Origin: Basidiobolus meristosporus CBS 931.73
Lineage: Eukaryota; Fungi; Basidiobolomycota
Assembly (NCBI GenBank): GCA_002104905.1
Contig: MCFE01000209.1
Location: 63,891-127,890, forward strand
Reading direction: 5' to 3'
DNA: 64,000 bases
Shown: in pieces, positions 1-64,000 of the stretch
Numbering within the stretch: the first letter of the stretch is position 1
Layout of the letters: every line of letters begins with the position of its first letter
Made by a program: the position numbers and the translations under genes
The notes under the pieces: generated by a model
Told to the model about the DNA's origin: nothing
The model's input: the letters and a program-made list of their open reading frames with translations, nothing else
Database searches by the model: none

Positions 1-2906
1 TGGGACTTGGCCCAGCTCTAGTCAAAGAACTGTTAGAGGGATTGAAGGAGATAACAACCCTTCATGTTAGCCAGATAGTCCTACAAAAGCCAAATAAGGG
101 TACATGCATATATGTACATATAGAGAATAAGGAGATTTTTGCCCTCATCAACACAGGATCCTCTACATCAATCATATCAGTGTCATGATCATATGACATC
201 CCTGGTCTCCAATTATCTAGCCAAATCAAGTCAGTGAAGAAATCCCAGTTCCTTCTAGAAAGTTCTACCACATTCTAGCAACTTCTTGAAAGCTCCAAGT
301 CAACATTACACAATGTAAAATTCTATGGAGGCTTCCCATTAAAATTTATGTAGTCCCATGCCATATATGGTAACTAAATGTCACATGACCTAGTCACATG
401 ATCAGCTGACCCCTGACATATGCACATCTGATATTCCAGTCTGTTCTTTAGTCTATTCTATCTCAGCACACTTACTATGCCTCACCCTGGAACCCCATTG
501 GTATTAGCCAATATCTCTTGGCATCCATATTGCCAAAAAGTATATTTAGTCCTTTCCCCCCTTATCTATTCCTCAGTCTGATAAACACAGGTCTTGAATA
601 AACAGTCTTGCCTTGGAAATCCACCTTGCCCTGTTGATCCACACCTAAGTCCTTCCCTGGTCCTGCCTTGCCTAGCCCTACTCTCCTGCCTTGTGTCTAT
701 TCATAACAGTCAGAGTCATTAGCAAAACATCTAAAGTTTGACATTGTCACACTATTTGAGTACAGCTAGAAAATGACTAACTAGACACAACAGTTGGCAT
801 GGTACCTAATTGCCCCATCTGGCTAGGTAACCTGATTACACACCAAGATGTTATGGTCCTCCTTGTTGCAGCCAACAACCTACTAATTGGCAGGAGTTGG
901 TTTATCCAACATAAGATGGACATACTCTACAGTGCATCTGAGCTCAGGTGGGATACTGAGAATATCCCACTGACTCATATCACCAATGAGACCAAGGCAT
1001 CTTGCAATAGTGAGACAATAGAAGAGGTAAACCATCACAGTGTCCAATCATCACACAAAAGGTGATAAAAATACCATCTGCCAGTGAGACGGTGATTGCA
1101 TCAAAGATACTAATAGTGTATTGACAAAGGGAAGAATGATAACCACAACAAAGGTATTTCAACATCTGGAAGGAACCTTGATCCTTAGAGTATGGATACT
1201 GCCAAAATTTCAAGCCCAAAATGTGAAATACTTAGTGGCTGACAACAGTCAACATGCAGTGGTACTGCTAAGAGGAGTGCTGTTGTTAAAAATATAGGAA
1301 GTTGACAGAAACAACCAAGGGCCACCTACAAGCCAGGAACCATGAGAGGAGCTCCCCAATTGGGATGTGGACCCTGCTCTATCACCTACACTACAAGTTC
1401 CTAGAAGAAGTGCACCCTCTTGTTTGATTATTCTTTATGAACCAGGTGATTGGCCATATACCCAGAGTATATCACTAAATCTACCTTGCCAACAAATACC
1501 CCATCAAGCAAAAAGACTATAGGAACTCAAAAATTGACACCAAATATATCAAAGAGACTTTATTAAAGAACACCTAATTGGTTATGTGAGCCATTTACTA
1601 AACAAACACAAATGTAACTACCCCATTACCAAGATAGAATGTCTAGCTGTTGTTTATTCAATTGAGCAATTTCATACATAAATATATAGTAGCTAATTCA
1701 TGATAGAAGCAGACCACAGCACATTGGTCTGGCTGATGAAAAGTAAAGACTTTGCCAGCCAACTAGCACAATAAGCCTTTTGACTACAGCAATACAACTT
1801 TGAAATAATTCACCACACTGGCAACAAGCACCAGAATGCAGACTTCCTCAGTTGCCATCCTGTTTGCAAAATACATGTCAGTGATGATTACAAGGACAAA
1901 ATCTGCTTTGAAAAGAAGGGGAAATATCCCAAACATGTTGTCACAAACAAAGAGAAGAGAGAATGTCAATGGAAATGGTGTCAGTACAAAGTACAGGAAA
2001 AATTGACTATGGTTCCTTGAAGGACAGTTCAGAGCCAAGGTACCCCACTAGCTGCCTGCAAAGAAATCATACAAGAAAGACATATGTCAATAGAACATGC
2101 TAACCCCCTAACAGCATATAAGATGTTACAAAAGACTTTTATTGGAAAAAAACAATGACCAATGTTTCAAATAGGTTACAAAGACGCACCACTTATAAAA
2201 GATTTAACCAGAGTCAGAAGTTAGGGTCAACTGCACCAATACTGGTGAGCCTACCCTTCCACCCAGTAAGGATGGACTTATCACACCAGACTAACAGATC
2301 AAAGAAGACAATGAACCAGACATGTTGCCTCATACTAGAGAAGCTTCACTGGGAATTTCCCCAGTCATGGGCTGAGCTGCTCCCACTGACACTCCTAGCA
2401 ATGCATACCATACCAAATAAAACAACAGGTTTCTCCCCATATGAAATTCTATATGGACAAAGACTCAAGTGGCATGAAGAAGATGGATGGATAATAGAAG
2501 GTGTCCCCCTGACAGCACATTACAACTATATAGAAAGGTTGATACACTGTATTGCCAACCTATACATAAAAGTATTCAAAAATGTTAACAAACTTCCTCC
2601 CCTGCAACCTATAAACAAGAAACTAACAAGACAAAATGGAAATCAGGCAATAAGGTGTGGTATGACCAAACCCCTGCAGGCCTCAAGTTGTCCACTCAAA
2701 ACCGGCAATACTCCCCCCACTGGCAAGTATCAACACAATACCAAAAACTAGACCAACCTGCAGATGTTGAGAGATATGATACAAACATTACATGCAATGA
2801 AAGCCACCAATGAAGAGATGTGTGCCAGAGCAGTCACCTTAATGCAAGACACAATCCAAGAGGGACAAGTCAAGTTACCAACACCAATACAAAGTATGGA
2901 GATACT
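1..2906 (+). mobile_element. Degenerate Ty3/gypsy pol remnant (protease, RNase H, integrase), interrupted by a solo LTR
   Basis: Protease-like ALINTGSSTSIIS at 141-179, continuing after the LTR as LLIGRSWF (ORF 799-1065). RNase H-like YPITKIECLAVVYSIEQF...ADHSTLVWL and HTGNKHQNADFLS at ~1620-1860. Integrase C-terminal SWAELLPLTLLAMHT...TGFSPYEILYG (ORF 2155-2751). Many stops and deletions. Confidence 0.75.
181..708. mobile_element. Solo LTR (family S, 528 bp) inserted in a gypsy protease
   Basis: Termini TGTCATGA...TCATAACA; flanked by ATCAG/GTCAG (5-bp TSD, one transition); aligns end to end with 7311-7839. Confidence 0.85.
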
Positions 2907-3620
2907 AGACTTGTTCCATTGGATAGTGCCAAATAGTGCCAGCCTGTTTATAGTGTCAGATCAATCTGGCATTTTATGGCACTATCTGGCACTATAATTT
3001 CTACCACAATACCAGTGGTGGGATATAGTAACTGGTAATTTTATTTAATCTTAGTTATGTTGCACAGAATAGTGATTTCCTTTCATTATTTACTCCTTGT
3101 AATGCTTCAGACACATTTCTCTCAGTGAATGTCTTTGTGTATGAATATACTGTGCATTGATAAGTATCTTAACTATATTACCTATTCTGCTGTTTTCTCC
3201 TATACATGACTTTCCTCTGTATTTACCAGCCAATATGCTGAATCTCTTCAGATATCCAAATGTATGTTCTACCCTCACTCTGAAATGATTAAGTATCTCA
3301 TTGTAGAGCTTCTGCTTCCTGCTAAGCACACCATTCCTGGGCTTTCTATATGCTGCAATACATCTTAATTGCTGACAATCCTCTCCTATATAAGCTTAGT
3401 CTGCCAAACATTTCTCCCCTCTACTGAATTCTGGATGATTATCCACCCCAAGTGCTTTGTCATGACTACTTTCAGTAAATGGCCCACTAAACTAGATGAT
3501 GTTACACTCAATGTCAGACAGTGCTTGAAACTTCACACAGTGTGCCTTGTACTTGCCAGAATAAAAGTGCCTCTGCCCTCTAGAAGGCAATATAGAGTGG
3601 TGCATGAGAAAAGGCTTCAG
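2907..3620 (-). mobile_element. PIF/Harbinger-group (PHIS) DNA transposon 3' end: TIR plus DDE_Tnp_4-type transposase pseudogene
   Basis: TIR AGACTTGTTCCATT at 2907, preceded by ACT. The minus strand at ~3090-3620 reads QRHFYSGKYKAHCVKFQALSD...GPFTESSHD...GEKCLAD*AY...RKQKLYNEILNHFRVRVEHTFGYLKRFSIL, which are DDE_Tnp_4/HARBI1-like motifs carrying stops and a frameshift. Confidence 0.8.
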
Positions 3621-4736
3621 CCCTTACTAAATAATGTCATAAGCCTGGAGCTGGCTGACCTCCAGGATAGCCAACAAAAATTACTAGTAAGACAGCAGCT
3701 TTTTTCTTAACAGCTGGAAGTGAAGCCAGTTGATCTAAACTTCAGGGAGGTAGATGAGTTAGAGGAGAAAGGCAACTTGTTTACCACCACATACATGTCC
3801 TCCATTCTGAAAAGAGTGGGGATACTACCAAAATACAAGGTAACAACATCAGGAACTCAAAAGGTTATCACAATGCCATAAGTGGAATTATGGAGGATTA
3901 ATAACACACCAAGAGGTTGCAGCACTTCTTTAAGAGCAGTGCTCAAGAAAGAGCACTTGAATATTACAAGGATTAGTTGTGCAGACTGGCAGATGAGGTG
4001 ATTGACCTTACAGTGCTGGCTGAAGACCAGGACATAGGGGAACCAGTGATTGAACAGTGGCATGAAGCTGTAGGGCTCTTGCCAATATCATGGAAGCACA
4101 GCATTACAGCAGAACTACTTATTGGATGGTGGATTTTAAAGGAGTCACTTGTTGCACATGGGGTTGGCCCAATGTTAGTGCAGGGTATAGGGACTTATAT
4201 AGGTTGATATAGTTGGCAATTGAGGTATAACTGAAGTTTCAATGGGAATAAATCAATTTGTACGCATGGAAAGTAAGCAAAACAGTCAAGTCAGGAAGTA
4301 AGGAGTGTGAAAGAGAGGCATTTGCCAGTCAATGCACACAAAAAAAGGAAGTGATATAGTGTCCAGGATCAGAAAGTGAGAAGACTGGCAGAGAACCAAT
4401 CCAATGCCACTTTTGTAGTGTTATAATGAAGAATTTTGACTAAGTTTTTGTGATATATAGGGTGCAATTATTTTCCTGATGGGATCAAAACCTCTTAGTC
4501 ACAGGACTTTAAACTTGCAGCAGCCTATTGGTGGATCATCATAATAATTTTTCATTGGGTTTGTATTGCTGATAACATAGACATCTTGTTAATATATGCT
4601 TAGTTACTCCCACTTTTGCTATGAGTACATCTTGAATATCCACATAATATTTTTGGTACTGAGCCAACATATTCTTTCTCCATGCTGGATTCTGGACCCC
4701 CTTGTAGGTACACCCTGGTTCCTGTTTGTATGAATT

Positions 4737-4927
4737 AGACTTGTTCCATTGTGCCATTGATCATAGCGCTAGAGAGTGCTGTATATTTTGATATTAATTT
4801 GATAATTTAGGGTCATATGCATGTCAATTTTGATCCCAAATTGGCACTGTATGGCACCATCTGGCACCATCTGGCATGCTATGGCGCTATTGGGCACTAT
4901 GATCAGCTGGAATAATGGAACAAGTCT
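4737..4927. mobile_element. 191-bp MITE of the same PHIS family
   Basis: Perfect 14-bp TIRs AGACTTGTTCCATT / AATGGAACAAGTCT; ATT duplicated on both sides (4734-4736, 4928-4930). Confidence 0.8.
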
Positions 4928-5099
4928 ATTGCATATTAAATGGTATAGAAATTGGCTTGTACCCAATGGAAACCCAGCATACTTTGATAAAGTTGTCCTA
5001 ATGAGAGTTTGCAGCTACTGTATCCAACCAAACTTTGCATTGCTTAGCCAATTACCCATGCATTAGGGCTGCTTTACTTCTTTATGCTAGCGGCACAAG

Positions 5100-6250
5100 T
5101 GTCCCCACGTGAAAATCTGTGCTCAGTATTTTCCAGCCCTTCCTGGCTATCCTCCATGTGCTAACTCATCACAACCACAATGGACTTGAAGAGCATATTA
5201 TTGACAAGATTGGGATATGATAGTACTTGCAACTTGATATGTCATCCTATCTCCCCACACATCTACTCCAAGGGAAGCTCCAAAAGCTGAAGCCAAATCC
5301 AAAATTCTCCACAGACCAGGCAAGATGGAGTAGAGAGAGTATGCAGTAGCAGCAGAGATCTATACATTCAGCATCATTTTTGTTGCATAACCACTTGAAT
5401 CCCATCACAAACTCCTTGCATAAAAGTTGTAGATGCATTATGTTAGTATTGGTGATCCACTTCTAATTGATATTTGTACAATATCAATATATCACTCTTG
5501 ATGCTTTTAATGAATGCTTGGTAGAAGTTGCTTCAGAAGGCCACTTGGATAAAACCATATTCTGTTCAGCTAGTCCTTGCATTTGTATTGTTACATATGT
5601 ATATGAATATTGATTGGGGCCTGCAAGAACTAATTAGGGTAGTGGATACTCTGTGATATTGTACCAATTCTTTCAAATTTCTTCAGTATAGCAAAGGGCT
5701 GATTCAGCCTGAAAAGCTCCATGTACAACCTGCTCACAAGTTTAGGGATATTCTTGTGGGAGGATGATGCTCTTAGTGTTGATGCTTGAACAATACTAAT
5801 GTGTGTGACTCAAAGGGTAAATCCCCTGGATCTCACACATTCAAGAGTATTGCCATCCATTGTGCTTAGAAAAGCCAGCTATCTTGCTGATAGCTAGGGT
5901 ATCTCCAATACCAATAATAATATATGTTTGGACATGACAGTCATTTACTAGTACTCTGCTGAGTAGCTTACAAAACTCTATCAGCAATTGATAAAGGTAG
6001 CTATTCCCATAGGATAGTATTCATGACCAGATATCTGTGGGACTACCATCAGATCTCTGCTCTGGTAACATAAGATTGGTAGCAAATTCATGTAGATGAG
6101 AATTAGCAGCCAGCAGGATTTGCTGGCCAAGTACTTATTAAGAGAGAATGCACAAAGGGTCAAGGTATTGGCATGGCCATACATACCTTCAAAGTAACTT
6201 TACTTCTTAGTAACTTGCAATATCTGCTATCAAATATATCAGCAATGCTT
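5100..6250 (-). mobile_element. CACTA/EnSpm-like (Tnp2-type) transposase remnant
   Basis: Minus strand IGIGDTLAISKIAGFSKHNG (~5850-5920) and LCCYCILSLLHLAWSVENFG...FWSFPWSRCVG (ORF 5247-5438) resemble the GD.PA..K..G..GHNG and H.LLHL...I...GP....W.FP.ER motifs. Homologous to 45404-46138. No termini seen. Confidence 0.65.
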
Positions 6251-6280
6251 GTGCATGATTGATACTGAATGCAGTACTTT

Positions 6281-9261
6281 TGTTATAAGTCTTGATACAC
6301 GACTTGTAGAGGTATACAAAGTTTAGCTAGTAGTATTTTGACTAAAACTTGAACTGATCTTAATTGAGGTTCTGGTGGCTCCTTATATACATTTTGCTAG
6401 ATCAATTGCAGACTAGTTGTATTTCCTAATGTAGCTTGTGGCTCAAGACTCATCTAGTTGCATCATCATTGGCCAATTAGATACTACTGAACAAATTTAT
6501 TTCTGTCTGATAAGATTTTGCTGATACATCAGCTGACCAATACTACTTATTTGATAGATAATGTTGTTATACAAATAGGCTAAAACTAATACTAATTGAT
6601 TTGAATAAAAGCCAATCTAACTTAAACATCAAAGCAACAGATTGTGACTTCACCCCTACAAAAACTGAGAGGGTTCTCCTGAATATTGTTTTGTGTGATA
6701 CCAGTATCTTGATAGTTCAGCATTGTTATCAAGTCTTGCAAGCTTGTGTGTGCCTCTATGAACTAAATCTTCCTGGATATTACCTGTTTGACCACTAATT
6801 AGCCAGTTGCAAATGGACATTCTCTGATGATCTTGAGTGGTCCTGTCCAGTGTGGCTCAAACCTCTTCCAGTAATGGTTCTCAGCAATACAAAGTTCCCA
6901 ATTGTCAAAGCCTCTGGTAATATATGTTTATCAAATCTCTGGTTCTTCATTTCTACATTTTAGAGATTTTGGCCAGTGCCTCCTGATGTTTTTGTTCCAA
7001 TTGTTGGCATCCACTGGACTGACTAAGTTCATGCTTCAGGTTGTCAGTAATTTTTGGCTATGTGAGATCTCCTGGAATTCTTGGTTCACATCCTTACACT
7101 AAGTAAAATGACAATTGTTGGGTAGTGTTATGTGCCCCAACTCTACAGGCAAAGAGTGCTTGGCCAATATAATTGTCACATCCATTTGCAGCTCTATTTA
7201 CATACATGATAAGCTTTTTTCTAAATAATCCACCAAACTGCTCAGCAACTGTGTTGGTTCTGATGTGATATGCTAAAGTTTTCAACTGTTTAATCTGCTG
7301 CATTGACAGGTGTCATGATCACATGACAATCATAAACACCCATGCCAAGTTTCAGCTTCCTAGCTCAATTTCCAAGAGACTCCTTCCGGAACCTTCTACC
7401 ACCTTACAGAAAGTTCCTGACCATTCCAAACCATTGTTACACAATGGAACATTCCATGGAAGCTTCCCACTGTATTTTTCATAGTCCAGTACCATATATG
7501 GAAATACCAGGTCACATGACTTAGTCATATGATCAGGTCACCCAATTCATTTCTCCATCCTGTCTCAGTGCCTTGCCTTCTATATTATTATCCCCAGCAT
7601 TGCTGCTGTGCCTCACCCCACAACCTCATTAGTATTAGCTAAAATTTCTTGGCATCAGTATAGCCAAAAAGTATATATAGTCCTATCCCCCCTTAAGTAT
7701 TCCTCAGTCTGATAAACACAGGTCTTGAATAAACAGCCTTGCCTTGGAAGTCCGCCTTGCCTTGCTGATCCACACCTAAGTCCTTTCCTGGTCCTGCTTT
7801 GCCTAGCTCTACTCTCCTGCCTTGTGTCTATTCATAACAACAGTTGGGCATCCAATGTTTTTGGCACAGAGGTTACTCCTCTATCAGATAATATCTCTAC
7901 TGGGCATCCAAACTTTGTCAGGATCTCATGGTAATAAAAGCTTGCAACTTCTTGTTTACTGGCTATAGTTACAATGCCAGCCACTAGCCATCTGATAGCA
8001 TGGTTAATTGCTACTAGAATCCAGCAATTGCATTTCCTAGTAGTGGGAAGTCTTCCAATAGAGTCAATTCCCCATCTCTCAACTTGTCTGATAGAGTCCA
8101 AGGGAAAGAGCTCAGCAATTCTCTGTGGTTGATCTTAGCTAATTAGGCAACTTAGGCATGTTTTCACTAGCTTTTCTATATTGTTTTCCATTCTGAGCCT
8201 CCATGCATTTGCTGTTACAAGGCTACAGGTTTGCTCAATTTCAAGATGTCCATATCCATAGTGTAGCTTGTGTGTTAAATCTATGCAAGCACCTTAGGGG
8301 CAATAGGAAATTGGGCTTCCATCAACCACTTGGTAAGGTGTTTCATCCTGAACTACAAATTTACTGGCTTCATACCAGATATTCTTCTTGATATCTGCAT
8401 CCACCTCATTAGGAATGGCTTGGGCCTCCAAGTACTCTGGTGATAGGTTAGGCCAATCTAATTCATGCACTAGGTTGAGTTGTGTAACTTGTACTAGTCT
8501 TGATAAGGTGTCAATAAGCATGTTATTTTTCCCAGGGCAGTAGACAATCTCCAGGTCAAATTGCTAAATGTATCACTCCATCTTGTCATTCCTTTGGATA
8601 CTACCTTATGAATAAATATACACTCAAGTGAGACATGATCTGTTTTCACAGTGAGCTTGAATCCTTAAATGTATCATCTCCATGTCTTTAAACAGAGTGT
8701 TATAGCAAGCATATCTTTCTCATGCACTGGATAGTTTTGCTCTGCTGAGAATAGTTCCTAGATCCAAAACAACACATATTCCTTTCTGTCATGCTCTTGG
8801 CTCAGTACACCACCAATTGCATAATCTGAAGCATCTTTGCAGAGAGTAAACTTTATTTTGAAGTAAAGTATTCTAAAGGTTGGCAGCTTGGCAAGTTCAT
8901 TGTACAGCATCTGAAATACGGTCTCACAGGCTGTGTCCCACTTCTGGGTTGTGTTCTGAAGGATATCAGTCAAAGGGGATACAATGCTTGAAAATGACTT
9001 GAGCAATCTTCAATAATAGGGAGCTATTCCAAGAAACAATCTAAGCACTGAAATGCTATGAGGCTACTTCATATTCTTGGTAAGTTCCACTCTCTTGGGG
9101 TCTAAGATCACGTGCTTGTCACTATGTGTCCCAGATATTCAACATGCTCCTTGAGGAATTCACATCCTGCTAGCTTGCCATATAGGTTGCTCTCACTTGG
9201 CTTCTTCAAGATCTTTTCTGTGTACACCAAGTAGTCCTATTTTGTCTTGCTATATACCAGT
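6281..9261 (-). mobile_element. Ty3/gypsy family A remnant (RT end, RNase H, integrase, 3' LTR)
   Basis: Diverged family-A LTR at 6281-~6649 with a PPT-like tract next to it. ORFs 7094-7303, 7832-8101 (WGIDSIGRLP...SDRG), 8294-8521 and 8758-9006 ([15 protein letters not shown]) are homologous to 23338-25768. Confidence 0.9.
7311..7839. mobile_element. Solo LTR (family S, 529 bp) inserted in a gypsy integrase
   Basis: TGTCATGA...TCATAACA; TSD ACAGG/ACAGT; the host integrase reads through the site (KTLDAQL | MQQIKQLKT). Confidence 0.85.
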
Positions 9262-9549
9262 AGACTTGTTCTTTTGGATAGTGCCACATAGTGCCAGCCT
9301 GTTTATACTGCCAATTGATCTGGCACTCTATGGCACTATCTGGAACTATAATTTGTACCATAATGCCAGTGGTAGGATAAAGTTACTGGTAAATTTAACT
9401 GAGTAACATTCTCTCCTGAGAATTTTACTGAGATAGCACCTTTGAAAGTGGCTATTAACTCTGAGAGTGGTGTATTGGTCAATCTTGTAACATTTCTTGA
9501 TGTTTGCACAGTGAAAGGTTCAAACTACCCAGGTCCTCCACCAAATTCT
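9262..9549. mobile_element. PHIS-family terminal fragment inserted in gypsy RT
   Basis: Begins AGACTTGTTCTTTTGGATAGTGCC after AGT; the first ~140 bp align with 2907-3045. Confidence 0.7.
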
Positions 9550-10768
9550 TGTTGTATTGTATTATGATTGGTTTGGGGCTTGTTCTACAATATAGAGGCT
9601 AATCAGCAATATACAACAACTTCCAGTATGCTAATACTGAAATAGTTTATTGGGAGCTTGATATACCAATGGAAGATATAACTTTCACTAATATCCTCAA
9701 TCTTGGGCTCAGAATATACTATAGGCAGTGTTTCTCACATCTACAGCAGTGTTCTGACCTTCTGTCGACTAATGGGCTTATATACTTTTATAGGAACTTT
9801 TCCTTATTTGGAAGTCACCTTCCTTTCTGAGAAAATATTTCTTAAAATGGAAATTCTAAACTCCCTGTTAACCTAAAGGGGTGTGTTGTATAAGTCTCTA
9901 AAGGGGTCTTTAGACCTAAAGGGGTGTCTAAAGGGGTGTCATTAGAGTAAAGGGGCTTCTTGTAGTGGTCTCTGAAGTGGACTTAACAGATGCCTAAAGG
10001 GGCTTTTTTAGTGTAAAGGGGTTTCTCAAAGGGGTCTCTAAAGGGGTATCTAAAGGGGTGTCTTCAGAGTAAAGGGGTTTCTTAGAGGGGACTTTTCCAA
10101 TAGAAAAGTGGTAGTTTCTTGTAGAACTTAGATTGGATTCTTATGAGCTTTGCAGTCTCTTTACTGATGTAATACTGATCAAAGTCAGAATACTCGACTG
10201 TGCAAGTGATGCAGGGGAAGTCTTTTGACCTTTAAACTAGTAACTGTAGTGTGGAGATTCCGGAAAGAGAGGCTCTCCTTTATTTTTCAGCCGGGGAAGT
10301 CACAAATATGAAATTCCTGAAGGATCAAAGTTTTTGAGCAATTGCACAAGCAATACACGTGTTACAAGTCTAACCTTTTGCAGTGGCGCAGATCAGACAT
10401 AGGCGCAGCACCTGTAAGAATCTCACGTGATTTAATTGGCTGGTTCAAAAGTTACATTCAATCAAAGTCATCATAGTAATCCTAGCAATAGTGGCCTAGT
10501 ATATATAATAATTGGACTCTTTTAGTCATAACTCCTTAAGTACTGCTTCAAATGAGCTGTAATTTGAAACATGTTTTGTCTACTGAGAATTCTGTATGAT
10601 ATAATATTTGTGGGTGGATTGCTTCTCAGGGTCTGGAATATTTGTCCTTCAAAGTTGGAATTTCTTGATCTTTCACTTGTGTGTTACAATAGCAAAAAGC
10701 AAAATAAAGAAATGAGTCTAATATTGGTTTTGAGATATTGTAGTAATGGAATACTTTCCATTATTACA
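9550..10768 (-). repeat. LTR-B (1.2 kb), 3' LTR of gypsy family C
   Basis: TG...CA termini; directly follows the PPT of the family C internal region; homologous to 26183-27176, 33112-34353 and 37858-39048; contains a G-rich minisatellite. Confidence 0.85.
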
Positions 10769-11943
10769 AGTCTCCCCTAACTTGGAGAAATAATGCCCTC
10801 ATTATTAATTCTGACATAGAAATTCTTCAGTCTGTTACCAGGTTGTACCAGTGCAAGTGGTGTACCATCAAGTTCTGCTAATTTGTAAGATCCATTTTTA
10901 TTTGCATGTATGCTCTTGTAGGGACCCTGACATTACATATACAGTTTGGATGCCTTGTTTCTTTGGCTCTTGGTGTTGTGAAGTTGTATCAATTCCTCAA
11001 CTTCTAGCAATGTTTTTCTTAGGCATTTTTGAGCGTCAAAGTACTCCTTGCCAGCAATTATGGATTTCTTCAAGTTTTCTATTGCATTCTTTTGCAGAGT
11101 GTGTGCTTGTTGAATCTGTTGTACTCTGCTAGCAATAGCACTGATGCTGTCATGGTTGGTTTCCATTGGAGGGTAAGCCAATTCTCAAAAGATATGTCTA
11201 TTGGCAAAACAGCTTCATGCCCATATATAAAAAAAACGGTGTATACCCTATACTTCTTTTAACTGCAACTCTATCAGCCCAGATTGCTGCCTGAAAGTTA
11301 TTTGCCCACTTGTTGGGTTCTTCATAGCTAAGCCTTGCTAATGTGTTTGCAAATGCAGAATGTCCACATTCAACTGGTGAATTTGCTTGTGGGTGGTATG
11401 GCAAAGTATGTATAAGCTTGGTTCCATGCTTCATCACTAGTTTTTGTATTTTGTAAGATCCACATTCTCTGTTGTCAGCAATAAGGGTACCAACTGAACC
11501 ATGTCTGAGATATACATCTTCTTTAGGAAATCTTGCTACTGCTTTTACATTGGCTTGTTTCAGCATTCTAGCCTCTATTCAACCAGTAAAGTTATCACAA
11601 CAGTCCACTACATACTTATACCCTGCTGTTGCCCTTGGTAAATGTATAATATCTACATGTGCAAATTGCCAAGCATAAGATGTATAGATACTGTGAAGTG
11701 GTTCATGCATCTTTTGGTTGTCTCTTCTTTGACATGGAATACATGATTTCACATATTCTCTTGTGTTGGTGTATAGCATTGGCCAAAAATACCGTAAGGA
11801 GATTTTTGCATATGTTGATGTAAGTCCCTTATGACCTCCTGATTCTGATTCATGCAATTCTTGAATGATCTTCTCTTGATCATGCTTGTTATGAATATAC
11901 CATTGAGGAACTCCGTATTTGTTTTTTCTGAAAAGTGTGCCGT

Positions 11944-12747
11944 TGTGGTGGTGTAGAGGTACTCCTGGGAGAAGCTACACAACTCAAGTTGTGTGAGGTG
12001 TCTGATGGGTGCAATAACCTCTGTGTCTAAACTGCTGGTGCCTTTACCAATATGTCATTATGGCAAAAGCTCCTGCTTCTCTAGCTTCCTAGGTGCTCCA
12101 AGTGTCTCCAAAGGCCTCTGTGTGTCTTGTGTACTACCCTGAAAAGCTCCTTGATGGCAGGTCTGAGATGCACTGTTGAAGGCAGGTGCAGTGATCCATT
12201 GCTAATCAATAAGGTAGAAGTGTTACTGATAGAAGGGATGATTCATTGATGAGGGATTGCTTTCCCTTAAATACTTTTCCTGATTGCCAAGTGATTACTA
12301 ATGACAAGGTTCTAGAAGATTCAAGGTATCAGTGGAATTCTTAATGACATCACTATGAGCTAAAAATATACCAAGAATGTCCTGGAAGGTTCTTAAAGGC
12401 ACAGCACATTCAACCAATCAGGAATCAGTAGTCTGAAACCTGTGCAACATAGAAATACCATATATGGTATTGAAATAGTAGGGATGGTAACACAGACCTA
12501 GTTCATGTGTCACAGGTACTGACGTGTGTACTTGCCTTATGTAGATACATATACTGATCACAAAGCTGAATAACATCTGGGATAACTAATGCTAATAACT
12601 AATCAGAGTAAACATCATATGGGGATAATACTGATAATATGGGCAAAAGAAGAATGGGATAATACTGATAAGATAAAATATGGATAAGTATATCATCATA
12701 ACTATATTAATAAACTTGTCTGTGGGAGGTATGTTTACCCTACCACA
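11944..12747. mobile_element. Solo LTR (family F, 804 bp) inserted between RNase H and integrase of gypsy C
   Basis: Termini TGTGGTGG...CTACCACA; 4-bp TSD CCGT/CCAT (CpG transition); removing it restores the host reading FILHDG-TLFRKNKYGVPQ. Confidence 0.8.
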
Positions 12748-14376
12748 CCATCATGCAGTATAAACTTCAAAGCCTTCTTTTTAAAATTTGTGCATTGATT
12801 TGCAGGAATATCAGCAGGAACTTTGAGTGATATAAGAAATACCTTAGTTTGCTGATAATTACTTTGTATTGTATGTATGAATGAGGATCCAAGACTTGTG
12901 TTTTTAAGAAACTCATCAATCTCATCATCATCAGTTGAGTACGGTGAATTTGGTTGCTTTCTAGATAAGTCATCAGGTTCTTTGTGATTGGCCCCTGGTA
13001 TGTGTTGCATCATAAAGTCAAAGATCTTGATATTTGATATCCACCCTGCTAGAATAGGATCAGGAAAAGCTCCAACTTATTTAAAATTCCTAATAATGGC
13101 TTGGCATCAACCTCCAGCCTGAAGTATACTCCTAATAAGTATGGCTTTAGCTTTTTGAGTACATAGAGTGCTCCCAGTGCTTCTTTCCTGATAGATGGAT
13201 AGTTAAGCTCATTTCCTTTGAATAGTCTACTAAGATATTTGCAAGGTTGTCAAAGATGATCTTCTGAAACTTGAATCATGATTCCACCAACCCCAATTTC
13301 AGAGCTATCAACTGATACAATGGTTGGTTGTGAATCAATAACACTGTTGTCTATAGCTGCTAAGACAGGTGGCTTTGATAATGACTCAAGCAATGTCAAC
13401 ATAGCATTTGCCTGTTTGTCATGCCATTCAAATTTCTGGTTTTTCTGTAATAGCTGAGTCATTGGCTTAGTAATTTGTGCATAGTTCTTGATCCAGAGTC
13501 TGAATACACCAGTAAGTCCCAATAGCTGTCTGAGTTAATGAATATTGCTTGGTGTCTTCCAACTTAGTGCCAATGAAAGTTTTGCAGGATCAGGCAATCT
13601 CCCTTTTTCAGTAACAAGTTCACCTAAAATGATTGCCTTGTAGCCAAATTTGCATTAGGCTCCATTTACAGTCAGTCCAGAAGCTTGAAGTTTCTTCATG
13701 ACCCTTTCAACAGTGCATATGTGATCATAAACATATCTTATTACTTGAGGTAAGATATGTGATGTGTCTTTTTCTCTGGACTTATTCTTAACTGCAATGT
13801 CATCAAGAAATGGTTGGCATATTTCAGGGAAACAGTCATACAAAACTCAAATCATTGCACATTGATAATTTTGGACAGAGTTAGTCCATCCTTGAGGAAT
13901 TCTTTTATCCTTATGAGTCCTATTGGTGTATCCATAGTGATGAAATCTCTTAAGTCAGAATCCAGAAGTATTTGGTCATATCCTGAATAAAGATCCATGT
14001 TGTAATCAGCAGATATCTAGTAAATAACTCATTATACTCATGTTGTATTGGTGGTTGCATAGCATCTTTGATTGTGACCTTATTCAAATGCTGTACATCT
14101 TGAATAAACCATAGACTTCCATTTTTCTTCAATGGTGTAAACAAGGGATTACGATAAGGTCCATAGCTATATTCAATGACTCCACTTTGAAATCTTGATT
14201 GTAGCATTTCAGTTACTTTGTTCAGTAATCTTGAGGGAATAGAATATGATCTCAGTGCCCATGGTGTATATTCAACAGTATGGATCTTAACAGTGGAAAT
14301 AGCTCTGTGGATAAACATCCTCTTTGTGCATCATTGAATGCAAAGTCATTGTCATAGCATTGTAGCATAGTTGAAA

Positions 14377-17300
14377 TGTTGTTAAAGTTTGTATTTCCAC
14401 CTAAATAATCCACTAGCTTAGTCACTTACATCATCACCTTCAAATCCCAGAGAATACTGACCAAAATTCCTTGTTGGGATTTACTTAGAATATTTTCACC
14501 AAAATACCAGGTACCTAGAACATGAGAATTCTCAAAGTTGTCCAAACATCCCCAAACTTTGCACACATGCTCTTGGGACCTTTGTTAATCTATTCTGCGA
14601 GTCTGTAATGCCAAGACCATGTATAAGTATAAATACTACTTTTATATTCAATAAATCATTAAGTGAAAACCACATAATCTACTTGTTCTCCCAAACACTT
14701 CCAATATCTCCAAGACTCTTACAACAGGTTATGAGCCCCAAACTGTCACTCACTGCAATGTCTACTACTGCTATTACTGGAAATTTTCCCTCTGCTAAAA
14801 AGTTGGATGGATCTAACTACCAAGTGCAGATGGTGAAGATGAGGATGCTGCTCCAAGAAAGAGGCCTTTGGGATATTGTCATGGGAGAAGAATGCCCTCC
14901 TAAAAGTGTGGGAGAGGAAGCCTTAAAGTACCAGAAGAAAGAACAAAGTGCCTTTAACTGCATATGCCTTAATTTTAAGGACATATTGCTAATTCAATCC
15001 TCAAAAGCAAAAACAGCAAAGAATGCCTGGAAGGCATTAGAAGATATCTACCAGTCATGTTCAGCTGCTAAGAAAATGTATCTGAGATGAAAATTCTGCA
15101 CTACAAAGATGCTGCCAGCAGAAGAAATGAAAAATCTAATTAACAGAATTACCCGGTTGGTAGATGAGATGGAATCTGTGGGTGTACCAACTACAGATGA
15201 GGATATGATAGTTACCATCCTGAATAGCCTGACAGAGAAGTTTCAGGTCCGTGTATCAGCCCTAGAGTCCAGAACTGAAGATTTGACCTTAAACTACGTA
15301 TATGGAAGGCTCCTGGATGAACAATTAAGAAAATCAACACCAATATGAAAGACAAAGAAAATGTTTTAATAAGCAATAACAACCAACAAAGAAGGTACCC
15401 AAGACCCTACAAAGGCAGCAGCAACCTGTTATGCGACTATTGCAAAAGGAAAGGACACACATCACACCGGTGCTTCAAAAAGAAAGATAGTCAGCAGAAA
15501 AAGCCTGATTATGGAAATACCGCAACAACTGAAGATAGACTATTCATACCTGCACTAACTATAACCACAAACAAGAATTCTCAGATGTGATGAATTGACT
15601 CTGGAGCATTTCAACACCTTACGCACCAAAAAGAACTTTTTACCCAATATCATGAAATTACAATTAGGAAGGTTTTTATGGGTGACAATAGAACACTTGA
15701 TGCAGTGGGAGAAGGAACTATCCAAGTGAGCCCAAGAAGCTGTGAAGGAAGACATACAATGATATTTAAAGAAGTACTCTCTGTACCAGAAATAGCCAAG
15801 AACCTACTATCTGTAAGCAAGGCCACTGCAGAAGAACTCAGTTTCAGCTTTGACAATTCAGGATGCAAGATCACTGATCAAAATGGTTCCCATATTGCTT
15901 TGGGTATCAGAGATCAGAGTCTATACAAGTTGACTTATATTCTGTCATATTTGGAAGCCAATATAAGTAGTTTAAATGAAGAAGCACCAATGCTTTGGCA
16001 CAGGAGATTTAGGCACATCAATTTTGATTATTTGCGCAAAATGACCAAAGATCAGCTAATTTCTGGAGTGAAAATTGATCCCCCAGCTAATTTTGAGCAC
16101 TGTGAAGCCTGCATACATGAGAAACAAGCCAGACATCCGTTCAAGAGCTCTGGGTTAATAAAAACTAAGAAAAAATTAGATCTAATTTACTCAGATCTGT
16201 GTGGACCTATGCAAAATTTATCCTTAGGTGGGATGAAGTCTTTAATCACTGTGATTGATTAAATACTGGTAAAAAAATCAAGAAAATATGCTCTGACGAT
16301 GGTGGAGAATATACCTCAAATTCTTCATCCACACCTGCAAGATTCATGGGATAAAGCAAGAGACTACTGTACCATACTCCCCACAGCAAAATGGAGTAGC
16401 AGAATGTGCAAACCAATCAATAATCAATATGGCAAGATCTATGATCCATAATCAAAAATTATCCTATGATTTCTGGGAGGAATCCGCCGCCACTGATGTG
16501 TACCTTAAAAATAGGAGTTATAGCGGAATACTTTGTAATTATACTCCTTCTGAAGCATGGTATGGATACAGATGGAGTGCAGAACATCTAACAATATTTG
16601 GGTGTACAGCATATGCCAAGAAACTGCCCGGAAATCAGTCAAAATTTGAGCCAAAAAGTGTTAAATGCATATTTTTGGGCTACTGCAATCAGAGTAAAAT
16701 ATACAGACTCTACAACACCAAAGCAAAGAAGCTAATCAAGTCCAGGGATGTGTTGTTTGATGAGAATTCAAGATTTTCACAAAAAATGACATCAGATGAA
16801 GACAAAAATCTGATCTCAAATCCACCAATTGCCAGGATTGAATCAGAGCAAAACAATGAAAGTTTTTTCACTCCAGAGGACTCTACAACCGTGGTTTAGC
16901 CAGAATCAGTGCCCAGGAATATCCCAGAAGTGATCATTCCAGTATCAAATGCCTGGAGATACAATTGGACAAGAAATAGCCCAAATTACTATATCAATGA
17001 GGGTACAAATTTAACCTATGCCTATTCAGTCCATATTGATGAACCCCAGACTGTAAAAGAGGCCCTAAATAGCCCTCAGACAAAGCTTTGGAAATCTGCA
17101 ATGACTAAGGAATATCAGGCCCTGATGGAAAGTCAAACTTGTGACTTGGTCAAATTACCAATCAACCAAAAATCAATTGGATGCTGATGGGTCTTTAAGA
17201 CAAAATACATGGCTGATGGTACAATTGAGAGATACAAAGCAAGACTTGTAGCCAAAGGATACTCTCAAACAAAAGGACTTGACTATACTAAGACCTTTGC

Positions 17301-18983
17301 ACAGGTAGCCAAGTTTAATTGCATCAGATTAATATTGGCTATTGCAGCCAAATATAAGTTTTTTATTCATCAAATGGATGTAAAAACTGCAGTTTTGAAT
17401 GAAGAACTTGAGGATGTGTATATGGACCAGCCTGATGGGTTTGTTGACCAAGATAGCCCCCATTTGGTTGGCAAGCTTAAAAAGTCACTATATGGTCTCA
17501 AACAATCACCAAGAGCCTGGAATTGCAGGATAGATTCTTACTTGGAATCTTTGAGTTTCAAAAGGAGTAATGCTGACTATAGTATATACTATAAGCCAGA
17601 TAGAGCAAGTCCAGTTCTATTAGCTCTATATGTGGATGATCTTATTATAGCTGCCAATAATTTAGAGACATTGGAAGAGACTAAATCCAGCCTATCTAAG
17701 GAGTTCAAGATGTCCAACCTTAGAGAACTTTATTACCACTTAAGGATTAGGTTCTCCATACACAGAAGTACCCAGATTATCTCCCTAAGCCAATCCAAAT
17801 ATATCCAAGATATACTAAAGAAGTACCAAATAGAAGACTGTAAACTGGCAGCTACCCCAATGGAGACAAACCTTAACTTGGTCAAAACTCAACAGCAAAA
17901 CTCAACCAAGTCAAGTGAGCTTGGTGCCATCTGAAAGCCCTGACTTTCCTTATTAATCTAAGGTAAGCAGTCTGATGTATATCATGCTTGGAACACGTCC
18001 AGAAATCTTATATTCAGTGGGGGTTGTCAGCCAACATAATCAGAACTATGGATCTGATCATATTGCAGCAGTTAAGTGGATTTGTAGATACCTAAAAGGA
18101 GCAGCTGATATCTGCTTAAGATACACTTATAAGGATTCAGAACAGGATCTTGTGGGATACTCTGATGCTGATTGGGGATGAAATTTAGAAGACAGAAGAT
18201 CCACCACAGGATACACTGTTCTTTACTGTAAAGGAGCAATTTCATGGAACTCACAAAAGCAACCAACTGTAGCACTTTCCACCTCAGAGGCAGAGTATAT
18301 GGCAGTCCGTAAAGCTACAAAAGAAACAATGTGGTTAAGAGAACTTTTTATAGATTTAGGCCTATGTCAAAATATGTCTATTACTTTATTTCAAGATAAT
18401 CAAGGATATATACAACTAGGTAGAAATCCAACTTTTCATGCTAGAACCAAGCACATAGATATTAGACATCATTTCATACGTGAAGCTATAGAGAATAACT
18501 TAGTTAGCTTAGCTTACTGTCTTACAGATGAAATGATTGCAGACATATTTACCAAACCATTAGCTGGAGACAAGTTTGAATATCTTAGGTCAAAATTAGG
18601 ACTAGTCAGTGTGAACATTTAGCTGAGTGGGAGTGTTGTAAAGATTTGTATTTCCACCTAAATACTCACCCAACTTAGTCACTTAGATCATCACCTTCAA
18701 ATCCTAGAAAATACTGACCAAAATTGCTTGTCAGGATTGACTTGGAATATTTTCACCAAAACACCAAGTACCCAGAACATTAAAATTCTCAAAGTTGTCC
18801 AAACAGCCCCAAACTTTGCACACATGCTCTTGGGACCTTCCTCAACCTATTCTATGTGTTTGTAATGCCAAGACCAGGTAAAAGTATAAATACTACTTTT
18901 ACATTCAATAAATCATTAAGTGATAACCACATAATCTACTTGTTCTCCCAATCACTTCCAATATCTCCAAGACTCTTACAACA
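14377..18983 (+). mobile_element. Ty1/copia family D element D1 (both LTRs, internally deleted and disrupted), nested in gypsy C
   Basis: LTRs 14377-14726 and 18634-18983 (TGTTG...CAACA); PBS GGTTATGAGCCC; PPT GAGTGGGAG; gag with CCHC (CDYCKRKGHTSHRC), GAG-pre-integrase, RT (HQMDVKTA, LYVDDL) and RNase H (RTKHIDIRHHFIRE) broken by stops; part of the integrase is missing relative to D2; flanks TGAAA/ATAAA match imperfectly. Confidence 0.95.
14727..14738 (+). promoter_or_regulatory. Copia primer-binding site (GGTTATGAGCCC; internal tRNA-iMet half-molecule type)
   Basis: Immediately 3' of the 5' LTR; the same motif occurs at 48594-48605, with variants at 53072-53083 (minus) and ~35611-35625 (minus). 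Confidence 0.8.
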
Positions 18984-20876
18984 ATAAAGAGACCTTTCTC
19001 CTCCATGGTAAGAGTAGTCCCAATGGCTAACTCCATGAGCTTCTCTTCTGTGAGTCTGACTTTGTCATCTTTGTGCAAAGGCACCATTTGAGGATTGTTG
19101 TGGCCAGATGGTGAGATTCCAGTAGATACGGGCTTTGCTTTCAATGCAACTGGCTTATACTTGGTATTTGTCTTGCTTATTGTCAAGGGAATGCAGTGTT
19201 CATCATAAAACAAAATATCCTCATGAACCTGAATATTTTGTAATGGAATTGAGCCTGCATTTCTTGGATTGTTCTCTTCTGCTGCACAAAAGGTTGCCCT
19301 TTGTTTTTGATTGTCAGAAGTGATTGTCAGCCATAAGCTTCCATCAGGTCTGTTATCAGCTTGTAGAAGAGATTTTCTCTTATAAGGTTGTCCTAACAAT
19401 ACCTCAAAAGTGGGTCCATTGGCAACAATAAAAAAGAAAGAAGTAACCCTAATTCCTCCAATTTTGATTGGTAAAGAGTAACCAAGTCCAAGCATCTTCT
19501 CTGTTGCACCTGTAGCAGTTCTCATATTCCAGTCAACTTCTGTCAATGGTAATTTGATTTTTTCAAAAGTCATAGCAGCAATAGCATTGATTTCTGATCC
19601 AGAATCAAAAACACAGTCCACTTCAACATTGTTGATTGTAGCAGCATAGCTTCCTGTTGTGATAGAGTAAAAGGCTTTTTCCACTTCAAATTGTAGTTGT
19701 TCACTTGACAACATTGTTGACAACTGTTCTTGATAATTCTTCAGGGTATTTTTGTTCATAGGCTTAACTATCTCTGGTAGTAGTTGACTGGGATTGGTGA
19801 TAGTGGTGAACATTTCTTGATTTGTAAGTTGTGGAAATGGAGATTTCCAGAATTTGTTGATAACTTTCTGTGTAATTGCAGCAGTGTCACACTTAGATTG
19901 AGATTGCAAGTGTTCATTTTGGATTTTGATGTGTCTGGCTGTACCAATATTTCAGCAACTGGCTGATTTCTCTTGTTGGTACACACCTTTTGAGGACTGC
20001 TCTCCATAGAGACAAATTTTCTCTTATCAAAAAGGTAATTAAATTCTTCAACTTCCTCTTTTTCTGTTATATATTCTTGGACCTACCCTTATGGGTCTGA
20101 TATTGTGAGTATATAATGTTCATTGCTTGGAATTTTTGCAGTCTTTAGGATTTGAATAAAATTTGATGTTGTGGGGCTTTTACTTGATTCTTCTTGAGCA
20201 AATATATAGGACCGCATTCCACTGTAACCTCTGTTGATAGGCAACGGGTTTCTAGCAATATCACATATCTTCCCATAACAATCAATCATGACTTTATAAC
20301 TGTCAATATCAATATTCAATATTTGACAACCATAACAGCTATGTTCAGCAGATTCACAGCACACACAATACTTGGTTTGCTGTGGATAGTTACTGGTTGT
20401 TTTGGGATTTTCTGGTCTTGCCTTGTTGATGCTTGATGATGGTACACTTTGAGAGTCCAACTTGAGCATGAGTTTTCCAAAAGCATCAATTAATTCATTG
20501 ACCCAATCATTTTGTGGGTTATTTGTACAATGAAGAATTTGTTTAGCTAGAGTGGATATCCTCATTTGAGTATTAATGGAATCCATGACTTGTCTCCCTG
20601 ATTGATAGTTGAACATCATTTGTTTAACATTGTTGTAGGAGCTTGTAGCAAGAACTTGGTGGCTAATGGCATTATGTATCTCAGGAGGCATATCCATCAG
20701 AAATTTGTTTCTTTGATAAAATCTTGGAATTCCAAAAGCTGCTTCAACATGCCTTGCTTTTGACTAGATCCTGAGGCCTTTTGATTTATAGGCTTTGGCA
20801 AAATATTACATTTACTCCCTCCCAAGCTGGGATAGGTTTTTTGGTGGGCTTTATCTTTACGCACTGTTGTTGTGCT

Positions 20877-23800
20877 TGTTAAGATCTGCCGCTTGAATGT
20901 TTAAGTTAGATCAGTTTTTAGCCAAATCAATCAGTATATGTTTAGGTTATCAGTATATCAGTATTATCTATGAAATCAGTAGCATTAGTCAGCAAATGAA
21001 TCAGCAGCTCCTTAGCAGACAGAAATAGATATATTAAGTAGGATCTTATTGGGTGAGGATGATGCAATCAAATGAGTCATCAGCCACAACCTACATTAGG
21101 AAAAACAATTAGTCAGCAATTGATCTGGCAAAATGTATATAAGGAGCTGCTGGAACCTCAATAAAAATCAGTTCAAGTTTTAGTGAATACAATACTAGCT
21201 AAACTCCCTATTCCTCTACAACTCTTATACCAAGACTTGTAACATTGGTAGCAGCAATAACCAGAAACCTCCCTTTTGAAGAAAGAAGAAACCACCCTCA
21301 AAATGTCGGACAATCAAGAATGGAAGAATGCCATGCAGCAAATCCTGGCCCAATAGCAACAGTTACTCCAGATCCTCAGCCAACAGCAACAAGGAATGTC
21401 TACCATGGCTCAGAGCCAGCAAAGCCCTGTCAAGAGCAACTTCAGTGTGAAGGTCAACTGGTAACATGGCAGAGTCAATGAAAACCTGGGAACTTGACTC
21501 TTTCAGATTGAAGAAGCTTTTAACGCTAAAAGAATTGCTCCAGAGAGCAAGTTGCATTATGCAGCTTCTTACCTGGCAGATGCAGCTTTACAGTGGCACC
21601 ACAACAAGATCAGGTCAGCCACTATGATGGGATGCTCTATAATCCCTACCTGGGATGAGTTTGTGTTGGAAATTCAGGATGCTTTTGAACCTCCACACCA
21701 GCAGACACTACTAAGAAGGAAGTTAAAGACACTCAGATAGAAAGGAATGGTTCAAGAATACATCTACAAGTACAGATGTCTACTTGGACAAGCTGAAAGA
21801 ATGGACCTTGGATCAAGTAGAATACTTTATTGATAGGTTGAAAGAAAGAACTTGCAAGGAAGTGAATTATTGAAGACCTCAGACTATTGAAGAAGCCTTC
21901 AAGATTGCCATTGACTATGACTCAGCTATGTTTGGAGTTGGGAAGCCTACAGTGACTAATCAGAAAGGCTACAATCATTATGGAAGAAGACAGTCAGAAG
22001 CAGTACCAATGGATATAGATGCTATGCAGAAGAATCCTGCCTTGGAAGAATGTAAGAAGAAAGGACTTTGCTTCAATTGCCACCAGCAAGGACATATTGC
22101 AAAGTACTGCCCTCAGAGAAGAAATGGACACCAGCCATCAAGAACCTTTAACCGTATTGAGGCCATGGAGCATAGTAACATGGAGGATGAACTTGAAGAA
22201 GACTCAGAGCTCACCTTCCACATGACAAAAAAATACCTATCACAGATGACCTCAAACTCAGGAAAGCTATTGTACTTGAATGGAGTAATCAATGGAGTAC
22301 CTGCCAAGATCATGATTGACTCAGGAGCATTGCATGAGTACATGTCAGAGCAACTTGCTTTGAAAGCTGGAATCAACTTGGAACCTACCAAATCAACTTC
22401 AGTCTCCACAGCTGATGGGAACTCCCACATAATCAACCGTATTACCCAGCCAGTAAGAATGAAGATCAATGACTATGAAGAAGACCTACAGGCTTATATA
22501 TTTGGGAACTGCAAGTTTGACCTTGTACTTGGAAAAACCTGGCTATTTTGTCGTAATCCATCAATCAACTGGAGAACCCATGCTACTCAGATCCAAAAAG
22601 ACAACAAGACCTTTGAGCTATTACCTGCCAGGCTGGATTTTAACTTAGTCAAATCCAGTATGTGTGAGACAAGTGAACTTAGTAAGACCCAGTTCTGTAG
22701 AGCACTTAGAAAAGGTACACAGTTGTTCCTCATGGCGGTATTACAGGGGGATTCCTCTACCCCAGCACCCCAGCAGGTCCAGACTCTCTTGAAGAAGTAT
22801 TCAGCCGTGTTTCCAGATGAGCTTGTAAGCCTACCACCAGTCAGAGATGTGGACCATGCCATTGACACAGGAGATAGCCCTCCAGTAAGCAAGACACCTT
22901 ACAGAATGAGTCCATTGGAATTGGAGGAAATGAAGAGACAAATTGATCAGCTATTGGAGTGTTACAAGTCTTGGTATAAGAGTTGTAGAGGAATAGGGAG
23001 TTTAGCTAGTATTGTATTCACTAAAACTTGAACTGATTTTTATTGAGGTTCCAGCAGCTCCTTATATACATTTTGCCAGATCAATTGCTGACTAGTTGTA
23101 TTTCCTAATGTAGGTTGTGGCTGATGACTCATTTAATTGCATCATCCTCACCCAATAAGATCCTACTTAATATATCTATTTCTGTCTGATAAGGATCTGC
23201 TGATTCATTTGCTGACTAATGCTACTGATTTCATAGATAATACTGATATACTGATAACCTAAACATATACTAATTGATTTGACTAAAAACTGATCTAACT
23301 TAAACATTCAAGCGGCAGATCATAACATTCTCCCCTACTAAAGTTGAGAGGGTTCTCCTGAATATCTTTTCTTGTGATACCAATATCTTGATGGTTCAGT
23401 ATTATCAGCAAGTCTTGCAAGCTTGAGTCTGTCCCTATGCACTAAGTCTTCCTGGATATTGCCTTGTTTGTCCACCAGTTGGTAAGTTGCAAATGGACAT
23501 TCTCTGATGATCCTGAATGGTCCTGTCCATTGGGGCTCAAACTTCTTCCAAGTGTTGTTTCTTAGCAATACAAAGTTCCCAACTGTCAATGCTTCTGGTG
23601 CTGTAGTCTTATCAAATCTCTGCTTCATCTTTTCTGCACTTTGAGATACTTTGGTCTGTGCCTCTTGATGTCTTTGTTCCAGTTGCTGGTGTCTACTTGG
23701 CTGACTGAGTTCATCTTCTAAGGTGTCTGTATGTTTTGATTGTGTGAGATCTCCTGGAATCCTTGGTTCACATTCATAAACTAAGTAAAATGGTGATTAC

Positions 23801-26182
23801 TGGGTGGTGTTGTGTACTCTTACTCTGCATGCAAAGAGTGCTTGGTCTATATACTCATCCCATCTACTGACAACTCCATTTGCATACTTGGTCAGCATTT
23901 TTCCAAATAATCCATTAAACCGCTCAGTGACTCCATTAGTTCTGGGGTGATATGCCAAGGTTTTCAAGTGTCTAATCTGCTGCATTTCCAGGTAAGCCTC
24001 TAATGTCTTTGCCATAAAGCTTGCACCTCTATTGGATAAGATCCCCACTGGCATCCAAACTTCATCAGGATCTTGTGGTAAATGAAACTTGCAACTTCTT
24101 GTTCACTGGCTATTGGTACAGCTTTAGCAACTGGCCATTTAGTGGCATGGTCAATTGCTGCTAGGATCCAACGGTTGCATTTCCTGGTAGTTGGCAGTCT
24201 TCCAATAAAGTCAATTCCCCATCTCTCAAATGGTCTTACAGGCTCCAAAGGGAAGAGTTTGGCAGTTCTTTGTGGCTGGGCTTGATTGATTTGGCAGTTT
24301 GGACATGTTTTCACTAGCTTCTCAATATCTTGTTTCATTCTGGGCCACCATGCTCTGGCTTTCACAAGGCTATAGGTTCCTTCAATCCCAAGATGTCCAT
24401 ATCCATTGTGTAGCTTATGTATTAAATCCAGGCAAGAAACATAAGGGCAATAGGCAATACGGCTTCCATCAACAATTTGGTAGAGTGTTTCATCCTGTAC
24501 AACAAATTTGCTGGCTTCATCACGGATTATCTTCTTGATATCTTCATCCACCTCATTAGGAATGGCTTGGTCATCCAAGTACTTTGGTAATAGGCTAGGC
24601 CAATCTGATTCATGCACCAAGTTGAGTTGTGCAACTTGATCTAATCTTGATAAGGCATCAGCAACTGTGTTATTTTTTCCAGGGCAGTAGGCAATCTCCA
24701 GGTCAAATTGCTGAATGTATTCACTCCATCTTGTCATTGTTCTAGAGAGTACCTTCTGAGTAATATATACTTGAGGGAGGGATGATCAGTCTTGACAGTG
24801 CATTTGACTCCCTCAATATAGCATCTCCATCTCTTCAAACAGTGTATTTTAGCAAGCATCTCCTTCTCATGAACTGGATAGTTTTGTTCTGCTGAGTTCA
24901 GTTTCTTGGATTCAAAGGCAACAGGGTAGTCCTTTCCCTTGTGTTCTTGGCTCAGCACTCCACCAATTGCATAATCTGAGGCATCTGTGCACAGAGTGAA
25001 CTCTTTTCTGAAGTCTGGTATTCTTAAGCTTGGCAGCTTAGCAAGTTCATTCTTGAGCGTCTGGAAGGCAGTCTCACAAGCTATGTCCCACTCGTAGGCA
25101 TTGTCTTTCTTGAGGATATCAGTTAAAGGGGCTGCAATACTTGCAAAAGACTTGACAAATCTCCAATAATAGGAAACCATTCCAAGGAATGATCTGAGTT
25201 CTGATATGCTATGGTGCTGCTTCAAATTCTTGATTACTTCCACCTTCTTGGGGTCTAAGGTTACTCTTGTGCTAGTCACTATGTGTCCCAGATATTCTAC
25301 GTGTTCCTTGAAGAATTCACACTTGGGTAGCTTGCCATAAAGCTTGTTCTCTCTTAGCTTCTTCAAGATCTTTTCAATGTGCACCAAGTGATCCTCTTCT
25401 GTCTTGCTGTATATCAGTATATCATCTAGGTAAATTATCACAAACTTGTCCAAGTACTCCTGAAAGACAGTCTGCATCAGCGTCATGAATGTTGCAGGGG
25501 CATTAGTGAGGCCAAAACTTATGACTAAGTACTTGTAATGTCCATATCTGGTCCTAAATGCTGTCTTGGGAATATCTTCTGGTTTTGCCCTAATTTGGTT
25601 GTATCCTGACATGAGTTCAATCTTGCTGAAAATAGTGGCTCCATTAAGTTGGTCCAAAAGCTCATCAATCCAAGGTATGGGGTACTTATTCTTGATGGTA
25701 ACTGAGTTCAGGGCTCTGTAGTCAATGCACATCCTAAGAGTTCCATCCTTCTTTTTCACAAAAAGCACTGGTGCTCCCCAGGGTGACTTGCTGGGCCTGA
25801 TGTATCCTTGCTCATGTTATGATCTGCCGCTTGAATGTTTAAGTTAGATCAGTTTTTAGCCAAATCAATCAGTATATGTTTAGGTCATCAGTATATCAGT
25901 ATTATCTATGAAATCAGTAGCATTAGTCAGCAAATGAATCAGCAGATCCTTATCTGACAGAAATAGATATATTAAGTAGGATCTTATTGGGTGAAGATGA
26001 TACAATCAAATGAGTCATCAGCCACAACCTACATTAGAAAATACAATTAGTCAGCAATTAATCTGGCAAAATGTATATAAAGAGTGGCTGGAACCTCAAT
26101 AAAAATCAGTTCAAGTTTTAGTGAATACAATACTAGCTAAACTCCCTATTCCTCTACAACTCTTATACCAAGACTTGTAACA
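20877..26182 (+). mobile_element. Ty3/gypsy family A element A1 with its RT-RNase H-integrase half inverted
   Basis: 5' LTR 20877-21244, PBS TGGTAGCAG, and gag-CCHC-protease ORF 21928-22959 (CFNCHQQGHIAKYC, IMIDSGA) on +; antisense LTR 22960-23327; RT (YLDDILIYS), RNase H and integrase on - (23338-25814); sense LTR 25815-26182. Confidence 0.92.
22960..23327 (-). repeat. Family A LTR in antisense orientation at the inversion breakpoint
   Basis: Near-identical reverse complement of 20877-21244 and 25815-26182; PPT AGGGGAGAA (minus) at 23328-23336. Confidence 0.92.
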
Positions 26183-27176
26183 ATACTCTGGGCAGTGTTT
26201 CTCACTTCTACAGCAGTGTTCTGACCTTCTGTTGACTAATGGGCTTATTGACTTTTATAGGAAGTTTTCCTTAGTTGGAAGTCACTTTTCTTTCTGCAAA
26301 AATATTTCCTAAAATAGAAATTTTGAACTCCCTGTTAGCCTAAAGGGTGTGTTGTAGAAGTCTCCAAAGGGGTCATTAGACCTCAAGGGGTGCCTTCAGA
26401 GTAAAGGGGCTTCTTGTAGTGGTCTCTAAAGTGGACATTACACTAATGGGGTGCCTAAAGGGGTCTCTAAAGGGGCATCTATAGGGGTGTCTTCAGAGTA
26501 AATGGGTTTCTTAGAGGACACTTCTCCAATAGAAAAGTGCTAGTTTCTTGTAGAACTTGGATTGGATTCTTGTGAGCTTTGCAGTCTCTTTACCAATTTA
26601 GTACTGATCAAAGTCAGAATACTCTACAGTGCAAGTGATGCAGAAGAAGTCTTGTAACCTTTACACTTGTAATTGTAGCGTGGAGATTTGGGAAAGAGAG
26701 GCTCTCCTTTATTTTTCAGCTGGGGAAGTCATATATATGAAATTTCTGAAGGATCAAAATTTTTGGGCAATTGCGCAAGCAATACAGATGATAAAAAGCT
26801 AAATCTTGCAGTGGTGCAGATTGGACATAGGTGCAGCACCTGTGAAAATGTCATGGGATTTGATTGGCTGGCTTGAAAGTTACACGCAATCAAAGTCACC
26901 ATAGTAATCCTAGCAATATTGGCCTAGTATATATAATAATTGGACTCTCTTGGTCATAACTCCTTAAGTACTGCTTCAAATGAGCTGTAATTTGAAAAAT
27001 GTGTTGGCTACTGCGCTTTCTGTATGACATAATATTATTGGGTGTATTGCTTGTCAGGGTCTGGAGTACTTGTCTTTCAAAGTTGGAATTTCTTGATCTT
27101 TCAAAATCAAAATAAAGAAACAAGAGCAATATTGGTTTTGAGGTATTATAGTGATGGAATACTTTCCATTACCACA
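26183..27176 (-). repeat. LTR-B copy, truncated by the family A LTR; candidate 5' LTR of gypsy C
   Basis: Aligns with 9550-10768 except for its first ~170 bp; same orientation as the 3' LTR; ends CCATTACCACA. Confidence 0.75.
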
Positions 27177-27633
27177 GCTCCTGTGGCTTGTAGCCTGTCA
27201 CAAAAATGGATGGCACTATCATGGTCCACTGTCAATCTGGCACTAAAAGTGCTTTGTATTGATCTTTCTTTAGGGATAGTATTAAATATAGTGCCAGATA
27301 GTACCAGTGGACCAATATACTGCCACTCATTTTTGTGACATACTACAAGCCACAGGAGCTAGATTTAGAGCGCCAGGTGTATTGAGTACCAGATGCATAT
27401 CATCAATCCTTTGGTGTACTTACACCTCCAGCATAACATTGATCCACAGAAACCTGTCAAAAAATGGATTTTCTCCTGCATCATAGGTGAAACATAGGGG
27501 CTGCTTTGCATGAAGATGAAGAGCTATGTTTCACACTCTGTGGCCAAGTGTAGGCTCACTTGGCCTCTCTGGCACACTATGGGATTACTTGGGACTCATG
27601 GCTCAATGTGGCACTAACCAACTGAACAAGTCT
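27177..27633. mobile_element. Truncated PHIS-family foldback element (left arm cut by LTR-B)
   Basis: Aligns with 46882-47612, with the central loop in the opposite orientation; right TIR variant ...GAACAAGTCT followed by AAT. Confidence 0.8.
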
Positions 27634-28829
27634 AATATATTACGTAATATATCAGTAGGGCAAAGTGGCTTCCAAGATCAATATACACAGGACTCATCCA
27701 GGCAGCAGTTTCAAAGTATCAGACAAAGGGTAAGTGAATACTTTGAGGATTCCAAAGGTGAGCTTCAAGAGGAAGAATACAGACAGCAAGCAACAGCGTC
27801 TAGATTGTGCCAGCACACCTTGCTGGATTCCTTACCATCCCTTGCAACTTCAGCACACCAGCACACATCAGTCCAAACTATAGCAACATCCTTCACAAGA
27901 GCACCCTGCATTGAGTCAACAAATGTTGGGTCAGCACATGCACTTCAAAGCAAAACCAACCAAACTTGCCAAACAGCTCAAAAAGACACAAGTCCATTTG
28001 AGCAGGCCAAGTTGCATCAACAAGCAGCATCACATTGAACTCAGCCAAGGGCCATGCCAGCGCATCAAGTTGCATCTGTGTATGCCATTACACCTGACCA
28101 TCAGCAACTAACTTCTGGTGAACTGACTGATAATGACCCAAATGAAGTGCCTCCACCACCAGAGCCTTTGGCAAGTGAAAGAACACATCATTGTGTAGCA
28201 CTGCAGGCCAGCTCAGTTGCATCATCTTGAACAATTCAATGCAGCCAAGCTGCAGCATTGCACTGATCAACTTGGAGGCAAAATAGAAGATGATGCAACT
28301 GCATTGAATTGCTATTATTTGTCATGATCTAAACAACTCATTTTTTTTGCAATCCACATTGCGCCATTTCAAATCAGTGATTGCTAAATTTTTGATGTAA
28401 GCAATATCAAGGTTGTCTCACATTTGAGGCAGGACTCCTAAAAATAAACACCCTGCATATGTATACCTCATCTGTGGCACCAGTGCAGCCATTTGATCTC
28501 ATTTGCACCTATACAATTGGTTACATGCTAGCTATGACACATTGTTCAGTCACTAGAATCAGGGATCTACCTGCTTAATGGGCAAAATGGGATATTTGAT
28601 GGCAAATCAGGTAGCTTGTGTATTGGTCAAAGAGCATATTGGGGGCAGACAGCTTCAGGATACTTTTGGATCAATTGACCACTGAGTTACCATCTAATTG
28701 GAGTGAAGGTAACAAAGATGGTAAGTATCAGTGTAGTTTATAGAGTGATACACATTTATTTCCATTTACATTAAAGAAATATATCCAAATACCTGATTTT
28801 TCCTACCACAATAGTGGTATCCAATTGCA

Positions 28830-29035
28830 CATGTGATGGAGACATTACAAGTTGGTGCAATCCTTTGTGTCAGCCTCATTGTGTCAGATTGTGGCATAGT
28901 GTGCAAGATTGTCACACATGGTGCAAAATGTCCAGGAGCAATCCTGCTTGCTGGTAGCTACAATATTGTGCCTGATTGTTCTTTAAAACCATGGATCATG
29001 ATGTGCACCCTGGCACAGTACAATGGAACAAGTCT
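28830..29035. mobile_element. PHIS-family right terminus
   Basis: AATGGAACAAGTCT at 29022-29035 followed by ATT; degenerate GTGCCA/TGGCAC subterminal motifs upstream. The inner boundary is uncertain. Confidence 0.6.
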
Positions 29036-32000
29036 ATTATGTCATCTAGGTAGATTACCACAAGCTTTTCTAAGTACTCCTGTTGTTATGATCTACTGCT
29101 TGAATGTTTAAGTTAGATCAAATTTTAGTCAAATGAATTGGTGTTATGTTTAGCCTATCAGTATATCAGTGTTATCTGTCAAATTTGCAACATTAGTCAG
29201 CAAATGATGCAGCAGATCCTTATCAGACATAAGTAATATGGTTGACAATGATGCAATCAAATGAGTCATCAGCCACAACCTACCTTTGGAAGTACATTTA
29301 GTCAGCAATTAATCTGGTAACATGTATGTAAGGAGCTACTTGAATCTCAATACAAATCAGTTCATGTTTTATTGAATAGAGTACTGGCTAAACTCCCTAT
29401 TCCTCAACAACTCTTTTACCTAGACTTGTAACATTGGTAGCAGCAATAATCAGAAACCTCCCCCAGGAAGAAAGAAGAAGCCTCCCTCAAAATGTCAGAA
29501 AATAAAGAATGAAAGAATGCTATGCAGCAAATCCTGGCCTAATGGCAACATTTACGCCAGATCCTTGGCCTGCAGCAACCAGGAATGACTGCCATGGCCC
29601 AGAACCAGCAAAACCCTGTCAAGAGCAACTTTAGTGTAAAGGTCAACCAGTACCATGGCAGAGTCAATGAAGAGCTGGGAACTTGGCTCTTCCAGATTGA
29701 AGAAGCTGTGAAGGCCAAGGGAATTGCTCCAGAAAGTAAGTTGCATTATGCAGCTTATTACTTAGCCAATGGAGCTTTACAGTGATACTGCATCAAGATC
29801 AGGTCAGCCACCATTATGGGATGCTCTACAATCTTTACCTGGGAGAAGTTTGTGTTGGAAACTCAGGAAGCTTTGAACCCCACACCAGCAGAAACTACTG
29901 AGAAGGAAGCTAAAGATACTCAGACAGAAAGAAATGCCTCAAGAATACACCTATGAGTGTAGATGCCTACTTGGACTAATTGAAAGAATGCACCCCCTGT
30001 ATCAAGGTAAATACATTATAGATGGGTTGAAAGAAATAACTTGCAAGGAAGTGAATTATTGAAGACCTCTGATTATTGAAATAGCCATCAAGATTGACAT
30101 TGACTATTGCTCAGCTATTTTTGGAGTTGGAAAGCCACAATGACAAGTCACAGTGGCTATGATCACTGTGAAAAAGACAATCAGAAGCAGTGCCAATGGA
30201 AATAGACACTGTGCATAAGAATCCTACCTCTAAAAAATGTAAGGAAGAAGGACTTTGCTTTAATTGCCACCAGCAACAGCACATTGCAAAATACTGCCCT
30301 CAGAGAAGATATGGAAACTAGCCAACAAGTACCTTCAACCATATTAAAGCCCTTGAGCATAGTCTCATGAAGGATGAACTTGAAGAAAACTCAGAACTCA
30401 CCTTCCATATGACAGAGAAACACCTATCCCAAATAACCCCAAACTCAGGAAAGCTATTTTATATGAATAGAGTAATCAATGGAGTACCTGCCAAGATCAT
30501 GATTGACTCAGGAGCATTGCATGAGTAGATGTCAGAGCAATTTGCGTTGAAAGCCAGAATCTACTTGAACACACCAAGTCAACTTCAGTCTCTACAGCTT
30601 ATGGGAACTCTCACATAATCAACTGTTTTACTCAGCTAGTAAGAATGAAGATCAATGAATATGAAGAAAACCTACTTGTCTATGTATTAGGGGACTGCTA
30701 GTTTGGCCTTGTACTTGGAAAAGCCTGGCCATCTTGTTGCAGCCTATCAATCAACTTGAGAACCTATGCTACTCAGATCCCAAATGGCAACAAGACCTAC
30801 CAGCTATTACTTGACAGACTGATTTGCAACTTGGTCAATTCCAGTGTGTGTGAAACAAGAAAGCTTAGCAAGACATAGTTCTGTAGAGCACTTAGAGAAG
30901 GCATCCAACGTTCCTCATGGCAGTTTTACAGGAGGCTTCCACTATTCCAGCACCCCAGGAGGTCCAGACTCTTTTGAAGGAATATTGTGACTTGTTTTCA
31001 GATGAGCTAGTTAGACTGCCACCAGTCATAGATGTGGATCATGCCATCAACACAGGAGATAGCCCTCCAATGAGTAAGACACCTTACACAATGAGTCCAT
31101 TGGAGTTAGAGGAAATGAAGAGACAAATAGATCAGTTTTTGGCGCAAGGACATATCAGGCCCAGCAAGCCACCTTGGGGCACACCAGTATTTGTAGTGAA
31201 AAAGAAGGATGGAACACTTAGGATGTGCATGGACTGCAGAGCCCTCAACTCAGTTGCTATGAAGAATAAGTATCACATACCTAGGATTGATGAGCTTTTG
31301 GACCAACTCAATGGAGCCACCATATTCAGCAGGATTGACCTCATGTAAGGATACAACTATATTAGAGTGAAACCAATAGACATCCCTAAGACAGCATTCA
31401 GGACTAGATAGGGACATTATAAGTACTTGGTGTGAGTTTTGGCCTTACCAATGCCCCTATGACATTCACGCCCTTGATGCAAACAGTCTTCCAGGAGTAC
31501 TTAGCCAAGGTTGTGGTGAATAACCTAGATGACCCATTGATTTACAGCAAGACAGAAGAAGAACACTTGGTGCACATTGAGAAGATCTTGTAGAAACTAA
31601 GAGGGAACACACAGTATGGCAAGTCACCAAAGTATGAATTCATGAAGGTACATGCTGAATACCTGGGTCACAGAGTAACTGTAGAGATATTAGAGGTATA
31701 TATTGGACGTAGAATGTAGAAATAGAACATTTACATGATATTCACTTATTTATATATTCAGTTTCAACACTGTATTTATACTTATTGTAGAGCCACATAA
31801 GTGTAATTATTTACTCATTATAAGGGGAATATCAGGAGTACAAGTGCCTAGTTTCATCTCATTTGGAAAAGTTTCAGATTTTCCTAAAAATCTGTACTTC
31901 ACTAATTTCTCATAATATGCAAATATCTTACAAACTAATTTTCAAGTTAATAGGCTGAGATATGTCACTCAACTAAGTGCTAACTCATAATATATTAATA

Positions 32001-33111
32001 ATTAGGTGGACTCCTAACTATTTCAGCACTCCTACTCATAAAATATACTCATATAATTACAAGCTTGCTGTGATGTTGTGTATCTTCCAGTTGAATTTTA
32101 AACTGCAAATAACAATCTAACCTATTGGACTAATGTATTCTCCAATACATGTTAGGGATTGCACATCATCTGTAATAGCTTAGTGTAAACCTATACTATT
32201 AGCTACATACTTCATATCAAATTATTATGTGTCTGAATACTGATGTCATCAAGGAATATATCCAGATGAATATCATCCACTTGTTTGGAGTAAAGATTTT
32301 CATATATTGCTTATATTCTTTCATGCTTCCCACCATTGGGTAGCTGCACTTTCAGGATTTCTGCTGCTTCTTATTTGAGTGTAATTGGTCTACAACTGGC
32401 AAGTTATAGTTTGGTTTCTTTCCAGTTGATCTGGATCATCCACAGTTGTAGTATGTAATCTATTTTACTTAGACCACTCTCCAAATGTGCATAACTGGAT
32501 CTGGATAATAATTTTCCCTGTATACTCCATATATCATCCACTAGAGTCAATAACTGGTTTGCATTATGGAAGTCTTGATTGTCACTGGTTGATCTAATAT
32601 TTCCTCTTCTGGACTGGTATTTTCAATGGTATTGGGACTAGGTTTTCTCATTCTTGATCTGGGATATTGTACTCCCACTGAAGCTACATCTTCTGGTGCT
32701 TCCTGTCTTCTAAAATTGACTTTGATGGATCATATATATTCTTCTTATCTAGGCATAACTTTCTTGGATTAATATTTCTGTTACATACTCATATCTTCTG
32801 TTTGCATCTTGAAAGGCTTAATTTGGTATCTCTGAATACCACAGCCTGATTGGTAGCTAATTATAGAGTCTGCATCCTAAACAGGATAGATATGTTCTCA
32901 TATTGAGCTTAAACTGTACAAACATATCTGGCACTTACCAATTGCATAAATCTACCATGACAACCCTGTTATGATACTGTTGCTTTTGGTAGAGTATTCC
33001 AGCATAGAGCTTGGTGTCCAGTGCAAATAGACAAGCCCATGATCTTTGGCACCCATAATAACCCTTAGGTTGGCACTTAGTACCACTTTTCTTGCTCCAA
33101 CTGCAAGGAAG

Positions 33112-34353
33112 TGTTGTGTTGTATTATGATTAGTTTGGGGCTTGTTCTACAATGTAGAGGCTAATCAGCAATATACAACAACTTCCAGTATGCTAATACT
33201 GAAATAGTTTATTGGGAGTTTGATCTACCAATAGAAGATATAACTTTCACTAATTTCCTCAATCTTGGCTCAAAATATACTGTAGGCAGTGTTTATCACT
33301 TCTACAGCAGTGTTCTGACCTTCTGTCAACTAATGGGCTTATTTACGTTTATAGTAACTTTTCCTTATTTGGAAGTCACTTTCCTTTTTGAGAAAATATT
33401 TCCTAATATGGAAATTCTGAACTCCCCTTTAACCTAAAGGGGTGTGTTGTAGAAGTCTCTAAAGGGGTCTTTAGACCTAAAGGGGTGTCTAAAGGGGTGT
33501 CTTTAGAGTAAAGGGGCTTCTTAGAGGGGACTCTAAAGTGGACTTTACACTAAAGGGGTGCCTAAAGGGGCTTCTTTAGAGTAAAGAGGTCTCTTAAAGG
33601 GGTCTCTAAAGGGGTCTTTAGACTAAAGGGGTGTCTAAAGGGGTGTCTTTAGAGTAAAGGGGTTTCTTAGAGAGGACTTTTCCAACAGAATAGTGGTAGT
33701 TTCTTGTAGAACTTAGATTGGATTCTTGTGAGCTTTGCAGTCTCTTTACTGATGTAGCACTGATCAAAGTCAGAATACTCAACAGTGCAAGTGATGCAGG
33801 GGAAGTCTTATAACCTTTAAACTTGTAATAGTAGTGTGGAGATTCTGGAAAGAGAGGCTCTCCCTTTATTTTTCAGCTGGGGAAGTCATATATATGAAAA
33901 TCTTGAAGGATCAAAGTTTTTGGGCAATTGCACAAGCAATACATGTGATACAAAGCTACAATTCTACAGTGGCGCAGATCGGACATAGGCGCAGCACCTG
34001 TGAAAATTTCACGTGATTTGATTGGCTGGTTCAAAAGTTACATGCAATCAAAGTCACCATAGTAATCCTAGCAATAAGGCAGAGTATATATAATAGTTGG
34101 ACTCTTTTGGTCATAACTCCTTAAGTACTGCTTCAAATGAGCTGTAATTTGAAACATGTGTTGGCTACTACGTGTTCTGTATGACATAATATTCTTGGGT
34201 GGATTGCTTGTCAGGGTCTGGAGCATTTGCTCTTCAAAGTTGAAAATTCTTGATCTTTCACTTGTGTGTTATGATAGCAAAAAGCAAAATAAAGAAATGA
34301 GTGCAATATTGGTTTAGAGATATTGTAGTAATGGAATACTTTCCATTACCACA
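33112..34353 (-). mobile_element. Solo LTR-B (gypsy C family) with 4-bp TSD GAAG
   Basis: TGTTGTG...CCACA flanked by GAAG/GAAG; near-identical to the reverse complement of 37858-39048. Confidence 0.9.
33431..33675 (+). repeat. G-rich minisatellite (TAAAGGGGTGTC-like units) inside LTR-B
   Basis: 13 GGGG runs in ~235 bp; length variants at ~9873-10095, ~26339-26515 and ~38535-38735 (reverse). Confidence 0.9.
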
Positions 34354-37300
34354 GAAGTTGATTTTATTTTGCTGTAACATAGATGTTACCTCTGAGTGTG
34401 TAGCTTCTCATGGACTTTTCTGCTGCCTTCTCAAGTATCAATATTCCATTATCCTTGAGTGATAGGATTACTGGATCACATCCAGTGTGCTACATAGTGC
34501 AAATCTGGCTTAAGTATCTTATAACTATATTTAGAAATTGACTGTGTATTGTCTATTCTGATATGTCTCATCTGAATTGGTTATCCACTTAGATCTGACA
34601 TAACTAATCACAGGCTTGATCATATCTGATCAAATAAACTTTCTTAAAGAGCCATATCTCTCAGCGTCTTGGTAGCAGATATTATTACTAAAATGTGGCC
34701 TTTAGCTGGGAGCTGCAAGTAACTCAATTTGATCATAATAGCATGAATAACATTTGATTCATTCTGATATATATGATTGGCAATCACTGAACGCTAAGTG
34801 CTATATGTACTAATATAGGGCAACTAGTACTTTCCTCAATATTGTTTCATATACTCTCCACTGTGTGTACATAGAATATATGCATATACTATTGGTCAGG
34901 ATCTCCAGTACCACTTTTCTTGATGGCAGTAGAAATTCCATGTTAAGATATTTATAGATATATCTCTTCCCACTCTTTCTAATACTTAATGTAAACATAT
35001 AGCTTGTCTAATAGGTGTCTCACAGAGCCTCAGTGTTTTTGCTACTACAAATAGTACCACTGATATATCATGCATACCACTCCAAAGATGATATGCCTGA
35101 GATCACTGATTTTTGCCCAAATATATTGGTATTATATATCATTCTGATCCTCAGCTCAAGTGGCTACAGACTTATATAAATTTGCTGCAGAAATGCATGT
35201 GCTTGACTGACTGAAATAGTCTAATACACACCCAGGTACATGTAGATCCTCATCATAGCTCTCTTATGCTATGATATTAAGGATTATATCATTAATACCT
35301 ATATTGTGTATTATACTCTTTATTGATCTGGACTCCTTGCTGGGATTATATATTCCTCAACACTTCATCATTCTGCATATTTCATAATTTGAAGTTTGTC
35401 CACCATGCTCTCCTTGGCATATGACCTCTTTCTTCCCCTAAGTGTCTTCTTCAAGGGCTAATGACTCTCTTGCCATTACAATATATTCTACTTAGCAGCT
35501 CTCTGTAATGGCAGTCCTTTTTTTTTTCTAACTTCAGGTAGACAAAACAATCTCTCTCCTGAGTGAAGACACAGCAGTAAAGCAAAGTAGGCACCCAAGA
35601 TATAGCAAGCTTGGTGCTCATCACCTGCTGAAATATCAGAGATATATATTGCAAGTGAAATGGAGAATTAAATGATTTACATGATAATTACCTGCTAATT
35701 TATTGAGTTGCTATCCAGTATTTGTACTTATTGCAGAACTACAGAAATGTAGCTGTTTTCTTATTATTAGGGGAAAATCAGAAGTAAATGTGCCAAGCTT
35801 CAGCTCATTTGGACAAGTTTCAGATATTCCTAGAATTCTGTACTTCACTAATTTCTGTTAATTTGCAAATATCTAACAAACTAATTTCTAAGCTAGTATA
35901 CTGAGATATGTTGTTTCACTAGGTGCTAGTTCAAAATATATTAGTAATTAGGTGGTCTCCTGATTATTTCAACGCTAACTAGGGCAGGAGTGACCTGGCA
36001 CCTAAGAAAGCTGAAATCATGAAGAATGTAAGCAGTCCCATAGCAAATTAGAGCTGGATCCTTTCTTGGTATGACTAACTGTTATTGGAGATTTAGCAGG
36101 TCCTTTGCAAGCACTGCAGCCCCTTTAACTGATACTCACAAGAGAGAAAACACCGTGAAGTGGGACATAGCCTGTGAGACTGCCTTTCATATGCTCAAGA
36201 ATGAACTTGCTAAGCTGCCAAGATTAAGAATCCCAGACTTCACAAAAAAGCTTACTCTGTACACAGATGCTTCATATTATACAATTGGTGGAGTATTGAG
36301 CCAGGAACATGAGGGAAAGGATTACCCAGTTGCTTGTGAGTCCAAGAAACTCAACTCAGCAGAACAAAACTATCCAGTGCATAGAAGGAGAAGCCTCCCA
36401 TAATACACATAATTAAGAAGTGATATGGATATAAGGAACTTATCAAGAAATAGTGATAATAGTTGAACTGTTGTTTATTAATAAAGAAGCTCAGTATTTA
36501 TACCTTTGTAGAAGTAATACAGCTGTAAACTAAGTAAGGAGGGTTTCTCAATATTCAGGAGCATTCTGTAACAGTTTCAAGGTTAGTACATAATTGTTAG
36601 TATTAGTGCTAATTTGATCCTGACTATAGGGGAATAATCATAAGATCAAAGATCTGAACAAAGTGGCAAAGTTAGAGCTGTAAATTAGTCTCACAGTGAC
36701 CAAGACTAGTCCAGAACTGTTAGGTAAATTTTTAGCTGCTGAATGTTATCAAATAGTCCAATATTTCAACAGATGCCTCACTTGAGTATCTATTTACTCA
36801 TGAACTATTATCCAGAAGAATGACAAAATTGAGTTAATACATTCAGTCATTTGATATGGGAATTGTCTACTGCCCTTGGAAAAACAACATGGTTGCCCAG
36901 TCCTTATCAAGATTAGAAGAAGTTGCACAACTCAGTTTGATGCATGAGTCAGATTGGCCTAGCTTACTACCACAGTACTTGGAGGACTAAGCTATCCCTA
37001 ATGAGGCTGATGAAGATATCAAGAAGATAATCCAGGATGAAGCCAGCAAATTTGTAGTACCAGATGAAACACTATGCTAATTTGTTGATGGATTCCATAT
37101 TGCCCATTGCCCTTATGTTGCTTACCTGGATTTAGTACATAAGACACATAAGGATATGGGAATATAGCATCAAAGGAACATATACCCTGTGAATGAGTCA
37201 AGAGCATGGTGAAGACTGATCATACCCCACTCAAGTATATGTTTACTCAGAGTGTACTGTTCAGAAGAATGACAAAATGGAGTGAATTCATTCAGCAATT

Positions 37301-37578
37301 TGATTTGGAGATTGTCCACTGCCCTGGAAAAACAACATAGTTGCTGTTGCCTTATCAAGATTAGAGCAAGTTGCACAACTCAACTTGATGCACAAATCAG
37401 ATTGGCCTAGCTCTTTACCAAAGTACTTAGAGGATCAAGCTATTCCTTATGAGGTGAGCATGGTGGCCAATAATGAAAAAAGCTATTGAGAAGCTAGTGA
37501 AAACATACCCAAATTGCAAAATGAACCAAGGCCAACCACAGAGAATGGCTGAGCTCTTTCCCTTGGCGCCAGTGAGAA

Positions 37579-40500
37579 TGTTACAATCTACTGCTTGACT
37601 GTTTAAGTTGGATCAGTTTTTAGTCAAGTCAATAAGTTATGTGTTCAGCCTATCAGTATATCAGTGTTATCTCTCAAATCAGTAGCATTAGTCAGCAAAT
37701 GAATTGGAAGGTCTTATCAGACAGAAATAGAAAATAAAGTATGATCCAATTGGGTGATGATGATTCATTCAAATGAGTCATCAGCCACATCCTACATTAG
37801 GGAATACAATTAGTCAGCAACTGATATGACAAAATGTATATAAAGAGTGGCTGGAACTGTGGTAATGGAAAGTATTCCATTACTACAATATCTCTAAACT
37901 AATATTGCACTCATTTCTTTATTTTGCTTTTTGCTATCATAGCACACAAGAGAAAGATCAAGAATTTCCAATTTGAAGAGCAAATGCTCCAGACCCTGAC
38001 AAGCAATCCACCCAAGAATATTATGTCATATAGAACACGTAGTAGCCAACACATGTTTCAAATTACAGCTCATTTGAAGCAGTACTTAAGGAGTTATGAC
38101 CAAAAGAGTCCAACTATTATATATACTATGCCTTATTGCTAGGATTACTATGGTGACTTTGATTGCATGTAACTTTTGAACCAGCCAATCAAATCACGTG
38201 AAATTTTCACAGGTGCTGCGCCTATGTCCGATCTGCGCCACTGTAGAATTGTAGCTTTGTATCACATGTATTGCTTGTGCAATTGCCCAAAAACTTTGAT
38301 CCTTCAAGATTTTCATATATATGACTTCCCCAGCTGAAAAATAAAGGGAGAGCCTCTCTTTCCAGAATCTCCACACTACTACTACAAGTTTAAAGGTTAT
38401 AAGACTTCCCCTGCATCACTTGCACTGTTGAGTATTCTGACTTTGATCAGTACTACATCAGTAAAGAGACTGTAAAGCTCACAAGAATCCAATCTAAGTT
38501 CTACAAGAAACTACCACTATTCTGTTGGAAAAGTCCCCTCTAAGAAACCCCTTTAGTCTAAAGACCCCTTTAGAGACCCCTTTAAGAAACCCCTTTACTC
38601 TAAAGAAGCCCCTTTAGGCACCCCTTTAGTGTAAAGTCCACTTTAGAGACCACTACAAGAAGCCCCTTTAGACACCCCTTTAGGTCTAAAGACCCCTTTA
38701 GAGACTTCTACAACACACCCCTTTAGCTTAAAGGGGAGTTCAGAATTTCCATATTAGGAAATATTTTCTCAAAAAGGAAAGTGACTTCCAAATAAGGAAA
38801 AGTTACTATAAAAGTAAATAAGCCCATTAGTCGACAGAAGGTCAGAACACTGCTGTAGAAGTGATAAACACTGCCTACAGTATATTTTGAGCCAAGATTG
38901 AGGAAACTAGTGAAAGTTATATCTTCTATTGGTAGATCAAACTCCCAATAAACTATTTCAGTATTAGCATACTGGAAGTTGTTGTATATTGTTGATTAGC
39001 CTCTACATTGTAGAACAAGCCCCAAACTAATCATAATACAACACAACAGAACCTCAATAAAAATCAGTTCAAGTTTTAGTGAATACAATATTGGCTAAAC
39101 TCCCTATTCCTCTACAACTCTTATACCAAGACTTGTAACATTGGTAGCAGCAATAATTCTCCCAGATTGCAGAAGCTTTCAAAGCTAAGGTAATAGCTGC
39201 AGAAAACAAGTTATATTATGCAGCCTCCTACCTGGCAGATGCAGCTTTACAGTGGTGCCACACAAAGATCAGGTCAGTCACCATGATGGGATCCTCTACA
39301 ATCTCTACCTGGGATAAGTTTGTGTTGGATATCAGGATGCTTCTGAGCCCCCACATCAGCAGACACTACTAAGAAGAAAGCTGAAAACACTCAGACCAAA
39401 AGGAATGGTTCAAGAGTACATCTACAAATGTAGATGCCTACTTGGACAAATTGAAAGAATGGACCCCCTGGAACAAGTGGAATACTTCATTGATGGGTTA
39501 AAGCAAAGAACTTGCAAGGAAGTGTAATATCAAAGACCTCAGACTATTGAAGTAACCATCAAGACTGCTATTCACTGTGACTTGGCCATGTTTGAAGTTG
39601 GAAAGCCCACAATGACTAATCAGTGAAGGCCATGATCACTATGAAAGAAGACCATCAGAAGCAGTGCCAATGAAAGTAGGTGCAATGCAGAAGAATCCTT
39701 CCTCAAAAGATTGTAAGAAGAAAGGACTTTGCTTTAATTGCCACCAGCAGGGACATATTGCAAAGTACTAGCCTCAAAGAAGAAGTGGACACCAGCCATC
39801 AAGAGCCTTTAACCAAACTGAAGCCCTTGAGCACACTAACATGGATGAAGAACTTGGAGAAGACTCATAACTCAACTTCTATATGACAGAAGAATACATA
39901 TCCCAGATAGCCTCAAACTCAGGACAGCTATTATATTTGAATGGAGTAATCAATGGAGTACCTACTAAGATCATGATAGACACAGTAGCATTGCATGAGA
40001 ACATATCAGAGCAATTTGCCCTGAAAGCTGGCATCAACTCAGAACCCACCAAATCAACTTCAGTCTCAACAGCTGATGGGAACTCTCACATAATCAACCA
40101 TATTACTTAGCCAGTAGGATGAAGATCAATGACTACAAAGAAGACCTACAGGCCCATACTTTTGGGAACTGCAAGTTTGACCTTGTACTTGGAAAATCTG
40201 GCAATTCTGTTGTAATCCATCAATGAGATGTAGAACCCATACCACTCAGATCCAGAAGGATAACAAGACCTATGAGCTATTACCTGCCAGACAGGATTTC
40301 AATTTGGTCAATTCCAATGTATGTGAAGCAAGTGAACTTAGCAAGACACAGTTTGTAGGGCACTTAGAAAAGTCACCCAGATGTTCCTCATGGTAGTATT
40401 ACAGAACGATTCTTCTACTCCAGCACCTCAGATGATCCAGACTCTTTTGAAGGAATACTCAGATGTATTACCAGATGAGCTTGTAAGCCTACCACCAGTC

Positions 40501-43372
40501 AGAGACATGGATCATGCCATCAACACAGGAAAGAGCCTGCCAGTGAGTAAGACACCTTGTAGAAGGAGTCCATTGGTGCTGGAAGAGATGAAGAGACAAA
40601 TAGATCAGTTATTGGAGCAAGGATATATCAGACCCAGCAGGTTACCTTTGGCAGCACCAGTACTTTTTGTGAAAAAGAAGGAAGGAATACTTAGGATGTT
40701 CATTGGCCACAGAGCCCTCAATATGGCTACTGTTAAGAATAAGTACCCTATGCCTTGGATTGATGAGCTTTTGGACCAACTCAATGGAGCTACCATATTC
40801 AGCAAGATTGACCTTATGTCAGGATTCAATCAGATTAGGGTGAAACCAGAAGACATCCCTAAGACAGCATTCAGGACCAGATATCAACATTACAAGTACC
40901 TAGTCATGAGATTACATATAAAGCAAGACAGAAGAAGATCACTTGGTGCTCATTGAAAAGGTCTTGAAGAAGCCAAGAGTGAACAAGCTATATGGCAAGC
41001 TAGCAAATTGTGAGTTCTTGAAGGAACACATTGAATAACTAGGACACATAGTGACTAGCACACAAGTGACCTTACACCCCAAGAAGGCTGAAGTCATTAA
41101 AAATCTGAAGCAGCCCCATAGCGCATCAGAACTCAGAATATTCCTTGGAATGGTTTTCTGGTATTGAAGATTTCTCAATTCCTTTGCAAGTATTGCAGCC
41201 CCTTTAACTGATATTCTCAAGAGAGACAGCACCATGATGTGGGACATAGCCTGTGAGACTGCCTTTCATATGCTCAAGAATGAACTTGCTAACCTGCCAA
41301 GCTTAAGAATCCCAGACTTCAGAAAAGAGTTTACTCTATGCACAGATGCTTCATACTGTGCAATTGGTGGAGTACTAAGCCAAGAACATGAGGGAAAGGA
41401 TTACCCAGTTGCTTTTGAGTACAAGAAGTTGAACTCAGCAGGACAGCACTATCCAGTGCATGAGAAGGAGAATCTTGCCATAATACACTGCCTGAGGACC
41501 TGGAGATGCTACATTGAAGGAGTCAAGTGCACTGTGAAGACTGATCACACCTCTCCCAAGTGTATATTCACTCAGAAAGTACTCCCCAGAAGAATGAGTA
41601 GATGGAGTGAATGCCTTCATCAATTTGACCTGAAGATTGTCTACTGCCCTGGGAACAACAACACAATTGCTGATGCCTGATTAAGATTAGACAAGTTGCA
41701 CAACTCATCTTAGCGCATGAACCAGATTGGCCTAGCCTATCACCAAAGTACTTGGAGGACCAAGTCATTCCTAATAAGGTGGATGAAGAGATCAAGAAGA
41801 TAATCCAGGATGAAGCCAGCAAATTTGTGGTACAGGATGAAACACTCTACCAAATTGTTGATGGAAGCCCTGTTGCCTATTGCCCTTATGTTTCTTGCCT
41901 GGATTTAATACATAAGGTACACAATGGATATGGACATCTTGGAATTGAAGGAACCTAAAGCCTTGTGAAAGCCAGAGCATGGTGGCCCAGAATGAAACAT
42001 GACATTGAGAAGCTAGTGAAGACATACTCAAATTGCTAAATCATCCAAGGCCAACCACAGAGAATTGCCAAACTCTTTCCCTTGGAGCCTGTAAGACCAT
42101 TCAAAAGATGGGGAATTGATTTTAATGGAAGACTGCCAACCACCAGGAAATGCAACCGTTGGATCCTAGTAGCAATTAGCCATGCCACTAAATGGCAAGT
42201 GGCTAACACAGTACCTATAGCCAGTGAACAAGAAGTTACAAGTTTTATCTACCATGAGATTCTTATTAGGTTTGGATGCCCTGTAGAGATTTTATCTGAT
42301 AGAGGAGCCAACTATATGGCAAAGACATTGGAAGCTTACCTGGAAATGCAGCAAATCAAACACTTGAAAACCTTGGCATATCACCCTAGAATTAATGGAG
42401 CCACTGATTGGTTTAATGGACTATTTGGAAAAATGCTGACCATGAATGCAAATGGAACAGTCAGTAGATGAGATGAGTATATAGACCAAGCACTTTTTGC
42501 ATACAGAGTTAGAGTACACAACACTACCTAACAATTGCGATTTTACTTGGTGTATGGATGTGAACCAAGGATTCCAGGAGGTCTCACACAACCAAAGCTT
42601 ACAGATGCCTTAGAAGATGAGTGCAATTAGCCAAGTAGCCACCAGCAGCTGGAACAAAGATGTCAAGAGGCACAGGCCAAAGTATCTCAAAGTGCAGAAA
42701 AGATGAAGCAGAGATTTGATAAGACTATATCACTAGAGGCAATCACAGTCAAGAACTTTGTATTGCTGAGAAACATCACTTGGAAGAAGTCTGAGGCACA
42801 ATGGACAGGACCTTTTAATATCATCAGAGTATGTTCATTAGCAACTCATCAACTAGTGGACAAACAAGGCCATATCCAGGAAGGCTTAATTCATAGAGGC
42901 TGACTCAAGCTTGCAAGACTTGTCAACTTTACTAAACCAATAAGATACTGGTGTCAAAAGAAAAGAAATTCAGGGGAGCCCTCTCAACTTCGGTACGGGA
43001 GAATGTTATGATCTACAACTTGACTGTTTAAGTTAGGTCTGTTTTTAGTCAAATCAATTAGTTAAAGGTTTAGGTTATCAATATATCAGTGTTATCTAAC
43101 AAATTGGTAGCATTAGTTAGCAAATGAATCAGCATATCCCTATCAGACAGAAATAGATATGTTGAGTAGGATCTAATTAGGTGATGATCATGCAATCAAA
43201 TCAGTCATCAGCCATAACCTAACTTATGTAATACTATTAGTCAGCAATTAGTCTAGCAAGATATGTATAAGGAGCTGCTGGCACCTCAATAAAAATCTGT
43301 TTAAGCTTAAGTGAATATAATATTAGCCAAAGTCTCTATTTGGCTACAACACTTATACCAGGACTTGTAACA
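37579..43372 (+). mobile_element. Ty3/gypsy family A element A3, near full length, degenerate
   Basis: 5' LTR 37579-39140 (split by LTR-B), TGGTAGCAG, gag-pol fragments (39883-42903), PPT-like GGGAGAA and 3' LTR 43004-43372; no matching TSD. Confidence 0.9.
37858..39048 (+). mobile_element. Solo LTR-B inserted inside the 5' LTR of A3, 4-bp TSD GAAC
   Basis: The host LTR reads ...GGCTGGAAC | insert | GAACCTCAATAAAAATC, whereas the uninterrupted copy at ~26085 reads GGCTGGAACCTCAATAAAAATC. Confidence 0.92.
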
Positions 43373-44235
43373 CTGTAAGAAGTTTCCATCAATGTCATGA
43401 ATGTTGCAGGGGCATTAGTGAGGCCAATATCAATGACTAAGTACTCATAGAGTCTATGTATGGTCCTGAATGCTGTCTTAGGGATGTCTTCTGAGGTCAA
43501 TCTTACTGAATATGGCAGCTTTATTGAGTTGGTTTAAAAGCTGATCAATCAAGGGAATGGGGTACTTAGTCTTCACAGTGATTGAGTCAAGGGCTTTGTA
43601 GTCAATGCACATCCAAAGATTTCCATCTTTCTTTGTCTTGAACAGCACAAGTGCTCCCCAGGGTGACTTGCAGGGCCAGATGTATCTTTGCTCCAACAAT
43701 TGTTCAATTTATATCTTCATGTCTTCAAACTCTATTGGACTCATCCTGTAAGGTGTCTTGCTAACTGGGGGGCAATTCTCTCTGTCAATAGCATGATTGA
43801 GGTCTCTGACTGATGGTAGGCCAACAGGTTCCTTTGGAAGTACAACTGAATATTCTACAAGAGTCTGAACTCTCTGGGGAACTAGAGTAGAGGACTTATC
43901 TTCTGATACTGCCATAAGGAACATCCTTGCACCTTTCCAAAGTGCTATAGAACTGGGTTGTCTTAAGCTCATTTGTTTCTTGCACACTCAAGTTGACCAA
44001 GTTGAAGTCTAGGCTGGCAGGTAGTAGATCATAGGTCTGGATGCCTTTTTGGAACTGAGTGGTATGAGTTCTCCCAGTGATTGATGGATTGCAATTAAAT
44101 GGGCACATTTTTGCAAGTACAAGGTGAAACTTACAGTTTCCAAACATGTAGACCTATAGGTACTATTGATAGTCATAAATCTTCATTTTTACTGGTTGAG
44201 TCATAAGGCCAATTATGTAAGAGTTCCCATCAGCA
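43373..44235 (-). mobile_element. Gypsy family A fragment (protease to RT N-terminus)
   Basis: ORFs 43478-43699 ([17 protein letters not shown]), 43709-43987 and 43896-44147 are homologous to A1 and A3. Confidence 0.8.
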
Positions 44236-45403
44236 GGCAGGTGTACGCAATTGTATAGGTTGGTAAGCAGGAGGCAATAGTTTTTTCAATTTGAACTATA
44301 TGTGGAATACCCAAGGTAGTAGTGGGTAAGCAAATAAAGATGGGTGATTCTACAGTGGAATATATGAATTGCACATGGTGAGGTAGAAAAAGGAAATATC
44401 ATTTGGTAAATTGGTACAGTAGCATTATACAGAACCAGCGGTAGGCCATCATACTGCCAATGTGATGCCATCAGAGTCTTGCTGTGAGGCCGTCAAAATA
44501 CCATCAAGTTTCTTGCCATTTAAGGCAATTGGATGTCCTGGCTGGTTGGATCCACTTAAAATAGTTGTAGAGTGCTAAAAGACTGCAACAATGCCATGCA
44601 ATTATTGTCACAGCACCAATTGAATCTTGTCAAGTTTTATCCCTTTATTTGGTTTTTAAAATTAGCAAAACACTGTGGTGATCCCATCATCAGATTATTA
44701 AGAGGGTCACTAATTCTAAACTGCTGGTATTATGATAGCCTCTTAACAGGATCCTGATGGCTGATCCGGACTGGATCCACCAGTGGGACCAAGTTATTTT
44801 TCATAGGGATATGTTTGCAAGATGTATTTGTCACCAGCTATACAAGGTATATGGCAACTAGGCAAGGTCAGTAAGTAGGAGGCCATAGTTTTTTTTTTGA
44901 CTCAAACTATATCTGAGATATCCAAGGTAGTAGTGGGTAAGAAAATAAAGAGAGGTGATTTTACAGTGGAATATATGAATTGCGCAAGGTGAGGTTGAAA
45001 ATGGAGATACCAGTTGGTAAATTGGTACAGTAGTATTATACAGAACTAGCTGTAGGCCACCAAACTGCAGTAATAGTGCCATCAGTGGCTTGCAATGAGT
45101 CCATCAAAACACTGCCAAGTGTTTTGCCATATAAGGCAGTTGGATGTACAGACCTGTTAGATCCACTCCACTAGCTGTAGAGTGCATTAAAACTGCAATA
45201 ATGCCATGCAACCCTTAGCAAAATACCACCCAAACAATGTCATGTTTTTTAACTTTATTTTGCGGTAAAATTGGCCAACTGCTGTTGTGATCCCATCATA
45301 AGATTGTGTAGAGGGTCATTTATTCCAAGCCGCTGGTATTGTAACAGTCCCCTAATGGGATCTGTTGTGGACCCACCCACAGGACCACATTATTTCTCAT
45401 AGG

Positions 45404-46138
45404 GTACCATGAGTACATTGGAAGCATTGGGAGTCATATGATGACATTGTAAGAATACTTATCAAGAAGTGGATCACCAACACCAAATTAACGTATATAT
45501 AGCTTTTATGCAAGAAGTTTTGCAATGGGACTTGAGCAGCAATACTGCAAGCATAAAGCTGAGCATATATATCTCTGCTATCACTGTATCCATTCTCTAT
45601 TCCATCTTGCTTGGTGCATGGAGAATATTGGGCCTTGCTTCACCATTTGGGAGTTTCCTAGGGAGTAAATGTGAGAGGGGACAGGAAGACAAGTCAAGTT
45701 GCAGGTACTACCATATTGCAACCTTATCAAGAATATTACCTTCAGGTTCATCATGGATGTGGTGAGTTGGCTCATGGGGTAAAGCCATGTAGAGCTAGAA
45801 AATACTGAGGACAGATGTGCACATGGAGACATCTATGTCTTTGACACTCAGAAGCTAAGCTGCCCCAATGCATGGGCAATTAGTTAATTAATGCAAAGTT
45901 GGATTGGGCACAACAAGCAACTAATTTTTATTAGGACAACTTTGCCAAACTATGTTAGATTTCCCTTGGCACAAGCCAATTTCTACACCATCCAGTACAG
46001 AATTACTCAAACAAGAGCCATAGCACATCTATGATGGGGACTAGAATCCAGCAAGCAGAAGGAATATATTAGGTAAATACCAGGAGGTTCCTTGAAGATA
46101 TTCAGGGTGTATTCATGGCAAAAGTGGTGGCAACCAAG
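45404..46138 (+). mobile_element. CACTA/EnSpm-like transposase internal fragment
   Basis: Reads LFHLAWCMENIGPCFTIWEFPRE*M; homologous to 5200-5470 (reverse); no TIRs; flanked by CATAGG on both sides. Confidence 0.6.
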
Positions 46139-46881
46139 CATAGGTTTGCAAGATGTATATCTTTCATCAATACAGGGTATATGGCAACTTTGCAAGTATC
46201 ACACTAAAAAGCCATAAAGCTGAGGTGCTAGAAGTGTGTCAATTGCAGCAGGTGTGTGTATGTAGAGGTTAGTAAGCTGGTGGTCATGATACTTTGATTC
46301 AAAGCATATGTGGAATACTCAAGGTAGTGGTGGGTAAGCAAATATAGAGAGGTGATTCAACAGTGGCAATAAGAATGGTGCAAGAGGAGGTAGAAAAAGA
46401 AAATACCACTTGGTAAATTGGTACTGTAACATTATACAGAACTAGCTGTAGGCTACTGTACTGCTGTTATAATGCCAGTGGAGGTTTGTAATGAGGTCAT
46501 CCAGACACTGTCTAGTTTCTTGCCATATAATACAACTGGATGTATTGGCCAGTTAGGTCTACTCAAATAAATGTGGAGCACATCAAGACCATTAAAATGT
46601 CATTCAATTCTTGTCAAAAGACCACTCAAGCACTGTTAAGTTTTTAACTTTATTTGGCAGTAAGTCAGTAAAACACCATCACAATCCCTTCATTAGATTG
46701 TGTGGAGGGTCAATAATTCCAAGCTGCCAATGTTATGATGGAATCATTGCGGGATCCTGACAGCTGATCTGAGTTGGATCCACCCGCAAGACCAAATCAT
46801 TTTTCATTGGGTGTAAATTGGCCACCCTGCATGATCCTCACCACCAATCCATATTGGATCCAATCAAGGGACCAAATTACT

Positions 46882-47612
46882 AGACTTGTACCATTGGATA
46901 GTGCCACATTGAGCCATGAGTGCCAAATGATGCCATAGTGTGCTAGGGAGGCCAAGTGGGCCTACACTTGGTCACAGAGTGTGCAGCACAGCTCTGCATC
47001 TTCATGCAAAGCAGCCCTGGTGTTTCACTCATTGTGATGGAGAAAATCCATTTGTTGACCTTTTTTTTTAGGTCAATGTTGTAAAGGATGTGTAAGTGCA
47101 CAAAAGGATTGAAGATATGCATCTGGTACTCAATACCCTTGGCACTCTGAATCTAGCTCCTGTGGCTTGTAACATTTCACAAAATGCATGGCACTATCTT
47201 GGTCCACTGGTACTATCTGGCACTATATTTAAATATTAGCCCTAAAGTAAGATCAATACAAAGCACTTATAGTGCCAGATAGTACCAGTGGACCAAGATA
47301 GTGCCATGCATTTTGTGAAATGTTACAAGCCACAGGAGCTAGATTCAGAGTGCCAAGGGTATTGAGTACCAGATGCATATCTTCAATCCTTTTGTGCACT
47401 TACACATCCTTTACAACATTGACCTAAAAAAAAGGTCAAAAAATGGATTTTCTCCATCACAATCAGTGAAACACAGGGGCTGCTTTGCATGAAGATGCAG
47501 ATCTATGTTTCACACTCTGTGGCCAAGTATAGGCTCACTTGGCCTTTTTGGCACACTATGGCATCATTTGGCACTCATGGCTCAATGTGGCACTATCCAA
47601 TGGAACAAGTCT
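46882..47612. mobile_element. 731-bp PHIS-family foldback (hairpin) element
   Basis: Arms 46882-47227 and 47268-47612 are reverse complements around a 40-nt loop; TIR AGACTTGT(A/T)CCATT; TSD ACT/ACT. Confidence 0.92.
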
Positions 47613-47989
47613 ACTGTCATAGGCCAAATTAGTAAGGTTAGTGTATACAGGACTAGCTGTAGACTGCTGCACTGAAATGATAATGCCAGAAGAGGTCTGC
47701 ATAGAGGCTGTCACAACAATGTCAAGCTTCCTATGAGATAAGACAATTTCATGTATTGGCAGGTTTGGTCCACTTTAATAAATGTAAACCACAATGAAAC
47801 TGCATTAATGCCTTGCAAAACCCACAAAAAGACTGTCACAAGACTGACACAATTGCACCATAACATTGTGAAGTGGGTGAAGAAATCCAAGCTGCTGGCA
47901 CTACAATGGGCATATTATTGAATCTGAGTGGATGAGCCACATTGGAGCCACCTGCAAGACCACAGTATTTGTCATAAGGATCTATTAAT

Positions 47990-50900
47990 TGAATTTTTGG
48001 TTACTTCTCTTAAGAGTATCTTTGCTGTAAATGAGTTTAGTCTAAGATATATCTCCTCAGCAGCTGAACATGATTGTTTTATGTCTTAAAATACCTTCCC
48101 AGCATTCTTTGTTATTTTTGCTCTTCAGTATTCAATTGACAGTTTGTCTTTAACATTGAGGCAAACACAGTTAAAGGCAATTTGCTGATTCTTCTGGCAC
48201 TTTAAGACCTCTCCTCCTCACCTGTGGGGGAGCATATTTCTATCTGTTGTAAAAATTTGTAATTCCACCTAGATATTCACCTAACTTAGTCACTTCAATC
48301 AATACCCTAAAATCCTAGAGAATACTGACCAAATCCATTGTTGGGATTTACCTAGAATATTTTCACCAAAATATCAGGTACCCAGAACATGAAGATTCTC
48401 AAAGTTGTCCAAACAGCCCCAAACTTTGCACACATGTTCTTGGGACCTTCCTTAACCTATTATACGTGTTTGTAATGCCAAGACCAGGTAAAAGTATAAA
48501 TACTACTTTTGCATTCAATAAATCATTAAGGGAAAACCACATTATCTACTTGTTCTCCCAATCACTTCCAATATCTCCAAGACTCTTACAACAGGTTATG
48601 AGCCCTGGGCTGTCACTCTCTGCAATGTCTACTACTGCTATTACTGGAATTTTTACCTCTGCTGAAAAGTTGGATGGATCTAACTACCAAGTGTGGAAGG
48701 TGAAGATGAAGTTGCTGCTATAAGAAAGAGGCCTTTGGGATATTGTCATGGGAGAAGAATGCCCTCCTAAGAACATGGGAGAGGAAGCCTTAAAGTACAA
48801 GAAGAAAGAACAAAGTGCCTTTAATTGCATTTGCCTTAATGTTAAGGACAAATTGCTAATTCAATGCTCAGGAGCAAAAACGGCAAAGAATGCCTGGAAG
48901 GCATTAGAAGACACCTACCAGTCATGTTCAGCTGCCAAGAAGATGTATCTGAGACAAAAATTCTTTACTACAAAGATGCTGCCAGGAGAAGAAATGAAAA
49001 ATCTAATTAACATAATTACCCTGCTGGTAGATGAGATGGAATCTGTGGGCATACCAACTACTGATGAGGATGTGATAGTTACCATCCTGAATAGCCTGAC
49101 AGACAAGTTTCAGGGCCTTGTATCAGCCCTAGAGCTCAGAACTGAAGATTTGACCTTAAATTATGTATATGGAAGGCTCCTGGATGAAGAATTAAGAAAA
49201 TCAAGCGCTAATAAGAAGGAAGAAGAAAATGCTTTAATAAGCAATGATAGCCAACAAAGGAGGTACCCAAGACCCTACAAAGGCAACAGCAACCTATTTT
49301 GCAACTACTACAAAAGGAAAGGACACACATCAGACCGGTGTCTCAAAAAGAGAGATTATCAGCAAAAGAAGCCTGAATATGGAAATGTTGCAACAACTGA
49401 AGATATACTATGCATATCTGCACTAAATATGACCACAAACAAGGATTCTCAGATGCGGTATATTGACTCTGGAGCTTCTCAACACTTTACACACCAAAAA
49501 GAACTTTTTACCCAATATGAAGATATTCCAATTAAGAAGGTTTTCATGGGTGACAATAGAACACTTGATGCAGTGGGAGAAGGAACTATCCAAGTAAACC
49601 TAAGAAGCAGTGAAGGAAGTCATACACTGACCTTTAAAGAAGTACTCTATGTACCAGAAATAGCCAAGAACCTACTCTCTGTAAGCAAGGTCACAGCAGA
49701 AGGACTCAGTTTCAGTTTTGACAATTCTGGATGCAGGATCACTGATCAAAATGTTGCCCATATTGCTTTGGGCATCAGAGATCAGAATCTATACAAGTTG
49801 ACTTATATTCCATCATATTTGGTAGCCAATATAAGTAACTAAAATGAAGAAACACCAATGCTTTTGCACAGGAGATTTGGGCACATCAATTTTGATTATT
49901 TGTGCAAAATGATCAAAGATCAGCTAATTTCTGGAGTGAAAATTGATCCCCCAGCTAATTTGGAGCACTGTGAAGCCTGCATTTATGGGAAACAAGCCAG
50001 ACAACCGTTCAAGGGCTCTGGGTCAATCAAAACTAAGAAAAAATTAGATCTAACTCACTCAGATCTGTGTGGACCTATGCAAAATTTATCCTTAGGCAGG
50101 ATGAAGTATTTAATCACTTTTATTGATGATTATACAAGATACACATGGGTCTACTTCATGGAGAGAAAGGAAGAAGCTCTGTCTAAGCTCAGGGAGTTCA
50201 AAGCCATGCTGGAGAGAGAAACTGGTGAAAAAATCAAGAAAATACGCTCTGACAATGGTGGAGAATATACCTCAAAACTCTTCATCCACTTCTGCAAAAT
50301 TCATGGGATAAAGCAAGAGACTACTGTACCATACTCTCCACAGCAAAATGGAGTAGCAGAACGTGCTAACAGATCAATAATTGATATGGCAAGATCTATA
50401 ATCCATGATCAAAAATTATCCTATGATTTTTGGGCGGAATCAGTTGCCACCACTGTATACCTTAAAAATAGGAGTTATAACAGAATACTTTGTGCTTCTA
50501 CTCCACTTGAAGCATGGCATGGATACAGACCAAGTGCAGAACATCTAAGAATATTTGGGTGTACAGCATATGCCAAAAAACTGGCCAGAAATCAGTCAAA
50601 ATTTGAACCAAAAAGTGTAAAATGCGTATTTTTGGGCTACTGCAATGAGAGTAAGGCATACAGACTCTACAATACCAAAGCAAAGAAGCTGATCAAGTCC
50701 AGGGATGTGTTGTTTGATGAAAATTCAAAATTTTCACAAAAAATGACATCAGATGATGACAAAAATCTGATCTCAAGTCCACCAATTGTCAGGATTGAAT
50801 CAGAGCAAAACAATGAAAATTTTTCACTCCAGAGGACTCTACAACCATGGTTCAGCCAGAATCAGTGCCCAGGAATATCCCAGAAGTGATCATTCCAATA

Positions 50901-53430
50901 TCAAATGCCTGGAGATCCAATTGGACAAGAAATAGCTCAGATTACTATATCAATGAGGGTACAAACTTAGCCTATGCCTATTCAGTCCATATTGATGAAC
51001 CCCAGACTGTAAAAGAGGCCCTGAATAGCCCTCAGACAAAGTTTTGGAGATCTGCAATGACTGAGGAATATCAGGCCCTGATGGAAAATCAAACTTGGGA
51101 CTTGGTCAAATTACCAATCAACCAAAAATCAATTGGATGCAGATGGGTCTTTAAGACAAAGTACATGGCTGATTATACAATTGAGAGATACAAAGCAAGA
51201 CTTGTAGCCAAAGGATACTCTCAAACAAAAGGACTTGACTATACTGAGACCTTTGCACTGGTAGCCAAGTTTAATTCCATCAGATTAATTTTGGCTATTG
51301 CAGCAAACTAAAGTTTTTATTCATCAAATGGATGTAAAAACTGCATTTTTGGATGGAGAACTTGATGAGGAGATGTGTATGGACCAGCCTGATGGGTTTG
51401 TTGACCAAGATAACCCTCATTTGGTCTGCAAGCTTAAAAAGTCACTATATGGTCTCAAACAATCACCAAGAGCCTGGAATTGCAAGATAGATTCTTATTT
51501 GGAATCCCTGAGTTTCAAAAGAAGTAATGCTGACTATAGTATATACTATAAGCCAGATAGAGCAAATCCAGTTCTATTAGCTCTATATGTGGATGATCTT
51601 ATTATAGCCACCAACAACCTAGAAACATTGGAAGTGACTAAATCCAGCCTATCTAAGGAGTTCAAGATGTCTGATCTAGGAGAACTTAGTTACTACTTAG
51701 GGATTAAGTTCTCCATAGACAGAAGTACCCAGACTATTACTCTAAGCCAGTCCAAGTATATTCAAGATATACTAAAGAAGTACCAAATGGAAGACTGTAA
51801 ACTGGCAACTACCCCAATGGAGACAAACCTTAACTTGGTCAAAACTCAACCAAATCAAGAGAGCTTGGTGCCATCTGAAAGCCCTGACTTTCCTTATCAA
51901 TCTATGGTTAGCAGTCTGATGTATAACATGCTTGGAACATGTCCAGATATCTCATATTCAGTGGGAGTTGTCAGCCAACATAATCAGAACTATGGATCTG
52001 ATCATATTGCAGCAGTTAAGTGGATTTTTAGATACCTAAAAGGAACTGCTGATATCTGCTTAAGATACACTTATAAGGACTCAGAACAGGATCTTGTGGG
52101 ATACTCTGATGCTGATTGGGGACAAAATTTGGAAGACAGAAGATCCACCACAGGATACACCTTTCTTTACTGTAAGGAGCAATTTCATGGAATTCAAGAA
52201 AGCAACCAACTGTAGCACTTTCCACCACAGAGGCATAGTATATGGCAGCCTGTGAAGCTACAAAAGAAGCAATGTGGTTAAGAAAACTTTTTACAGATTT
52301 AGGCTTATGTCAAAAAACGCCTATTACTTTATTTCAAGATAATCAAGGATGTATACAATTAGGTAGAAATCCAACTTTTCATGCTAGAACCAAGCACATA
52401 GTTATTAGACATCATTTCATATGTGAAGCTATAGAGAATAACTTAGTTAGCTTAGTTTACTGTCCTACAGATGAAATGATTGCAGACATATTTACCAAAC
52501 CATTAGCTAGAGACAGGTTTGAATATCTTAGGTCAAAATTAGGACTAGTCAGTATGAACATTTAGCTGAGTGGGAGTGTTGTAAAAATTTGTAATTCCAT
52601 TTAAATATTCACCTAACTTAGTCACTTCAATCATTACCCTTAAATCCTAGAAAATACTGACCAAATTCCTTGTTGGGATTTACCTAGAATATTTTCACCA
52701 AAATACCAGGTACCCAGAACATGAAAATTCTCAAAGTTGTCCAAACAGCCCCAAACTTTGCACACGTGTTTTTGGGACCTTCCTTAGCCTATTCTACGTG
52801 TTTGTAGTGCCAAGACCAGGTAAAAGTATAAATACTACTTTTACATTCAATAAATCATTAAGTGAAAACCACATTATATACTTGTTCTCCAAATCACTTC
52901 CAATATCTCCAAGACTCTTACAACACTATCATGGCAGTGTTCCAAAGGCCTCTTTCCTGCAACAGCATCTTTATTGTCACCTTCCAGATTTCATAGCCAG
53001 ATCCATGCAGCTTTTTAGCAGACAGAAAGTTCCACTTATATGGTGTTTAACACTTCAGAGAGTGAGAGCTTGAGCTTATAACCTGTTGTAAGAGTTCTGG
53101 AGAAATTGCAAGTGACGGGGAGTACAGGTAGACTATGTGATTTTCAATTGATGATTTATGAATGTAAATGCAGCATTTATACTTTTACATGGTCCTGGGA
53201 AAAAACCACATTGAATATGTTTGGGAAGATCTCAAGAATATGTGTGCAAAGGTTGTGTGGCTTGGACAACTCTGTGGAATTTCATACTCTGGGTACCTGA
53301 TATTTTGTTGAATGTATCCTAAGTAAGCCCCAAGAAAGAATATGGTCAGAATTCTCTAAGACTCATTGGTAATGATCTAAGTGCCCCAGTTAGGTGAGTA
53401 TTTAGGTGTAAATACTAAGCTTACAAAACA
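47990..53430 (-). mobile_element. Older copia family D remnant D3 (5' LTR, PBS, start of gag), split by D2
   Basis: LTR 53084-53430 and PBS GGTTATAAGCTC on minus; gag AKKLHGSGYEIWKVTIKMLLQERGLW (52926-53030) continues at 48244 and below. Confidence 0.8.
48245..52925 (+). mobile_element. Full-length Ty1/copia element D2 (4681 bp), ORF broken by stops and frameshifts
   Basis: LTRs 48245-48593 and 52577-52925 (~19 differences in 349 bp); perfect 5-bp TSD CTATC; PBS and PPT; gag, protease (YIDSGASQH), integrase (HSDLCG, RSDNGGEY, QNGVAER), RT and RNase H in copia order. Confidence 0.97.
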
Positions 53431-54442
53431 CTTAACTTGGTCACTGAGCCCATGGTCTACAAATCTTGAATTCTGCCAAATGCAGTTTTGAGACAGCCTT
53501 TTCACAGGATCATCAATATTATTATTCACAAGGTAAAGACCTCAAGAGAATGTGTGCAACAACTGGGGGCTCATGAGCTGCTTACTCAATTTGCCTGCTT
53601 TTCACTCTCGATGTCATTGTGAAAACAATCCATGTAGGCCTGCTTGAGGACCGGACTAACTGAGCAAGCTGGCTAATAATACCCAAACAGAATTGTAAGA
53701 CAATGATATGTAACGCAGCCGCTAGCTTGATAGAAAGCAAGATATCACATTGGTTTAGGTGCAAAACCAAACAATTTCCACAACTTCCACTCATATATGG
53801 GAAATCCCTTGATCACCCAAGTCCATAACCATCATTTATGATGATATGGGTACAAAGCCTAATTTCCATTGCTCCACAATACTGAATAGCCACCTGGAGC
53901 AAATTGCACAGTTCCACTCCAAACAGTTAACATTCCGGAACTAGATCTATGTATATAAATCATTGCGAGCACATAAATCACCAAATAGGAACTGGTGGAT
54001 GCGTACTGCCCAATTCCTCATTGCACCTACCTCTGCAAAACACGTCAACCATCCAACCACATCAGATGATCCGAGCGCAGTCATAATTCAATTGGGTCGT
54101 TTCATTGGGTAATTCAACCGACTCCCAAGCCACCTTCGATATCATCGAGTCCCACACCAACCCTTGGGTTCACTCCTTTCCACTCAGCCGTACCCACTGC
54201 GTCAAATGGTGGGAACGCTGTAATCATTGGTGTCTGCCATCGAAGAAACATACGTCATGCAGCGGGGTTTCGTATCTCCTTGACTGATCTAAGTGACCTC
54301 CATTCAGCATGTTTGATCGAGGCTAGAATAATCCAGCTTTGTTTACTCGATGTGATTGTTTACCACCTCCGATGCGGCACCATCTCCCTTCGAGGAGACG
54401 CAGCGCAACCAGAACTTTCACCTTCCCTGGGACGGAACCCCC

Positions 54443-55315
54443 ATGCCAGAGCAAACCGAGGACCTGGATCTCTACGAGATACTTCAGGTCGGCCAGGAGG
54501 CTTCGCTCAGCGAGGTGAAGCGAGCCTACTACAAACTGGTCCTGCTGCACCACCCATACAAAGCCCGGGAGGACGTGGAGGCCTCCAAGCTGAATTTCGA
54601 ATAGATCGGGTTCGCTACGCAGTGCTAGGCGATGCCAAACGTAGGAGTCACTACGATCGAACCGGCTCGACGGAGGAGGGGTTACTGGACGATGTGGAGG
54701 GTAGGGATTGGATCGCATACTTCCAGGAACTGTTCACCAGCTTCCCCACGGAGAGCATTCAGGAGTTCTCGGAGAAATACAAATGCATGCTTGTTTGAAG
54801 TGGGTCTTTCCTCCCCTTCGTCCCTCTATTAATCCTAACCCTGAACTTCGCGGGTCACTTCGCGAAGGCTCCACCGAAGAATACGAAGACCTGATCACGG
54901 CCTATGAAACGCACAAGGGTGACATGGGCCTGATCCTGAGCCCAGTGCTACTCGCCGAAGCTGAGGATGAGGATCGCCTACGGGAAATATTGCACTCCGC
55001 CATCAAGAAGGGAGATGTCAAAGCGTACAAGAAATTCACCAAGGTCGACAAGAAAGCCAAAGCGCGTAGACGTCAAGCTGCTGCCAAGGAGGCGAAGGAG
55101 CTGGGCATAGACAAGAAGTTGAAACGGAAGCCGACGAGGATTCCCTACGAGCATTGATCCAGCAACGCAGCGGGAACCGAATGAATCCGCTGATGGACAG
55201 TCCGGAGGCCAAGTATGCCTCGAAGGAAATCAAGGGGAAGAAGAGAAAGACCTTGGCCAAGGAGCCCTCGGAGGAGTTCCAGGCGCTGCAAGAGAAGCAT
55301 TTCGCCCGCAAGTGA
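54443..55315 (+). pseudogene. DNAJC9: DNAJC9-like J-domain protein pseudogene
   Basis: J-domain DLYEILQV..EASLSEVKRAYYKLVLLHHP with HPD changed to HPY (54551-54559); in-frame TAG at 54602-54604; a 1-bp loss before YAVLGDAKRRSHYDRTG; a predicted GC-AG intron 54785-54867; GSTEEYEDLITAYETHKGDM; a second frameshift at ~55125 before DEDSLRALIQQR...EAKY. Confidence 0.7.
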
Positions 55316-55508
55316 TGAAAGACCTTTATTTATGTACTGCTTGATCCATACCAGACTTTCAAGAAATCCCTTTTTATTAAACAAAAGTGCGTGGCTGATT
55401 CTCCAGCAAATAAAAACATCTATTCTTCAAGGAATACTGTACTGTACATGAAATTAAGATTGGCTTCGGTGGTGGTGGTGGTGGCAGTGGCACCGGGAAG
55501 CCGACTTC

Positions 55509-56935
55509 TCAGATATCTTGTTGCAACGAATTGAATACTTTCCAAAAGAATACACCAGCGTCGCCCTTGGAGAACGATATGGCTTTGGTCAGATATCCAG
55601 GCAAGATCTGCATCAGGGCCGTATCGGCCTCGTCCAGGTTGGGCTCGAAATGGTACGAGTCAGGCTCATCGTGCTCCAGCCGTAGAATATACCGGAATAC
55701 TGCAACAATGACCAGGTTAGTGTAGGTTGGAGAAGGGGCATCCAGCATCCAAGGGGGTTTACCTCCGTTGCGACCAGTTTGTTCGCACTCCCAAGTGGTC
55801 CCCTCTTTCTCTCGCTCCATGGATATGACCTGTAGGCCAGCAAGCTCCTTGTACAGCCCCAAAGACAAGGTGAGATCGTCCTGTTGATTCACGGCCAGCT
55901 TCTGGTTTTCGGCTTGCAGCTGCTCGACTAGAAACGGAGGGTTATGGTGCGGCCCTCACAATGGGACCATGTTGAAGCAACTTACTTTGTTCCTTCAGTG
56001 AGTGGATGTCCTCCTCTTGCTTTTGAATCAGACTCTCCTCCTTCGAGTTGGTCTTGGATTTCTTAAGCGTCGCGATCTGTCCCTTCAGTTGGTTGATGAG
56101 GTTGTCCGAAACTAAGGTGGCGGTTAGTAAGCCTGCTACCACCAGAATAGCCAGCGCACTTACATTTGAAGCGGTCTTGCGCGTTCTTTTTGTACTCTCC
56201 GAAATTTGTCTCAGCCTCTTGGATACCGATACGCTTCAATTCCTCGTATCTTTCTAGAAGGTCGCGGTACTCCCTCTTGACCTAGAATGAAGGTGAAGTT
56301 AGCTACCGCGTGGGGCAGGCGGTGAGTTCGCGTTTGTTACCTTTTCGAGGTCATCAGTGTTTGCCAGAGAAGGATGGCCAGCTTCATCTGATCTATTGGT
56401 ACGCTTGGACCGAGGCTTATCTAGGGTGACGGCTCCATTGGTTACATCTTTGCTTATTTCCCGTGCTCTCTTTCTGGGAGGAATGGGGGAATGATTAGCG
56501 GTGTACACTACCGCCGACTCCCGGTCTCTAGGGGGAGACACCAAAACGGAGAACTCGGGGGAATCCGGGTCGGCGTCTGTCGTCCGGGAACCAAAACTGA
56601 CAGATTTACGGGATTTCCTCTCCTGTCTAGTTGCCTTTGGTGGGGTTGCCTCCATCGAATCATCGCTCAACAAGAGTTTCGCCTCAGCGCGTGAAACTAG
56701 AGGGCGGTTACAAAGCTGTGAGTACTTCGCAATAAAAGAGGGTGGAACGTGACGGATACTCACTTCCTCTGGCAGGCTTGCTTTCCTCAGAAGGCTTGGC
56801 TGCGGCAGGAAAGAGCAGTTCAGTCCATCTGAATCAGTAAAAACGCGAAATTCGCTTGGCCGACAACATACCTGAGGCGGACTTTTTTTTCTTTGCGGCG
56901 GCACTCCTTCTGGCTTTGTAAAACGGGCGAGGCAT
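55509..56935 (-). CDS. CSM1: Csm1/Pcs1-like monopolin subunit (multi-exon)
   Basis: Predicted ATG at 56935 with GT-AG introns that keep frame; basic/Ser-rich N-terminus; coiled coil YEELKRIGIQEAETNFGEYKKNAQDRFK; C-terminal LYKELAGL...WECEQTGRNG.VFRY...YHFEPNLD...LPGYL...ISF...FFWKVFNSL matches the Csm1/Pcs1 RWD-like domain pattern as I recall it. Confidence 0.72.
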
Positions 56936-57546
56936 TTTAACACGTGAAGCGGGTGGGGGCACTGGAGTGTTAGAGGTGAAAAATTGAGAAGGTTTGGAGC
57001 TCACGAGAGTAATGTCTCTTCTGGAATAGACGAAAATGTCGGGGAAAATAAGTAAATGGTTTAAAACAAACCACCAAATCTCATGCAGAACCCGAATAGC
57101 GGGGCAAAGAATTTTCGCGTATGAGCATCTTCAAACAAACAAGCCCTCAGAACGTAGCCAATCAACACCAAAGCTCGTCTCTTTGTTGTGATTCAGCATG
57201 TTGTCAGAGCCATGGACCTGAGTCAGCTAAGCAATTGATATTCCTGGTTAACATTCAGGTTAAGTTGTGAAGAAAGTTTCCATTAGGTTCCTATAGAGTC
57301 AGCCAATGGTGGAGTTGACCAGGTTGCTGATAATCAAATCTTACATAGCTACAGTCGTTGAAGTACGAGGTCACTTGATTGCCAAAATTAGATAAATGTG
57401 TATAGGAGACATCAAGATAGATACCATCTCTGATCAATACCTACTTACCCCAACCATCTTCAGATATTATAATTCAAGACTAAAATATAAATACTTCTCT
57501 TGGTACGCGAAGGAAACTCGCCTTCATTAATCAAGAGGTTTCACAA

Positions 57547-59184
57547 ATGTTCAAGACTTCGATTGCCGGAATTTCTATCCTCAGTAAGGTTAAGCCAGCT
57601 CAGGCTGAGATCCTCACTGATGATGCTATCAGATTCGTAGCTACCCTTCACCGCGCCTTCAATCCTACTCGCTTGGCCCTCCTCAAGCGTCGTGAGGAGC
57701 GTCAGAGAGAGCTCGACAACGGTGTTCTCCCCGACTTCCTCCCCGAGACTGCCTACATCCGTAACGACCCCAACTGGAGAGCTGCTCGCCCAGCCCCCGG
57801 CCTCGAGGACCGTCGTGTGGAGATCACTGGCCCGGTCGACAGAAAGATGGTCATCAATGCCTTGAACTCCGGGGCCAAGACTTTCATGGCCGACTTCGAG
57901 GACTCCTCAGCCCCCACCTGGGACACCGTCCTCGATGGTCAGATCAACATGCGCGATGCCCTTCGTCGCACCATCACCTTCACCGCCCCCAATGGCAAAT
58001 ACTACAAGCTTCGTGATGACGGCAAGATCGCCACCCTGCTCGTGCGTCCACGTGGATGGCACATGGAGGAGAAGCACTTGTTGATCGACGGCCAGCCTTG
58101 CTCAGCGTCCATCTTTGACTTTGCCTTGTACTTCTTCCACAACGCCCGCAAGTCCATCGAGATCGGGGCCGGACCCTACTTCTACCTGCCCAAGATGGAG
58201 TCCCACCTCGAGGCCAGACTCTGGAACGACGTGTTCAATGCCGCCCAGGACATCCTCAGCATCCCCCGCGGGACCATTCGTGGCACCGTGCTGATCGAGA
58301 CCATCCTTGCCTCCTTCGAGATGGACGAGATCATCTACGAGCTCCGCGACCACTCCTCCGGACTGAACTGCGGCCGCTGGGACTACATCTTCTCCTTCAT
58401 CAAGAAGCTCCGCCAGCACCAGAAGTTCGTCTTGCCCGACCGGTCTGATGTCACCATGACCTCACCATTCATGGATGCCTATGTCCGCTTGTTGATCAAG
58501 ACCTGCCACAAGCGTGGAGTGCACGCGATGGGAGGCATGGCCGCCAACATCCCCATCAAGAACAACCCGCAAGCCAATGAGGCCGCCATGCAAAAGGTCC
58601 GCAACGACAAGCTTCGTGAGGTGAAGGCTGGCCACGACGGTACCTGGGTTGCCCACCCCGACCTCGTTAAGATCGCCACCGGAATCTTCAACGAGCACAT
58701 GGCCACCCCCAACCAGATCCACATCCGTCGCGACGACGTCGAGGTCTCTGCCGCCGACCTTCTCAACAACAACATCGAGGGCGGCAAGATCACCGAGACT
58801 GGCATCCGCAACAACATCTCTGTTGGCCTCGCCTACACCGAAGCCTGGCTCCGTGGTTTGGGATGCGTCCCCATCCACAACCTCATGGAGGATGCCGCCA
58901 CTGCCGAGATCTCTCGCTCCCAATTGTGGCAATGGGCCAAGCACCAGGTGAAGACCGCCGAGGGCAAGCAAGTCACCCAGCAATGGCTCCAGCAACTGCT
59001 GAACGAGGAGACCGACTCGCTGAAGAAGCAGCTCGGCAACAAGTATGCCAGCTACAAGTACGACCTCGCCAAGAAGTACATGGCCGGGCAGGTGTCGGGC
59101 AAGAACGAGGACTATGCTGACTTCCTGACCACCTTGATCTACGATGAGATCACCACTCTTCCTTCCACCAAATCCAGACTTTAA
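57547..59184 (+). CDS. MLS1: Malate synthase (glyoxysomal, MSA-type), 545 aa, intronless
   Basis: [44 protein letters not shown] and [18 protein letters not shown] motifs; C-terminal SRL peroxisomal targeting signal; strong codon bias. Confidence 0.98.
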
Positions 59185-59543
59185 ATCACCAGTTCCTTAA
59201 GATGCACATTGTACATTTCTCAATGTCCTACATTACTCAATTCGCATTCCAAGGGCTTAATATCCCACGAACCCTTAAATCGTCCCTTCGTGAAAAGTAA
59301 ATAAAAAATCCTAGTTCCACAGCGAATTTTACTAGGGGTCTATGGGCCGAACCAAATTTATTTAGTAAGAATCCAACATTGAAACACCACCTGGTATGCT
59401 AGGGAAGGCGTTCGCCAAGAATCCTTGGCCGCCCGGTTGCTAATCTCGATGTCACGCTAAGACGGTGGGCTTTAAACTCATCATAAGTCACGGTTAAACA
59501 ACATAAATTAAGTATATTACATTTCAAATGAAAAAGCGTCTTA

Positions 59544-62456
59544 TTAATACCGTGGGGGTCTAAAACCTCCTTTGCTCCCACCGCGTTGAGGTGGGCGGTC
59601 GTATGGGCCACCTCTACCACGGCCATTCTGGAATCGGGGAGCTCTATTGTTGTCGTTCATCGGACCACCTCGGCCTCGTGGGTCAAAGCCCCTGGGGTTG
59701 TTCCCAGCGTGGAGTGGTGGTGGCGGTGGTGGTGAAGAGTTCTCGTTGAATCTTCTTTTCCCATAGGGCGGTGCACCTTGGTCTTGGTATCCACCTCTCG
59801 TGGGCGCACCTTGTTCGGGATAGCCATGTGAAGGCCCGGTTGGGTGTCGATTGAGCCGCGGGTCTTGAGGGGGACCATTGTCAGTATAACCCCTAGGTGG
59901 GCCACCATCATTGAATGATCCTCGAGGACCTTGTGGAGGTGGAGGCGGTCTAGAATCAAATCCGCCCCGAGGTCCGGAGGGAGGGCGAGATCCATCAAAT
60001 TGGCCTCGGGATCCACTCATAGAGCCATTTGTCGGAGGGCGTGAAGGATAGTCGCCAGGTGGACCTTGTCGCGAAGATGGGAAAGGGGGTTGTCCAGATC
60101 CAGAGGGCGGCCTTATGCCGGGTGGCATGTTATTGGATGACCTATGTTGCGAATGGAATGAGCCCCCATGACCACCCATCTGACCAGGTGGGCCATTAGG
60201 TTTAAATGGATAATCGTTTGGTGGCGGACCACGATCGTGCATGGGTCCGTTGCGAGACTTCGCCATACCAAAGCCAGGCAGCGGGCCATTTCTATCATGA
60301 GCATTTCCAAGACCAGGCGGGGCAAAGCTGTCTTTCTTGTTGGCTGAACCATGATAGTTCTTGTTGAACATGGATAGACCTGGAACATGGCTGTCTGGAA
60401 AGGAGTTATCAAAGTTAGCACAAACCCTGTATAACCCGAAGCGACGACTACACTAAATAAACGAACCCTCTTCCCAATGCTGCTCGTTAGCATTGAGGCC
60501 ATCAGGTTTCTCGTCGGATTTTTCGGATGGGTCTCCGGGTCTTTCACGAGTCCAAAATTTGGTCGAGTGGTCGTTGGAGCCTGAGGCAATGATATGGCCA
60601 ACTGGATGCCAATCCAAAGACCAGATGTTTTGTTCATGAGCTCCATCAATATTTGCAACAGCTTGGTCATTTCTTTCAACCAGAAGATCATTGTTAGTAA
60701 CCCAGCAGTGAAGATTAGTTGCAGCAATGAAACTCACCCTATAAGCCAGTATGTGAGTGAGCCTTCAGAGCCACCAGTGGCCAATAGGCGTTCGTGGATC
60801 GGATGCCATGAAAGAGCTTTACTCGAGTTAGTATAAAAGTAAAGATTAAAGGTGCTTCAATCTCTACTCACAAGATAGCTCTTCCTTTCCGCTTCTGAAT
60901 GTCTGGAGTTCCTTCATCATTCGAATGTCGTAGACTTTCATCATTTGGTCTCTGGCAACCGTGGCGAGCCAATTCCCGTTCTTGTTCCATTCTATACCAC
61001 TTACGGTGGCCTTGTGACCATGTCTGGCACGATGGGTTAGAGACATTGATTGATGGGCCAATGTGCAGATAACTTACAATGTTGTCAAGTTTCGTCCAGA
61101 TTTAGGATCCCACAGCTTTACCAGGTTATCTTTCGAGCCAGAAGCAAGGAGCGCTTTGGACGGATGCCAGTCAACGCACTTTACATCCCAACCGTGACCT
61201 ACAAATGCTCAATGATAAGAAAACATGGCGCGATTGCCAACATGGTCGCAAATAAGGTGCACCTGTTAAGATTTTTTCCTCGATGCCTTCATTGAAATTC
61301 CAAATCTTGATGGTTCCGTCATCCGAACATGTGGCAAATTTGACATCAGTGGGCGAAAACCTAAAGGATGATCTTGAGTTTTCTTTACAAGTAACAATCG
61401 AGGGTCCAACTGCTACTCACGCTATATCACGGATTGCCTCCTTGTGGCCTTGGAATACTTTGAGATTGTTCATATTAGACTGCCAGTACTTGATAACGCC
61501 ACTATGATCTGCGGTTACCATCCAATTGTCGTTGTGGGTCCACTCCATGGCTCGCACGGCAGTGTCATGAGCCTTAAAGTTTGCCAATGAGCATCCATAA
61601 TGCACGAGGTCAAAAATGTAGCACCAACCTGAAGAATTGTTTCAAAATTGAAGGTCAACCCGTTCCAAAGGGTAAACTCCCCACTAGTAGAGCCGGTAAT
61701 CAAACGTCTGCCTTCTGGGGTCCACTGAAAAGTAAATAGAGCTACAATCAACCACTGATCTGACCCCAAGAAGCAATGCGCCTACTTACCTTAACGACGT
61801 TAACCGGGCAACGAATCTTGTTTGTTGAGGTGTGAACAAACTTGGTGGCTCCGGAGTCCACAGGGTTGTTTAAATGAAAAGAAGTGGGCAGTAGCTATTA
61901 CGTAGCGGACCAGGTATGATGTTACGACCAAGCAGATACGTGTCCAAAAAAAAACTTTATTATTAGATAAATTGCATATATACAGTACTCATCAAGAATT
62001 ACCAGTGCTTGTAGCAACCTGGCAATATCGAGTTGTGAGAGAACAAGAGCTTATTCATAACGGGCACTTACGTTTACGATGAAGTTGGGGTTGGGTCTAA
62101 GTATAGGCAGATCTCTATGATCTCTGAGGCTTGGACGAAGCTGGAGAAAAAATAAAGAAGGTTATTAACCAGCTCGGGCAATTTGAGGTCTACGTCAGTG
62201 ATCGGAGCATGACTAGAAGTAGGAAATGCACACAGACAAAACCAAACCGTTGGCCTACCTCTGTTCCCAAAGCGATTGAGGAGTTATAGTCGACTGTACG
62301 TCGTTGGATGGCTTTCCGAAGACTTTTACCATCGAAAGTCATACGATTTGAGTAGCCCATTCCACCGCCTCCGCCCATACCACCTCCGGGATTATGACTA
62401 CCGCCTCCGCTTCCGCTACTACCTCCTCCTCTTCCGCCACGTTCATAGGCAGGCAT
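59544..62456 (-). CDS. PFS2: Polyadenylation factor subunit 2 / WDR33 (WD40 protein with Pro/Gly/RGG-rich tail), multi-exon
   Basis: [110 protein letters not shown]; canonical introns checked at the 5' end; low-complexity last exon to the stop at 59544. Confidence 0.93.
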
Positions 62457-62898
62457 TGTTAACAGGTAAACTATGTAGGTTTTGCTAAAGGTATTCTGTA
62501 GATGTGTATGTTAATTGTATAACGCGAGATATTGAAGATCAAGATGGTCTAATGTATCATCACATTGAAATTATCCACAGGAGTACAGATCTTAAAATTT
62601 TCTTCAATGGGCGAAGTTGATACGTACTCGGCATGAGCTGATGGATATAAAATCATTTCCTAATACAGCATGTGTTGGATGATATATCTAGGTTTTGTAA
62701 TTAGATTGAATTCTGAAACCGTTTAACCTCACACACCGTCTGCCTCATGGCAAGGGGGCACTGATTCCTGTACATTGGGCAAACCATATAATTTTAGTGT
62801 ATTTATTAGGAGACAGAGGCTACCAAATATTTGGGAAGATGATATATGCTGATGCAAAGTTGCGTGTTTACAAGATAATTAGGTGTTTTGTAAAGTAT

Positions 62899-64000
62899 TT
62901 AGAGTCTGGATTTGGTGGAAGGAAGAGTAGTGATCTCATCGTAGATCAAGGTGGTCAAGAAGTCAGCATAGTCCTCGTTCTTGCCCGACACCTGCCCGGC
63001 CATGTACTTCTTGGCGAGGTCGTACTTGTAGCTGGCATACTTGTTGCCGAGCTGCTTCTTCAGCGAGTCGGTCTCCTCGTTCAGCAGTTGCTGGAGCCAT
63101 TGCTGGGTGACTTGCTTGCCCTCGGCGGTCTTCACCTGGTGCTTGGCCCATTGCCACAATTGGGAGCGAGAGATCTCGGCAGTGGCGGCATCCTCCATGA
63201 GGTTGTGGATGGGGACGCATCCCAAACCACGGAGCCAGGCTTCGGTGTAGGCGAGGCCAACAGAGATGTTGTTGCGGATGCCAGTCTCGGTGATCTTGCC
63301 GCCCTCGATGTTGTTGTTGAGAAGGTCGGCGGCAGAGACCTCGACGTCGTCGCGACGGATGTGGATCTGGTTGGGGGTGGCCATGTGCTCGTTGAAGATT
63401 CCGGTGGCGATCTTGACGAGGTCAGGGTGGGCAACCCAGGTACCGTCGTGGCCAGCCTTCACCTCACGAAGCTTGTCGTTGCGAACCTTTTGCATGGCGG
63501 CCTCGTTGGCTTGCGGGTTGTTCTTGATGGGGATGTTGGCGGCCATGCCTCCCATGGCGTGCACTCCACGCTTGTGGCAGGTCTTGATCAACAAGCGGAC
63601 ATAGGCATCCATGAATGGTGAGGTCATGGTGACATCAGACCGGTCGGGCAAGACGAACTTCTGGTGCTGGCGGAGCTTCTTGATGAAGGAGAAGATGTAG
63701 TCCCAGCGGCCGCAGTTCAGTCCGGAGGAGTGGTCGCGGAGCTCGTAGATGATCTCGTCCATCTCGAAGGAGGCAAGGATGGTCTCGATCAGCACGGTGC
63801 CACGAATGGTCCCGCGAGGGATGCTGAGGATGTCCTGGGCGGCATTGAACACGTCGTTCCAGAGTCTGGCCTCGAGGTGGGACTCCATCTTGGGCAGGTA
63901 GAAGTAGGGTCCGGCCCCGATCTCGATGGACTTGCGGGCGTTGTGGAAGAAGTACAAGGCAAAGTCGAAGATGGACGCTGAGCAAGGCTGGCCGTCGATC
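62899..64000 (-). CDS. MLS1: Second malate synthase copy, 3' two-thirds (5' end beyond the window, ATG expected near 64536)
   Basis: Protein identical to copy 1 over the visible 1102 bp, including the SRL end; 10 synonymous nucleotide differences. Confidence 0.97.

Follow-up and report, generated by a model that had tools for sequence, protein, structure and literature searches.

How do two malate synthase genes that face each other across an unrelated gene come to share almost every nucleotide up to the stop codon, and practically none beyond it? The locus that raises this question lies at the right-hand end of the window, by which we mean the whole stretch of 64,000 nucleotides of Basidiobolus meristosporus DNA that was analysed. 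Copy A is followed by a WDR33/Pfs2 gene that points at it, and then by copy B, which points at WDR33; A and B thus stand tail to tail. An earlier note on this DNA had read the arrangement as a pair of old paralogues whose coding regions are kept homogeneous by conversion between nearby inverted copies. The features on which the argument turns are the following.

57547..59184, plus strand: copy A of malate synthase A, a complete intronless coding sequence of 545 aa with a C-terminal SRL (PTS1-like)
58083..59186, plus strand: first arm of the inverted repeat, running from codon 180 of copy A to codon 545, with the stop codon and the next 2 nt
58669..59124, plus strand: longest fully identical tract, 456 bp; a candidate for the latest conversion tract (permutation P = 0.046-0.050)
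59125..59184, plus strand: last 60 nt of the coding sequence, with 3 of the 10 A/B differences (binomial P = 0.0145, post hoc)
59185..59543, no strand assigned: 3' intergenic region common to the convergent copy A and WDR33; 359 nt, 40% GC, unrelated to the flank of B
59544..62456, minus strand: multi-exon WDR33/Pfs2 gene (WD40 subunit of pre-mRNA 3'-end processing), from ORF pieces, Pfam WD40 and PDB matches
62457..62898, no strand assigned: intergenic region from the WDR33 start to the copy B stop; 442 nt, 35.5% GC; the 3' flank of B and presumably the WDR33 promoter
62897..64000, minus strand: second arm of the inverted repeat, being copy B residues 180-545 plus the stop (CDS 62899-64000), from the repeat search and a base count

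The identification of both genes as malate synthase, made in the earlier note, is upheld by matches to Pfam, TIGR01344 and PDB 3cux. Copy A has the full-length three-domain architecture (MS_N PF20656, 8e-22; MS_TIM-barrel PF01274, 1.8e-119; MS_C PF20659, 6.3e-42), and scores 811.4 bits against TIGR01344, the malate synthase A equivalog model, well above the cut-off of 594.5. The 366 visible amino acids of copy B score 569 bits, and fall below the cut-off only because the window end truncates the protein. Copy A aligns with the solved bacterial enzyme 3cux at 652 bits, and the motifs RPRGWH, LIET, GRWDY and MEDAATAE are identical in its alignment to 3cux_A. We take the active-site residues to be the Arg of RPRGWH, the Glu of LIET, the Asp of GRWDY and the Asp of MEDAATAE, as in the E. 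coli enzymes; all nine Basidiobolus malate synthase proteins of our sequence alignment have E251, D279 and D449. Both copies end in SRL, which agrees with what we take to be the PTS1 consensus, (S/A/C)(K/R/H)(L/M), and is thus a predicted peroxisomal or glyoxysomal signal. For the spacer gene, the minus-strand ORF pieces were searched one exon at a time, without joining, and gave WD40 Pfam matches exon by exon; in the PDB, their best matches are WDR33, at 1e-29 with one exon and 2e-5 with the N-terminal one, and yeast Pfs2.

Within 50-64 kb the repeat search returned one long inverted pair only (58083-59186 with 62897-64000; 1104 nt, 99% complementary), whose arms are separated by 3710 nt. Elsewhere in the window there are no further malate synthase fragments, and no copies of the A promoter or of the spacer. 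A base-by-base comparison of 58083-59184 on the plus strand with 62899-64000, read as its reverse complement, shows 10 mismatches among 1102 positions, all of them synonymous; nine of the differences are C/T transitions, and the longest identical run is the 456 bp of 58669-59124, in agreement with the earlier note on every one of these counts. The remaining difference is G/C. The note's statement that the two genes are identical in protein holds for residues 180-545 (366 aa), which is all that the window shows of copy B. Nine of the ten differences fall at third codon positions, and the tenth is the first position of a Leu codon (CTG/TTG). They are unevenly distributed along the alignment: a first stretch of 586 bp has seven of them, the next 456 bp none and the final 60 bp three. 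The synonymous divergence is dS = 0.043 (10/241 synonymous sites), and the nonsynonymous divergence is nil (dN = 0/860). Because ten synonymous changes out of ten would have a chance of 0.22^10 in an unconstrained sequence, the visible part of copy B is, as judged from its codons, a selected gene and not a decaying fragment, and the pattern of substitution shows purifying selection on both visible copies.

The boundary of the similarity is as sharp as had been described. Both copies continue from TAA into AT and then into unrelated 3' flanks, so that the match stops 2 nt past the TAA. Residual homology between the 3' flanks of A and B was sought over 700 nt of each and in both orientations, and none was found; the local alignment score is 21, versus 20.5 +/- 2.1 for shuffled sequences. 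The pair thus combines a coding dS of 0.043 with flanks that score like shuffles, a contrast that refers to the 3' side only. The “two different sets of regulatory flanks” of the earlier note can be retained for the 3' sides only, because the promoter of copy B is absent from the assembly. Copy B runs on the minus strand from 62899 to the window end, and so converges on copy A from the far side of WDR33/Pfs2. A database protein from the same 127,890-bp contig (P0122, 366 aa) begins at I180, the first whole codon at the window end. Since gene callers begin models in this way at contig ends, the scaffold very probably stops at window position 64000, inside copy B, and this leaves the 5' third of the gene (its first 179 codons) and its promoter unassembled. 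Similar breaks probably occur in this assembly at other converted families.

The two genes belong to a larger family. The B. meristosporus genome contains at least seven malate synthase copies, at least six of which encode proteins that are at least 97% identical. A word-index protein search with copy A returned copy A itself, then a 91% paralogue, after which come proteins at 68-75% from early-diverging fungi, Mucoromycota among them. The cluster at 90% identity contains eight proteins: copy A (P0001), P0122, P0121, P0124, P0125, P0126 and two from Basidiobolus ranarum. P0121, P0124, P0125 and P0126 are all encoded on one 244,099-bp contig, and we refer to them as the four-copy array. Their proteins are identical over residues 45-495, with the differences confined to residues 2-44 and 496-543, and over the first 16 residues they are as diverged as the oldest paralogues of Basidiobolus. 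Two of the array models are odd: among P0124 and P0125, one stops early at residue 520 and has four odd residues, and the other is without residues 161-174; these deviations are either gene-model errors or real lesions in the array copies.

It is the array that provides the clearest trace of exchange. P0121 has ends like those of A (2 differences from A versus 8 from its array neighbour P0126) and a core like that of the array (7 differences from A versus 0 from P0126), a discordance that is significant at the protein level (Fisher P = 0.0023). Because ends and core disagree in this way, and such a mosaic is the signature of conversion, gene conversion demonstrably operates in the malate synthase family of this genome. 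At six residues (236, 238, 414, 431, 478 and 482) copies A and B agree with each other and are distinct from all array copies, and since these diagnostic residues set the pair apart from the array, each locus is homogenised locally. Inside the Basidiobolus clade the protein tree resolves only the A+B grouping (93/83), the branches being too short to order the other copies. The two B. ranarum proteins are 92% and 95% identical to copy A. That species has at least two copies, P0127 on a 6114-bp contig and P0123 on one of 1559 bp, and its homologue closest to A is on the 1559-bp contig, which spans the coding core alone. Such a contig would be expected if B. ranarum, too, had multiple copies whose cores are identical and whose flanks differ.

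For the A/B pair alone, the evidence for conversion is suggestive. The tract test on the identical 456 bp is borderline, with P = 0.050 when all sites are used and 0.046 when they are weighted by synonymous sites. The crowding of three differences into the final 60 nt of coding sequence (P = 0.0145, in a window chosen post hoc) is of the kind that would be expected if conversion tracts rarely extend to the end of a homology block. The base composition of copy A also changes along the gene: GC3 is 0.55 in codons 1-60 and 0.82 in codons 61-545, compared with 0.40-0.60 in the neighbouring genes, and the change point falls at codon 60 (likelihood ratio 20.9), close to residue 45, where the array core starts. 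The high GC3 of the core fits GC-biased conversion, and selection on codons in a conserved core would look alike. GC-biased conversion of the core further predicts that the identity of A and B ends near codon 45-60. The conversion claim of the earlier note therefore stands in part: it is borne out within the family by the P0121 mosaic, and the contrast between coding sequence and flanks fits it, while the tests on the pair itself are only borderline.

The process that we consider most relevant here would work as follows. Gene copies that lie near each other may repeatedly be used for each other's repair, or be copied into each other, through non-reciprocal homologous recombination, and the arms in question are only 3.7 kb apart. 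Conversion would start and resolve only where the sequences remain similar. A coding sequence under selection would accordingly stay near-identical, as the unconstrained flanks drift beyond the reach of alignment, and the edge of identity would come to lie at the stop codon. On balance we consider it probable, with some reservation, that A and B evolve in concert by interlocus gene conversion between the inverted arms, and we infer that the pair is old and maintained by conversion rather than young. The 456-bp tract would then represent the latest conversion event. The donor may have been genomic DNA or cDNA, between which an intronless gene gives no means to tell. The idea in the earlier note that conversion preserves glyoxylate-cycle dosage is speculation.

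The abrupt drop from 99% identity to random similarity, with no gradient in the flanks, also fits a duplication breakpoint, and the strongest competitor to conversion starts from this fact. In this explanation, an inverted duplication limited to the ORF placed a copy, ending 2 nt past the stop codon, on the far side of WDR33 at a time that corresponds to about 0.02 synonymous substitutions per site in each lineage, and the ten differences have accumulated since then under purifying selection without any conversion. The low and roughly clock-like dS of 0.043, the dN of zero, the razor-sharp edge, the position of A and B as sisters in the protein tree and a tract test that is not clearly significant at P of about 0.05 are all in keeping with such an event, and it has been cautioned that ORF identity between unrelated flanks results from recent ORF-confined duplication as well as from conversion (PMC3966223). 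However, it is improbable a priori that a breakpoint should fall within 2 nt of the stop codon, and one at that place would have deprived copy B of its 3' UTR. In addition, the uneven spacing of the differences (none in 456 bp, three in 60 bp) is unexpected under uniform accumulation, and other copies of the family pair old ends with identical cores, which recency alone cannot yield. We therefore regard a young duplication as possible but somewhat unlikely.

Two further explanations deserve much less weight. The terminal 1.1 kb of copy B might be an artefact of assembly or polishing, mis-joined or homogenised by reads from other copies, and the apparent end of the scaffold inside copy B (P0122 starting at I180) and the presence of at least six copies with at least 97% identical proteins are circumstances in which this could happen. 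Copy B nevertheless has the six diagnostic residues of A rather than those of the array, and so does not derive from array reads; the A/B differences are third-position transitions and not the indel-type errors of long reads, and the junction with the unique WDR33 flank falls within the scaffold. This makes an artefact very unlikely. A palindrome created by hairpin reads was rejected, as it would have produced a mirrored spacer as well, and the actual spacer is unique. It is still more improbable, to the point that we give it hardly any credence, that the arms belong to an invertible (flip-flop) cassette with the function of turning WDR33 around or switching the two genes between 3' contexts. 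The geometry would be suitable, as arms of 1.1 kb and 99% identity enclose a 3.7-kb unit with a complete gene and that gene's own flanks, but there is no recombinase gene or site, with no recombinase found in 54-64 kb, and a single orientation is seen in the assembly. Inversion would moreover leave all three genes unchanged and so switch nothing, and an occasional crossover is the expected by-product of any inverted repeat.

An origin of one copy as a processed retrocopy was also considered and rejected at the 3' end, where there is no shared 3' UTR and no poly(A) or A-run, and where similarity ends 2 nt past the stop. The malate synthase gene is intronless beside the multi-exon WDR33, and reverse transcriptases are abundant in the window; an ancient cDNA step in the history of the family, or cDNA donors of the kind proposed for gene conversion among fungal ribosomal protein genes (PMC6993855), are possible.

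Concerted evolution by interlocus conversion would be nothing new in itself: we consider the A/B locus to be a known process at an undescribed locus, with no new mechanism, and our literature search found no paper on Basidiobolus malate synthase. In gene-bearing palindromes, such as those of sex chromosomes, arm-to-arm conversion maintains identities of about 99% or more around a unique spacer. A and B resemble these in being inverted arms of about 99% identity around a unique spacer, but palindrome arms are tens of kb long and include intergenic DNA, whereas the arms here measure at least 1.1 kb and are coextensive with the coding sequence, and the spacer contains an essential housekeeping gene. 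The malate synthase paralogues MLS1 and DAL7 of Saccharomyces cerevisiae are diverged, functionally specialised and under different regulation. They share with the present case the occurrence of more than one malate synthase A gene in a fungal genome, but differ in that A and B are identical in protein as far as they are visible, within a family of at least seven members. The four-copy array of the same genome belongs to the same gene family and likewise has homogenised cores (residues 45-495, at the protein level). In contrast to the array copies, A and B are inverted with another gene between them, are identical in protein to the last codon, and have their own six diagnostic residues.

Concerted evolution of duplicates by gene conversion has been treated in theory (PMC3924837), and the process has been described for fungal ribosomal protein paralogues (PMC6993855) and for the inverted pairs hsp16, col-12/13 and hsp70 of C. 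elegans, which are paralogues maintained by conversion (PMC3966223). The A/B pair is like these in its near-identical coding sequences, synonymous sites included, between diverged or unalignable flanks, and in the closeness of the copies on one chromosome, for which tail-to-tail or head-to-head orientation is allowed. The enzyme, malate synthase, and the fungal lineage, Basidiobolus, distinguish it from them, and the intron test for a cDNA donor is inapplicable here.

If the pair is old, it offers a compact and datable case of inverted-arm conversion, in which two enzyme genes on either side of an essential gene are kept identical. Homogenisation in this genome is local, as the A/B pair and the four-copy array show by having separate diagnostic residues at each locus. 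Conversion makes duplicates seem young and breaks assemblies inside genes, and it can bias both counts of gene duplications and GC3-based inferences in Basidiobolus. A much broader proposal, which we put forward as rather improbable, is that Basidiobolus has unusually intense short-range ectopic conversion and carries its expanded metabolic families as interchangeable and error-corrected copies under different promoters, with a rise in core GC3 due to GC bias. By analogy with yeast DAL7, the expansion of malate synthase could be an adaptation to glyoxylate derived from purines, urate or allantoin, or to lipid-rich substrates, in the guts of amphibians and reptiles.

Several features of the surrounding DNA can be described briefly. 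Upstream of copy A are a DNAJC9-like HTH gene on the plus strand and a Csm1/Pcs1-like gene on the minus strand (region 54708-55892 and 56299-56943); the 214-aa ORF at 56299-56943 on the minus strand is without a Pfam match. Positions 1-54000 of the window form an AT-rich field (37-41% GC) of broken and decayed LTR retrotransposons of the copia and gypsy types, with copia-type gag, integrase and RVT_2 pieces at 48748-52215 and 17209-17934, and gypsy-type protease, RT, RNaseH and integrase pieces at 18905-25768. Because this field occupies the first 54 kb, GC content rises sharply at about 54 kb, where the gene island starts. At 52588-53418, immediately downstream of the copia-like element, imperfect inverted repeats of 157, 76 and 40 nt are nested in one another, with 78-88% complementarity; they may represent a foldback element or the remains of LTRs.
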